A DNA stretch of 64,000 nucleotides, taken from Euglena gracilis. Its lineage: Eukaryota. Of the stretch, positions 1 through 64,000 are shown piece after piece. Every line of letters begins with the position of its first letter. Position 1 is the first letter of the stretch. Position numbers and translations under genes: made by a program. The notes beneath the pieces are model-generated. The model made no database searches and had not been told where the DNA came from. It saw only the letters and a list, made by a program, of their open reading frames with translations. The stretch lies in the NCBI GenBank assembly GCA_039621445.1, contig CP154954.1, positions 48,773,847 to 48,837,846 of the forward strand. The letters are read 5' to 3'.

Positions 1-510
1 GTGTGACGCACGCACTCAAGGAGCCAAATCTTATATCTGGAAAAGCAGTGTGTGTGTGTGTGTGTGTGCAGAGTGAGGCATTTCCGAAAACATACCGCCA
101 CAGAAAAATTATAAGTTACTATTGTGCCTAAAAAACAACAAAAGCAAAATTAACAAGCCTCTCCAAAATCAGGTTCCCAAAAAACCATCCCTGGATTGAC
201 TGAACAAGGACCCCCCCCAAAAAAAAACACTCCCCCTCCTCGCATTTGGAGGTGAAGCGCTGGACGCTGAAAAAATATTTCAAATCTTCCAAAAACCATA
301 ATTTCAAACAGAAAAAAATTATTTGGGGATCATCGAGGCCAGTCAGTATAAACGCCGAGTTTCGCAGGTCAAATATGAAGCAAAAGTGCCAAATTTTTTT
401 GGGTCGTTGGAAATTCAAAATTTCCCCCGCACTTTTCCCCAAGGCCTCCAATCTCGATTCCACCCCCCCCCCCCGTGTCCCAGCGAGCGTCCGGGCCCCG
501 CCCTGCGCGG

Positions 511-2081
511 GATCGACACCACTGCGGTGGATTTCTTCTGCATGCCGGTCGCCCTCCACTTCGAGGGCCGGCCCGGCACCGCCGTCGGCCTCGCCCAGCC
601 CCGCGCCGCCGTGCTGCGCACCGTGGCGGACGCCTTCGCCGGCCCCTGGGGCCGCCTGCGCCTCACGCACCCCGCCCGTCCCGGTGAGGGAGCCGCCGCC
701 ATACACGCGTGCGCGTGCGGTGCGAGACTTGCCGCCACGTTCCCCCCTTCCCTTGGGGCCCCCCGCGTGGGACGCCGGCAACCCGGACGGCAAAGAAGCG
801 GTCCTCCGCATCCTGGCGCCCAACAAGGCCATTGCGCAGGGGCACTCCCAGGCCGACGGTTCTTCTTTCCGCTCGGGAACCGAAGCGCCCGAGAAATTTT
901 TTGTGCATCCTCTTTCAGCAGAGTCAGTGTCGCCGGTGCAGAATATGCTGTACCCAATTTGGACACAGTTCCGCTTGATGGGTGGTGGATGTGGACTATT
1001 GTCGCATCCACTGGTTTCCGGCGGGGGTACCTGCGAATGGCACACCTGGGAACCAATTTTCCCCGGTGCACTTTCCCCCCGGCCGATTCCCTCTGGCCTT
1101 GGCCGTCGGGACCCAGCCGAGAACTTCCCCGCAGACTACCTGCAGACCGCCATCCAGGCTGTCTGGACCCACTACCGAGCCTCCGGGGCCAGCCCGGCCA
1201 CGGCCCGGTTCACACTGGGAAAACCTGCAAATGCCTATGGATGGCTGGGACCCCGCCAAGGTGCATATCTGTTTTGCCTCAGCTGTGGAGCCGTCGAGCC
1301 AAAGCAGCACAATGTCATGCATCGGTCCCAGTTTGCCTCAGCTTGGCAAGCAGTTCTTACACAAGACCAGGCAATTTTCTGACTGCTAGTTTTTTTATTT
1401 AATTTTTCAAAATCAAAATACAGGGGCGTGGTGTGTGAGGTGCACGGAGAACTCCGGGTTCAGGTGCCTATGTGGGTACAGTCCACGTTTGCCGCAACTC
1501 CGCGCTCTTCCACACCCGTGGCGTTGGGTGGGGCACCTTGTCGGGGGGGCGGGGCCGGGCAGTGCGTTGGAGCCCCGCGGACCACGTGCTGCGGGTGGAC
1601 TGCGGCGAGCTGATCGGCTTCGGCTTCCCGCTGAGCGACGTGGCCGGCGGCAAGCTGACCGCCGCCAACGCGCTGTTCACCGGCTGGGTCACCGCAGACG
1701 GCGCCACCTTCCACTTCGAGAACTCCACAAAGAACCAGGCAGCCCCAGGGTGACAGGGTGTGGGTTGGGAGGTATGGAGGGGTGGCCGGGGGCCGGGCTG
1801 CCTGTCGGGGACGTGGTGAGGGTCGCCCTCCCGCAGTCCAACCAGGTCTTCGGATGCGACGGCGGCTCGATGACGTGCGTCCCCAACACCGCGGCCTCCG
1901 TTGTGGTGCGGGAGTTGGGGGCGGCGGCTGCCACGCTGCCTGTGCGGCTCGGGGGGTGGGGGAGGTGCGTTGGAAGACAACGGGGTCTTGTTTCCGTCCC
2001 CCACTTTTATGTTTCATCGTTGATCAATTGTATTCAGAACGCAGCTTCGTGTCTGAGCCTCCTCCTACGGTACCCCCGAAC

Positions 2082-2132
<51 letters not shown>

Positions 2133-4943
2133 CGGCGGGTTGCAAAAACATATGCACACATGTGGGACAACACAATGTCCCCATTCTAGGGACAGCACTC
2201 TGGTCCAAACACCTGCCCAGTTTGAGCTGTGGGCTTTCCCAGCCAGTTGTGCTGCCGACAAAAGTCCCCCAAACGAGAGATGGGGAACGTGACAAAAATG
2301 TGAACGTTCGAGCTCAACTCCTTGAACGCTTTTAAGTCCCCTTCCCCTCAAAGGGGGACTTAGCCTCCTTGAACCACCTCAAATGCCATTTGAGGAGTCT
2401 TTCGAGCCTCCTCGAATGTCGTTTGAGCACGTTTGATGAGCCTCCTCCCACGGAGCCGCCTACCGTACCCCTGCCCCCCCCCCCCTGCTCCACGCGGGCG
2501 CCATTCCCCCAGGCAGTGGGGCCCGCCCGATGACGGTCGGGCTGCTGCCGTTGCCGGACCGGATGAAGAACCCGGCCACCGGGAAGCTGGAGGACGTCGC
2601 CCTCTGTCGCTCCTTCTTCACCCGGCAAAGGTGGCCCCGTGGCAGTGGGGGCTGGGCCGGTGCTTTCTCTGCCTTGGCTGAGTAGCCGATGTCTGTCTCC
2701 TGAGGTCGGCCGACCTCACAGTTTGGTATTGGGGGGGGGAAGGGCACCCTCACCGATGGGCTGCCCTTCCCCCCGGCCGGACGTCAAGAAGCTCTTCTAC
2801 ACCAACAGCCCGGCCCTCCCACCCACCCCGGCCGGCCCGGCCTACAACCTGTACTCCAAGGTGCTCCACTCCTTCGGCGACAAGGTGTACGCGTTTGCGT
2901 TCGACGATGCGGTGGGCAGACTTTTGCTGCAGGACCGATTTCCCCCATGGGAATCCACTGGTGTGTGCGTATCTGTTCGATCTCACCCAGGCTTCTGAAT
3001 GGCTTTCCCTTCCATCCCATGGGAAGGAAAGGCTTTTTTTTCACCTGTTTAACAATCATCACCCTCTCCAGAATCATGAGTGTATTCCAAACATTCCAGC
3101 CCCTCAGGAACCAGGGAGAGGTGAGGTCGCGGCTCTCTCTCACCCAGTTACTGGACCCTCCAGGTTTCTCCGCAAAGGTCTGACTGGGGGAGAGGATAGC
3201 ACGCTGCACTCCAGTGACACTGCCCCAGGGCTCCCATAGTGAGTTTCAGTCAGAGGCTTTTTCTGAAATAACTTTTGAAAGGAGAGACGCTTCCCTCCTT
3301 GTCATATGCCTAACCGACATGCTGTGACAGGAGTGTTGGCACCTTTGCCAGACATCTGGGAAATGGTGTCACAAGACCCAGAATCCCGTTTCAAACATCC
3401 ACGGGAGGATTCTCTGCGAGGACGACTGTCGGTCGTCCTTTCTCTTAGTCATCGGGGGAAACACATGAATGCGAACGTGTGCTCTTTTTCTCTTCCTGTC
3501 GCTTGCTGTTGGCCTGGGAAAGGGGTTTCTGCCCCCCATGATTGCCACTGCCCATTGCCAGCCGGGAGCACCGGTGATGTTCCCAGTGCCTTCGCCTTGC
3601 CAGCCCCCTGCCTGCCATTTGCCATATACCATTTGTCATCTCGTCATTTGGGGCCCTGGCTGGGACCCAAATGTTCCGGACGTCAGCACACCGTACGTCG
3701 TGGTCCTGGGGGACATGACCGGCTCCGTCCTGCCTGTCCAGCCGTCGGCCCCCCGTGCTCACAACCAGATGTCTTCCCAGGGCCAAAACAGGAATGCACG
3801 GGGTTCAGACCACCCACCAGCTACCCCTTCCCATTGTTTCAGAGTCGCCGATTTTCAGGTCGAATTTCCCTTGTCTGGTGCCATGGTGGGTGGTAGTCCA
3901 ACCACCCAGCCCACCCCCTCCCCCCCAACCTCCCGGGCGGTGGAGGTGCACCCATCCCTCCCAGGCTTTCCTGCACCGCCCTCATCTGCCCCTAAACATC
4001 GCTTCCGTTCCCTCCTCCCCTACCACAGCCCCAGACAAGGACCACTGGGGCGACGGATGGCGGTGACATCCACGACGACACGCACTACCACGTCACCCTC
4101 ACTCCGGGCTGGGGTGGCAAGGGGACCTACGTAGCGCCGGATGGCAAAACGTTGGACTTTGCGTGGCCGTCCAACTGTGTCATCCCGACCCAGCCCTTTT
4201 CATGGGCCGGCCACGGTCAGAGAACAGAGGTTGCCGGTCGTTGGCCATAGGGGGGAGCACAAAAATCAGAAAGGGAGGTGTATACGTCTCACAAATTCCC
4301 AGAAATCTTGTGATGTGAGAGGCTACCCAACCGATGCTTTGGATGAGTACATGAGACGTTTGCAAAGCATGACCTCACAAAGCATCTTCAACATCAATCT
4401 TCAACACAGGGGCTGAAAAGATTGCTCACAAGGCCCAAAGGCAGATTCTGTGTCAGCAGGCTATGGTGCCCATGTGTGAGTGGGCTCCGCAGACATTGAC
4501 AAGTTACGTCAATACATTGGTTGTTATCCTCAAAAAATGGAAGCTGACTTTTTGCTTTTGGGGCGATTGCATGCCTTTGTCTTGCGTTTTCCCTTGTTTT
4601 CCACCGCCAAAATGACGTTGGCACAGACCGCTGCGATAGCTGAGGCTTCCTTGGGATCCCTGCCAACCCCAACTGCATCACTGGTGAGATTAAAATGCCA
4701 GGTGGATGTGCCGGCCAACAGTGTGCGGGGTTTCAACGAAGTCCTTGCTTTGCCAAGTTGTGTGGCCTTGAGCTTCTGCTTACCTCAGGTGACACTTCTG
4801 GTTTGTTGGTGTAGTTTTTCCAGAGCACCCACCCCTACGTTAGTGCTAATTGCATTTCTGGTGGAAAAAGTTTTGTTGGATTTTCTGTACAGCGTGCGGG
4901 CAACATATTGCGTCCAAAAATATGATCCGTGCAGGCCTGTATA

Positions 4944-4996
<53 letters not shown>

Positions 4997-6346
4997 TGGA
5001 AACCCCCCTCCGTGTCAACGACACTTTTCTGGACCTTTTTTTCCACGTGTTGGCCAAAGTTCTTTCAAGGAAATTCAGCCAAGGCACTTAGTAATTGTGT
5101 CACATTTTCTTCCCAGCCATGGCCTCGAATGATTTCAATGAATTTGGTGATTGGGTGCAATATGAGAGGTCAAGGTCACCATGCATACATGGGACCGGTC
5201 ATTGTTGCCAGCGGGGCCTTTTTTTTATGGTACCGTTGTCGCAGCATGTTGTTGTTGGCAACCCTCCATGCCAACAGCATTTCCTGGAACATTGGTGTGC
5301 CTTGGACAGGAGCCTAGAGCCCTGGGGTGGAAGGATCAAAAGGGGTGGGGTTGGTGCCGACCTCCTGCCGTGTCTCCCTCCCCCCCTGGACCTCCCCCCG
5401 GACCACCGGCAAGGCAGAGGGGGGGGGTTTACATTTGTGCGGTTTGGGTGGTTCATTTCTTCCTTTGCCCCGGAAGGGCTGCCGCGGACGTGGCGTGCCC
5501 CTTCCGCTTCCAGTACGACGTCGGGGCGGGGCGGGACACGTTCGAGGTGGCGGTCAACGTGCGACGGGTGCGGTGCCTCAGCAGCGCGGCGAAGGTCTCC
5601 CTCGGCGTGGACTGGCACGTGGAGGGGACGGCGGTGACCAGGGGTTTCCTTCCGCCGGAGGGCTACCCCTGGTGGGGAGGGAGGCCAGACAGCCAGTGCC
5701 TTTTTTTCCCCAGCCAGCAGCTCCCAGCCAGGCTGCAGACCCCCTCCCCTGGGGGGGGGGGTCCGCTGAAACAAAGTTGGGGCCAGTTCGGAGAATCTGG
5801 GCTGGACCGAAGCGAAGTGCCATTTTTTTTTTTAGGGAAAAGGGGGTCAAAATGGCAAAAAAAATGGCATTTTTGGGATTTCACCTCCCAATTTTGGCTG
5901 AAAATTCCAACCCAACTGGATTTTGGCTCTTTTCGCCTGTTTTTTGGAGGTAGCACCCACGTCCACTTCCAGCCAGTCCCCCCACCCCCCACAGGGCTGT
6001 ACGGGAATCCCTGAAACCCAATGGGTGGTGGATGGGGGAGGGTTGACCACCCCACCCCATCCTGGTAGTAGGGTCCGACCCCCCCCACCAGGCCTTCCCG
6101 TATTTCTAGTTTGTAAATTTCCTTCGCAGCCTTTGACGCCGAAGGAATTTTTTTTGAGCAAGTGCTGTGGTGGGGGGGGTCGACCAACCCCCCCCCCCCT
6201 CCCACCTCCCGTGGGGGGTTGACTCCCCCCACCAGGCCTTCCCATACAGCCCTGCCCTCCCCCCCAAGGGTTTGCAGGACCCCCCCCCCTGAGCCTCAAG
6301 AAAACCCCTGGTGGCGACCCTTTCCTTGGAGGGCGCCCCACGCTAA
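511..6346 (+). CDS. Glycoside hydrolase family 64 beta-1,3-glucanase, multi-exon, 5' part upstream of window (copy 1)
   Basis: Spliced exons give IDTTAVDFFCMP (from 511), VLRILAPNKA, FPADYLQTAIQAVWTHY, QVFGCDG, YNLYSKVLHSFGDKVYAFAFDDAVG (GH64 C-terminal motif), then a C-terminal extension ending TLSLEGAPR-TAA (6316-6346). In-frame introns: 1751-1809, 2914-3187, 3736-4064, 4188-5486, 5636-6315. Confidence 0.85.
5636..6315 (+). other. Non-conventional intron retaining hAT-MITE-like TIR and 8-bp TSD remnant
   Basis: GCGGT|GAC-CAGGGGTTTCCTT ... AAGAAAACCCCTG-GTGGC|GAC. TIR matches 12/13; flanks GCGGTGAC/GTGGCGAC match 6/8; removal restores the frame (EGTAV-TLSLEGAPR*). Copy 2 equivalent is 33597-34293. 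Confidence 0.8.
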
Positions 6347-7391
6347 GCAAGCCAGCCGGGGGGACCACTCTGGCCACCGCCACGCAGCATCAGTGCCTTT
6401 CCCCTTCCCTCCTCCACTCTTCTGAAACGGATTTGCTTCTATTGTCCGGCGCAGGTACTGAAGGCCGCTTTTTTTGGTTTGGGGTGTGAGGGTATTCACG
6501 GAATTCCTTCCCTTTACTGTCAACCATCTCCCGACAATCCACCTGTTGACCATCACCACTCCTAATTGTGTTTTTGTTGTTGTCGTTGTTGATGATGTGC
6601 TGAACATATATTCCATAACAATCTTCCAAAATAAAAGTTGAGGATTTTATTTTTTGTCCCATGACCCGCATCGTCAGTCAGCTGCTCATGATTGGCCCTC
6701 CGTGTCCCGTCGACACCGTCCGCACCAGCGCCAGCCCCCTTCCGTTTCCCATTTGTCCGCTTTGCCGACCCATATGTTCACCATAAACCCATCCTGTTGC
6801 TGTTTGGCAACTTGGAAGCCAGGTCCGAGCCACCCTGCGTCTCTTTTCCCACAACGATGAAAGATGAGCCGCCCGCCCTCCAAGTGCATCCCCTGGGGAG
6901 GCACAATTATGCTCTGGGGCAGCCTTGGCGAAGCCGATTCATTTGGGGAATCCCCCAAATATTAGCAAAGCGTTTCTTATATTTGGGGTCCCTCAAGTTT
7001 GCCATGTGGACTGAGGGGTAAATTTTGGACGAAATGGCCAACAAAAAGAATGTACGTTTTCCAAGAAAGGTGACACATTTTTTTTTGAAGAGAGTGCATG
7101 CTTTAGATTTCAAAAAAAGCATCTGGAGCAGGAAAAGAATAAATGTGGTGAACTCGGATATTTGATTGCCTGATGTTTGCTTGGATTTTGAGGTTTCCTT
7201 TCATGTTGCATTTACCTGCGTTTTCTGGGGTTGATTAAACGTGCCTATGAGCTGCTTCTCCAGCGCATTGCTTCAATTTGGGGCAGGGAATGTCTGAAGA
7301 CAGACCCCACCCTACCTCTGGGGGTCCAGCCAGCCAGCACCTTCCAGCCAGCATCTCCCAGCCGATCCGGGGGGGGGGGGGGGGAAATATA

Positions 7392-7621
7392 ACCCCCCCC
7401 CCCCCAAATAACACACCCCCCCGGTGTGTTATTTGGGCACCCGAACTGGGGCCCCAGGGGGGGGTGTGTTATTTGGGGGGGGGGTGTTATTTTTACATGG
7501 AAAACCAAAGGAAAACAGGGGGGTGTGTTATTTGGGCGCTCGAAATCGGCCCCCGAGGGGGGGTGTGTTATTTGGGGGGGGGGGTGTTATTTGGGGGGGT
7601 GTGTTATTTGGGGGGGGGGTT
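7392..7621. mobile_element. MITE with TA target duplication (Tc1/mariner-like), private to copy 1
   Basis: TIR A-poly(C)-AAATAACAC / GTGTTATTT-poly(G)-TT, flanked by TA on both sides. Empty site GGAAATATAGTCTTCG at ~35362. Confidence 0.8.
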
Positions 7622-8406
7622 TAGTCTTCGCACCCGTCAAAGCCGGGATGGACTGAATATTTTCTGGATAAGGCGGTCAGAAATGCCAAATGTGGTATTT
7701 TTGATCGTTTTTTTAGGGGGGGTTCGCCTCTGGTTTTTGGCTGAAAAAACCCAGGTGTATTTTCCTCCCTTGTTTTCGGGTATACCCCCCCGGGAGCCAG
7801 CACCTTTTTTCCAACAGCATCTTTTTCCATCCGTTTTTCCAGCCATAATTGGGGTCCTCAGGAATTCCCTGTGTGGGGGGTCTATTATCATTGTTACATT
7901 GTTGCGCATTAACATAAAAAAAACAGAATCATATTCTGCGTGTTTTTTTAAGGAAAATTTTTCGTCATTTGGCCTCTGTTTAAGTGGGGGGTGCCCCCCC
8001 CTCGTCCTATTGTGCACAGGGTTTTTTCAGCCCCATGCTAAGCTGGTCACGCACTTCATGTCCGCAGCCTGCTTTCGGATCGGTCCAGCTGCCCCCCCCC
8101 CCCCCCAAGCCTGCCCCTCAGCACTCTCTGTCCCGTTCAGTCGTTGCCTGCACGGCGGAGAACACCCACCGACACTATTTCCTGCCACCCCCGTCCCAGA
8201 CTGCCGACCTCGTCGACAGCCGGAACCCCCTCCCAGCCCACACGACGGAAAACCTTCTCGAGAGAAAAAACCTCTGCCCCAGATAACTCACCTCGTCCCA
8301 ATAAAGGCCTGTGCTTTTTTTTCCAGTTCTTGCTGGATTTGGAATGCAGGAGGAAATGCAGCAGGAGGCAGCTGAGCTTCGACTTCGTCCGCTTTATGTT
8401 GGTCCT

Positions 8407-8450
<44 letters not shown>

Positions 8451-8891
8451 GGTGGGTGGGTGGGTGGGTAGTGTTGGAGAACAGGTCCAATGTCAAAGGA
8501 CAACTGGAAACTTTCTGGCATTGCTAATCTGGGCATGGCCCAGCGTGGGGTCAGCAGATGTACCCCATCAGGTAGCAAATGACCCCCAACCATTGTTGGA
8601 GGAGTTGTTGGACCGTTGTTTTCTGCCTGTGTGGCATTGCACGTCAATGCGCGACTTCATACCAGCGTCGACACAAGCGCCCCCAGCGGGGGTCAACTTG
8701 AACACGGCCCCATCCTGAGCCCTGGCAAAGCCCCCCAGCACAGACCTCTTTCCCTACATCCTCCTTGCCGGCGGGGAGCGGTTTAGCCAAAAGCAGATGC
8801 AGACAGGTTGGGTTGAGGGTTCGAGGGCCCGTCTGCCCTTCGCTCCCTTCCACTGCCCTCCAGCTGCAGGCTCGCCTTGGGTTCCGATCCG

Positions 8892-11800
8892 ATGCCACTC
8901 TTCTCCAGCAAGCCGCACCGCTTTGAGGAGACAGAGGAGGTGAGCTGGGACTTCTTTCTGCAGAATGTGGGCACCGGTGTGTGTATGTGTGTGCGTGCGT
9001 GCGTGTGTGGGTGCGTGGGTGTGTGCATGCGTGCGTGGGTGCGTGGGTTTGTGTGTGCATGCGTGCGTGCGTGCGTGCTTGTGTGTGTGTGTGCCTTTAT
9101 TTTTGCTATTTGTGGCAACTTTTTGGGCACTTTTGGCCATCCTTTGGCCATTTTAGGCCGCTTTGGGCTATTTTTGACTGTTTTTAGCCAACTTTTAGCA
9201 ATTTTGGCCGAACCAACATTGTATACAAAAAGATCGTCTCTGACCGGGGGGGGGGGTGGTCGTTAGACAAGCCCGGTCGTTGGACAAGGGGGGGGAGGTA
9301 CATTTTCAAAATCCGGGCCTTCGGCCCGAAACCGGGGGGGGGGGTATTATTTCGGCGGCCGAAGTCGGACCCCGAGGGGGGGGGGTATTATTTGGGGGGG
9401 GGGTTAGAGACACACTGAAAGGGTGGTGCACGTTCTCGAATTCCGAATGGATCCATTGGTGATTTTATTTTTTTTGGAAAAATGATTCGCGCGCGCACAC
9501 ACAAAAATGGTCAAAAGTAACCAAAAACAGCCTAAAGTGGCCAAAAATGGGCAAAGGGGGCCAAAGTGTGGCCAACAGTTGCCAAAAGTGGCCAAAAGCG
9601 ACCAAACATGGCAGGGGGGGGGAAATGCGTTTCGCATTTTTTCGCATTTTTGCGCATTTTTTGCGCATTTTTTCAAATTTTCCAAAAATGCGCATTTTTG
9701 CGCATTTTTTCGCATTTTTTTGCGCATTTTTTTTTCATTTTTTTCAGCGCATTTTTTTGCTTTTTGGCATATTTTTTCGTGATTTTCTAAAATTTTCGCA
9801 TTTTTTGACCATTTTTGCAATTTTTTCCAAAAATTTGAAATTTTCGACTTTTTTTTTGAAACTTACATTTTCCTCATTATTCTACATAATTTCTTCAAAT
9901 TTGGTGCCATTTTTGCATGTTTTTGGGTAATTTTTGCATTTTCGTGATTTTTGCGCATTTTTTCTCGGATTTTGCACATTTTTGCGCATTTTTTCCAAAA
10001 ATGCGCATTTTTTGTGCATTTTTTTGCGCATTTTTGCGCATTTTTGCACATTTTTGCGCAATTTTTCCGAGGCCGGGCGAGCGCATTTCCCCCCCCGACA
10101 TGGCGAAAAGCGGTCAAAAATGCCTAAAAATTCCCAAAAGTGCCCCAAAAATGTCCAAAAATGGCCAAAAGTGGCCAACCGTAGTCAAGAAATACTATAA
10201 ATGGCCAAAAACAGCCCAAAAATGGCCATATACCCCCATCTATGGTAAATTTTCCTCCGACTTGGGGTCCACCCCGCTTGTCTAACGACCGCCCCCCCCC
10301 CCCCTGGTCGGAGACGAACATTGGCCATTTTAGCGACCGCCCCCCAGTCAGAGACGAACATTAGTGGTCGCTGGACAAGGGGGGGGGGAGGTAGGTAAAA
10401 ATGAACCTGAAAATGTAGGTAAAAATCACAGTTTCTGACAACAAATTACGAAAAAAATCGATTTTTCTGGATCATCTGACCTCCAAAAAAATGGTAAATT
10501 GCAACAGAAAGTCCAAAAAATGACCCTAAAGGGGGGTTTTGGCGCTACTTTGGCTTCTACGCGACTTCGAAAAATTTCAAAAAAAATTCGAAAAATAATA
10601 CCCCTCCCCCAAATAATACACCCCCCCTCGGGCCGGGACTTTGGGCGAAAAAATGATACCCCGGGGGGTTATTATTTGGGGGGGTTATTTCAGCCATTGG
10701 CTCGAATGGACACAGAAATCGTCAGATCACACGACCACAAGACGCGACAGAGTCGGCGGCCGCCGACGGCCCGAGGGGAGCAGAGGGCCGCATCAGGGCC
10801 AGCCACACACGCGCGCACACACACATTGATTGCCGCTGCAGGAGACGTCCTCATGCACCACGGCACCGGCAAGAACTCCACCATGATGCAGAAGGGCATG
10901 CAGTGCTATTACAGCCACACCGCCATGTTTGTGCGCAACCCGCGGCCCGGTGTCCCCGTCTTCTCCCTCCCTACCCCTTGATATTAATGATCTGCTTCAT
11001 TTCTTGTGCAAACAGTGAGATTCACCCCCTTTTTGTGATTTCGGCTAGGTGTTGCCGACTTGTTTTTTTGTGACCTCAGGAGATGCCCAAATCCCTCCTT
11101 TTTTATTATTATCATTTTTCCCCCTGGATGGTGGCTTTTTTTTTCAGCGATTGACAGAGCAACGTTTTGCTGCCCGACTGTCATGAAAAACATGTAAAAA
11201 AAACACGAAAAGGGGATGATTAGCAGTTCCTTCGACCATTTTTTCCCTTGGTGCTAGCAGCCTCGGAGCGTGCCCAAAACCTCGTGAAAAACAGGCCGCC
11301 CATTTTTTTTTTCAAACCGGCGAACACCCGTGAAAGAGATTTCTGCAAAAGCCTCCTTTTTGCTTTCTCCTGCATGGATTCTTGGAGCAGGAGTTGTGGA
11401 CCAGTGAAAAACCCATGGCGATCCACGTTGAGAGCAGGTCATCACGTGACCGAGTGGTGAGGGCACCAGTTTCAGGGCTCACAACCGACCAGTGGGGAAG
11501 GGCTCTGGGACACAGTGATGGAAGACGTGCAGAAGGATCTTTTGCAGGGATTTCAGAGGAAGATGATGACCCGCTCATGAAGAGCAAGGGGTGTATTGCC
11601 ACTGAATGGGATGTTGAAAAGTGCAAACTCTTTCGCAATCGCGCAAAGGAGTTGGCGTGTCGAGTTTTCACCCCCAAAGAATGTGTATTTGATGCTGAGT
11701 AACAGCATGTTACACAACTATCCTTTTTTTCAGCCTCTCAGGGATAATGGAAAATGAGGAATTGTGTTTAAAACTCAATTGCGCCATGACAAGTGAGTGA

Positions 11801-14800
11801 AATTTAATCTTGTTCGCACAATTTCGCAAGCGAGTTTTCAGCTTTTGTTTGCGCAACTGCACAAGTGATACAGTTAATTTATCCTCACTGGGACCTTTCC
11901 CTGACGTGTTTTTTTTGCCTCTCAGAAATGGATGCATTGGGTGTGCCATGTTCTCCTGAAATCTGTTTCGCACCCCGTTCTATATTTTCCCATCAGCCGT
12001 TGGAGAGGAATGTGATTTGCTGTTATGCAGCCTGACGAAAAAGAGAGTTTTCACAACCCCTTCTTTGGACACCTCATTTCCATGCCTTGAAATACTGCCT
12101 AAAAGATCACACTCATTGGGGTATGATCGATATGGGTTTCGATTATACCTCAACTACATCACTCCAATGGTTGAATATTTAAGCTTTTTTGGGTTGGTTT
12201 AAAATGCCTCTGTTCAACGCCTTGTCCAGGGCGAGTTTTGGGTGTTCACAAAGCTCTTCATTCAATTGGTTTTCTGGACTGGGTCGTATGCTCCTGATTT
12301 GCACCACAAACTGGATAGGCGACGAAAGGGCAGCGCCAGACTCCCCTGAACCCGCTGGAAGAAGCAATCACTGGGTGGACAGCCTTTGAAGCTTGAACTT
12401 GTCGATCAGCTCCCAGGTGGCAGAATGTGTACCACAAAGTCCACAGATTGACAGGTTGTATTTTTGGCACTGTCCGTTGCTGTTTTTGCGATTTGGACTG
12501 GAATCTTCAAATTCGATAGTTTGTGAACTGTCAAGTTTTGAGACACGTGTTTTCATCTAAAAAAACGCGCCCCAAAAACGATCCCAAATAGGCAATAAAT
12601 TTTGGAAATGTTTTAGATTGCGCGATTGCGCAAGGCAAGTCCACTTTTATGTGCTAACTGCGAAAAAGGGTCTGCATGAAAGTGGTTTGGACAAATTAGA
12701 GGAGCGAAACACTGCAAATAAAACAAAGTTTTGGGCCTGCTAACTTCTCCATTATTTGTGAAAAAATTTTCTCCGACATTCACACTGTTGTTGCCAATTT
12801 GGAGGTTACTTCCAGTTTCCAAGCTGAGGTTTAATGCTAGATTTTTGTGTTGTAATTCTTAATTTGATCTAAATCCCAATTTGAAATCACAAATCCTCAA
12901 TCTGTCCCACAAATCACCGATTTAGGAGCTCTTGGAAACTTCCAGAGTTTTGTCAGGAGCTTTTTGCCTAAATGCTCCAAATATTTTTCTACCATTTCTC
13001 CGAGAGCGCCATTTTTACGAACCATTTATCAATCACCTTTTCCGGCATTTTTTTTTAATTCACAATTTTTTTTACCCAGTTTGCGCCCCCACCTTTTTGT
13101 CACGAAGCCCCCAAACGTTTGTTCTGTACCCCACAATCACCTCCCAAAAATGGATCCAGCCGAGACCCCCGCCCCCGGGGACCCTCCCTCTGTGGGGGGG
13201 GGTCCGCAGTCGGCTGGTGCGACGACCCGTCCCCCCCCCCCGGGTCCGAAAACACCTGCGGCTGTCCGCTGCAGACGTGCTGGCGCTGTTCAACGTGGCG
13301 GAGCCCTGCCGCACCGCCATCTACGTCTGGGAGTCGACCGCCCAGGAGCCGGAGGGGACCCGCCTCATCCCGTGGCTGAAGTGGCTGGACCACGAGCGGC
13401 AGCGCAACGGGGAGGGGTACCTCCTCGTGTGGCGCAAGCTGGGCGGCCTGGACCCGGCCCGGGAGGGTGTGTTGGCGCGTTGCGTGGTGTTTCTTTCCGG
13501 TGCATTGCCTTGTGTTGTGTGGTTGCCTTGCGTGGCCAGTCTGGCGATACGTTTGCACTGTACGTGCTGTCTTTGAACAGTCACCATCCCCTGGTCCAGG
13601 GACGTATACATGTGTAGACGCATGCATGGATGGATGTGCATATCATGCACTTATGTGGATGTGTGCAAAGCTATGAATATATGTGTATATAAATGGTGTG
13701 CTGTAGACATGGATGTTTGCTGAGCCCACTAGTCCACTAGTCAGCTAAAGCCATAACCAAGCCAGGAAGGATGTGACTGTGCGAGACCCCATCTTCTTGG
13801 GGGAAATAACTGAATAAAATCATGGAGTTGGGGATGCCACAGACCACCCACTCCACTGAGGGGAAAAAGAGCTTTTATTGTAAGCCCCCTGTTCTTTTTG
13901 ACCATTTTTCGGACCCCCTCCAGGGCTTTTTCAGCCGAAATTTGCAGCAAAAATCCAAAATAAATGGATCACCTCCAAAAATCTGGCCCCCTTGGGATTT
14001 TCAGCCCTGACCCAAAAAGTCGACCAAGGGTCGTACTTGGGGGGGGGGGGGACCTTGTCAATGGTTTGCGCTGCTGCTGGAGGGGGTGGGACGGATCGTT
14101 GTTACTCCGCAATCAGCCCAAGGATTTCTGGTTTTGTCTCAAAAAATGAATTTCATATGAAAGATGGGATAGAATCAAAATTTCAAAGAAAATCACACAG
14201 TTTTTGGGCTATTTTTTTGTATTTTGTTGAAAATTATCCGGATATGTCTTATTTGCGGGGGATATGTTCTATAAGTATCCATATCCTCCCCTCACAGCCA
14301 AGCTCTGGGATTGTATCCGGCAGTCTAGGCACGTCCCGTATGAGAAGCACCGCAGCGAGATGTTCAAGGCGCTGATCAACCTGAACAAGACAGACAAGGT
14401 GGAGTCTATGTTCTGCTCGGAGCTGGTGCACAGCCCGGGCCTTGAGCCGTCTACAAAAAGAGGCCAGAACTTCCTGCCTGGAAGTGTGGGTCCTCCCTCT
14501 CATTTCCATTGTTTGTTGACCCCATACCTGTCTTGAATATGGAAGTCGTGTGGTTGTGTGTGCACCTGAGTTGTTCCCGCTCCCTGCTCCCTGGCACATC
14601 CAAACGTACTCAAGGCATCTCCCCTCCCTCGAGGGCATGCAATCTGGACCATGCCAAACCCTGATGCCATATACATACACACACACACATATGTATATGT
14701 GTGTGTGTGTGTGTGTGTGTGCGTGCGTGCGTGTGTGTGTGTGTGTGCGGGCAAACCACGAGGTGGATTGGATTCTGCCAGGGAGCTGTGCTCAACCGTT

Positions 14801-15167
14801 TCCGTGGCAACTGGCACAGGGGGGGGGCTTCTGCCTGGGGACCGAGACCAGGCTGGCAAGGGCCTTCGCGATGAAGACGGCGGGGCTGGTGTCGGACCGC
14901 ATCGTCGTGTCCAACATGACCACCGCCTCCTTCTCCCACTTCTACCACCACGACTCCAGCAACATCGAGGACGGCCTCCTGAACTGCACCCTGGCTCCGG
15001 AGAAGCGGGTGACGCTGCCCCTGTGTGCCCCACCCCCACCCCACAGGGGTGCTGGCCGGTCCCTTGCCCCACAATGGCACATTCGCATGGACGTGGGGCT
15101 CATCCGCCTGAGTCAGGTGGCCACCTCCCGTGCCATCCGCAGGGTTGCAAAGCCGTTCACAATCTAG
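8892..15167 (+). CDS. Permuted papain-like NlpC/P60 amidase (YiiX/YaeF-type), multi-exon (copy 1)
   Basis: Exons 8892-8976 (MPLFSSK...NVGT), 10842-~10942 (GDVLMHHG...[12 protein letters not shown]), ~13266-13466 (IYVWEST...LVWRKL), 14298-14427 (VPYE...MFCSELV), 14861-15167 ([10 protein letters not shown]...). His (YSH) precedes Cys (FCSELV), as in the permuted family. The 3' end is less certain. Confidence 0.8.
9614..10097. mobile_element. MITE with 8-bp TSD, internally built of GCGCATTTTT repeats, private to copy 1
   Basis: [18 protein letters not shown] / CGCATTTCCCCCCCC; flanks ACATGGCA / ACATGGCG. Empty site AAACATGGCAAAAAG at ~37795. Confidence 0.75.
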
Positions 15168-17516
15168 GCGCTGGCAGTCGTGGCGTCGGCTTCTCCGCAG
15201 CGGTCGCTGTGCGGGTGCATTCCTCCTCACCCTCACACCCTTGCCACTACCGGGGGTATGTACCTTAGCCCCCGTTGCTGATGAAGTGGAACTCTACGGC
15301 CGCCTCTTTTCCTACCCTGTACTGTGATCAGGGTATTAAGTGAGCATTGGTTTTGTATGGGGGGGAGGGGAGGGGGGTTCAGATCCCCCCTTCAGACGGA
15401 AGGGGGGGATGGGACCCCCGGGAACTCAAAATCAAACTCTGGCGCATTGTGCTGGGACAAAAAAAAGTTTTTGTATTCCAATTGTGTGCGTGTTTCCAAT
15501 TTTCAAAAAAATGTGTGCGAATGCGCAATTTTTGGGCCTTTTTCCAAATCCAAAAAATTCTGTGGCTCTTTGTGCCAGATTTTTTTTGCACAGGAGGACC
15601 CCCCCTTCGGGAGGTCCATAACTTCGGGAGGTCCATAATACCCCCTTCCTCCCTGTTCATTTAATACCCCGACTGTACCTCATGCCCCTATCCCTGATCC
15701 ACTTGCAGCCCTACATTGTCTGCGGCAGACCCCTGGCTGTATTGAAGCTCTGGGTTTGTCGTCAGGAGGGGGAAGGCTTGGTGTTGGACCAAAAGCTTTT
15801 AAGTCGCCCAAACAAGGAATGGGTTCGCAGGCTGTTTGACAGACCTCCAGTCCAACGTCTGCGTTGTGCAACGAGTGCCCGTCCCCGAGGGCTGCCCCAT
15901 TCCGTTCTGGGCCACCACCCTTCCTCGTCCCGCCTTTCCCTCCTACGGTCCTCGCGGCTGCCCTCAACGTGCCGTCCAGGCATCCATGCGCACGTCTCCC
16001 TTTTTCTCGTATTCTCACCTCACCCAGACCTTTCCTGAGGAAACGGCTTCAGCAGCTGACCTTTCTCTTGCGAAATTTGAGAATTTTTGTTTAAAAATGT
16101 GTATTGACATTTTTTTTCCAGGCTTCTGACCATAAAAGTGTTGGAGAAAATCACCTTTTTGGATCTTCGTGTCGCCAGAGGTCGAAAAATGTCGATTTTT
16201 TTTTTCCTCAAAGAGACCTGTCTCCTCCCTGTTCTCTCTTCCCTGTTCTCGCTGACTTGTCTGGAGATGCCTGATCTCCCTCAACCACGACGTCCTTCCA
16301 AGCTCGCTTTTGAAGGCAAGGCATTAATTTTAGGGTGCGGAGAATGGATTTTTGTGTGTGGATTGGATCCACTTTGAGCCAAAAACAGCACATGGTGGGG
16401 CAAAGTTGAAGGTTGTTTTTTTTTTAAATCAAAGAGGCCTGCTTCCTCCCGCTGAGCAATTCGCTCCCCTGTGTGTCGTGTCCCGGTTTTGCGCCACAGG
16501 GGTCCCACCGACCCCCTCTGTCCTCATCTCCGCCGGTGCGCGGTGTGTCTGTGGGTCGGTAAATGAGAGCTACTCTCGGAGGACAAAGGTGGTGCTGGTG
16601 ATGGGCCCGTGGCACATCACCGTTGATGGCGTTGCTGCCTGTGCCGGCCTGCCGCCGTGCCTGTCGGGGCCTGTACTCCTGCAGGTGGCAAAAATCCGCT
16701 AAAGTCACAGCCTCGGATCTCTTCTACTGCGGTGCGGCACACGTCGGAACATCCCGTGAGCTCACCCACAAAGAACCCTCTGAAGACGTTCAGTATTATT
16801 GCAGGACATCCTTCCTCCAAACTTCTCTCACAAAGGGCAGGTCGCAGGCTGGCAGGTTTTTTTGGCTGCGAAGAGACGCACATTGAACAAATCCCTTGCT
16901 TTTGTGTGAACTCAGCCCTGACCTTTCACCAATGCGCCCCCCCCCTTCCGAGGGGGGCTGAGTGGGTGTGTCCTCTAGCCAAGCCCCCCCCCCCCGGTTT
17001 GGGCCAAGTGGGTACCCCGCCAGAGGCGGGGGTTTCCCCCGTTTCGGTGCGAAGTGCCGATCAATTTTTGGTCCCCAAAAACCAATTGTGGTCCCCCTGA
17101 GCCCCCCCCCCCCCCAGGCCCCACCGCAGGGGTTTGGACCCCCCCGGGTCCTAAAAAACCTCTCCTGGATAAATATGCTGACCCATACCAAAAATCTACA
17201 GACAAAAATCCAACGCTGACTGTTCAGGCTCACACAGTGGAATGGAAGTGGATGGTCCGCTTCTGAGCCGCAGGGGGTGGGGTTGTACACCCTCATCGAT
17301 TTTTAATATCATCAATTTTTTATCGCTGCTGAAAGTCTGGGGTAATTAGTGCCTCTTGTCCATGGGGGCGACCCCTCCCCCCGACGACATCGATCCCCCG
17401 TACCCATCCCTCATTTTCAACAACACATCCAATTTCCACCAACTCACCAGCACATGACGACCTATCCTCAGGTTTGGGGGGGGGGGCGGGGCACTGACCA
17501 ATGCCAGCCAAAAGGA

Positions 17517-17744
17517 TAACCCCCCAAATAACTTGGCGGGCCCTTGCTCCTGGCGGGGGCCGGATAACCTGGCAGGGGGAGGGGCAAAAAGGATGGTCCC
17601 AGAAACGTGGCACCCCATTTTCAGCAAAATTCTTTTATAGCGCTGAAAAAAAAACAGGCCCAAATAGCCTGGCGGGGGGGGGGGGGCAGGGCCAAACGTT
17701 GGTTCAGTGACCTGGCACCCCGCCAGGTTATTGGGGGGGGTTTA
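17517..17744. mobile_element. TA-flanked MITE just upstream of JBP1 (also at 45854-46072)
   Basis: TAACCCCCCAAATAACTTGGCGGG ... CCCGCCAGGTTATTGGGGGGGGTTTA inverted ends; same terminal type as 7392-7621. Confidence 0.6.
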
Positions 17745-17787
17745 CTTCCCCGCAGGGCCACCACCGTGTCCCTCAGGCTGCCCCCCG

Positions 17788-20700
17788 ATGGCCCGCGGAA
17801 AAGGCTCTTCAGCCGCCGCCAGGGCCAAGGAGGCCCCGCCTGCCAAGCGGCCCAAGACAGAACCCCCGCAGGTGTCGCGTGTGTTGCTGGGGCGGGGGTG
17901 GCGCAGTGGAAGCGAGGTCTTTTGAGCGGCTGCCTCGTGGGGTGTCCAATGTTGCCGGTGTGGTCTGGTCTGTGGAGACCAAGCCACAGCATCCATCTCC
18001 CTGGCACCTTATCCCCTTTCCGCAACAGCCGGGATGGCAGTGTCAAATGCAAATGCAGTTGAAATGATCCCACCACGGCTCCTTGGGTCACTGACCCCCA
18101 AAGGTTAAACCGCGCTTCTAATCATTCCACCCAGGGGGAGCGACAACCTAACACCGAGCCCAAGGTGGAGCCAAGTGATGAAACAATCCAGTCCGGTGTG
18201 CCTCCTCTCACCCAACAGGTTGTGTTGACCAAAATTGAACCTCCCTCCTGGGGGGGTAACAGTAGGAGGAGGTTCGAGCTCGAACGTTCGAGCTCGAACC
18301 TCCTCGAACGTTTTTGAGCCCCCCCCCCTCTTCGAGGGGGGGGCTTAAAATCCTCCTCGAACGACCTCGAACGACATTCGAGGAGGATTTTGATCCTCCT
18401 CGAATGACCTCGAACGACATTCGAGGAGGATTTTGATCCTCCTCGAACGACCTCGAACGACATTCGAGGAGGATTTTGATCCTCCTCGAACGACCTCGAA
18501 CGACATTCGAGGAGGATTTTGATCCTCCTCGAACGACCTCGAACGACATTCGAGGAGGATTTTGATCCTCCTCGAACGACCTCGAACGACGTTCGAGGAG
18601 GATTTCGATCCTCCTCGAACGACCTCGAACGACATTCGAGGAGGATTTTGATCCTCCTCGAACGACGTTCGAGGAGGATCTCGATCCTCCTCCTACGTAC
18701 ATACATTCAAGTTTCAGTTGCAAGTTTTTTTGGGCTTTGTTAGCATGGTTCATTGTTCTTGATTCTGCTTGTTTGTTTTTTTCTTACGCAGGAATGCACT
18801 TGTTCATAAATATTTTTATTCAGAAATATTCTTATACCGAGAGAATTTCTGAGGTTATTAGAAGGAATAGGGTTAGGGTTAAGACTTCATCCCCAATGGT
18901 TGTAACCATCCCGCTCATCGTTGCTATATTTCCCTCTACAGGGTACACAGCGAACCCAAAAAGTCGCCCAACTAGGGTTAAAAACATGGGGGGACCCGAG
19001 CGAGGCGCCGAAGGCACCGAGCGAGGGTCCCCCCATGTGTATTAACCCTAGTTGGGCGACTCTTTGGGGTGGCTGGTACCTGTAGGGGGAAATTTTCCAC
19101 GCGTCTTAAAAGAAACATATTTTTTCTTACGCAGGAATACACTCATTTATTCAAAAATATTCCCTGAACGGCATTCGAGGAGGATATTGAACTCCTCCTC
19201 AAACGACCTCGAACGACATTCGAGGAGGATTTTGATCCTCCCCGAACGACCTCGAACGACGTTCGAGGAGGATTTCGATCCTCCTCGAACGACCTCGAAC
19301 GACGTTCGAGGAGGATCTCGAACCACCTCGAACGACGTTCGAGGAGGATCGAGATCCTCCTACTACTGTCCATCCCACTACCGTAACCCTCGCCCTCCCT
19401 CCTATTTCAGAACGTGGTCTGAAAATTTTAATTATTGCTCACATGCATTTGTGGACAAGAAACAGGCATGCTGTGCCCTGTACAAATACCATGTGTGTGC
19501 TCACACACGTGCATTTCGATGCCTGCACAAAGAGAAAGCAGCATTGGTGCCGACGCATTGATGCCGACGGCCAATCTTATTTATGTCCGACGGAATGTCC
19601 CAGAACTTACGGCCCAACTGCGCACATGATTTGGATGGAGAGCACCTAATTGACTGTGCTTCAGCACAGTCAACGTGCACACCAGCATGATTCGCAGGGA
19701 GGGTGTGGAAATTGTGAGTAGACAAAACCCACTGATGCAAAAGGATCATTAAAGACGAAGTGTAGGGCCAAACACCCAAATGGGAACGAAATGAACATTT
19801 TTTTTTTGGCTGGAAGTTTCTTGCGAGCTTGACACAGCGTCTGAGGGAATTCCCCCCCCAAAAAACTTTCGGCTTCTCCCCAGCCCCGGAACCACCCACC
19901 CACCCACCCCACCTCTGGGGTCTTCTGATTTAAAAAGAAGGGGGGGCCACCATGAGCATCGAGCACAGCAGGAAGGGGGCTAGACATCGCCATATAGAAC
20001 ACATGAATTTGCGGCGGGGCAACCTCAGAAAACGCACTGCGGGGCTGCCAGAGGTCGTTCCAGTTCACATGTGGCATACAGTAGAGCTCCACACTTAAAT
20101 GTGGGGTACTGTGGGGGATATGTGTGGGGGTGTGATATGTGGGGGGTGTTGGGGGGATGTTGGGGGGTGTCCAGAAACATTAAAGTTGGATGCCCCTAGT
20201 TGCACTGATAAAGGATCTTTGTTATTTTCGTTCTGGGGGTCCCCCCTGGACAAGGCCGAAGGCCGAGTAAGTCAAAAAATGATGCCAAAAATTTCATGTG
20301 TGGGGTACTGTGGGGGTGTGGGGGGTGTGGGGGGGGGTAGTGTGGTTGTTTCTGGGGTACCTGCTTTGGGTCAGTGTAAGTTTGGCAGGCAGAGGGGACC
20401 CTACACCATGCCAAGCATCCAGTGCAAAGCTGGTCGCAAGCGAAGGACACCTGCCCCCCCCCCCCCGGCACCAGTGCCGGCGGCCAAGCCCAAGCCCGTG
20501 GCCGCCGTCTTCCAGCCCAAAACCCCCGTGAAGCAGGAGGTCAAGGCCGCCCGCAGGTCCCCTTCCTGACAAACAAACACAAAACAAACACGCACGCATG
20601 CACACACAACAACATGCACACACTCAACACACACTCAGCACACAACTAGAGGCACCGTCACACTGCTGCTCATCAGATATCCTCATCAGATAGGGGTGAA

Positions 20701-22744
20701 ACACGGTCTGGAGGTGATGGACACAGCCTGACCCAAGCACTGCCAGTTTGTGTAGATTTGCCAGCAGAGACGTACCCCCCCCCCAACGGGCCGTCCATCA
20801 ACCATGGCTATGGCCATCCCCGGAGCGTTTCCATGGCACCGCGCCTCCCCACCAGCAGAGGGCAGGTCCCAGGAGGTCCAATCTCACTGCACAAGGTCAA
20901 CCATACTTCTTTGTAGTAAGTAAAAAGATTGCAGAGTTTCTGTGAAAAATACCCCAAAAAATTTGCGAAATCCTTTTTTCTGCCTCTTTTGCCTTTTTGC
21001 TGTTTGCTGCACCGCGGGGTGAATTCGTCGAAGCTTCCCGCTGGATGTCATGCGGAAGTTTCAATGTGTGCAAGAGGCTTCCTGTGCCCCCCCCCCCCCA
21101 CCCCGTGGCGACCCCCACCGCAGCACGGCGCCGCCCGTCGTGGTGCCGCCTCGCCCCGCCGCTGCCGCCTCCGCCTTCGTGCCGGTGAAGGAGCGGCCGG
21201 CCCCCGCCGGGTCGGGCGGCAACGGGTGCGCCCGGCAGTGGACAACGGAGGCGTGCCTTTCTCTGTGCCACTGTTGCTATCCGGATTGCTACGAAGCAGG
21301 TTACAAGAGGTCCCTGCCCTCCCCCCCCTCTTTTTGGGGAAAGCCCGTGTTCATTGTCTCAAAGGCTATCATTTTCTTTCCGTTGTTACTCGCCATGTGT
21401 CATATGTGATATTTTGGACCGCTTTTTGCACACATTTTCATTTTGCTTCAATTTGGAATCAGTAGATAAAATATTACGCTAAATATCATCTCAAACCCAA
21501 AATTTTGTTCTTTTTTTGTGCTGTATTTTATTCACCCCTCGGCCACATTCGGCTGCCATGTAAAGGAGGTGGGGTTCAATTGAGGGGTGAATTAAAGAAT
21601 GAAATTTTTTTTGGCTTGAGGTAGTTATGGGCCCTAAAGTTAGACCCAAAAGTGGGCCCCTGAGCCCCCCCCCCCCTCCCCAGGGTGGGTGGTTGGGAGG
21701 TTGGGTGTGGATGAGGCGCACTACGACCCTGCAAGAGAACTTTGGGAAGGGGTGTGCAGCTTTTCTGTTTGTTTTTTTTGTCCCCAGGAGGCGGTCGCTG
21801 CCCACCCTTTCATCGACAAGGCCCACTATCGGGCCATCGTCACGACGGACTTCCTCTTCTCGGACGACGACGGGCGGGTGGTGTGCGTCGTGCTGAAGGG
21901 CGCCTACCCGGACTGGGTGCGGGAGTGCGCTGCTGCATAGGGCCGATTGCCTCACGGCCCCTGAGATGGGCCCATTCCACTTCATTTACTGTAACACCCC
22001 CCATCTGGGTCAATCCCATGTTAAAAGCTCTTTTGTATGAATTCCTCTCTTATCAGTACCTGCTTCTTGTCCTTGTCGATGCTCACCTTCTTCTTCAGCA
22101 GGAAAAGGGGTTGTGTTCTGAAGTGTTAATGGCCCCCAGTGCCAGTTCCCTGGGCTTTGTTCTGAGTGACTTGTCACAGGGCCCCCATTTGGAACAAAAT
22201 AAAAAGGCACCAATGGCGCGAGTTGCCAATGCTCAAATCCGGAGCGCCGGCCGGCTCTGCCCCCGACGTCCTGCGGGGCGCTGCCCGGCCGACCTCCCTA
22301 CGGGCAGGCATCTTCGGGGGCGTGGCCCCCATGTCCGGTGTGAACCGTGCCCGTCACACGTTCCCTCTTCCCGTCATTTGCCATGGGAAGCAGCAGCAGT
22401 CTGCTTCTGGCCTCCATGAGTCCATTCCGTGCCTGCCAAGTGGGCTTGGCATTTGTTGGCCGCTCTGCCCTGTGCCCTGGTTGCATGCAACCTCCCAGGA
22501 ATCGCTGGCTACTACGATTACATGGGGGCCCCGGTGGAGCTGAAGGGGCGGAAGACGAGCTTCACCCATGACCACCTCGAGGTCTTTTACTGGTTCAGAG
22601 TGAACTGGTGCCAACCAATTTTTCTTTGGTTGCCTGAAAGTTTTTTTTTCTGCCTCACAAATTTTTCTGTTTGCCAGCTGTTCTCTGCGTACGTGCACAT
22701 GCGTGCGTGTGGCTCTCTCACCCTCCCTCCCTCTCTTTCTCTCT

Positions 22745-22793
<49 letters not shown>

Positions 22794-25700
22794 CTGGCTG
22801 GCTGTCGGGCTGCGTTGTCTGTTTGTGTATGTTGAGTGGGCGGAGGCGGCATCATTGCACCACCGGCGTCTGGCACAGGAGTGGCCGGGGGTCTTCCCCG
22901 TGGTGGACTTCGCCAACGAGGCGTACCGGCAGGTGGCGCCGGACTACTGGCGGGCACAGGACCGCGGCATTCCGGACCACGTCCGCCTCCACGGCTCCGC
23001 CTTCTCCACCCTGACCATCAACCAGGTGTGCAGTGGACAGCGGGTAGCCGGGGAAGTGCAACACGACGTCCCCCCGAACAGGTGGGTGTGCAACACGCAG
23101 GGCATGGCGATGAATGATTTCCGGTCCCTGTTCTGCCGGGACAAATGCCTGCAGCAAGGATGCAGGTCTACAGAGACCAGAACTCATTTCTTAATGCTAG
23201 ACAATTTCGCTCGCTGTGTGTGTGTGTGTGTGTGTTTGGGTTCCAGACTTCATTGTGGAAATGTGAAGGAATTTTTAGGCTGGAATGGTGCAGGGGAAGG
23301 AATTGCCTGTCCAGCACACACCAGCCGTGGGTTGAGGGCTTCGGCGACCCCGACGGAGCTTTGGTCAGGTGTGATCGCTGCCACTGCCGGCCTCGCCGCA
23401 GAGGTTTCGGACGGCCACGCACACCGACCGGGGGGACTACGACCACGGCCTGAGCGTCCTGACTGTCCTGGAGGTGTGGGCGACCCCATTTACCCCCCAA
23501 CCCAGTTGGGCCATGTGGTGTGCGTTGTGACCGAGTGCATGGCCAAGGTCAAGGCCAATGGATGAACGCCGCAAAAGGGAGCTGCGTGGCCCTTGCAGCA
23601 CCTGCTTCAGCAACCAACTGTGATAAAAAGTACCCAGCCCCCCAGCCCAGGCCCACCAATGCCAAAGGGGAGGACCCCCCCCCCTGCTGAATCACCTGTG
23701 GAGGGAGGTAGTGGGGGTAGTGCCTGCAAGAACCCCCCCCCCCAGGGCAGAACGGGAATCGGCCGAACAGCCAGGGTGGTGGATGGGGGGGTCGACCACC
23801 CCCTGCATGGTGGGTGGGGGGGGGGTCGACCCCACCTCTTCCCGTATTTCCGGGAGCACCAATTTTTGGACCTGAAAAAAAATTCCGGCGCCTTCGGCGC
23901 CGGGTGTTTTTTTGACCCATTTTGGGACCCATTTTGGGGTCCAAAAAACCCCCCAAACCCCATTTTTTCACACCTTCCAAAAATTCAACATTTTTCTCCA
24001 AATGTTGATTTTGAGAAGTTTTTGAAGCAAAAAAATGCTATTGAAACTCCAAATAATTTCAACGAGAAAAAATGTCAGTAAAATTTGATTGTGCCAAAAT
24101 TTTGTCCACATTTTTTAACCTTCGTTTTTTTCACCCCCCTCCTAAAAAATACCAATTTTTAACCCTAAAATTTTTGAGGTTTTTTTTGTGGAAAAATGTG
24201 GTTTTTCGTCAAAGAATCATGTGTTTTGGGTTCATTCTTCAAAAAAAAATCAATTTTTTTTCCGGCCAATATCCCCGTTTTCCTGAAATCGGTGAAAATG
24301 CTGTGGTGGGTGGGGGGGGGGTCGCCCCCCCCCCCCCCACCAGGCCTTCCCGTTCTGCCCTGACCCCTCCCCCCACTGCGTCCTCGAACCCCCTGTTCGG
24401 GCCGCGATTTTTGTCACCTGAGCGTTCGTTGGACACGGGATGGGGGTTGGGTAAAGCCAGCCTGATAACCAGCCCAATGCCCTCCGGCCGGTGCGCTGAC
24501 TTCCTTTTTGTTGTGCACCCAAACAACAACAACAACAACAACAACGACAACAGCAGCAGCAGCAGCATCAACAATAAACCAATAAACCACGCCGCCAGCC
24601 AGGGACCCAGGGGCACCAGAACTATCCAGGGAGATCTTTCCTTGCCGACGCCTGCAGGGGCAGTACGAAGGGTTGTTCATCGGGTTCCCTGACAAGGCTT
24701 TTTCTTCAAAGTGAACGTCCTCCTGGGGGCGAGGGGAGGTCCACCAAAAGGGGATGTGTTTTGGGGTACGTTGTGCCCAGTACATCCCCAGGGGCCAATT
24801 TCGAGGGAAATTCATCTGTGTTGTGTTGCGTTGTGTTGCGTTGCGTTGTGTTGCGTTGTGTTTTGTCTTGTGTTTTGTGTTGTGTTGTGTTGTGTTTTGT
24901 GTTGTGTTGCGTTGCGTTGCGTTGCGTTGTGTTTTGTGTTGCGTTGCGTTTTGTGTTGTGTTTGTGTTGTGTTTTGTGTTGTGTTGTGTTGTGTTGTGTT
25001 GTGTTGTGTTGTGTTGTGTTGTGTTGTGTTGTGTTGTGTTGTGTTGTGTTGTGTTGTGTTGTGTTGTGTTGTGTTGTGTTGTGTTGTTTTGGATCAGCAT
25101 GACCGATCCCCAATCCCCACGGCTGTGCTCTGGGCGGCTCCCAATGAAACAGGTCCCCCCCTCTCCTGTGGGGGAGGCGGTTGGTAATAAAGGAGCCTGT
25201 CCCTGATTTCCGTGTCTGCGTGGATTTGCGGCCCGGGGACCTGATGGTGTTCGACTCGCACTACTTCCACTGCAACACCGAGGTGTGCCACCAGCGACGC
25301 CGTCAGGTTGGTCAGTTGTTTTCAGCCACAGGAGGGACCCCTGCCCCCGGAGGTCCACCCAGCCAGCAGCTGTTTTCCTGCCCCCCCTCCCCCCCACCAC
25401 AAATTTTGATTCTTGCCCAAAGGAAGAGTGATTGGTGAAGGTGCAAAAGCAAAATTTGAGATGTGCAGCCCCATTTTTTTATGCATTTTTCCCCCTGCCC
25501 ATTCTTGGCCCAGTTTTGGGGCCAACACATCGAACTGTTTTGCATAATTGCCACTTTTGTTTTGCACCTAACTCCACCTCTGCTCGAGGAAAGTACCAAC
25601 CAGGAACTTGCCTCGTTCCAACCAGGGAGGAAGGGGGGCAATCTTTTTTCCACCCAGCCCAAATTTCCCAGCCATTGAGCTGGGTCCCCCCCTCCAAGCA

Positions 25701-26591
25701 GTTGTTTGGCAACCTCTTTTTTTTGCCTCCTTACTTGTCTGGCTGTGTCACTTTCTTGTGCCCAGCAGTCTGTTTTTTTTAACGGACAGTATGCCCAGTT
25801 TTTTTTTAATTCTTGAAATACGCCGCACCGGCCAGACTTTTTTTTCGGTCAGCAGACCCATCCCCCCTCAGGGGGACGGGGGGTGGGTCCAGGCCGAACC
25901 CCCCCGGGGGGGGGGTCTTGGTCTGGGTCCGGCCTGGACCCAGGCCAAGGATCAGGCTACGCACTTCCATATTGCCTTACAAACCTCCCGACCCCATTTC
26001 TCTGGTGACCCAGAGGTTGTTTTTCGTATGCAGTCAGCGTTGTGTGATTGAAGTATTTATTGTCTTTCGTCCCCTCCGAATTGATGGCTGCCTCCCTCTG
26101 CCCTCGAACATTCTGCTTTGGGACACGTACAGGTGGAGTCCAGTGCCAGCGACTGGTCACGCCTGTCATGTGTGTTCTACTACCGCTTCAAACTCGGGGA
26201 GACGCTGTGCCTGTCAGAGTGCCAGAGGCGCAAGGTGTGTCCCCCCTGCCCTCCTCTCACCACGCTTGGCTCAGCTACGGTCAGAGACTTTTAAAACTGG
26301 AGCCCCCCCCCCAGCATGGGGTTGGGGGTCCCCCTGTATGGACAAGAATCCCTGGCCACAGTAGCTGTGCCTTTAGGATCCCCTCCTCCCCCCCATGCTC
26401 TTTGTCAGGCGGAGAATGACCACAACCCGGCGCAGCCGTTCGCCCCGCCGGCGGACTTCCAGCCCAGCACCAACGAGCCCCGCGTCCCACGCCCGCCGCG
26501 CCTCAGCGTGACGTCCCTCCTCGTCGGGCCCAGACCTGGGCCAGCGAGACCCGTTCAAGTCGGACGACCCCAGCTACTACGTCCTGTATGA
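17788..26591 (+). CDS. JBP1: J-binding protein 1, truncated copy: complete thymidine hydroxylase (2OG-Fe(II) TET/JBP) domain, no J-DNA-binding domain
   Basis: Exons 17788-17865, ~20459-20550, ~21090-21250, 21788-21934, 22265-22337, 22499-22581, 22879-23025, 23402-23473, 24658-24690, 25205-25282, 26133-26234, 26409-26591. Spliced protein has [68 protein letters not shown] (HxD), [12 protein letters not shown] and [12 protein letters not shown], colinear with kinetoplastid JBP1. Ends 20 codons after the duplication junction. Confidence 0.88.
18250..19393. mobile_element. 1.14-kb insertion with 10-bp TSD (Mutator-like?), private to copy 1, inside JBP1 intron 1
   Basis: Flanked by CCTCCCTCCT (18240-18249 and 19394-19403); single copy at the empty site ~46572. 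Weak TIR GGGT(A/T)AC(A/G)GTAG. Contains 43-bp repeat arrays. Confidence 0.75.
18351..18690. repeat. 43-bp palindromic tandem repeat (~8 units; more at ~19165-19360)
   Basis: Unit CCTCCTCGAACGACCTCGAACGACATTCGAGGAGGATTTTGAT with self-complementary arms CCTCCTCGAA / TTCGAGGAGG; no spacers. Confidence 0.9.
23743..24362. mobile_element. CAG...CTG MITE inside a GT-AG JBP1 intron, shared by both copies (56963-57593)
   Basis: Perfect 16-bp TIR CAGGGCAGAACGGGAA / TTCCCGTTCTGCCCTG; flanks A-poly(C) / ACCCCTCC. Confidence 0.75.
24691..25204 (+). other. Non-conventional JBP1 intron with 8-bp TSD remnant
   Basis: TCCCT|GAC-AAGGCTTTT ... GGAGCCTG-TCCCT|GAT. Direct repeats TCCCTGAC (24686-24693) and TCCCTGAT (25200-25207); splicing gives [15 protein letters not shown]. 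Confidence 0.8.
24817..25087. repeat. (GTGTT)n pentanucleotide microsatellite
   Basis: Seen directly; much shorter in copy 2 (~58071-58156). Confidence 0.95.
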
Positions 26592-29500
26592 CAAGGTGGA
26601 GTTCACCTTCAACGATCTGGGGGTGTGGGGCAGAGCGCTGCCTTTTTACCTGCAGCAGTTCAAGTGCGATCCCTCACAAGGTTTTGGTCGGTCCGTGAGT
26701 CCTCTGGAAGTTCCATTTTGGGGTCTTTGTTTTGAATTCTTCTTCAGCAATCGGACACGAAAAAAGAACACAACATTTTGGGAAATGCGGAAATTGCAGG
26801 GTTTGCACAAAACTTGCAGAAAAATTGATGTTGGGAGTGTGCAAATATCTGTTGGAGGGGACTGACAAAGAAATTCATCCCATTTCACCCCATATGGGAT
26901 TCATTTTCATTTTGAAACAGTGGTGTATACTTTGAACTGTCATTCACACTTTTTTCACAAACCAGAAACATAATTTTGTAATTTTGGAGTAAAAGGCCAA
27001 AAAATTGCTTCCTGGAAAAGGCGAAAATGACAAAAATTTGATAAAGCCTTTGGTAGCATTCTGGATTCAAATATTTCTAAGTCGAAGGATAATAAATCGA
27101 GATCATTTGAGCAGAACTCGAAGAAACCTAAAAAGTCATAAAACTCACAAATGCAAACCAGCAGAGAAAAATAATTTGTGCTTCCTTGTGAACCATTCAA
27201 AGGACGGCTGGAACTCACCACCTCTTCATTTTGCAGATGCCACCAAAGAATGCAGACCAAGGGAGGAAAGGAATAAAAACTGCAGAAAAATTGCAAAAAA
27301 AATGGCAGGAATTGTGGAAATTGCCAGGAAATTGCAGACATCAATTATCCTCCCTACCGTGGGGTGTAGGGCGATCTCCTCTGATGATGAAGTCTGATGC
27401 CCAAAGATATCCCAAAATGGGTTTTTAACCGGGGGAAAAAATGAACTTGCCGTCCCAGCACATTCATTTGAAGAAGGGGTGGGGAATTCAAATTTTCTTT
27501 AAAACAGGTCGGCAATGGGAAACAATTGCTTCCCAGCATCCTTGGAACGTGGCCCATCTGCCAAAATGGACAAATGCGGGTTTCGAGCGTTCAATTCTTG
27601 ATACCATTTGAGCCCCAAACCGCCCGCCCCTTGGAAGTCTGAATCGGCCTTTGAGTGGAAATTTCGTTTGAAAAACATCCCATCTTTTATGGCCTTTGAT
27701 AAAGCACAGGAGGAAAACACATAACACGTGAAACCACGTGCTATGTGTGCCTTGGAATGGAAACCTTGAATCATCTTTTCCTACCCCCCCTAATTGTAGA
27801 GTGTGGGTGCTCTTGTAGTGGACGCTCGCTTCGCCAGAGGGGGGTGCTCTACTATTTAGACCCTGCTCTTGTTGTGGACATCACACACAGCGTGACGCAC
27901 GCACTCAAGGAGCCAAATCTTACGTTATCTGGAAAAACAGTGTGTGTGTGTGTGCCTGTGTGTGTGTGTGTGTGTGTGTGTGCATGTGTGTGTGTGTGTG
28001 TGTGTGCAGGGTGAGGCACCTCCGAAAACATGCCGCCACAGTAAAATTAAAAGTTAATATTATGCATAAAAAGCAACAAAAACAAAATTAACAAAAGCCT
28101 CTCCAAAATCAGGAGGTGAAGCGCTGGACGCTGAAAAAAATCTTTCAAATCTTCCAAAAACCATAATTTCAGACAGAAAAAAGATGATCCCCAATTATTT
28201 GGGGATTATTGAGACCAGTAAATATAAACGCCGAGTTTCGCAGGTCAAATATGAAGCAAAAGTGCCAAAAGATTTTTTTGGGGTCGTTGGAAATTCAAAA
28301 TTTCCCCGGCACTTTTTCCCATGGCCTTCAATATCGATTCTCCCCCCCCCGGTGTCCCAGCGAGCGTCCGGGCCCCGCCCTGCGCGGGATCGACACCACT
28401 GCGGTGGATTTCTTCTGCATGCCGGTCGCCCTCCACTTCGAGGGCCGGCCCGGCACCGCCGTCGGCCTCGCCCAGCCCCGCGCCGCCGTGCTGCGCACCG
28501 TGGCGGACGCCTTCGCCGGCCCCTGGGGCCGCCTCCTCCTCACGCACCCCGCCCGTCCCGGTGAGGGAGCAGCCGCCATACACGCGTGCTCGTGCGGTGC
28601 GAGACTTGCCGACACGTTCCCCGCTTCCCTTGGGGCCCGCCGCGTGGGACGCTGGCAACCCGGACGGCAAAGAAGCGGTCCTCCGCGTCCTGGCGCCCAA
28701 CAAGGCCATTGCGCAGGGGCACTCCCAGGCCGACGGTTCTTCTCTCCACTCGGAAACCGAAGCCTGCGCCCGAGATTTTTGTGCATCCTCTTTCAGCAGA
28801 GTCAGTGTCGCCGGTGCAGAATATGCTGTACCCAATTTGGACACAGTTTTGCTTGATGGGTGGTGGATGTGGACTATTGTCGCATCCACTGGTTTCCGGC
28901 GGGGGTACGTGCGAATGGCACATCTGGGAACCAATTTTCCCCGGTGCACTTACCCCATGGCCGATTCCCTCTGGCCTTGGCCGTCGGGACCCAGCCGAGA
29001 ACTTCCCCGCAGACTACCTGCAGACCGCCATCCAGGCTGTCTGGACCCACTACCGAGCCTCCGGGGCCAGCCCGGCCACGGCCCGGTTCACACTGGGAAA
29101 ACCTGCAAATGCCTATGGATGGCTGGGACCCCGCCAAGGTGCATATCTGTTTTGCCTCAGCTGTGGAGCCGTCGAGCCAAGGCAGCACAATGTCATGCAT
29201 CGGTCCCAGTTTGCCTCAGCTTGGCAAGCAGTTCTTACACAAGACCAGGCAATTTTCTGACTGCTAGTTTTTTTATTTATTTTTTCAAAATCAAAATACA
29301 GGGGCGTGGTGTGTGAGGTGCACGGAGAACTCCGGGTTCTGGGAGGTGCCTATGTGGGTACAGTCCACGTTTGCCGCAACTCCGCGCTCTTCCACACCCG
29401 TGGCGTTGGGTGGGGCACCTTGTCGGGGGGCGGGGCCGGGCAGTGCGTTGGAGCCCCGCGGACCACGTGCTGCGGGTGGACTGCGGCGAGCTGATCGGCT

Positions 29501-32500
29501 TCGGCTTCCCGCTGAGCGACGTGGACGGCGGCAAGCTGACCGCCGCCAACGCGCTGTTCACCGGCTGGGTCACCGCAGACGGCGCCACCTTCCACTTCGA
29601 GAACTCCACAAAGAACCAGGCAGCCCCCGGGTGACAGGGTGTGGGTTGGGAGGTATGGAGGGGTGGCCGGGGGCCGGGCTGCCTGTCGGGGACGTGGTGA
29701 GGGTTGCCCTCCCGCAGTCCAACCAGGTCTTCGGCTGCGACGGCGGCTCGATGACGTGCGTCCCCAACACCGCGGCCTCCGTTGTGGTGCGGGAGTTGGG
29801 GGCGGCGGCTGCCACGCTGCCTGTGCGGCTCGGGGGGTGGGGGAGGTGCGCTGGAAGACAATGGGGTCGTGTTTCCGTTCCCCCACGTTTATGTTTCATC
29901 GTTGATCAATTGTATTCAGAACGCAGCTTCGTGTCTGAGCCTCCTCCTACGGTACCCCCGAACAGGTGTGTGTGTGTGTGTGTGTGTGCGTGTGCGTGCG
30001 TGTGTGTGTGTGTGTGTGTGTGTTCGGCGGGTTGCAAAAACATATGCACACATGTGGGACAACACAATGTCCCCATTCTGGGGACAGCTCTCTGGTCCAA
30101 ACACCTGTCCAGTTGTGGGCTTTCCCAGCCAGTTGTGCTGCCGACAAAAGTCCCCCAAACGAGAGATGGGGAACGTGACAAAAATGTGAACGTTCGAGCT
30201 CAACTCCTTGAACGTTTTTAAGCCCCCTTCCCCTCAAGGGGGGACTTAGCCTCCTTGAACCACCTCAAATGACATTTGAGGAGTCTTTCGAGCCTCCTCG
30301 AATGTCGTTTGAGCGCGTTTGATGAGGCTCGAGAGCCTCCTCCCACGGAGCCTCCTACCGTACCCCTGCCCCCCCCCCCCTGCTCCATGCGGGCGCCATT
30401 CCCCCAGGCAGGGGGGCCCGCCCAATGACGGTCGGGCTGCTGCCGTTGCCGGACCGGATGAAGAACCCGGCCACCGGGAAGCTGGAGGACGTCGCCCTCT
30501 GTCGCTCCTTCTTCACCCGGCAAGGGCGGCCCCAGGGCAGTGGGGGCTGGGCCGGTGCTTTCTCTGCCTTGGCTGAGTAGCCGATGTCTGTCTCATGAGG
30601 TCTGCCGACCTCACAGTTTGGTATTGGGGGGGGAAGGGCACCCTCACAGATGGGCTGCCCTTCCCCCCGGCCGGACGTCAAGAAGCTCTTCTACACCAAC
30701 AGCCCGGCCCTCCCCCCCACCCCGGCCGGCCCGGCCTACAACCTGTACTCCAAGGTGCTCCACAGCTTCGGCGACAAGGTGTACGCGTTTGCGTTCGACG
30801 ATGCGGTGGGCAGGCTCTTGCTGCAGGACCGATTTCCCCCATAGGAATTCACTGGTGTGTGTGTATCTGTTCGATCTCACCCAGGCTTCTGAATGGCTTT
30901 CCCTTCCACCCCATGGGAAGGAAAGGCTTTTTTTTTCACATGTTTAACAATCATCGCCCTCTCCAGAATCATGAGTGCATTCCAAACATTCCAGCCCCTC
31001 AGGAACCAGGGAGAGGTGAGGTCGCGGCTCTCTCTCACCCAGTTACTGGACCCTCCAGGTTTCTCCGCAAAGGTCTGACTGGGGGAGAGGATAGCACGCT
31101 GCACTCCAGTGACACTGCCCCAGGGCTCCCATAGTGAGTTTCAGTCAGAGGCTTTTTCTGAAATAAATTTTGAAAGGAGAGACGCTTCCCTCCTTGTCAT
31201 ATGCCTAACCTGCATGCTGTGACAGGAGTGTTCGCACCTTTGCCAGACATCTGGGAAATGGTGTCACAAGACCCAGAATCCCGTTTCAAACATCCACGGG
31301 AGGATTCTCTGCGAGGACGACTCTCGGTCATCCTTTCTCTTAGTCATCGGGGGAAACACATGAATGTGAACGTGTGCTTTTTTTCTCTTCCTGTCGCTTG
31401 CTGTTGGCCTGGGAAAGGGGTTTCCGCCCCCCATGACTGCCACTGCCCATTGCCAGCCGGGAGCACCGGTGATGTTCCCAGTGCCTTCGCCTTGCCAACC
31501 CCTGCCTGCCATTTGCCATATGCCATTTGTCATCTCGTCATTTGGGGTCCTGGCTGGGACCCAAATGTCCCGGACGTCAGCACACCGTACGTCGTGGTCC
31601 TGGGGGACATGACCGGCTCCGTCCTGCCTGTCCAGCCGTCGGCCCCCCGCGCTCACAACCAGATGTCTTCCCAGGGCCAAAACGGGAATCCCACGGGGTT
31701 CAGACCACCCACCAGCTACCCCTTCCCATTGCTTCAGAGTCGCCGATTTTCAGGTCAAATTTCCCTTGTCTGGTGCCATGGTGGGTGGTGGTCCAACCAC
31801 CCAGCCCACCCCCTCCCCCCAACCTCCCGGGCTGTGGAGGTGCACCCCATCCCTCCCAGGCTTTCCTGCACCGCCCTCATCTGCCCCTAAACATCGCTTC
31901 CGTTCCCTCCTCCTGTGCCCCCTACCACAGCCCCAGACAAGGACCACTGGGGCGACGGATGGCGGTGACATCCACGACGACACGCACTACCACGTCACCC
32001 TCACTCCGGGCTGGGGTGGCAAGGGGACCTACGTAGCGCCGGATGGCAAAACGTTGGACTTTGCGTGGCCGTCCAACTGTGTCATCCCGACCCAGCCCTT
32101 TTCATGGGCCGGCTACGGTCAGAGAACAGAGGTTGCCGGTCGTTGGCCATAGGGGGGAGCACAAAAATCAGAAAGGGAGGTGTATACGTCTCACAAATTC
32201 CCAGAAATCTTGTGATGTGAGAGGCTACCCAACCGATGCTTTGGATGAATACATACGACGTTTGCAAAGCATGACCTCACAAAGCATCTTCAACATCAAT
32301 CTTCAACACAGGGGCTGAAAAGATTGCTCACAAGGCCCAAAGGCAGATTCTGTGTCAGCAGGCTATGGTGCCCATGTGTGAGTGGGCTCCGCAGACATTG
32401 ACAAGTTACGTCAATACATTGGTTGTTATCCTCAAAAAATGGAAGCTGACTTTTTGCTTTTGGGGCGATTGCATGCCTTTGTCTTGTGTTTTCCCTTGTT

Positions 32501-32859
32501 TTCCACCGCCAAAATGATGTTGGCACAGGCCGCTGCGATAGCTGAGGCTTCCTTGGGACTCCTGCCAACCCCAACTCCGTCACCGGCGAGATTAAAATAC
32601 CAGGTGGATGTGCCGGCCAACAGTGTGTGGGGTTTCAACGAAACCCTTGCTTTGTCAAGTTGTGTAGCCTTGAGCTTCTGCTTACCTCAGGTGACACTTC
32701 TGGTTTGTTAGTGTAGTTTTTTCCAGAGCACCCACCCCTACGTTAGGGCTAATTGCATTTCTGGTGGAAAATTTTTGTTGGATTTTCTGTACAGCGTGCG
32801 GGCAATATGCCTGCTTCCACATATTGCATCCAAAAATATGATCCGTGCAGGCCTGTATA

Positions 32860-32940
<81 letters not shown>

Positions 32941-34324
32941 AATGGAAACCCCCCTCCGTGTCAACGACACTTTTCTGGAACTTTTTTTTCACGTGCTGGC
33001 CAAAGTTCTTTCAAGGAAATTCAGCCAAGGCACTTAGTAATTGTGTCGCATTTTCTTCCCAGCCATGGCCTTGAATGATTTCAATGAATTTGGTGATTGG
33101 GTACAATATGAGAGGTCAAGGTCACCATGCATACACGGGACCTGTCATTGTTGCCAGCGGGATCTTTTTTTTATGGTACCGTGCCGTTGTCGCAGCATGT
33201 TGTTGTTGGCAACCCTCCATGCCAACAGCATGGATTTTCATGCATTTTCTGGAACATTGGTGTGTCTTGGACAGGCGCCTAGAGCCCTGGGGTGGAAGGA
33301 TCAAAAGGGGCGGGGTTGGTGCCGACCTCCTGCCGTGTCTCTCTCCCCCCCTGGACCTCCCCCGGACCACCGGCATAGCAGGGGGGGGGTTACATTTGTG
33401 CGGTTTGGGTGGTTCATTTCTTCCTTTGCCCCGGAAGGGCTGCCGCGGACGTGACGTGCCCCTTCCGCTTCCAGTACGACGTCGGGGCGGGGCGGGACAC
33501 GTTCGAGGTGGCGGTCAACGTGCGGCGGGTGCGGTGCCTCAGCAGCGCGGCGAAGGTCTCCCTCGGCGTGGACTGGCACGTGGAGGGGACGGCGGTGACC
33601 AGGGGTTTCCTTCCGCCAAAGGGGACCCTACCCCTGGCGGGGAGGGGGGCCAGACAGCCAGCGCCTTTTTTCTTCCAGCCAGCAGCTCCCAGCCAGGCTG
33701 CAGACCCCCTCCCCTGGGGGGGGGGTCCGCTGAAACAAAGTTGGGGGTCCAGCCAGTTCGGAGAATCCGGGCTGGACCGAAGCGAAGAGCCAAAATTTTT
33801 AGGGAAAGGGGGTCAAAATGGCAAAAAGAATGGCATTTTTGGGTTTTTTGCCTCCAATTTTGGCTGAAAATTCCAACCCAACTGGATTTTGGTCCTTTTC
33901 GCCTGTTTTTTGGAGGTAGCACCCACGTCCACTTCCAGCCAGCCCCCCCCCCCCCACAGGGCTGTACGGGAATCCGTGAAACCCAATGGGTGGTGGATGG
34001 GGGGTTGACCACCCCACCCCATCCTGGTAGTAGGGTCCGACCCCCCCCCCCACCAGGCCTTCCCGTATTTCTGGTGGCGCTGATTTTTAGTTTGTAAATT
34101 TCCTTCTCAGCCTTTGGCGCCGAAGGAATTTTCTTTGAGCAAGTGCTGTGGTGGTGGGGGGGTCGACCAACCCCCCCCTCCCACCTCCCGTGGGGGTTGA
34201 CTCCCCCCACCAGGCCTTCCCATACAGCCCTGCCCTCCCCCCCAAGGGTTTGCAGGACCCCCCCCCCTGCGCCTCAAGAGAACCCCTGGGGGCGACCCTT
34301 TCCTTGGAGGGCGCCCCACGCTGA
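26529..34324 (+). pseudogene. GH64 beta-1,3-glucanase copy 2, 5'-truncated by the duplication junction
   Basis: Begins mid-exon (PDLGQRDPFKSDDPSYYVLYDKVEFTFNDLGVW, 26530-26627; contains the GH64 EFT motif). Intron 26628-28387 (GGGCAG...CTGCGCGG) joins it to IDTTAVDFF. Remaining exons as in copy 1, stop TGA at 34322-34324. No start codon of its own. Confidence 0.75.
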
Positions 34325-36181
34325 GCAAGCCATCCGGGGGGACCACTCCGGCCACCGCCACGCAGCATCAGTGCCTCTCCCCTTCCCTCCTCCACTCTTC
34401 TGAACCTAATTTGCTTCTATTGCCCGGCGCAGGTACTGAAGGCCGCTTTTTTGGTTTGGGGTGTGAGGGGTTTCACGGAATTCCTTCCCTTTACTGTCAA
34501 CCATCTCTTGACAATCCACCTGTTGACCATCACCACTCCTAATTGTGTTTTTGTTGTTGTCGTTGTTGATGTGCTGAACATATATTCCTCAAACAATCTT
34601 CCAGAATAAAAGTTGAGGATTTTGTTTTTTGTCCCATGACCCGCATCGTCAGTCAGCTGGACATGATTGGCCCTCCGTGTCCCGTTGACACCGTCCGCAC
34701 CAGTGCCAGCCCGCTTCCGTTTCCCGTTTGTCCGCTTTGCCGACCCATATGTTCACCAGAAACCCATCCTGTTGCTGTTTGGCAACTTGGAAGCCAGGTC
34801 CGAGCCACCCTGCGTCTCTTTTCCCACAACGATGAAAGATGAGCCGCCCGCCCTCCAAGTGCATCCCCTGGGGAGGCACAATTATGCTCTGGGGCAGCCT
34901 TGGCGAAGCCGGTTCATTTGGGGAATCCCCCAAATATTAGCAAAGCGTTGCTTATATTTGGGGTCCCTCAAGTTTGCCATGTGGACTGAGGGGTAAACTT
35001 TGGACGAAATGGCCAACAAAAAGAATTTACGTTTTCCAAGAAAGGAGGCGACACATTTTTTTCAAGAGAGTCCATCCTTTAGATTTCAAAAAAAGCATCT
35101 GGAGCAGGGAAAACAGTAAATGTAGTGAACTCGGATATTTGATTGCCTGATGTTTGCTTGGATTTGAGGTTTCCTTTCATATATGTTGCATATACCTGCG
35201 TTTTTCTGGGGTTGATTAAACGTGCCCTTGAGCTGCTCCACAGCGCATTGCTTCAATTTGGGGCAGGGAATGTCTCAAGCCAGACCCCACCCTACCTCTG
35301 GGGGTCCAGCCAGCCAGCACCTTCCAGCCAGCATCTCCCAGCCGACCCGGGGGGGGGGGGTGGAAATATAGTCTTCGCATTCGTCAAAGCCGGGATGGAC
35401 TGAATAATTTCTGGAAAAGGCGGTCAGAAATGCCAAATGTGGTATTTTTGATCGTTTTTTGGGGGGGTTCGGCTCTGGTTTTTGGCTGAAAAAACCCAGG
35501 TGGATTTTCCTCCCTTGTTTTCGGGTATACCCCCCCCCCCCAGGAGCCAGCACCTTTTTTCCAACAGCACCTTTTCCCATCCGTTTTTCCAGCCATAATT
35601 GGGGCCCTCAGGAATTCCCTGTGTGGGGGGTCTATTATCATTGTTACATTGTTGCGCATTAACATAAAAAAACCAGAATCATATTCTGCATGTTTTTTAA
35701 AAGGAAAATATTTCGTCATTTGGCCTCTGTTTAAGTGGGGGGGGTGCCCCCCCCCTCGTCCTATTGTGCACAGGGTTTTTTCAGCCCCATGCTAAGCTGG
35801 TCACGCACTTCATGTCCGCAGCCTGCTTTCGGATCGGTCCAGCTGCGAGTTGCGGGAACAACTCCCCCCCCCCCCAAGCCTGCCCCTCAGCACTCTCTGT
35901 CCCGTTCAGCCGTTGCCTGCCCGGCGGAGAACACCCACCGACACTATTTCCTGCCACCCCCGTCCCAGACTGCCGACCTCGTCGACAGCCGGAACCCCCT
36001 CCCAGCCCACACGACGGAAAACCACGAGAAAAAACCTCTGCCCCAGATGACTCACCTCGTCCCAATAAAGGCTTGTGCCTTTTTTTTAAAGTCCTTGCTG
36101 GATTTGGAATGCAGGAGGGAATGCAGTAGGAGGCAGCTGAGCTTCGACTTCGTCCGCTTTATGTTGCTCCTCATTCACATT

Positions 36182-36245
<64 letters not shown>

Positions 36246-36732
36246 GGGGTGGGTGGGTGGGGGGGTGGGGGGGTGGGTGGGTGTGTGGGTGGGTGGGTGT
36301 GTGGGTGGGTGGTGTTGGAGAACAGGTCCAATGTCAAAGGACAACTGGAAACTTTCTGGCATTGCTAATCTGGGCATGGCCCAGTGTGAGGTCAGCAGAG
36401 GCACCCCATCATGTAGCAAATGACCCCCAACCATTGTTGGAGGACTTGTTGGACCGTTGTTTTCTGCCTGTGTGGCATTGCACATCAATGCGCGACTTCA
36501 TTCCAGCGTCGACACAAGCGCCCCCAGCGGGGGTCAACTTGAACACGGCCCCATCCTGAGCCTTGGCAAAGCCCCCCAACACAGACCTCTTTCCCTACAT
36601 CCTCCTTGCCGGCGGGGAGAGGTTTAGCCAAAAGCAGATGCAGACAGGTTGGGGGGAGGGTTCGAGGGCCCGTCTGCCCTTCGCTCCCTTCCGCTGCCCT
36701 CCAGCTGCAGGCTCGCCTTGGGTTCCGACCCG

Positions 36733-39700
36733 ATGCCACTCTTCTCCAGCAAGTCGCACCGCTTTGAGGAGACGGAGCAGGTGAGCTGGGACTTCTTTCT
36801 GCAGAATGTGGGCACCGGTGTGTGTATGTGTGTGCGTGCATGTGTGGGTGCGTGGGTGTGTGCATGCGTGCGTGGGTGCGTGGGTTTGTGTGTGTGTGTG
36901 CGTGCGTACGTGTGTGCGTGCGTGCGTGCGTGCGTGCTTGTGTGTGTGTGTTTGTGCGCGCGCGAATCATTTTTCCAAAAAAATAAAATCACCAATGGAT
37001 CCATTCGGAATTCGAGAACGTGCACCACCCTTTCAGTGTGTCTCTCATGCTAACCCCCCCCCCGCAAATAATACCCCCCCCCCCCCAAATAATACCCCTC
37101 CCCCTCGGGGTCCGACTTCGGCCGCCGAAATAATACCCCCCCCCCCGGTTTCGGGCCGAAGGCCCGGATTTTGAAAAAATATACCTCCCCCCCCTGTCCA
37201 ACGACCGGGCTTGTCTAACGACCAGGCATTTGCTTAAGGGATTGCAGTACCCCCCCCGGGGGAGGGGGGCTGGACTGCAGCTAGTCCAAATGGCTAGTGG
37301 GATTTCTAGCAGGGTTAGCCAGTGGAAAATTTTTTCCCGGTGACCAGCGCAAAGCGCCGAAATTTTTTTTGGGACCCCCAAAAATGGCCAAAAATGCCCG
37401 TTTTTGGCCATTTTTGGGAATTTTTGGAACAAAATCAGCAAAAAACCTATTAAAATTTTTTTTCCAGTCCTGGGGCCCCCCCAACCCCCCCCCCCCCCGG
37501 GGTCCTTAAGCAAATGCCTGCTAACGACCACCCCCCCCCCCGGTCAGAGACGATCTTTTTGTATGCGATGTTGGTTCGGCCAAAATTGCTAAAAGTTGGC
37601 TAAAAACAGTCAAAAATAGCCCAAAATGGCCTAAAATGGCCAAAGGATGGCCAAAAGTGCCCAAAAAGTTGCCACAAATAGCAAAAATAAAGCAAAAATG
37701 GCCAAAAGTAACCAAAAACAGCCTAAAGTGGCCAAAAATGGGCAAAGGGGGCCAAATTGTGGCCAACAGTTGCCAAAAGTGGCCAAAAGCGACCAAACAT
37801 GGCAAAAAGCGGTCAAAAACGCCTAAAAATTCCCAAAAGTGCCCCAAAAATGTCCAAAAATGGCCGAAAGTGGCCAACCGTAGTCAAGAAATACCATAGA
37901 TGGCAAAAACAGCCCAAAAATGGCCATATACCCCCATCTATGGTAAATTTTCCTCCGACTTGGGGTCCACCCCGCTTGTCTAACGACCGCCCCCCCCCCC
38001 CCCTGGTCGGAGACGAACATTGGCCATTTTAGCGACCGCCCCCCGGTCAGAGACGAACATTGGTGGTCGCTGGACAAGGGGGGGGGGGAGGTAGGTAAAA
38101 ATGAACCTGAAAATGTAGGTAAAAATCACAGTTTCTGACAACAAATTACGAAAAAAATCGATTTTTCTGGATCATCTGACCTCCAAAAAATGGTAAATTG
38201 CAACAGAAAGTCCAAAAAAATGACCCTAAAGGGGGTTTTGGCGCTATTTTGGCTTCTGCGCGACTTCAAAAAATTTCAAAAAATTTCGAAAAAGAATACC
38301 CCTCCCCCAAATAATCCCCCCCGGGACTTCGGGCGAAAAAAAAAGTACCCCGGGGGGGGGTATTATTTGGGGGGGTTATTTCAGCCATTGGCTCGAATGG
38401 ACACAGAAATCGTCAGATGACACGACCACAAGACGCGACAGAGTCGGCGGCCGCCCGCAGCCACACACGCGCGCACACACACATTGATTGCCGCTGCAGG
38501 AGACGTCCTCATGCACCACGGCACCGGCAAGAACTCCACCATGATGCAGAAGGGCATGCAGTGCTATTACAGCCACACCGCCATGTTTGTGCGCAACCCG
38601 CAGCCCGGTGTCCCCGTCTTCTCCCTCCCTACCCCTTGATATTAATGATCTGCTTCATTTCTTGTGCAAACAGTGAGATTCACCCCCTTTTTGTGTGTGT
38701 GGCCGAGGTGTTGCCGACTTGTTTTTTTGTGACTTCAGGAGATGCCCAAACCCCTCCTTTTTTATTATTATCATTTTTCCCCCTGGATGGTGGCTTTTTT
38801 TTCCAGCGATTGACAGAGCAACGTTTTGCAGCCTGAGTGTCACGAAAAACCTGTGAAAAAAAAACGCGAAAAAGGGGATGATTAGTAGTTTCTTCGACCA
38901 TTTTTTTTCTTCAAACCGGCGAACACCCGTGAAAGAGATTTCTGCAAAAGCCTCCCTTTTGCTTTCTCCTGCATGGATTCTTGGAGCAGGAGTTGTGGAC
39001 CAGTGAAAAACCCATGGCGATCCAGGTTGAGAGCAGGTCACCACGTCACCGAGTGGTGAGGGCACCAGTTTCAGGGCTCACAACCGACCAGCGGGGAAGG
39101 GCTCTGGGACACAGTGGTGGAAGGCGTGCAGAAGGATCTTTTGCAGGGATTCAGAGGAAGATGATGACCCGCTCATGAAGAGCAAGGGGTGTATTGCCAC
39201 TGAATGGGATGTTGAAAAGTGCAAACTCTTTCGCAATCGCGCAAAGGAGTTGGTGTGCCGAGTTTTTTTTTTTTCACCCCCAAAGAATGTGTATTTGATG
39301 CTGAGTAACAGCACGTTACACACCTATCCTTTTTTCAGCCTCCCAGGGATAATGGAAAATGAGGAATTGTGTTTAAAACTCAATTGCGCCATGACAAGTG
39401 AGTAAAATTAATTTTTGTTCGCACAATTTCGCAAGCGAATTTTCAGCTTTTGTTTGCGCAACTGCACAAGTGATACAGTTAATTTATCCTCACTGGGACC
39501 TTTCCCTGACGTGTTTTTTTTTGCCTCTCAGAAATGGATGCATTGGGTGTGCCATGTTCTCCTGAAATCTGTTTCGCTCCCCGTTCTATATTTTCCCATC
39601 AGCCATTGGAGAGGAATGTGATTTGCTGTTATGCAGCCTGACGAAAAAGAGAGTTTCACAACCCCTTCTTTGGACACCTCATTTCCATGCCTTGAAATGC

Positions 39701-42700
39701 TGCCTAAAAGATCACCCTCATTGGGGTATGATCGATATGGGTTTCGATCATACCCCAACTACATCACTCCGATGGTTGACTATTTAAGCTTTTTTGGGTT
39801 GGTTAAAAATGCCTCTGTTCAACGCCTTGTCCAGGGCGAGTTTTGGGTGTTCACAAGCTCTTCATTCAATTGGTTTTCTGGACGGGGTCGTATGCTCTTG
39901 ATTTGCACCACAAACTGGATAGGCGACGAAAGGGCGGCGCCAGACTCCCCTGAACCCGCTGGAAGAAGCAATCACCAGGTGGATAGCCTTTGAAGCTTGA
40001 ACTTGTCGACCAGCTCCCAGGTGGCAGAATGTGTACCACAAAGTCCACAGATTGACAGGTTGTACTTATGGCACTGTCCGTTGCTGCTCTTTTTTTTGCG
40101 ATTTGGACTGGAAATTTCAAAACTTCAGATTCGATAATTGTGAACTGTCAAGTTTTGAGACACGTGCCTTCATCTAAAAAACAGGCCCTGAAAACGATCC
40201 CAAATAGGCAATAAATTTGGAAATGTTTTAGATTGCGCGATTGCGCAAGGCAAGTCCACTTTTATGTGCTAACTGCGAAAAAGGCTGCATAAGAGGGTTT
40301 GCATGAAAGTGATTTGGACAAATTAGAGGAGCGAAATACTGCAAATAAAACAAAGTTTTGGGCCTGCTAACTTCTCCATTATTTGTGACATTCTCCGACA
40401 TTCACTCTATTGTTGCCAATTTGGAGAATACTTCCAGTTTCCAAGCTGAAGTTAATGCTCAGATTTTTGTGTTGTAATTCCTAATTTGATCTAAAATCCA
40501 AATTTGAAATCACAAATCCTCAATCTGTCCCACAAATCACCGATTCAGGAGCCCTTGGAAACTTCCAGAGTTTTGTCAGGAGCTTTTTGCCTAAATGCTC
40601 CAAATATTTTTCTACCATTCCCCCGAGAGCGCCATTTTTACGAACCATTTATCAACCACTTTTTCCGGCATTTTTTTTAATTCACAAAATTTTTTTAATT
40701 CACAATTTTTTGTCACGAAGCCCCCAAATGTTTGTTCTGTACCCCACAATCACCTCCCAAAAATGGATCCAGCCGAGACCCCCGCCCCCGGGAACCTCGG
40801 TGCTCCGACCCGTCCCCCCGGGTCCGAAAACACCCGCGGCTGTCCGCTGCAGACGTGCTGGCGCTGTTCAACGTGGCGGAGCCCTGCCGCACCGCCATCT
40901 ACATCTGGGAGTCGACCGCCCAGGAGCCGGAGGGGACCCGCCTCATCCCGTGGCTGAAGTGGCTGGACCACGAGCGGCAGCGCAACGGGGAGGGGTACCT
41001 CCTCGTGTGGCGCAAGCTGGGCGGCCTGGACCCGGCCCGGGAGGGTGTGTTGGCGCGTTGCGTGGTGTTTCTTTCCGGTGCATTGCGTTGTGTTGTGTGG
41101 TTGCCTTGCGTGGCCAGTCCGGCGATGCGTTTGCACTGTATGTGCTTTCTTTGAACAGTCACCATCCCCTGGTCCAGGGACGTATACATGTGTAGACGCA
41201 TGCATGGATGGATGTGCATATCATGCACTTATGTGCATGTGCATGAATATATGTGTATAAATGGTGTGTTGTAGACATGGATGTTTGCTGAGCCTGCATG
41301 TGCCTCAAACAGGCTTTTGCTTAAGGGATTGCAGTCCCCCCCCCCCCCCCCCCGGGGGGCTGGACTGCAGCTAGTCCAAATTTGGCTAGTGGGTTTTCTA
41401 GCAGACCCCCCCCGGGGGGGTCTGCTACCAGGGCTAGCTAGTGGAATTTTTTTTCCAGTGACCGGCGCGAAGCGGCGAAAAATTTTTTGGGACCCCAAAA
41501 AATGGCCAAAAATGCCCGTTTTTGGCCATTTTTGGGAATTTTTGGAACAAAATCAGCCAAAAACCTGTTAAAAACCTCATTTTTCCTCCGGCGTGCAGCG
41601 CCGGGGGGGAATTTTTTTTCCAGTCCGGGGGACCCCTGGACCCCCCCCCTCCCGGGGGGGTCTAGGGGTCTAGCTAGTCCACTTTTTCCAGTGTCTAGCC
41701 GATTGGCTAGCCAGTACCCCCCCGGGGGTCCTTAAGCAAAAGCCTGGCCTCAAAGCAGGGGTAGTGCATTAAATCCACTAGTCAGCTAAAGCCATAACCA
41801 AGCCAGGAAGGATGTGACTGTGTGTGCCCCCATCTTCTTGGGGGGAATAACTGAATAAACTCATGGAGTTGGGGATGCCACAGACCACCCACCAAGGGGA
41901 AAAAGAGCTTTTATTGCAAGCCCCCTGTTCTTTTTGACCATTTTTCGGACCCCCTCCAGAGCTTTTTCAGCCGAAATTTGCAGCAAAAATCCAAAATAAA
42001 TGGATCACCTCCAAAAATAATAAATGGATCACCTCCAAAAATATGGGCCCCCTTGGGATTTTCAGCCCTGACCCAAAAAGTCGACCAAGGGTCGTAATTG
42101 GGGGGGGGGGACCTTGTCAATGGTTTGCACCGGATTGTTGCTACTCCGCAATCAACATAAGGACTTCTGGTTTTGTCTTAAAAAATAAATTTCATATGAA
42201 AGATGGGATAGAATCAAAATTTCACGAAAATCACACAGCTTTGGGGCTATTTTTTTGTATTTTGTTGAAAAATTATCCGGATATGTCTTATTCTATAAGT
42301 ATCCATATCTTCCCCTCACAGCCAAGCTCTGGGATTGTATCCGGCAGTCTAGGCACGTCCCGTATGAGAAGCACCGCAGCGAGATGTTCAAGGCGCTGAT
42401 CAACCTGAACAAGACCGACAAGGTGGAGTCTATGTTCTGCTCGGAGCTGGTGCACAGCCCGGGCCTTGAGCTGTCTACAAAAAGAGGCCAGAACTTCCTG
42501 CCTGGAACTGTGGATCCTCCCTCTCATTTCCATTGTTTGTTGACCCCATACCTGTCTTGAATATGGCAGTCGTGTGGTTGTGTGTGCACCTGAGTTTTTC
42601 CCGCTCCCTGCTCCCTGGCACATCCAAACGTACTCAAGGCATCTCCCCTCCCTCGAGGGCATGCGATCTGGACCATGCCAAACCCTGATGCCATACACAT

Positions 42701-42715
42701 GCACACACATATGTG

Positions 42716-42797
<82 letters not shown>

Positions 42798-43217
42798 GGC
42801 AACCACGAGGTGGATTGGATTCTGCCGGGGAGCTGTGCTCAACCGTTTCGGTGGTAACCGGCACAGGGGGGAGGGGGCTTCTGCCTGGGGACCGAGACCA
42901 GGCTGGCAAGGGCCTTCGCGATGAAGACGGCGGGGCTGGTGTCGGACCGCATCGTCGTGTCCAACATGACCACCGCCTCTTTCTCCCACTTCTACCACCA
43001 CGACTCCAGCAACATCGAGGACGGCCTCCTGAACTGCACCCTGGCTCCGGAGAAGCGGGTGACGCTGCCCCTGTGTGCCCCACCCCCACCCCACGGGGGT
43101 GCTGGCCGGTCCCTTGCCCCACAATGGCACATTGGCATGGACGTGGGGCTCATCCGCGTGAGTCAGCTGGCCACCTCCCGTGCCATCCGCAGGGTTGCAA
43201 AGCCGTTCACAATCTAG
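36733..43217 (+). CDS. Permuted papain-like NlpC/P60 amidase (YiiX/YaeF-type), multi-exon (copy 2)
   Basis: Same exons as 8892-15167 with intact YSH and FCSELV motifs; ATG at 36733, TAG ending 43217. Confidence 0.8.
37182..38093. mobile_element. Nested TA-flanked MITE (CCTCCCC termini)
   Basis: TACCTCCCCCCCCTGTCCAACGACC ... GGTCGCTGGACAAGGGGGGGGGGGAGGTA inverted ends. Confidence 0.7.
37223..37520. mobile_element. Young hAT-like MITE (CAGGC family), private to copy 2
   Basis: Perfect 17-bp TIR CAGGCATTTGCTTAAGG / CCTTAAGCAAATGCCTG; perfect 8-bp TSD CTAACGAC; absent at the matching (inverted) site ~9260. Confidence 0.92.
41310..41746. mobile_element. Young hAT-like MITE (CAGGC family), private to copy 2
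   Basis: TIR CAGGCTTTTGCTTAAGG / CCTTAAGCAAAAGCCTG; perfect 8-bp TSD GCCTCAAA. Confidence 0.92.
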
Positions 43218-43464
43218 GCGCTGGCAGTCGTGGCGTCGGCTTCTCCGCAGCGGTCGCTGTGCGGGAGCATTCCTCCTCACCCTCACACCCTTGCCACTAC
43301 CGGGGGTATGTACCTTAGCCCCCGTTGCTGATGAAGTGGAACTCTACGGCCGCCTCTTTTCCTACCCTGTACTGTGATCAGGGTATTAAGTGAGCATTGG
43401 TTTTGTATGGGGGGGAGGGGAGGGGGTTCAGATTCGCCCTTCAGACGGAAGGGGGGGATGGGAC

Positions 43465-43728
43465 CAGGCTTTTGCTTAAGGGATTGCAGTACCCCCCCCC
43501 CCGGGGGGGGGTGGACTGCAGCTAGTCCAATTTTTTTTGGGACCCCCCAAAATGGCCAAAAATGCCCGTTTTTGGCCATTTTTGGGAATTTTTGGAACAA
43601 AATCAGCCAAAAACCTGTTAAAATTTTTTCCCGGGGGGAGGGGGGTCTAGCTAGTCCACTTTTTCCAGTGTCTAACCGATTGGCTAGCCAGTACCCCCCC
43701 CCCCCGGGGGTCCTTAAACAAAAGCCTG
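43465..43728. mobile_element. Young hAT-like MITE (CAGGC family), private to copy 2
   Basis: TIR CAGGCTTTTGCTTAAGG / CCTTAAACAAAAGCCTG; perfect 8-bp TSD GATGGGAC; empty site at ~15408. Confidence 0.92.
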
Positions 43729-46115
43729 GATGGGACCCCCGGGAACTCAAAATCAAACTCTGGCGCATTGTGCTGGGACAGCAAAAACTTTTTGTGTATG
43801 CTTTGGCCAATTTTCCAAAAATGTTTGCGAATGCGCAATTTTTGGGCCTTTTTCAAAATCCAAAAAAAATATGTGGCTCTTTGCGCCAGAATTTTTTGCA
43901 CAGGAGCCTTCGGGAGGTCCATAACTTCGGGAGGTCCATAATACCCCTTCCTCCCTGTTCATTTAATACCCCGACTGTACCCCATGCCTCTATTCCTGAT
44001 CCACTTGCAGCCCTGCATTGTCTGCGGCAGACGCTCTGGGTTTGTCGTCAGGAGGGGGAAGGGTTGGTGTTGGACCAAAAGCTTTTAAGTCCCCCAAACA
44101 AGGAATGGGTTCGCAGGATGTTTGACAGACCTCCAGTCCAACGTCTGCGTTGTGCAACGAGTGCCCGTCCCCGAGGGCTGCCCCATTCCGTTCTGGGCCA
44201 CCACCCTTCCTCGTCCCGCCTTTCCCTCCTACGGTCCTCGCGGCTGCCCTCAACGTGTCGTCCAGGCATCCATGCGCACGTCTCCCTTTTTCTCGTATTC
44301 TCACCTCACCCAGACCTTTCCTGAGGAAACGGCTTCAGCAGCTGACCTTTTTCTTGCGAAATTTGAGAATTTTTTGTTAAAAATGTGTATCGACTTTTTT
44401 TTTCAGGCTTCTGACCATACAAGTGTTGCAAAAATCACCTTTTTGGATCTTCGTGTCGCCAGAGGTCGAAAAATGTCGACTTTTTTTCCTCAAAGAGACC
44501 TGTCTCCTCCCTCTGTTCTCGCTGACTTGTCTGGAGATGCCTGACCTCCCTCAAGCACGACGTCCTTCCAAGCTCGCTTTTGAAGGCAAGGCATTAATTT
44601 TACGGTGCGGAGAATGGATTTTTGTGTGTGGATTGGAGCCACTTTGGAGCCAAAAACAGCACACGGTGGGGCAAAGTTGAGGTTGTTGTTTTTTTAAATC
44701 AAAGAGGCCTGCTTCCTCCCGCTGAGCAATCCGCTCCCCCGTGTGTCGTGTCCCGGTTTTGCGCCACAGGGGTCCCACCGACCCCCTCTGTCCTCATCTC
44801 CGCCGGTGCGCGGTGTGTCTGTGGGTCGGTAAACGAGAGCGACTCTCGGAGGACAAAGGTGGTGCCGGTGATGGGCCCGTGGCACATCATCGTTGATGGC
44901 GTTGCTGCCTGTGCCGGCCTGCCTCCGTGCCTGTCAGGGCTCATACTCCTGCAGGTGGCGAAAATCCGCTAAAGTCACAGCCTCGGATCTCTTCTACTGC
45001 GGTGCGGCACACGTCGGAACATCCCGTGAGCTCACCCACAAAGAACCCTCTGAAGACGTTCAGTATTATTGCAGGACATCCTTCCTCCAAACTTCTCTCA
45101 CAAAGGGCAGGTCGCAGACTGGCAGGTTTTTTTGGCTGCGAAGAGACGCACATTGAACAAATCCCTCGCTTTTGTGTGAACCCAGCCCTGACCTTTCTCC
45201 AATGCCCCCCCCCCCCTTCATACCGACCCATTGGAAATTTCACTGATTTGAGAATAGACATTTTTTTTTAAGTTTCGTGATCCGAGGGGGGCTGAGTGGG
45301 TGTGTCCTCTTGCCGAGCCCCCCCCCCCCCCCCGGTTTGGGCCAAGTGGGTCCCCACCTCTGGCGGGTTTCCTCTGTTTCGGTGCGAAGTGCCGAAAAAA
45401 TTTTGGTCCCCAAAAATTTGACCGTCCAATTGTGGTCCCCCTGAGCCCCCCCCCCCCGGGCCCCACCGCAGGGGTTCGGACCCCCCCGGGTCCTAAAAAA
45501 CCTCTCCTTGAGAAATATGCTGACCCATACCAAAAATCTACAGAGAAAAATTCAAAGCTGACTGTTCAGGCTCACGCAGTGGAATGGAAGTGGATGGTCC
45601 GCATCTGAGCCGCGGGGGGGGGGTTGTACACCCGCATCAATTTTTGATGTCATCAATTTTTTATTGCTGCTGAAAGTCTGGGGTAATTAGTGCCTCTTGT
45701 CCATGGGGGCGACCCCTCCCCCCGACGACATCGATCCCCCGTACCCATCCCCCATTTTCAACAACACATCCAATTTCCACCAACTCACCAGCAGATGACG
45801 ACCTATCCTCAGGTTCGGGGGGGGGGGGCACTGACCAATGCCAGCCAAAAGGATAACCCCCCAAATAGCCTGGCGGGCCCTTGCTCCTGGCGGGGGCCGG
45901 ATAACCTGGCAGGGGGAGGGGCAAAAAGGATGGTCCCCGAAACTTGGCACCCCATTTTCAGCAAAATTCTTTTTAGCGCTGAAAAAAACAGGCCCAAATA
46001 ACCTGACGGGGGGGGGCAGGGCCAAAAGTTGGTTCAGTGACCTGCACCCCGCCAGGTTATTGGGGGGGTTTACTTCCCCGCAGGGCCGCCACCGTGTCCC
46101 TCAGGCTGCCCCCCG

Positions 46116-48930
46116 ATGGCCCGCGGAAAAGGCTCTTCAGCCGCCGCCAGGGCCAAGGAGGCCCCGCCTGCCAAGCGGCCCAAGACAGAACCCCCACAGG
46201 TGTCACCCGCGTGTGTTGCTGGGGCGGGGGTGGCGCAGTGGAAGCGAGGTCTTTTGAGCGGCTGCCTCGTGGGGTGTCCAATGTTGCCGGTGTGGTCTGG
46301 TCTGTGGAGACCAAGCCACAGCATCCATCTCCCTGGCACCTTATCCCCTTTCCGCAACAGCCGGGATGGCAGTGTCAAATGCAAATGCAGTTGAAATGAT
46401 CCCACCACGGCTCCTTGGGTCACTGACCCCCAAAGGTTAAACCGCGCTTCTAATCATTCCACCCAGGGGGAGCGACAACCTAACACCGAGCCCAAGGTGG
46501 AGCCAAGTGATGAAACAATCCAGTCCGGTGTGCCTCCTCTCACCCAACAGGTTGTGTTGACCAAAATTGAACCTCCCTCCTATTTCAGAACGGGGTCTGA
46601 AAATTTTAATTATTGCTCACATGCACTTGTGGACAAGAAACAGGCATGCTGTGCCCTGTACAAATACCATGTGTGTGCTCACACACGTGCATTTCGATCA
46701 GGGGTTTTTTTTAGTCGTGGACCCCTGGGGGGGGGAGGGGGGTAGGGTGGGTGGGTCCGGCCGAGCCCCCCCCCCCCGGAGGGGGGTGGGATATACTTTT
46801 CGGCGCCGCAGGCGCCGAAAAAATGCTATTTTTAGCACTTTTCGCGATTTTCCGGCCATTTTTTGTGGGTCCCCCGGGACCCCCCCCCCCGGGGGGGCCC
46901 CCCAGGGGGTGGGTGGATGGGGGGGACCCCCCCTCCCCCCCCCCGGTCTTAAAAAAACCCCTGATTTCGATGCCTGCACAAAGAGAAGGCAGCATTGATG
47001 CCGACGCATTGATGCCGACGCATTGATGCCGACGACCAATCTTATATTTGGGTGTTTGGCCCTACGCTTCGTCTTTAATGATCCTTTGCATAAGTAGGTT
47101 TTGTCTGCTCACAATTTCCACACCCTCCCTGCGAATCATGCTGGTGTGTACGTTGACTGTGCTGAAGCACAGTCAATTAGGTGCTCTCCATCCAAATCAT
47201 GTGCGCAGTTGGGCCGTAAGTTCTGGGACATTCTGTCGGACATAAATAGGGAACGAAATGAACATTTTTTTTTGGCTGGAAGTTTCTTGCGAGCTTGACA
47301 CGGCGTCTGAGGGCATTCCCCCGGGGACCCCCAGAACGAAAATAACAAAGATCCTTTATCAGTGCAACTAGGGGCATCCAACCCTAATGTTTCTGGGCAC
47401 CCCCACCCCCCAACATCCCCCCAACACCCCCCACATATCACACCCCCACACATATCCCCCACAGTACCCCACATTTAAGTGTGGAGCTCCACTGTATGCC
47501 ACATGTGAACTGGAACGACCTCTGGCAGCCCCGCAGTGCGTTTTCTGAGGTTGCCCCGCCGCAAATTCATGTGTTCTATATGGCGATGTCTAGCCCCCTT
47601 CCTGCTGTGCTCGATGCTCATGGTGGCCCCCCTTCTTTTTAAATCAGAAGACCCCAGAGGTGGGGTGGGTGGGTGGTTCCGGGGCTGGGGAGAAGCCGAA
47701 AGTTTTTTTGGGGCCCCCTGGACATGGCCGAAGGCCGAGTAAGTCAAAAAATGATGCCAAAAATTTCATGTGTGGGGGGTACTGTGGGGGCAGGGATGGA
47801 TGGGAAGCCCTTCGGTATTGAGGTAGGTGGTAGGGGGGGGTCGCTGAGCTCTTATCCCTTTATGGGTAAGAGCGAAGCTTACCACCGGCGAAACCCCCCC
47901 CCCCGCCCCCCCCCCCCCCCCCCCCCCCCCCGGGTCGGGGCCACCAGGACCGACGGATTATCACCATGACCCCGGCCCGGTTCCCGAATTTTTTTTTTTC
48001 AGTCGCGAGCGACTGGATTTCTAGTTTCCGAATCACCTGGGTTTGACCCCCAACTCCCCGCCAGGCCCGAGTTATTCACGCGCGAAGGGGTCCAAACTCG
48101 GTAGGATTTACCCCCCCCCCCCCCCTGGATAAGCCCCCCCCTTTGGACTCTGCCATTTCGGCCAAAAAATGTCAATTTTCAAAATATCTCCAAAATGAAG
48201 CCAAATCAAAGGAAATGTCCGGAGACCTAATTTGAAGCCCTTGGAACGCCCCATCTACCGGTATTTTGATTTCCCCGCAACTCCCCGCCTAGCCCGAGAT
48301 ACGGCCGTTTTCGGCGCAGATGGCCGTTTTGTACACTTTTCCCTCTGTTCGACTTAGCCGTTTTCGGGGGGTGGGGGGTCAAAAAATCGATGTTTTCAAA
48401 ATTTCTCGAAAATGATGCAAAATCAAAGGAAATGTCCGGAGACCTAAATTGAAGCCCTTGGAACGCTCTATCTAGTGGGATTTTGGTTTCCCCGCAACTC
48501 CCCGCCCAGCCCGAGATACGGGCGTTTTTTGGCCAATTTAGGCCATTTTAGGCCATTTTGTACACTTTTTCCACTGTCCGACTTAAAAAAAAGTCGAAAA
48601 AAATCGAAAAATTTTTTTTTGCCCGAAACGATGTTTTTGGGCCTCCCGGACCCGGAAAAACTGTTTTTGAGCCGAAAACGAGCGTTTTTCGACCCGCCGG
48701 CGCCCCGTTTTGGGCCGCCGACCCATTGACTTTGGGTCAAAACCGGGTCAAAAAGTCGAAAAAAAAAAAAAAATTTTTTTTTGCCCAAAACGCGATGTTT
48801 TTTGGCCTCCCGGACCCGGAAAACTGTTTTTGAGCCGAAAAAGAACGTTTTTCGACCGGCAAACGCCCCGTTTTGGGCCGCCGACCCATTGACTTTGTTT
48901 CAAAAAAACGGCAACAAAGTCGAAAAAATC

Positions 48931-48961
<31 letters not shown>

Positions 48962-51900
48962 GTTTTTGCCTCGCAACGATGTTTTTTGGCCTCCCGGACC
49001 CAGAGAAAAACTGTTTTTGAGCCGAAAACGAGCGTTTTTCGACCCGCCGGCGCCCCGTTTTGGGCCGCCGACCCATTGACTTTGGGTCAAAACCGGGTCA
49101 AAAAAGTCGAAAAAAATCGAAAAAAATTTTTTTTCCCCAAAACAATGTTTTTTGGCCTCCCGGAAAAACTGTTTTTGAGCCGAAAACGAGCGTTTTTCGA
49201 CCCGCCGGCGCCCCGTTTTGGGCCGCCGACCCATTGACTTTGGGTCAAAACCGGGTCAAAAAAGTCGAAAAAAATCGAAAAAAATTTTTTTTGCCCGAAA
49301 CGATGTTTTTTGGCTTCACGGACCCGGAAAAGAAAAAAACTGTTTTTGAGCCAAAAACGAGCGTTTTTCGACCCGCCAGCGCCCCGTTTTGGGCCGCCGA
49401 CCTACCCATTGACTTTGGGTCAAAACGAGTCAAAAAAAAGTCGAAAAAAAATCGAAAATATATTTTTTGCCCGAAACGATGTTTTTTGGCCCCCGGACCC
49501 AGAAAAACTGTTTTCGAGCCGAAAACGAACGTTTTTCGACCCGCCAGCGCCCCGTTTTGGGCCGCCGACCCATTGACTTTGGGTCAAAACCGGGTCAAAA
49601 AAGTCGAAAAAAATCGAAAAATTTTTTTGCCCAAAAAGATGTTTTTTGGCCTCCCGAACCAGAAAAACTGTTTTTGAGCCGAAAACGAGCGTTTTTCGAC
49701 CCGCCGGCGCCCCGTTTTGGGCCGCCGACCCATTGACTTTGGGTCAAAACCGGGTCAAAAAAGTCGAAAAAAATCGAAAATTTTTTTTTTGCCCGAAACG
49801 ATGTTTTTTGGCCTCCCGGACCCAGAAAAAGACTGTTTTTGAGCCGAAAACGAGCGTTTTTCGACCCGCCAGCGCCCCGTTTTGGGCCGCCGACCCATTG
49901 ACTTTGGGTCAAAACCGGGTCAAAAAAGTCGAAAAAAATCGAAAATTTTTTTTGCCCGAAACGATGTTTTTTGGCCTCCCGGACCCAGAAAAACTGTTTT
50001 TGAGCCGAAAACGAGCGTTTTTCGACCCGCCGGCGCCCCGTTTTGGGCCGCCGACCCATTGACAAAAAATCCGAAATTTTTTTTTTGCCCAAACGAATTT
50101 TTTTTGGCCTCCCGGACCCGGAAAAACTGTTTTTGAGCCGAAAACGAGCGTTTTTCGACCCGCCAGCGCCCCGTTTTGGGCCGCCGACCCATTGACTTTG
50201 GGTCAAAACCGGGTCGAAAAAGTCGAAAAAAATCGAAAAAAAATTTTTTTTGCCCGAAACGATGTTTTTTGCCCTCCCGGACCCGGAAAAACTGTTTTTT
50301 AGGCCGAAAAGAAGCTTTTTTCGACCCCCAGCGCCCCGTTTTGGGCCCCCGACCCATTGACTTTGGGTCAAAACCGGGTCAAAAAAGTCTAAAAAAATCG
50401 AAAAAATTTTTTTTTGCCCGAAACGATGTTTTTTTGGCCTCCCGGACCCGGAAAAACTGTTTTTGAGCCGAAAACGAGCGTTTTTCGACCCGCCGGCGCC
50501 CCGTTTTGGGCCGCCGACCCATTGACTTTGGGTCAAAACCGGGTCGAAAAAGTCGAAAAAAATCGAAAAAATTTTTTTGCCCAAATCGATGTTTTTTGGC
50601 CTCCCGGACCCAGAAAAACTGTTTTTGAGCCGAAAACGAGCGTTTTTCGACCCGCCGGCGCCCCGTTTTGGGCCGCCAACCCATTGACTTTGGGTCAAAA
50701 CCGGGTCGAAAAAGTCGAAAAAAATCGAAATTTTTTTGTTTGCCCAAAACGATGTTTTTTGGCCTCCCGGACCCAGAAAAACTGTTTTTGAGCCGAAAAC
50801 GAGCGTTTTTCGACCCGCCGGCGCCCCGTTTTGGACCGCCGACCCATTGACTTTGGGTAAAAAAATCGGAAATTTTTTTTTTGCCCGAAACGATGTTTTT
50901 TGGCCTCCCGGACCCGGAAAAACTGTTTTTGAGCCGAAAACGAGCGTTTTTCGACCCGCCGGCGCCCCGTTTTGGACCGCCAACCAACCCATTGACTTTG
51001 GGTCAAAACCGGGTCAAAAAAGTCGAAAACCCATTGTCTTTGGGTCAAAACCGGGTCAAAAAAGTCGAAAAAAATCGAAAAATTTTTTTTGCCCGAAACG
51101 ATGTTTTTTGGCCTTCCGGACCCAGAAAAACTGTTTTTGAGCCGAAAACGAGCGTTTTTCGACCCGCCGGCGCCCCGTTTTGGACCGCCAACCAACCCAT
51201 TGTCTTTGGGTCAAAACCGGGTCGAAAAAGTCGAAAAAAATCGAAAATTTTTTTTTGCCCAAATCGATGTTTTTTGGCCTCCCGGACCCAGAAAAACTGT
51301 TTTTGAGCCGAAAACGAGCGTTTTTCGACCCGCCAGCGCCCCGTTTTGAGCCGCCGACCCATTGACTTTGGGTCAAAACCGGGTCGAAAAAGTGGAAAAA
51401 AATCGAAAATTTTTTTTTGACCAAAACAATGTTTTTGGGCCTCCCGGACCCGGAAAAACTGTTTTCGAGCCGAAAATGAGCGTTTTTCGACCCACCGGCG
51501 CCCTGTTTCTGGCACAAAACCCATAGATTTCAGGCAAAAGAGCTCCATGGAGTGGGCCGGTATGTATGGAGGGGTCAATGAATGAAGGGGTGGGTGCGCG
51601 CTTATTAAGAGCTCAGCACTATTCAAAACCTGGTCAATGAAGGGGTGGGTGCGCGCTTATCAACGAAGGGGTGGGTGCACTCTTATCAATGAAGGGGTGG
51701 GTGCGCACTTATCAAGAGCTCAGCACTATTCAAAACCTGATCCCGACCACCCCCCCCCCCCTGGGGGGGTAAGGTGGTAGGGGGGGGTCCGGACCCCCCC
51801 CCCCCAGATCTTGGGCGGGGGGGACCAGACCCCCCACCCCCCCCTCCTTGACAGGTGCCAAAAATAGCAGAAAATTTTCTTCCGGCGCTGCGCGCCGGAA

Positions 51901-54900
51901 AATGAGCAAAAAACACCCCTTTTGCTGACTTTTGGCCATATTGCCCATTTTTTGATGTGTTGGTGTTTTCCCCCAAAAACATGTTCAAAAAAATTCAAAA
52001 ATGAGCACTTTTGGATCGATTTTCAAAGAAAAATCAATGTTTTTTGACCGATTCCGACCCGATTTCCGGCCCTTTGCCCGTCCATGAAATCGAAAAAATT
52101 TCGGCCCCCCCCTCAGTTTCGAGGTAGGAGGGGGGGGTCCGACCCACCCCCCCCCCTCCGCGTCGGGAGGGGGGGGGTCCGCCCCCCCCCCCCCCCCTCA
52201 AGTCAAGGCTTCCCATCCATCCCTGTGGGGGTGTGGGGGGTGTGGGGGGTGTGGGGGGGGTAGTGTGGGGGGGGGCTGTGTGGGGATGTGTGGGGGGGCA
52301 ACTGTGGGGTGCTGTTGGCCCAACAGTGTTGGGTACTTCACTTTACGCCATCACCCTGCTGGTTTGCGGGGGACCCTCTAGCTTAACAATGAGTCACAAA
52401 TGCACGACCGGAACTGGGTTGAGGTCTGGGTGGCCAACGGCCAGGTTTTGCCCCCCCCACCCCCCGGGGGTCCCACACCGGACGGGTGGGTGGCAGGGAC
52501 CCCCCTCCTGGGGGTCTTAAAAAGAAGCCTGGGCCCGCGTGCTACAATTGAATTGCCACAGCCCTTTCTGCTGGTGGTTTGGTGCAACCGCAAAATATGC
52601 CACGACATCTTTCATTTTTGGTTTCTATTTGCTATATTAGTTATCTCCAGATTTGCAGCAGCTTAACAGCTCACAGCTTTACAACTCTGGCCAGAATTAT
52701 TTTTTCGTGGATCCAACTATTTCCGCCTGACAGAGTGTCTCTTTTATACACACACATACATTTATATACATACATACATACATACATACATACATACATA
52801 CATACATACATACATACATACCTACCTACCTACCTACCTACCTACCTACCTACCTGCCTGCCTGCCTACCTACCTACCTACCTACCTACCTACCTACCTA
52901 CCTACCTACCTACCTACCTACCTACCTACCTACCTACCTACCTACCTACCTACCTACCTACCTACCTACCTACCTACCTACCTACCTACCTACCTACCTA
53001 CCTACCTACCTACCTACCTACCTACCTACCTACCTACCTACCTACCTACCTACCTACCTACCTACCTACCTACCTACCTACCTACCTACCTACCTACCTA
53101 CCTACCTACCTCCCCCCCCCCATGCCAATGAACACCCTTGCCCAATGAACAGGGGGTGTTCGGACCGTCTGGATTGTCACCATATACCTTATCTACACAG
53201 AAACTGTACCCCAAGCCCAATGAACACCCCCCGTTCGGACCGTCTAGATTGTCACCTTAGTGTTCATTGGGCTTGGGGGGGGGGGAGGTACCTACCTACC
53301 TACCTACCTACCTACCTACCTACCTACCTACCTACCTACATACATACATACCATACATACATACCATACATACATACCATACATACATACATACATACAT
53401 ACATACATACATACATACATACATACATACATACATACATACATACATACATACATACATACATACATACATACATACATACATACATACATACATACAT
53501 ACATACATACATACATACATACATACATACGTACATACATACATACATACATACATACATACATACATACATACACACACACATGCATGCATGCATGCAT
53601 ACATACATACATACATACATGCATACATACATGCATACATACATACATACATACATACATGCATGCATGCATACATGCATATGTATGTTTGTATTTATGA
53701 CGATTTCTGTTGTTGTTTCTGGGGTACCTGCTTTGGGTCAGTGTAAGTTTGGCATGCAGAGGGGACCCTACGCCATGCCAAGCATCCAGTGCAAAGCGGG
53801 TCGTAAGCGATGGACACCTGCCCCCCCTCCCCGGCACCAGTGCCGGCGGCCAAGCCCAAGCCCGTGGCCGCCGTCTTCCAGCCCAAAACCCCCGTGAAGC
53901 AGGAGGTCAAGGCCGCCCGCAGGTCCCCTTCCTGGCTACCCCCGTGACGTACCCCCCCCCCCAATGGGCCGTCCATCAACCATGGCCATGGCCATCCGGA
54001 GCGTTTCCATGGCACCGCGCCTCCCCACCAGCAGAGGGCAGCCCCCAGGAGGGTCACTGCACAAGGCCAACCATACTTCTTTGTAGTAAATAAAAAGATT
54101 GCAGAGTTCTGTGAAAAATACCCCCAAAAATTTGCGAAATCCTTTTTCTGCCTCTTTTGCCTTTTTGCTGTTTGCTGCACCGCGGGGTGAATTCGTCGAA
54201 GCCTCCCGCTGGATGTCATGCGGAAGTTTCAATGCGTGCCTCAAGAGGCTTCCTGTGCCCCCCCCCCCACCCCGTGGCGACCCCCACCGCAGCACGGTGC
54301 CGCCCGTCGTGGTGCCACCTCGCCCCGCCGCTGCCGCCTCCGCCTTCGTGCCGGTGAAGGAGCGGCCGGCCCCCGCCGGGTCGGGCGGCAACGGGTGCGC
54401 CCGGCAGTGGACAACGGAGGTGTGCCTTTCTCTGTGCCACTGTTGCTATCCGGATTGCTGCGAAGCAGGTTACAAGAGGTCCCTGCCCTCCCCCCTCTTT
54501 TTGGGGAAAGCCTGTGTTCATTGTCTCAAAGGCTATCATTTTCTTTCCGTTGTTACTCACCATATGTCATATGTGATATTTTGGACCGTTTTTTGCACAC
54601 ATTTTCATTTAGCTTCAATTTGGAATCAGTAGATAAAATATTACGCTAAATATCATCTCAAACCCAAGGTTTGGTTCTTTTTTTGTCCCATAACTACCTC
54701 AAGCCAAAAAAAAAATTCATTCTTTAATTAACCCCTCAATAGAACCCCACCTCCTTTACATGGCAGCCGAATGTGGCCGAGGGGTGAATAAAATACAGCA
54801 CAAAGTTAGACCCAAAAGTGGGCCCCCGAGCCCCCCCCCTCCCCAGGGTGGGTGGTTGGGAGGTTGGGTGTGGATGAGGCGCACTAGGACCCTGCAAGAG

Positions 54901-55926
54901 AACTTTGGGAAGGGGTGTGCGGCTTTTCTCATTGGACCCTTCCCACGTTCCCCGTCCCCAGGAGGCGGTCGCCGCCCACCCTTTCATCGACAAGGCCCAC
55001 TACCGGGCCATCGTCACAACGGATTTCCTCTTCTCGGACGACGACGGGCGGGTGGTGTGCGTCGTGCTGAAGGGCGCCTACCCGGACTGGGTGCGGGAGT
55101 GCGCCGCTGCATAGGGCCGATTGCCTCACGGCCCCTGAGATGGGCCCATTCCACTTTCATTTACTGTAACACCCCCCATCTGGGTCAATCCCATTCATTT
55201 TGTTAAAAGCTCTTTTGCATGAATTCCTCTCTTATCAGTGCCTGTTTCTTATCCTTGTCGATGCTCACCTTCTTCTTCAGCAGGAAAAGGGGTTGTGTTC
55301 CGAAGTTTAATGGCCCCCAGTGCCAGTTCCCTGTGCTTTGTTCTGAGTGACTTGTCACAGGGCCCCATTTGGAACAAAATAAAAAGGCACCAATGGCGCG
55401 AGTTGCCGATGCTCAAATCCGGAACGCCGGCCGGCTCTGCCCCCGACGTCCTGCGGGGCGCTGCCCGGCCGACCTCCCTACGGGCGGGCATCTTCGGGGG
55501 CGTGGCCCCCATGTCCGGTGTGGACCGTGCCCGTCACACGTTCCCTCTTCCCGTCATTTGCCATCGGAAGCAGCAGCAGTCTGCTTCTGGCCTCCATGAG
55601 TCCATTCCGTGCCTGCCAAGTGGGCTTGGCATTTGTTGGCCGCTCTGCCCTGTGCCCTGGTTGCGTGCAACCTCCCAGGCATCGCTGGCTACTACGATTA
55701 CATGGGGGCCCCGGTGGAGCTGAAGGGGCGGAAGACGAGCTTCACCCACGACCACCTCGAGGTCTTTTACTGGTTCAGAGTGAACTGGTGCCAACCAATC
55801 TTTCTCTGGTTGCCTGAAAGTTTTTTTTTCTGCCTCACACAAATTTTTCTGTTTGCCAGCTGTTCTCTGCGTACGTGCACATGCGTGCGTGTGGCTCTCT
55901 CACCCTCCTTCCCTCTCTTTCTCTCT

Positions 55927-55969
<43 letters not shown>

Positions 55970-58900
55970 CTGGCTGGCTGTCGGGCTGCGTTGTCTGATT
56001 GTGTATATGTTGAGTGGGCGGAGGCAGCATCCTTGCACCACCGCCGTCTGGCACAGGAGTGGCCGGGGGTCTTCCCCGTGGTGGATTTCGCCAACGAGGC
56101 GTACCGGCAGGTGGCGCCGGACTACTGGCGGGCACAGGACCGCGGCATTCCGGACCACGTCCGCCTCCACGGCTCCGCCTTCTCCACCCTGACCATCAAC
56201 CAGGTGTGCAGTGGACAGCGGGCAGCCGGGGAAGTGCAACACGACGTCCCCCCGAACAGGTGGGTGTGCGGACACGCAGGCCATGGCGCTGAATGATTTC
56301 CGGTCCCTGTTCTGCCGGGACAAATGCCCACAGCAAGGATGCAGGTCTACAGAGACCAGAACTCATTTCTTAATGCTAGACAATTTCGCTCGCTGTGTGT
56401 GAGTGTGTGTGTGTGTTTGGGTTCCAGACTTCATTGTGGAAATGTGAAGGGATTTTAGGCTGGAATGGTGCAGGGGAAGGAATTGCCTGTTCAGCACACA
56501 CCAGCCGTGGGTTGAGGGCTTCGGCAACCCCGACGGAGCTTTGGTCAGGTGTGATCGCTGCCCCAGCCTCGGGCACTGCCGGCCTCGCCGCAGAGGTTTC
56601 GGACGGCCACGCACACCGACCGGGGGGACTACGACCACGGCCTGAGCGTCCTGACCGTCCTGGAGGTGTGGGCGACCCCATTTGCCCCCCAACCCAGTTG
56701 GGCCATGTGGTGTGCGGTGTGACTGAGTGCATGGCCAAGGTCAGGGCCAATGGATGAACGCCGCAAAAGGGAGCTGCGTGGCCCTTGCAGCACCTGCTTC
56801 AGCAACCAACTGTGATAAAAAGGCGTGGCCGACCTTACCCCAGAGAAAAGTACCAAGCCACCCAGCCCAGGCCGACCAATGCCATAGGGGAGGACCCCCC
56901 CCCCTGCTGAATCACCTGTGTAGGGAGGCAGTGGGGGCAGTGCCTGCAAGAACCCCCCCCCCCAGGGCAGAACGGGAGTCGGCCGAACAGCCAGGGTGGT
57001 GGATGGGGGGGTCGACCACCCCCCCCCACCCCCTGCATGGTGGGTGGGGGGGGGGGGTCGACCCCACCTCTTCCCGTGTTTCCGGGAGCACCAATTTTTG
57101 GACCCGAAAAAAATTTTCCGGCGCCTTTGGCGCCGGGTGTTTTTTCGACCCATTTTGGGACCCATATAGGGGGTCCCCCCCAAAACCCCCCCAAACCCCA
57201 TTTTTTCACACCTTCCAAAAATTCAACATTTTCTCAAAATGTTGATTTTGAGAAGTTTTTGAAGCAAAAAAATGCCATCGAAAGTCCAAAAAATTTCAAC
57301 AAGAAAAAATGTCAGTAAAATTTGACTGTGCCAAAATTTTGTCCACTTTTTTTTTGACCTTCGTTTTTTTTTTCACCCCCCTCCTAAAAACTACCAATTT
57401 TTAACCCTGAAATTTTTGAGGTTTTTTTTGTGGAAAAATGTGGTTTTTCGTCCAAGAATCATGTGTTTTGGGTTCATTCTTCAAAAAAAAAATTCAAATT
57501 TTTTTCCGGCCAATATCCCCGTTTTCCTGAAATCGGTGAAAATGCTGTGGTGGGGGGGGGTCCCCCCCCACCACGCCTTCCCGTTCTGCCCTGACCCCTC
57601 CCCCCACTGCGTCCACGAACCCCCTGTTCGGGCCGCGATTTTTGTCACCTGAGCGTTCGTTGGACACGGGGTGGGGGTTGGGTAAAGCCAGCCTGATAAC
57701 CAGCCCAATGCCCTCCGGCCGGTGCGCTGACTTCCTTTTTGTTGTGCACCCAAACAACAACAACAACAACAACAACAACGGCAACAGCAGCAGCAGCAGC
57801 AGCAGCAGGAGCAGCAACAATAAACCAATAAACCAATAAACCACGCCGCCAGCCAGGGACCCAGAGGCACCAGAACTACCCAGGGAGATCTTTCCTTGCC
57901 GACGCCTGCAGGGGCAGTACGAAGGGTTGTTCATCGGGTTCCCTGACGAGGCTTTTTCTTCAAAGTGAACGTCCTCCTGGGGGCGAGGGGAGGTCCACCA
58001 AAAGGGGATGTGTTTTGGGGTACGTTGTGCGCAGTACATCCCCAGGGGCCAATTTCGAGGGAAATTCATCTGTGTTGTGTTGCGCTGCGTTGTGTTGTGT
58101 TGTGTTGTGTTGTGTTGTGTTGTGTTGTGTTGTGTTGTGTTGTGTTGTGTTGTGTTGGATCAGCATGACCGAGCCCCAATCCCCACGGCTGTGCTCTGGG
58201 CGGCTCCCAATGAAACAGGTCCCCCCCTCTCCTGTGGGGGAGGCGGTTGGTAATAAAGGAGCCTGTCCCTGATTTCCGTGTCTGCGTGGATTTGCGGCCC
58301 GGGGACCTGATGGTGTTCGACTCGCACTACTTCCACTGCAACACCGAGGTGTGCCACCAACGAAGCCGTCAGGTTGGTCAGTTGTTTTCCGCCACAGGAG
58401 GGACCCCTGCCCCTGGATGCCCCTGGAGGTCCACCCAGCCAGCAGCTGTTTTCCTGCCCCCCCTCCCCCCCACCACAAATTTTGATTCTTGCCCAAAGGA
58501 AGAGTGATTGGTGAAGGAGCAAAAGCAAAATTTGAGATGTGCAGCCCCATTTTTTTGATGCATTTTTTCCCCTGCCCATTCTTGGCCCAGTTTTGGGGCC
58601 AACCCATCGAACTGTTTTGCGTAATTTGCCACTTTTGTTTTGCACCTGACTCCACCTCTGCTCGAGGAAAGTACCAACCAGGAATTTGCCTCGTTCCAAC
58701 CAGCAACCAGGGAGGAAGGAGACAACCTTTTTTCCAGCCTCCAAGCAGTTGTTTGGCAACCTATTTTTTTTGTCTCCTCACTTGTCTGGCTGTGTCATTT
58801 TTTGGGGGGGGATCAGGCCATGCACTTCCATATTGCCTTAGAAACCTCCGGACCCCATTTCTCTGGTGACCCAGAGGTTGTTTTTCGAATGCAGTCAGCG

Positions 58901-61900
58901 TTGTGTGATTGAAGTATTAATTGTCTTTTGCTTTGGGACACGTGCAGGTGGAGTCCAGTGCCAGCGACTGGTCACGCCTGTCATGCGTGTTCTACTACCG
59001 CTTCAAACTCGGGGAGACGCTGTGCCTGTCAGAGTGCCAAAGGCGCAAGGTGTGTCCCCCCCTCCTCTCACCACGCTTGGCTCAGCTACGGTCAGAGACT
59101 TTTAAAACTGGAGCCCCCCCCCCCCCCCAGGAGGGGGTTGGGGGTCCCCCTGCATGGACAAGAATCCCTGGCCACAGTAGCTGTGCCTTCAGGACCCCCT
59201 CCCCCCCCCCCCATGCTCTTCGTCAGGCGGAGAATGACCACAACCCGGCGCAGCCGTTCGCCCCGCCGGCGGACTTCCAGCCCAGCACCAACGAGCCCCG
59301 CGTCCCACGCCCGCCGCGCCTCAGCGTGACGTCCCTCCTCGTCGGGTCCGCCTGGCTGCTGCACCCGGTCGCCCTCGTGAAGGCCCAGCTGCTGCACGGC
59401 CAGGGGCCCCGGACCCGGGGCCTGCGTCGTCCTCCCGTGGCGTTGCACGGCCGTCCACGGGGTGCCTGTCCGGGGAGTCTGAGCCCAATGCCGTCCTGGA
59501 CGACCCGGCGGTGCGGGCCGCACTTTTGGCGGACCCTTGGAGGTGTGCGCTGTGTTGAACAGTGTGTCGAACAGAACCTGCCATTGTTTCGTTAAGTCGG
59601 CTGAAAGTCCACCGATATCCACTATATACACGTACAAGTCCACTATATGCACACAATGGGACCACAGTGTCCAGCTCACAGTGGACAGTGAAGATTCCTA
59701 CGGAGCCCCTCCCCGGGTGGCCGTCCTCCAGCAACCCCGGCGAGAGGGAATCCCCGCCAGTTGGCGACCTCCTTCCCGCCAGCCAATGGCTTCCCCGGAA
59801 GAAGAGTTGGCGCTGGGGAACCCCCGGCGGGTTCGCTCTTCTCCGCCAGGGCCCGCAGTGCCCCACTGGCCGCCCGGCCCGCGGACCACTTCGCCCCGCT
59901 GGAGCTGGGGGACCTCCCGGGACACCGCGAGTACATCGGCGGGTTCCGGGCAGGCCTGGGCTGGATTCCCCCCCCCCTGGCTGCAATGCTGCGCCACAGT
60001 GGAGTGGGCCCATACCCTGCCCCCCTTGCAGTTGAAAAGGGGGGAGGGACCAGTCGTTTTTTCCCCTTCAAGAAATTCAATGTGATCGTACCCCACCCCC
60101 TCTGAAACGATGAATTTCCTTTCCCCTGCCACGTGCCAAAAGCTGGCCCTCTCGCTCCCCTGCCTGGTACTATTACTCCCACTTCGGTACGAAGAAGGAC
60201 CTCGAGGTCTCCTAAATGCCCCCATTTGCTTCCTTTGCTTCCTCTTGCTTCAAAGAGCCCATAACATCTTACCAGTGTTCTTTGACTACCACAAAGTTGA
60301 TTTCAATTGAATGTATACTGTGGGGTGGTCATTATTGAACCCACCCACGTCATCCAGTCCCGATTGGGGGAGGATCAGTTATTTCCAGATTCAGATGACC
60401 ATTTCTTGGTCATTGCTTTCGCCGTTTTTGGCCATTTTGGGGTCAAAAAAGTCGAAAAAATCGAATTTTTTTTCGCCCGAAACGATGTGTTTTTGGCCTC
60501 CCGGACCCGGAAAGCCTGTTTTTGAGCCGAAAATGAGCGTTTTTCGACCCCCCCCCCCGGCGCCCCATTTTTTGGCCCGAAACCCATGGATTTTGGGTCA
60601 TTTCCGGGTCAAAACAGTCGACAAAATCCAAGAAAACGGGTATGGGGGGGTTGCTGAACTCTTATCCGTTTATGGGTATGTTGGTGGTCGTGCGGCAAAG
60701 GCGAAGGTCAGGAAACTGGACTCGTGTATAACCTTCTTCTTCTCAGCATCCTGTACCTCCCCCACCTTTGTGTTCCTGAGTTTTCTGAAGGAATTTTGCA
60801 GCAAATTTGCCCCCCCCCCGTGTCTAACAAACTATCCCAGTCCAACGAACACCCCTATTTGGACCGCAACTTTATCATCTCCTGTGAAATTTTGCTTTCA
60901 CCAAACACCCATGCCTAATGACCCCCCCCTGTTCGGATCCTTTGTCGCTTTGGTGTTCGCTGGACACCGGGGGGTGCTCTCTCAAAAGGTTATTTTCATT
61001 TTGCTTCATTTTTACATTGTTTTCTGATTATTATTTTATGTCAGGCATGGTGGAAGAACCCCAGGGGGGGCCTGTACTACCCCCAACCCTGCAACTGGGT
61101 TTCGGGCTTATGGAAGGCGCCGGGTCAGAGTTAGGATTTGCTGGGCCGGAGTGAGGCCTAACTTCTCCTGCGGCATCCATCTCATCCTTGGCCCGGGCAG
61201 CGCGATTTCCAAAGGCCGTAGGCAAGCAAAAGGAAAGAAAGAAAACAGGCCGCCGAACGGTCGCCCCACACAAGGGACCGCTCCCTCTTTCTTTCATTGG
61301 GTTAGGGTTACGGGGTGCGATGGACCTTGAAGCTCGGCCCAATGCCCACACAGGGATGCAACAAGGGAGTCAGGCCTCTGTCCGGCCCAGCAAATCCTAA
61401 CCCTAACCCCATGCCTTCCATAACCCAAAAGCACCTGTTGCAGGGTTGGATGTAGTGCACCCCCCCGGGAATTTGCCACCCAAACACACACGGTGGGCGC
61501 CGAATCCTGTTAACCTCAAAGTCTTTGAAGTCCCCCTGCGATAAACCCCTCCCCCTAATAAGGGCACAGTGCCCTAATTATGCGCAGTGCTCTAATAAGT
61601 GCGCACCCCCCAAGGGTCTGAAACTACCTCCCTAAACAGTGCGCACCCCCCCCCCCCAAAGGAAATCACTGCCACATCTCAGGTTGGAAAGCACACATAA
61701 TTCTTAGAATTGACCTTCTCAGGCCAAATACCCCTGCGTCCAAGCCCAAATTTGACACATAATCAATTGACTCATTGCTTTAAATCACAAGAATGAGAGA
61801 AACTGAAAAGGGTAGCTGAAAAATGAATATTTTATGCTTTGTCCGAATAAGTGAATAATAACCCTTGGGGCCGTGCACTTATTATGGGGGGGGGGTTACA

Positions 61901-63042
61901 AGGGCATCAGACAACATCCTGTTTACATTTTCCGGCCCGTTTGAATGTTTAAGAGAGTGGTTCCTTTGCACAATTGCACAAAAAGGAACAAGCCAAATAT
62001 TCGAGATCGGCCGCTTAAGTCGAAGCACAGATTCATGCATTTTTCTATTGGGTAGATCACTAGATGCATGAATGGATGGATGATGAATGGATGTGTAGAT
62101 GGAGAGATAACCTTCCCAAAATAATTTTGCCCCCAAAACCTTTGATCGATGGGCCACGTTTCTCATAAAGCAGTCAAATGGAGATTTTACTGGTAATTAT
62201 AAAGTAATTCACTGCTTCTATTCATCGGACAACAAAACGTTGTGGCAATTGGGTTTGATTTTTGTTTGCGCTTACCGCCTCCTGATTTCCGAAAAGATGC
62301 ATCATTTTTCATGTTGTCCCTGGTGGGGGGCAACATTATTTGGACGGATCTCTTCGGCCTCCCTCTGCAAAAGTTATTTGGGCATGCAAAGCTTCAGGGC
62401 ACTGCAAAGTTATTTGGGGGGTTCAGCTTGGTTGAAAACTGACGGATGGATAGATTGATGGATTGATTTATGAATGGACGGATGGACGGATGGTTCGAGG
62501 ACGGACGGAATCGGCCAACGGACGATGGGTGGACGGGAGGAGAGATGAGATATCTCGCCGGGTGGTTGAACCACTGCCATCTTCCCCACAACAGGAAATC
62601 GTAGCGGATCCCCGCAAGCCGGACCCCCTGATGGAGACGTTCCGGTCTTTCCCGGACCTGTACCCCGCCGTATGCCACCGCTGCTATTGCCATGGTTGGT
62701 GTCTCATTGTGAACTCCAAGCAACCGTATGCCTCCAACCTTATAAACTGAACATAACACTTGTTTGCCTCTGCTGTTGGTCAAGCACAAGAGGGAAGGCT
62801 GTGGCCTTTTGTAGAGACAATACATCGGAGTGGGTTACCAACCCCCATCTGGTGCCACAGGTGTGGGAAACGTTTGTGAAGCAGCGAGACCACTGGCTGG
62901 AACTGGTGGACCGTGACTGGAAGGTGTTTCCTCCGGTTTTATCCAAATTCCTTCTGCTTTTTCTGGAAAAGCTGTTTCCTAAATTACCACAGCAAGCTGC
63001 TTGAGTTTTCCAACTTCTGTCTCGTGTGTGTGCAAGCGTGCA

Positions 63043-63121
<79 letters not shown>

Positions 63122-64000
63122 ACACACCGTGTGTGCATGCGTGCGCGCGTGCTTGCGTGCTTGCGCCTCGTGTGTGCTTGCGTGCCTGTAATTCCTGAAA
63201 AGTTGTCAGTAACAGTGAAACGATCGCCTTTTGTTGACAATGAAATCGGCATTTTTCTGCCAGGAGTTGGTATCCGGCTATTTTTAGTGGAAAGCACAAA
63301 AGTGTAGTTTGATTGCGATGGCAATATTTCACAGCACAATATTACGCCACAGCATCCACTGCAATGCAAAGTACCACACAATGCAATAGCACAACATACC
63401 TGCTGGTGGTGGACCTGGTAGGGGACGGTGAAGCGCAATGCAGAGCGGGATGTACGGGAGCTGAAGTTCACGTGGAACAACAAGGGGGACATGAACGGCG
63501 CCTTCTTTGAGCTGTGTGAAACGGTGCGGTCGGAGATGGTGCCCCTGAGCACGGGGCCGTCGCCAGTTATGGGACGCTTTTATTGTCAATGTTGGGCTTC
63601 TTTCAGCCTTGAAGTTTCTTTTTCGACCTGAGTAACGCATGTTTCGAGACGTTTCAACCGCTTCCAGCGTTGCCCGGCTGGAGAAGGGGAATCGAGACGA
63701 CCGTCGGTGGGGTGGGGGCATTCTGGGCATCCCCTGGAGGCCTGGGAAGACCAGCAACGTCGCACCCCACGGGCCGATGCGAGGCAGTGCTTTTGGTTTC
63801 CCCCTGGGCCCTGTGCCGGCACAAACACTTCTGGGGGGACAGCACCCATCGGGGGGAGCCGGTGAGGTGCGGGTCTCGTCACCCGATCACGGCAAGAGGC
63901 ACTCCCACTGCCCGGGTCGTGCATTGCAAAGGGCTTCTGCAAAGGTGGGCGGAGGAACACGGCGCTGTGGGCCGGCGCTGGCGGAGGAGCAGGTCACGTC
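46116..64000 (+). CDS. JBP1: J-binding protein 1 (thymidine hydroxylase plus J-DNA-binding domain), multi-exon, runs off window end
   Basis: Same hydroxylase exons as copy 1, continuing past 59346 with [24 protein letters not shown], 62595-62669 ([10 protein letters not shown]...), 62861-62923 ([21 protein letters not shown]) and ~63422-63523 ([20 protein letters not shown]). The last two resemble the JBP1 J-DNA-binding domain (WxNxxxMNxAFFxLCE). Exons between 59950 and 62590 not resolved. Confidence 0.88.
46699..46963. mobile_element. Young hAT-like MITE (CAGGGG family), private to copy 2
   Basis: TIR CAGGGGTTTTTTT / AAAAAAACCCCTG; perfect 8-bp TSD ATTTCGAT; empty site GCATTTCGATGCC at ~19511. 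Confidence 0.92.
47791..52225. mobile_element. 4.4-kb non-autonomous TIR element carrying a satellite array, private to copy 2, in JBP1 intron 1
   Basis: Perfect 19-bp TIR CAGGGATGGATGGGAAGCC / GGCTTCCCATCCATCCCTG. Duplicated target TGGGGG (or TGTGGGGG overlapping the terminal TG); empty site ~20310. No recognisable transposase ORF. Confidence 0.85.
48585..51525. repeat. ~160-bp tandem satellite, ~18 units
   Basis: Recurring unit ...GGCCTCCCGGACCCGGAAAAACTGTTTTTGAGCCGAAAACGAGCGTTTTTCGACCCGCCGGCGCCCCGTTTTGGGCCGCCGACCCATTGACTTTGGGTCAAAACCGGGTC... Confidence 0.95.
52765..53690. repeat. Compound (TACA)n-(TACC)n-[MITE]-(TACC)n-(TACA)n microsatellite
   Basis: Seen directly; absent from copy 1. 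Confidence 0.95.
53109..53288. mobile_element. 180-bp TA-flanked MITE inside the (TACC)n tract
   Basis: CCTCCCCCCCCCCATGCCAATGAACAC ... GTGTTCATTGGGCTTGGGGGGGGGGGAGG inverted ends, TA on both sides. Confidence 0.75.
60420..60680. repeat. Single diverged monomer of the 160-bp satellite plus a fragment similar to the left part of the 4.4-kb element
   Basis: GGCCTCCCGGACCCGG...GAGCGTTTTTCGACCC, followed by GCTGAACTCTTATCCGTTTATGGGTA, similar to GCTGAGCTCTTATCCCTTTATGGGTA at ~47843. Confidence 0.7.
61542..61898. mobile_element. TA-flanked MITE in a JBP1 intron
   Basis: TAAACCCCTCCCCCTAATAAGGGCAC ... GTGCACTTATTATGGGGGGGGGGTTA inverted ends. Confidence 0.65.

Follow-up and report, generated by a model that had tools for sequence, protein, structure and literature searches.

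The window analysed here, a stretch of 64,000 nucleotides from Euglena gracilis, is euglenid nuclear DNA, and a local 28-kb tandem duplication within it has left two paralogous copies, A and B. RNA reads from raw runs carrying the same species label (X21 and X22) were placed on copy B, at window positions 28000-47999 and at least 97% likeness, beside a DNA control run (X20) and a set of contigs (X1). Splice evidence for copy A is by homology to copy B, where the RNA joints were measured, and our statements on joints rest on 15 of the 502 RNA joints of copy B; one joint (34330>34684) was excluded from all counts because a single unexplained letter between its sides leaves it with no assignable register. 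The RNA-based exon set of copy B gives one ORF. A Tet_JBP domain at 22420-23562 was the sole Pfam match among the 20 long ORFs scanned, and a search of Rfam found no family in the window.

The intron at the centre of this study lies in copy A. Its parts, and its homolog in copy B, are as follows (here and below, the arrow marks the splice junction).

5636-6315, + strand: focal nonconventional intron of copy A, GAC-CAGGGGTTT...AAACCCCTG-GTGGC followed by exon G (sequence, homologous joint and fold)
5631-5638, + strand: left 8-mer GCGGTGAC, candidate decayed TSD of 5 exonic and 3 intronic nt, 6/8 identical to 6311-6318
6311-6318, + strand: right 8-mer GTGGCGAC, 5 intronic and 3 exonic nt
5992-6254, + strand: nested element CAGGGCTGTACGGG...CCCATACAGCCCTG within the focal intron, of the family of 23743-24362 (16/18 termini, BLAST matches)
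33597-34293, + strand: homolog of the focal intron in copy B, site of the measured RNA joint

That the focal intron is spliced as an earlier note on this DNA had claimed is borne out by this homolog. The joint 33596>34294, which corresponds to 5635/6316 in copy A, is carried by 25 reads of X21, 22 reads of X22 (47 RNA reads together) and one X1 contig, and by no contig and no read of the DNA run X20, so that it is confined to RNA. The borders of the copy-B intron are GA..GC, i.e. neither GT-AG nor GC-AG. A 4-nt repeat, GACC, lets the focal junction slide across five positions, of which the leftmost alone gives N3-CAG..CTG-N5↓G; the 5' end then reads GAC-CAG and the 3' end CTG-GTGGC↓G in copy A and CTG-GGGGC↓G in copy B. 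The two copies are identical over 51 nt on the 5' side of the intron and match at 56/59 positions on the 3' side, and the MFE and centroid RNA folds of 5626-6325 both contain the terminal stem. What had been claimed of the sequence itself, namely the flanks, the ends and a TIR of 12/13, agrees with it; the flanks are identical at 6/8 positions, and flank identity of at least 6/8 arises by chance in about 0.8% of cases (7/832 in an offset control).

The origin of euglenid nonconventional introns and the mechanism of their removal are questions that have been open since the 1990s. These introns are reported to make up 71.8% of all introns in E. agilis (PMC12501133); their removal is independent of the spliceosome, and the excised intron is a circle (PMC11282704). 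A splicing code, 5'-N3CDG-/-CH'GN5-6↓R, has been described, in which the 3- and 5-nt spacers were defined by mutation and with which synthetic 50-bp introns splice (PMC12501133, PNAS 2025). The downstream exon starts with a purine in 55/55 cases, with A at position 2 in 43/55 and C at position 3 in 30/55, and a pyrimidine stands before both junctions in 49/55 (PMC4770533); CCAGG has been described at +3..+7 (PMC11170887). The focal intron has all the published features that are testable here: its borders are not GT-AG, CAG stands at +4..+6 and CTG at -8..-6, the ends pair, the exon starts with a purine, and the intron is removed from RNA.

Copy B holds further introns that bear on this register of 3 nt before CAG and 5 nt after CTG (hereafter 3+5).

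42452-42910, + strand: nonconventional (also GC-AG) intron GCA-CAG..CTG-GCAAG↓G, homolog of 14428-14860; 32 + 22 reads
43376-43978, + strand: nonconventional intron GAT-CAGGGTATTAA..TTAATACCCCG-ACTGT↓A holding the MITE at 43465; contig loose ends at 43375 and 43974
30808-31082, + strand: homolog of 2914-3187; 34-nt exon side and contig bookkeeping
29614-29690, + strand: homolog of the corrected intron 1733-1809, AAC-CAGGCAGCCC..GGGCTGCCTG-TCGGG↓G; the end of a contig piece at 29612 and the 766-nt bookkeeping agree with it
32090-33447, + strand: homolog of 4188-5486, ACC-CAGCCCTT..AAGGGCTG-CCGCG↓G; RNA depth near 0 inside, bookkeeping and ORF continuity fit
46200-46466, + strand: conventional GT-AG intron of 267 nt; RNA joint 46196>46464, cut +3
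41045-42321: GT-AG intron containing the MITE at 41310; RNA
29808-30424, + strand: RNA-supported non-GT-AG intron outside the 3+5 register; RNA joints that fit no register
34886-35891: non-GT-AG intron with 5+5 spacers; RNA joints
30516-30665, 31118-31558 and 44020-44189: non-GT-AG introns with a spacer sum of 9; RNA joints

The eight introns that the earlier note had listed fared unevenly, one being contradicted and one needing a corrected 5' end. Intron 14428-14860 is confirmed through its homolog 42452-42910 (54 reads), with borders that can also be read as GC..AG, and introns 2914-3187 and 4188-5486 are backed indirectly by the 34-nt exon side, the depth profile and an exact contig-length bookkeeping (766 nt). 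For intron 1751-1809 the 3' end stands and the rule still holds, but the 5' end is more likely at 1733, at the outer CAGGCAGCCC/GGGCTGCCTG stem; for 26628-28387 the 3' end alone is consistent with the data, a contig piece starting at 28387. The TAG variant 21935-22264 lies outside the stretch on which RNA was placed. The intron proposed at 17866-20458 is at odds with the RNA of copy B, which gives the 267-nt GT-AG intron 46200-46466; this intron starts 6 nt downstream of where the proposed 5' site falls in copy B. Removal of the listed introns had been said to restore the frame in each case; taken alone they give no single ORF, but the statement becomes true once unlisted introns are added.

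Non-GT-AG introns of copy B number 15, of which nine come from direct joints, one from contig loose ends and five from contig bookkeeping. The 3+5 register is found in 10 of these 15 RNA-supported or inferred introns; by type of evidence, it accounts for 4/9 of those from direct joints, the one from loose ends and 5/5 of those from bookkeeping. The remaining five lack 3+5 spacers (three sum to 9, one has 5+5 and one fits nothing), and four of the 10 that fit the register do so without the CAG/CTG pair, their terminal triplets being CAG/ATG, CAG/CCG, CGT/ACG and CAC/GTG.

Four young MITEs with CAG...CTG ends and perfect 8-bp TSDs, as reported previously from the sequence, were confirmed.

37223-37520, unstranded: young MITE of family 1 (TIR CAGGCATTTGCTTAAGG); TSD CTAACGAC at 37215-37222 and 37521-37528; empty site in copy A at 9239-9286 (minus strand), 0 substitutions in 48 nt
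41310-41746, unstranded: young MITE of family 1; TSD GCCTCAAA; within GT-AG intron 41045-42321; the copy-A flank differs by a further indel and gives no clean empty site
43465-43728, unstranded: young MITE of family 1; TSD GATGGGAC; within nonconventional intron 43376-43978; empty site in copy A at 15388-15435, 0 substitutions
46699-46963, unstranded: young MITE of family 2; TSD ATTTCGAT; empty site in copy A at 19493-19540, 1 substitution

These elements measure 264-437 bp, have perfect TIR runs of 10-17 nt and belong to at least two families, with three family-1 copies found within the window by BLAST. Their TSDs are the sole perfect cases among 165 CAG..CTG pairs with a TIR of at least 10/12, and no pair scores 7/8. 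Because copy A holds exact empty sites for three of the four, with 0-1 substitution in 48 nt, these three moved after the segmental duplication. Word depth in the DNA run is 3e4-1.3e5 in the bins that contain MITEs and about 30-50 elsewhere, a measure that is not a copy number and is raised in part by low-complexity runs. Neither the family-1 TIR nor a conserved internal 37-mer had any match when metagenomes were scanned. An exonic position was found for none of the four elements (two are intronic, in a GT-AG and a nonconventional intron respectively, one is intergenic and one unplaced), and among the 15 of 502 joints none skips a MITE in the 3+5 register, which is uninformative about MITE splicing. 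Two joints near the MITE at 37223 (37173>38105 and 37224>37535) also occur in the DNA run and were set aside as other genomic repeat copies.

All four MITEs, taken with their TSDs, fit the published code in the form N3-CDG..CH'G-N5↓R. The arithmetic put forward in the earlier note holds as well: removal in silico in the 3+5 register takes away the element plus one TSD and returns the pre-insertion sequence in 4/4 cases. The tolerance for N6 in the published code is incompatible with such frame restoration, and the equation 3+5=8 alone is weak evidence, as 8 is one of about nine plausible spacer sums. TSD positions 5-8 of the four MITEs read C↓GAC, C↓AAA, G↓GAC and C↓GAT, so that R-A stands at positions 6-7 in every one (R-A frequency in the window 0.12; P ~2e-4) and GAC in two of the four; GAC also starts the downstream exon of 6 of the 11 introns that fit the geometry, against a window frequency of 0.014. 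The junction consensus Y↓R-A-C of euglenid introns (PMC4770533), which occurs at both junctions, is matched by TSD positions 5-8 of the MITEs.

An excess of identity between the flanking 8-mers had been expected of nonconventional introns, and among 10-11 older ones identity does not rise significantly above the permuted expectation, with 38/88 positions identical against 32.3 expected for n=11 (permutation P=0.078) and 35/80 against 30.2 for n=10 (P=0.125). Since the two junctions have a consensus in common, permutation alone already gives 37%. The intron that holds the MITE at 43465 has flanks ACTGTGAT and ACTGTACC, identical at 5/8 positions. Among pairs with a TIR of at least 11/12, flank identity of at least 6/8 occurs in 8/32 against 1/32 in the offset control, the eight including A and B copies of the same loci.

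A kinship between intron ends and MITE TIR families had also been proposed, and here the termini and the interiors part company. When 2284 18-mers starting with CAG were ranked by likeness to the MITE TIRs, the top sequences from outside the families were intron ends: for family 2 the 3' end of the focal intron (15/18), and for family 1 the 5' end of 30808-31082, CAGGCTCTTGCTGCAGGA in copy B and CAGACTTTTGCTGCAGGA in copy A (14/18 in both). The proposed relation of the focal intron to the MITE at 46699 is confined to these termini, 15/18 at best: when the focal intron was compared with the MITEs by BLAST, all matches were of low complexity, with no interior similarity to the MITE at 46699, and the description of its interior as MITE-like is not borne out.

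CAG-type termini are typical of hAT elements. By these termini, by TSD length and by the A at TSD position 7 (4/4, with T at position 2 in 2/4, in a sample of n=4), the CAG...CTG MITEs appear hAT-like, an assignment that is unproven. No transposase domain was found in the Pfam scan of the 20 long ORFs. Hermes, a hAT element, makes 8-bp TSDs with the preference nTnnnnAn (PMC10368747), and nonautonomous hAT elements such as those of Hermes and hobo (PMC10368747, PMC3276498) resemble ours in their 8-bp TSDs, short TIRs and A at TSD position 7; they differ in the T at TSD position 2, present in only 2/4 here, and family 1 starts with CAGGC. An intron made by the hAT element Ds of maize is cited in PMC3935182. 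P elements likewise make 8-bp TSDs, at the target GTCCGGAC (PMC3276498). Merlin elements, documented in E. gracilis, are euglenid DNA transposons with 8-bp TSDs, as are the MITEs here, but their TIRs start with GG (PMC8101967), whereas the MITEs start with CAG at boundaries that were taken from empty sites for 46699 and 41310.

A mobile origin of nonconventional introns in general, TSD-like repeats at their ends and a splicing pathway that buffers insertions are all published (PMC3935182, PMC11282704, PMC12501133), as the earlier note had recognized for the general idea, and most of the splicing-reporter test that it proposed has already been carried out, on natural as well as synthetic introns. 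Closest to our observations is intron 4 of gapC in one E. agilis strain, a recently gained nonconventional intron with eight-nucleotide direct repeats at its junctions, as an insertion model predicts; its authors read the repeats as a trace of double-strand-break (DSB) repair, and the portions of that paper available to us give no transposon family, TSD register or series of empty sites (PMC4770533). The introner elements of Micromonas, dinoflagellates and the tunicate Fritillaria are also alike, being MITE-like DNA transposons that turn into introns on insertion, with TSDs and TIRs at the junctions (PMC11282704). Those introns are spliceosomal, however, with GT/AG-like signals that come from the element or from its TSD (PMC11282704), whereas here a euglenid pathway that measures a hairpin would act, and restoration would depend on the spacer sum being equal to the TSD length, a comparison that draws on one 64-kb window. 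The link between 8-bp TSDs and the 3+5 register, or with hAT elements, is stated in no paper found by our literature search, whose reach did not extend to supplements and a 2021 J Mol Biol paper on circular RNA. What is apparently new, not having been found in print, is the explicit 3+5=8 restoration argument, the live CAG...CTG MITE families and the match of the MITE target site to the intron junction consensus.

We consider it probable that nonconventional introns such as 5636-6315 are old CAG...CTG insertions with 8-bp TSDs that are removed precisely by 3+5 splicing. Such MITEs moved after the 28-kb tandem duplication, as the empty sites record. The splicing pathway recognizes the terminal CAG/CTG hairpin and cuts 3 nt upstream of CAG and 5 nt downstream of CTG, a rule established by others and agreeing with the junction observed here. 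As 3+5=8, the two cuts would strike each TSD copy at one and the same point, between its bases 5 and 6. An exonic CAG...CTG element in either orientation would then be lost with exactly one TSD equivalent, leaving the mRNA as it was before insertion. After insertion N3 and N5, the parts of the TSDs that lie within the intron, would be free to drift, which would explain the low flank identity of older introns, and the junction consensus (Y↓R at both junctions, R-A-C at the exon start and C at +3) would be the element's target-site preference, seen twice. Judged from its sequence, the focal intron is most likely one of these insertions, and an old one, with a 12/13 TIR related to family 2, a TSD decayed to 6/8 and a second element nested inside. 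By pure inference, the offset of 3 against 5 might leave the hairpin with a basal 2-nt 3' overhang, hinting at a structure-measuring, RNase III-like nuclease. On the wider proposition, that the whole CAG-CTG class, comprising most introns in these genomes, represents fossil hAT-like insertions with 8-bp TSDs, we are evenly divided; splicing would on that account be a 'precise excision' at the RNA level, exonic insertions would be born neutral, and the junction consensus would have originated as a transposase target preference.

It is unlikely, in our judgement, that the resemblance is convergence or coincidence, the splicing code having evolved on its own, the introns having come by other routes (such as the DSB repair proposed in 2016), the TIRs being selected hairpins, the MITEs being unrelated and the 6/8 flanks reflecting shared consensus. 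Such a history would sit well with the non-significant flank identity of the older introns and its high permuted expectation, with the dissimilar interiors of the focal intron and the MITE at 46699, with the lack of CAG/CTG in 4/10 geometry-fitting introns and with the reading of 8-nt repeats as a DSB-repair trace by the 2016 authors (PMC4770533). It must, however, make accidents of the same terminal triplets, the pairing adjacent to them, a spacer sum equal to the TSD length, the identity of TSD positions 5-8 with the junction consensus, and the top rank of intron ends as MITE-TIR matches among 2284 candidates. DSB repair, moreover, predicts repeats of variable length, whereas the young insertions here have 8 bp in 4/4.

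The geometry of TSD and splicing would stand even if a non-hAT transposase (of the P superfamily, of a Merlin relative or of an undescribed family) mobilized the CAG...CTG elements, a substitution that we lean against, in part because their termini are of the type usual in hAT. It would accord with the finding of no hAT domain among the 20 ORFs scanned, with a T at TSD position 2 in just 2/4, and with a literature search on Euglena, hAT and transposase that gave no report of hAT in Euglena; the P target GTCCGGAC ends in GAC, like two of the four TSDs here (PMC3276498), and E. gracilis has Merlin families that make 8-bp TSDs (PMC8101967). Merlin TIRs nevertheless start with GG and not CAG (PMC8101967), and the 8-bp TSD with A at position 7 in 4/4 suits nTnnnnAn (PMC10368747). 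Quite improbable, we think, is the reverse direction, in which the splicing rule came first and the MITEs descend from nonconventional introns, or were selected to mimic them, and so survive in gene-dense DNA. The exact fit of 4/4 elements, down to the purine at TSD position 6, would be expected of such mimics, and introner elements elsewhere do carry or co-opt splice signals (PMC11282704); yet it is the transposase and not the element sequence that sets TSD length, and all four young copies are outside exons, where such selection does not act. The reverse direction differs from the insertion reading in historical order alone and not in present-day working.

If the insertion reading is right, euglenids would show massive intron gain by a route independent of the spliceosome. 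The MITE hypothesis was put forward in 2013 by authors who noted that transposable elements were not yet known from euglenid genomes; the window supplies the object that it was missing, namely mobile CAG...CTG elements that have 8-bp TSDs and empty sites and lie beside nonconventional introns verified by RNA. The 3+5=8 reading sharpens this already published idea on intron origin and joins three published facts: the spacer lengths, the Y↓R that the two junctions share along with R-A-C opening the exon and C at +3, and the eight-nucleotide repeats of a new intron.

Elsewhere in the duplication, an insertion at 9614-10097 is present in copy A only, and the GG-starting TIR of Merlin (PMC8101967) suits it better than it does the CAG...CTG families.

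The window, a GC-rich stretch of nuclear DNA whose introns are of the euglenid type, contains a multi-gene unit of about 28 kb in tandem segmental duplication; copy A (~248–26531) and copy B (~28112–59349) are 92–94% identical. This arrangement is highly useful, since insertions in one copy can be judged against the other as an outgroup. Our evidence comprised the 64-kb window, public reads and published papers. All four CAG...CTG elements that the earlier note described as young MITEs are real in the window sequence, each with an 8-bp target-site duplication (TSD).

Young MITEs and their surroundings.
37223–37520, MITE, TSD CTAACGAC, between genes
41310–41746, MITE, TSD GCCTCAAA, inside a GT-AG intron
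43465–43728, MITE, TSD GATGGGAC, inside the nonconventional intron 43376–43978
46699–46963, MITE, TSD ATTTCGAT, downstream of an RNA-supported exon

None of the four lies in an exon. Among all CAG...CTG pairs 40–3000 nt apart with terminal inverted repeats (TIRs) matching at 10 or more of 12 positions (n = 165), exactly these four had flanks identical at 8/8 positions, and none had 7/8. For three of them copy A has an exact empty site, in which the 8-mer occurs once and the 48 nt compared show 0, 0 and 1 substitution; the fourth site differs by an additional indel. The empty sites therefore mark the insertions as transposition events that postdate the duplication. The elements at 37223, 41310 and 43465 form one family (TIR CAGGC[A/T]TTTGCTTAAGG, internal blocks 97% alike), and that at 46699 belongs to a separate one (TIR CAGGGGTTTTTTT). 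Over the bins that contain MITEs, word depth in a DNA run exceeded that elsewhere by orders of magnitude, though such depth does not measure copy number. A further CAG...CTG family, the third (CAGGGCAGAACGGGAATC), occupies 23743–24362 and 56963–57593; its TIR is a perfect 12/12 match and its flanks are C-rich (6/8). A nested copy lies inside the focal intron, 5636–6315 (at 5992–6254), and inside that intron's copy B homolog (at 33957–34232).

The focal intron, checked directly in the window, matches its earlier description: its borders read GCGGT^GAC-CAGGGGTTTCCTT ... AAGAAAACCCCTG-GTGGC^GAC (carets mark junctions), its inverted repeat 12/13, and its flanking 8-mers are 6/8 identical. For RNA mapping, two raw RNA-seq runs (X21, X22), a contig set of probable RNA origin (X1) and a DNA-like contig set (X20) were compared at ≥ 97% likeness with copy B 28000–47999, chosen because the intron homologs and all four young MITEs are both there. 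The joint 33596>34294, the exact homolog of 5635^6316, was found in 25 X21 reads, 22 X22 reads and one X1 contig, and in no X20 sequence, which bears out splicing of the copy B homolog. A 4-nt repeat, GACC, lets the joint slide over five positions, only the leftmost of which gives N3-CAG...CTG-N5^G. By homology copy A is probably spliced at 5635^6316 as well, with 51 nt identical on the 5' side and 56/59 on the 3' side. The intron ends are paired in an RNA fold of 5626–6325, and the intron lies nine codons ahead of its gene's stop codon. The interior had also been called MITE-like; the nested element at 5992–6254 gives part of this look, and BLAST found no similarity between the interior and MITE 46699.

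Copy B yielded 15 non-GT-AG introns: nine are read from the joints listed (15 of 502), one from loose ends of contigs, and five follow from contig-length bookkeeping. The register of joint 34330>34684 could not be assigned, and it is not counted. In ten introns the terminal stem is preceded by 3 nt and followed by 5 nt; six of them have CAG/CTG, the others CAG/ATG, CAG/CCG, CGT/ACG and CAC/GTG. In three more the spacers add up to 9, another is 5+5, and the last fits no such pattern. Four of the joints listed are ordinary GT-AG. This mix agrees with the 61.2% of nonconventional introns reported to fit the code N3-CDG..CH'G-N5^R (PMC12501133). The inferred introns 28551–28656 and 29074–29450 keep the 3+5 register around stems ending CGT/ACG and CAC/GTG, which suggests that cuts are measured from the hairpin base rather than from the triplet itself. 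By pure inference, cuts placed 3 nt ahead of the stem and 5 nt behind it, in 5636–6315 and in all other 3+5 introns, would release a hairpin with a 2-nt 3' overhang, a geometry typical of RNase III-type enzymes.

The other introns proposed from sequence fared unevenly. Intron 14428–14860, which also reads GC..AG, is confirmed through its homolog 42452–42910 (54 reads). Support for 2914–3187 and 4188–5486 is indirect, as exon side, RNA depth and contig-length bookkeeping all fit: for their homologs, joint 31116>31558 has an exon side of 34 nt, RNA depth inside 32090–33447 is near zero, and the 766 nt left beyond 29612 in contig record 1 equal the exact sum of the predicted exons. For 1751–1809 the 3' end held and the 5' end is more likely another: a contig piece ending at 29612 points 18 nt upstream (copy A 1733), to an outer, better stem (CAGGCAGCCC/GGGCTGCCTG) that keeps the 3+5 register. 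Intron 17866–20458 found no support, copy B RNA having a 267-nt GT-AG intron that starts 6 nt downstream of the homologous 5' site, and 26628–28387 is consistent at its 3' end only. By themselves the proposed introns give no single ORF; the RNA-supported set places nine exons in one frame.

In favour of the proposed link between MITEs and introns, the MITEs with their TSDs fit the published code in 4/4 cases, and in-silico removal from 3 nt ahead of the CAG to 5 nt beyond the CTG restores the pre-insertion sequence in 4/4. Published experiments fix the 5' spacer at 3 nt and put the optimum of the 3' spacer at 5 nt, with 6 tolerated; wholly synthetic 50-bp hairpin introns also splice (PMC12501133). 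From these rules such an element, placed in an exon, is predicted to splice out. The 15 joints listed of 502 include none that skips a MITE in the 3+5 register. A further line of support, absent from the earlier note, comes from TSD positions 5^6–8, which read C^GAC, C^AAA, G^GAC and C^GAT. Among 55 E. agilis introns, a pyrimidine precedes both junctions (49/55 each), a purine follows them (51/55 and 55/55), and exon positions 2 and 3 are A in 43/55 and C in 30/55 (PMC4770533); intron position +3 is C (PMC11170887). In the 3+5 register both junctions are one TSD position seen twice, which would account for this symmetric consensus. GAC starts the downstream exon in 6/11 geometry-fitting introns of the window, where its frequency is 0.014. 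A ranking of 2284 18-mers that start with CAG, family members aside, puts the 3' end of the focal intron closest to the TIR of MITE 46699 (15/18) and the 5' end of intron 2914–3187 closest to that of the three-member family (14/18).

A last line of support is that an intron restricted to one E. agilis strain carries eight-nucleotide direct repeats, read by its authors as double-strand-break repair (PMC4770533). Against the link, flank 8-mer identity among older introns (38/88 versus 32.3 expected, P = 0.078; 35/80 versus 30.2, P = 0.125) is not significant with the shared junction consensus taken into account, and a spacer sum of 8 is by itself weak evidence. The earlier observation was largely right, and its interpretation is plausible and has stronger support than was then known, yet is unproven.

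A hAT assignment of the MITEs is favoured by their CAG termini, which typify hAT elements, by the 8-bp TSDs (4/4) and by the A at TSD position 7 (4/4). The last fits the hAT target nTnnnnAn (PMC10368747), whose T at position 2 occurs in just 2/4. TSDs of 8 bp are likewise made by P elements, whose target ends in GAC (PMC3276498), and by Merlin elements known from E. gracilis, which start with GG (PMC8101967); the MITEs start with CAG. A 484-bp insertion found only in copy A (9614–10097) has G-run termini GGGGGGGGGAAATGCG / CGGGGGGGGAAATGCG and an 8-bp duplication ACATGGCA/ACATGGCG (7/8 match); its GG-type ends would suit the Merlin elements better than those of the CAG families do. No transposase domain was found in the 20 long window ORFs scanned, and 'hAT-like' is our best guess for the MITEs, not a finding.

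Parts of the proposal are in print: a MITE origin of introns in 2013 (PMC3935182), the 8-nt repeats of a newly gained intron in 2016 (PMC4770533), TSD-like repeats with CAG/CTG as TIRs in 2024 (PMC11282704), and the 3-nt/5-nt spacers with the suggestion that this pathway mitigates insertions in 2025 (PMC12501133). In the published literature searched (without supplements and some non-open papers), we found no mobile euglenid CAG...CTG elements with 8-bp TSDs, no exact-restoration argument from 3+5=8, no hAT assignment, and no proposal that the junction consensus is a target preference seen in duplicate. The proposal is an existing hypothesis made sharper, and not a new kind of system.

Other features of the window include a 218-bp palindromic insertion beside TA, in copy A only (7392–7609, CCCCCCCCCCAAATAACAC... 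/ ...GTGTTATTTGGGGGGGGGG), which may be a TA-duplicating MITE of another superfamily. Copy B alone has a satellite array (48587–51508, ~14–18 copies of ~163-bp units), followed by long TACC and TACA microsatellites (52767–53681); the array is part of a 5.9-kb stretch absent from copy A. A contig piece starting at 28387 suggests a transcript crossing the A/B boundary. One RNA contig begins at 46104; ahead of this point it has adapter letters and a run of T closed by C, which we take to be a possible spliced-leader end, so that this may be a trans-splice acceptor. The ORF at 22420–23562 encodes a Tet/JBP 2OG-Fe(II) oxygenase domain (Pfam PF12851, E = 2.8e-10), the sole Pfam match among the 20 ORFs scanned.

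Follow-up and report, generated by a model that had tools for sequence, protein, structure and literature searches.

A truncated JBP1 gene adjoining GH64 glucanase sequence in Euglena gracilis is probably a by-product of duplication or an assembly error

The window, the whole 64,000-nucleotide stretch of Euglena gracilis nuclear DNA analysed here, holds two copies of a tandem, head-to-tail repeat with a unit of approximately 26-31 kb, and in each copy a GH64 beta-1,3-glucanase gene is followed by the 5' part of a JBP1 gene. Self-BLAST placed repeat copy 1 at 1-26528 (+), its start lying upstream of the window, and this copy contains the 3' exons of GH64 and exons 1-13 of JBP1, the thirteenth being partial. 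Collinear blocks of copy 1 (248-26528) align with copy 2 (28112-59346) at 92-96% identity, and window bases 45-520 also align to 27982-28397. A total of 776 mismatches in 21,770 aligned nucleotides (3.56% substitutions) separates the two copies, and this divergence is spread evenly at 1.4-5% per kb. The copies adjoin with no assembly gap, the count of N in the window being zero. Approximately 14 kb between GH64 and JBP1 in copy 1 carries no recognised domain; a Pfam scan of 117 open reading frames of at least 75 amino acids from both strands of 3.7-17.8 kb returned no family at E <= 0.001. No description of this locus was found among the papers listed for long-read Euglena genomes and euglenid JBP genes. 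The JBP1 gene of copy 2 is of the full-length type, occupies 46116-64000 (+) and runs off the window, with the exons for amino acids 1-572 inside it. Its exon 13 continues at 59347-59397 (+), and the start of its J-DNA-binding domain (DB_JBP1) was detected at 63422-63628 (+) with an E value of 5.2e-07. The transcript-derived protein P0001 (source name EG_transcript_1694), with Tet_JBP at residues 193-347 and DB_JBP1 at residues 511-653, matches the exons of copy 2, including those beyond the point at which copy 1 ends.

The JBP1 gene of copy 1 is shortened to codons 1-403, which are distributed over 13 exons at 17788-26528 (+) according to tblastn and exact translation against P0001, Pfam matches to Tet_JBP and RNA splices. 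The core coordinates (+) of exons 1-7 are 17788-17871, 18135-18194, 20474-20554, 21119-21250, 21788-21934, 22265-22333 and 22498-22581, and those of exons 8-13 are 22879-23025, 23399-23473, 24658-24693, 25202-25285, 26136-26234 and 26409-26528. Splices 25280>26131 and 26232>26407 (GT..AG) are present in RNA. The copy 1 exons equal amino acids 1-403 of P0001 exactly except for A78, and open reading frames of this copy match Tet_JBP (PF12851, 2OG/Fe dioxygenase) with E values of 2.8e-10 and 0.0057. An earlier sequence-only reading of this DNA had proposed that the HxD motif, the distal His and the 2OG-binding Arg are kept; indeed, H275-x-D277, H325 and R339, which are invariant across 26 aligned homologues, are all encoded in copy 1, in exons 9, 11 and 12 respectively. 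The same reading correctly described the J-DNA-binding domain as missing, since copy 1 ends at amino acid 403, before the DB_JBP1 domain (PF18526), which occurs only downstream of copy 2. The cut removes amino acids 404-966, including the C-terminal region at 654-966. According to published work that region completes the hydroxylase fold, and in its place copy 1 has 20 unrelated codons after residue 403. A predicted complex of P0001 residues 116-403 with residues 654-966 received a score of 0.13 (mark 0.34), which is evidence in neither direction.

The junction lies at 26528/26529 (+), where the Gly403 codon (26526-26528) of JBP1 exon 13 meets the tail of a GH64 intron. The end of the copy alignment, RNA and a DNA contig all define this position, and a junction in the assembled sequence had been described at this point. 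Bases 26409-26528 are identical in both copies, and from 26529 on the copies are unrelated. The left flank is JBP1 exon 13 and matches P0001 amino acids 364-403 exactly. On the right, RNA reads, an RNA contig and the DNA contig identify 26529-26547 (+; 19 nt) as the 3' end of the GH64 intron, which would supply codons 404-410 if the truncated frame were read. The GH64 exon (DPFKSDDPSYYVLYDKVEFTFNDLGVW) occupies 26548-26628 (+), as defined by tblastn with P0005 (amino acids 128-158) and by an RNA splice. The junction is therefore not exon-to-exon, as had been thought; the residues PDLGQR that were assigned to a GH64 exon derive from the intron tail. The other details hold, in that the GH64 exon is shifted by +1 from the JBP1 frame and translation gives a novel tail at 26529-26591 (+) of 20 codons (PRPGPARPVQVGRPQLLRPV), ending with TGA at 26589-26591. 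The JBP1::GH64 chimera accordingly survives as open reading frame anatomy (403 JBP1 codons, 20 novel codons, a stop and GH64 exons in another frame), and its proposed function and expression are not supported. A DNA contig of the GH64 parental locus (record 7 of run X7) matches 26527-27023 continuously, which sets the microhomology at the junction to 2 nt (GG). Both sides of the junction come from one locus in one orientation. Of the 17435 nt of the JBP1 gene, 1725 (approximately 10%) are exonic, and for this reason a breakpoint inside an exon is unremarkable. The parental GH64 breakpoint would lie approximately 1.3 kb upstream of the window.

The origin of the right flank in a GH64 gene, also proposed earlier, was confirmed by tblastn of P0005 and P0006, which yielded eight collinear segments in copy 2 and seven in copy 1 (best segment E 6e-11, 64% identity). 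P0005 scores 163.8 bits on PF16483. Single GH64 open reading frames, which are unspliced exons only, score 13.5, 10.7 and 16.7 bits, below the Pfam gathering score of 27; these three weak matches are collinear at profile positions 102-134, 135-177 and 320-346, the first belonging to the 26548-26628 exon (E 0.042). This exon is followed by a non-conventional intron (GG..CG) at 26627-28386 (+), for which the joint 26626>28387 was present in 11 X21 reads, seven X24 reads and an X16 contig. A very high-copy repeat lies within this intron at approximately 27762-27882, with an X7 word depth of 51,252 in that bin. The remaining copy 2 exons fall approximately at 28387-28549, 28656-28710, 28994-29071, 29691-29807, 30680-30811, 31084-31113 and 31579-31629 (+), and the joint 28549>28656 is present in RNA. 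Searched against a protein database, the junction exon (26530-26694) gave three candidates, none at E <= 1; against PDB sequences the same segment gave 14 at E <= 10, the best at 0.57, and no GH64 protein was among them. Scans of metagenome contigs found no match to a junction-spanning 28-mer and equally none to a control 28-mer from copy 2, and are therefore uninformative.

Records at the junction were taken from three RNA sets (X21 and X24, reads; X16, contigs) and one DNA run (X7, contigs). Among the records listed, none bridged 26528/26529; the RNA across this point that the sequence-only reading had proposed as a check was not seen, and the transcripts at the flanks are those of full-length JBP1 or intact GH64. 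RNA at 26528 continues as the full-length JBP1 exon in 10 X21 reads, seven X24 reads and a 2020-nt X16 contig. RNA at 26548 is spliced from the upstream GH64 exon in 10 X21 reads and a 1313-nt X16 contig. X7 contigs at both flanks continue beyond the breakpoint as parental sequence, X7 being possibly another strain and contigs being unable to prove the absence of a junction. The window's C at 26561 marks potentially chimeric reads (2 of 12 in X21, 2 of 5 in X24); these reads need not be chimeric, because the intact GH64 contig of X16 also has C. The copy-1-type letters of exon 12 (A26168, T26171 and G26225) are the only type in X24 (4 of 4 reads), and all seven X24 reads at 26489/26491 are paired off by seven full-length loose ends. 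The X16 contig has the copy-1-type exon 12 letters and then the full-length continuation, and letters of this type appear to belong to full-length transcripts. At least three combinations of exon 12 letters occur in X21 RNA, and therefore at least one strain has more than two JBP1 sequences. Copy-2-type GH64 letters at 28535, 28537 and 28687 were found in 2 of 7, 2 of 7 and 2 of 9 X21 reads and in 3 of 4, 3 of 4 and 3 of 3 X24 reads, respectively. Transcription of the 5'-truncated GH64 region is therefore possible, and the promoter of JBP1 copy 1 may drive it. A minor chimeric transcript may cross 26528/26529. The truncated JBP1 copy has no detectable chimeric mRNA in these records.

The JBP1 exons of the two copies differ at 15 of 1218 nt, comprising 14 synonymous changes and one non-synonymous change (pN/pS 0.024). 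The JBP1 introns differ by 4.8%, and synonymous divergence equals intron divergence. The copy 1 exons look strongly constrained (P about 1e-8 against one neutral lineage), as they also would if the truncated gene were functional. The exon divergence is probably older than the junction, because copy-1-type exon 12 letters appear to belong to full-length transcripts. The GH64 ratio for copy 2 is 0.35 (four synonymous and four non-synonymous changes; P 0.018-0.32), a value drawn from too few changes to serve as a control for constraint in the absence of function.

We tentatively suggest, at just short of an even chance, that a young tandem duplication, possibly specific to a haplotype or strain, left gene fragments at this locus. 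Its breakpoint would have been closed by joining without homology or on 2 nt of microhomology, with diverged homologues as the probable partners, giving a 3'-truncated JBP1 and 5'-truncated GH64 fragments, and the working genes would be the intact GH64 upstream and the intact JBP1 downstream. The absence of bridging records among those listed and the passage of X7 contigs into parental sequences are fitted equally well by an assembly artefact. We regard as a serious possibility, somewhat short of probable, that two haplotypes of one locus were placed in series by a false heterotype duplication with a wrong join at 26528/26529, so that no truncated genes exist. The divergence of the copies is near the E. 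gracilis heterozygosity given as 2.2-2.6% in a published account, each of the two partial genes has the look of an allele under constraint, and the full-length transcripts with copy-1-type exon 12 letters point the same way. Adjacent false duplications that give rise to spurious chimeric gene structures, in some cases with a gap filled in without support, have been documented (Ko et al. 2022). The hallmarks that report describes are gaps or read-depth gaps between copies; the copies here, however, are ungapped, and the join unites non-homologous positions sharing 2 nt, which is atypical for overlap-based joining. The finding that at least one strain has more than two JBP1 sequences and the possible strain difference of X7 also count against a false duplication. 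An identical final structure could have arisen in two steps, with two complete GH64 and JBP1 tandem copies diverging under selection before a deletion removed the 3' half of JBP1 copy 1, the spacer and the 5' part of GH64 copy 2. Such a history would account for the constraint that both partial genes had been under prior to the deletion, and for copy-1-type letters in the full-length transcripts of other strains. It calls for a second event where a single one would do, no strain carrying two complete copies was seen, and the window cannot separate it from the one-step model; we consider it quite improbable.

The sequence-only reading had instead taken copy 1, if expressed, as an untargeted T-to-hmU oxidase with the glucanase exons as the 3' UTR of its transcript. 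That copy 1 is an expressed and selected hydroxylase-only JBP1 of 403 + 20 amino acids is very unlikely in our judgement, although its frame is intact through 13 exons and retains all four Fe/2OG residues. The lower pN/pS of JBP1 relative to GH64 copy 2 is what translation of the JBP1 part alone would predict, the copy-2-type GH64 letters occur in RNA, and database predictions include close JBP1-like proteins with Tet_JBP and no DB_JBP1 (P0023, 462 aa; P0024; P0030). Activity of a JBP1 1-451 construct is also reported by others, in a secondary citation. However, no chimeric RNA was found among the records listed, at most 2 of 12 X21 and 2 of 5 X24 reads at 26561 are possibly chimeric, and all seven X24 reads reaching the end of exon 13 show the full-length type. 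The constraint is explained, with no need for the truncated copy to have a function, by copy-1-type letters in full-length transcripts, to which we link them by inference, and a stop far upstream of at least seven introns would be an unfavourable mRNA design. The C-terminal region and the N-terminal hydroxylase part are described as forming one fold, N- or C-terminal truncations reportedly gave no soluble protein, and the only soluble truncation, delta-JDBD, keeps the C-terminal region and is still 15-fold slower than JBP1 (Adamopoulos et al.). Neither the proposed oxidase activity nor the proposed 3' UTR is therefore supported. We give similarly little credence to a JBP1 paralogue of the N-terminal dioxygenase module with low-level or conditional expression, purifying selection (pN/pS 0.02) and a spliced fossil glucanase 3' UTR; if real, it could work as a thymine hydroxylase with no targeting or with another mode of targeting, or could modulate full-length JBP1. 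Overall, the evidence favours a fragment of a gene or a duplication made in assembly, and the shortened JBP1 probably represents such a by-product or error rather than a new enzyme. Were a duplication-derived fragment translated, the likeliest product would be an incomplete piece of the thymidine hydroxylase that folds poorly, rather than a free-running T-to-hmU oxidase.

Outside the kinetoplastids, to our knowledge, Euglena is the one organism well known for base J. Provided that the junction exists and copy 1 is expressed, the locus would be a natural experiment on the JBP1 hydroxylase without J targeting. Annotation calls for caution, as the locus would yield a false short JBP1, a false partial GH64 model and inflated gene counts. 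The analysis also provides RNA-verified exon borders for the JBP1 and GH64 genes of euglenids, some of them flanking non-conventional introns.

The GH64 region resembles GH64 beta-1,3-glucanases (PF16483) in its eight collinear exon matches to P0005/P0006, including ...YAFAFDDAVG..., and differs in that copy 2 lacks anything before approximately P0005 residue 135 and its single exons fall below the Pfam cut-off. Copy 2 and P0001 share with kinetoplastid JBP1 the order Tet_JBP then DB_JBP1, and Trypanosoma grayi JBP1 is 43% identical to P0001 over amino acids 119-685. The residues reported as essential in Leishmania tarentolae JBP1 are H189, D191, H239 and R255 (Yu et al. 2007), and equivalents of this H-x-D...H...R set are kept in the N-terminal part of copy 1. 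Unlike JBP1, copy 1 carries neither DB_JBP1 nor the C-terminal part of the hydroxylase fold (404-966), its last 20 residues being unrelated, and the euglenid gene is intron-rich with some non-conventional introns. Among laboratory JBP1 truncations, copy 1 resembles the C-terminally cut N-terminal constructs. JBP2 is described as a JBP-family thymidine hydroxylase that does not bind J, seeds J de novo and is targeted by a SWI2/SNF2 domain required for its function; it matches the role imagined earlier for copy 1, a hydroxylase with no J binding, whereas copy 1 has no second domain of any kind. False heterotype duplications differ from the present case in that no gap lies between the window copies, and they resemble it in having adjacent copies at approximately heterozygosity-level divergence with an apparent chimeric or partial gene.

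The window is rich in introns, with a G+C content of 42-68% per kb and 0 N. A 381-aa ORF carrying a Tet_JBP match led, through a protein search, to P0001, a transcript-derived JBP1 protein of 966 aa (source name EG_transcript_1694). Residues 1-572 of P0001 are encoded by 19 short exons at 46116-63550, in copy 2 of the two head-to-tail repeat blocks; agreement is exact apart from one V/A difference common to both copies and the terminal residue of the final exon core mapped. P0001 contains Tet_JBP (193-347) and DB_JBP1 (511-653) and shares 43% identity with Trypanosoma grayi JBP1 over aa 119-685. On these grounds the window is taken to be nuclear DNA of a euglenid, most likely Euglena gracilis, which reportedly contains base J. 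Weak, sub-threshold matches to Methyltransf_2 (E 0.0068), Methyltransf_23 (E 1e-05) and Methyltransf_12 (E 9.4e-05) in the C-terminal region of euglenid-type JBP1 proteins (P0001 aa 840-888; P0007, a JBP1-like database protein, aa 911-962) may hint at the fold of this poorly characterised part. Three other database proteins, P0023 (462 aa), P0024 (739 aa) and P0030 (535 aa), are 45-49% identical to the N-terminal part of JBP1 and have Tet_JBP without DB_JBP1; they may be fragments, and the P0023 match to P0001 stops at residue 403.

In the self-comparison, 248-26528 and 28112-59346 align collinearly as head-to-tail copies with 92-96% identity. Window bases 45-520 still align to 27982-28397, which places the start of copy 1 upstream of the window. 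Over 26409-26528 the copies agree at every base; from 26529 onward they are unrelated. The left side of the junction is JBP1 exon 13 (codons 364-403), which in copy 2 runs 17 residues further before the gene proceeds to the J-binding domain, whereas the copy 1 frame continues past the junction as PRPGPARPVQVGRPQLLRPV and ends with TGA at 26589-26591. H275, D277, H325 and R339, invariant in 26 homologues, are all encoded in copy 1; the corresponding residues of L. tarentolae JBP1 are reported to be essential. Translation and copy alignment therefore bear out the ORF described in the sequence-only reading, namely exon 13, novel codons, the TGA and retained catalytic residues. JBP1 intron 2 measures 7.3 kb in copy 2 and 2.3 kb in copy 1 because the satellite arrays differ: copy 2 holds approximately 5 kb of satellites (48446-51540 and 52630-53700; an array of ~162-nt units and one of 8-nt period), in place of which copy 1 has an array of 43-nt units (18308-19409).

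Right of the junction, single ORFs gave three weak, collinear matches to PF16483 (GH64). One of these ORFs, used as the query against a protein database, retrieved the GH64 proteins P0005 and P0006. Their tblastn matches are collinear, in 8 segments of copy 2 and 7 of copy 1, the first being 26536-26628 against P0005 aa 128-158. The junction had been described as exon-to-exon. In 10 reads of the raw RNA run X21 and a 1313-nt spliced RNA contig (X16), however, the match to the window starts at 26548; the differing sequence before it reads ...TLAEP in the GH64 frame, closer to P0005 (...TIGEP, then DPF...) than is the window's ...LGQR. A contig of the DNA run X7 (1137 nt) is unbroken between 27023 and 26527, upstream of which it becomes unlike the window. 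Positions 26529-26547 therefore belong to the 3' end of a GH64 intron, with the exon beginning at 26548. The join is exon-to-intron-tail, and the GH64 frame is +1 relative to JBP1. The GH64 parental locus and the JBP1 side share only GG (26527-26528).

The following GH64 intron, 26627-28386 (GG..CG), is spliced in 11 X21 reads, 7 reads of a second raw RNA run (X24) and an X16 contig. It lacks GT..AG, as do 28550-28655 (CG..GG, with an RNA joint) and 59398-59486 (GG..CC); JBP1 introns 11 and 12 have the usual GT..AG borders. Within the first of these introns, 27762-27882 is a very high-copy repeat of the genome, with an X7 word depth of ~51,000 versus ~30 for neighbouring sequence. A conserved GH64 exon encodes the same Ser by TCC in copy 1 (2870-2871) and AGC in copy 2 (30764-30765), a two-base switch. 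The GH64 exon 26548-26628 is expressed, yet 5.8 billion proteins searched by word index gave no match to it; the transcript-derived protein sets of that database therefore seem to lack the gene.

Mapping over 25100-28700 used X7 (one DNA run, as contigs), the X16 contigs and raw RNA from X21 and X24. On the left flank, 10 X21 reads, 7 X24 reads and an X16 contig of 2020 nt extend to 26528 and beyond it have exactly the sequence of copy 2; the right flank shows reads entering 26548 from the upstream GH64 exon. No record listed among X7, X16, X21 and X24, a listing that omits bridging raw reads, bridges 26528/26529. The transcripts listed at the two flanks come from full-length JBP1 and from GH64 joined to its upstream exon. 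The window's C at 26561, present in 2 of 12 X21 and 2 of 5 X24 reads, sets a bound on chimeric reads; these need not be chimeric, because the intact GH64 contig of X16 has C too. In X24, depth at 26489/26491 was 7 and the full-length loose ends amounted to 7 reads. A minor chimeric JBP1-GH64 transcript would be compatible with X16, X21 and X24, which hold no positive evidence of it. In genomic DNA, the left X7 contig continues beyond 26528 with 223 nt of other sequence and the right one beyond 26527 with 640 nt, as expected were the junction missing or uncommon in X7. However, X7 may come from a different strain, and minor variants are lost in contigs. Scans of metagenome contigs were uninformative, giving 0 matches both for a 28-mer spanning the junction and for its copy 2 control.

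The JBP1 copies have 1218 coding nt in common and show 15 differences there, 14 at synonymous third positions and one non-synonymous (A/V, codon 78). Divergence is 4.8% (210/4391) in 11 of 12 introns; intron 2, whose two versions are 5 kb apart in length, was left out. The Nei-Gojobori estimates are pS 0.046 and pN 0.0011 (ratio 0.024), whereas neutral drift of copy 1 since the split would predict ~21 non-synonymous changes (P about 1e-8). Taken alone, this result would point to a truncated gene that is functional. Other observations weaken that argument. The copy-1-type exon 12 letters A26168, T26171 and G26225 are the sole ones in X24 (4/4 reads), in which all exon 13 ends are of full-length type, and the X16 contig that continues full-length carries them as well. 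A full-length JBP1 with copy-1-type exons therefore seems to exist, so the two versions probably diverged as intact alleles or copies, before the junction formed. Overall copy divergence, 3.56% and even along 21.8 kb, lies near a reported E. gracilis heterozygosity estimate of 2.2-2.6%, and the GH64 copies (603 nt; 4 synonymous versus 4 non-synonymous steps, pN/pS 0.35) offer no clear contrast to JBP1. We consider a functional hydroxylase-only JBP1 improbable.

In X21, exon 12 occurs in at least three letter combinations (roughly 36%, 41% and 18%, by arithmetic from read counts), indicating more than two JBP1 sequences in the species or that strain. Variants lie at 26168, 26171, 26225, 26456, 26489, 26491, 28409 and 28420; some in exon 13 and GH64 occur in neither window copy, so more than two alleles or copies are expressed.

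With the intron-tail correction, the sequence feature is as originally described. Our tentative first choice is that a tandem duplication, young or specific to one haplotype, has its breakpoint at the junction; it would leave a fragment of each gene next to an intact GH64 and an intact JBP1. A close rival, itself quite possible, is false haplotype duplication in the assembly, which is documented as generating spurious partial and chimeric genes (Ko et al. 2022); against it speak the lack of a gap between the copies and the non-homologous join. An origin in two steps, duplication and then deletion, appears unlikely; the window alone does not separate it from the one-step model. Events of this kind are already known, and this one would gain interest only if junction-spanning DNA and RNA reads exist in the source strain.

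For the proposed untargeted T-to-hmU oxidase, the truncation in copy 1 is of the least favourable type. Of the 966 aa of P0001, copy 1 has only the first 403, a cut that aligns near residue 350 of T. grayi JBP1; it therefore lacks the whole C-terminal part as well as the J-binding domain. Published work places this C-terminal part in a single fold with the N-terminal hydroxylase part. Adamopoulos et al. (bioRxiv 10.1101/502252) report that the JBP1 halves remain together once cleaved and that their truncations before or after the J-binding domain gave no soluble protein, and they cite a 1-451 construct of others as active. Their delta-JDBD protein is active, if 15-fold slower, but it keeps the C-terminal region that copy 1 lacks. 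JBP2, a natural hydroxylase without J binding, is reported to depend on its SWI2/SNF2 domain, and in this it too differs from copy 1.
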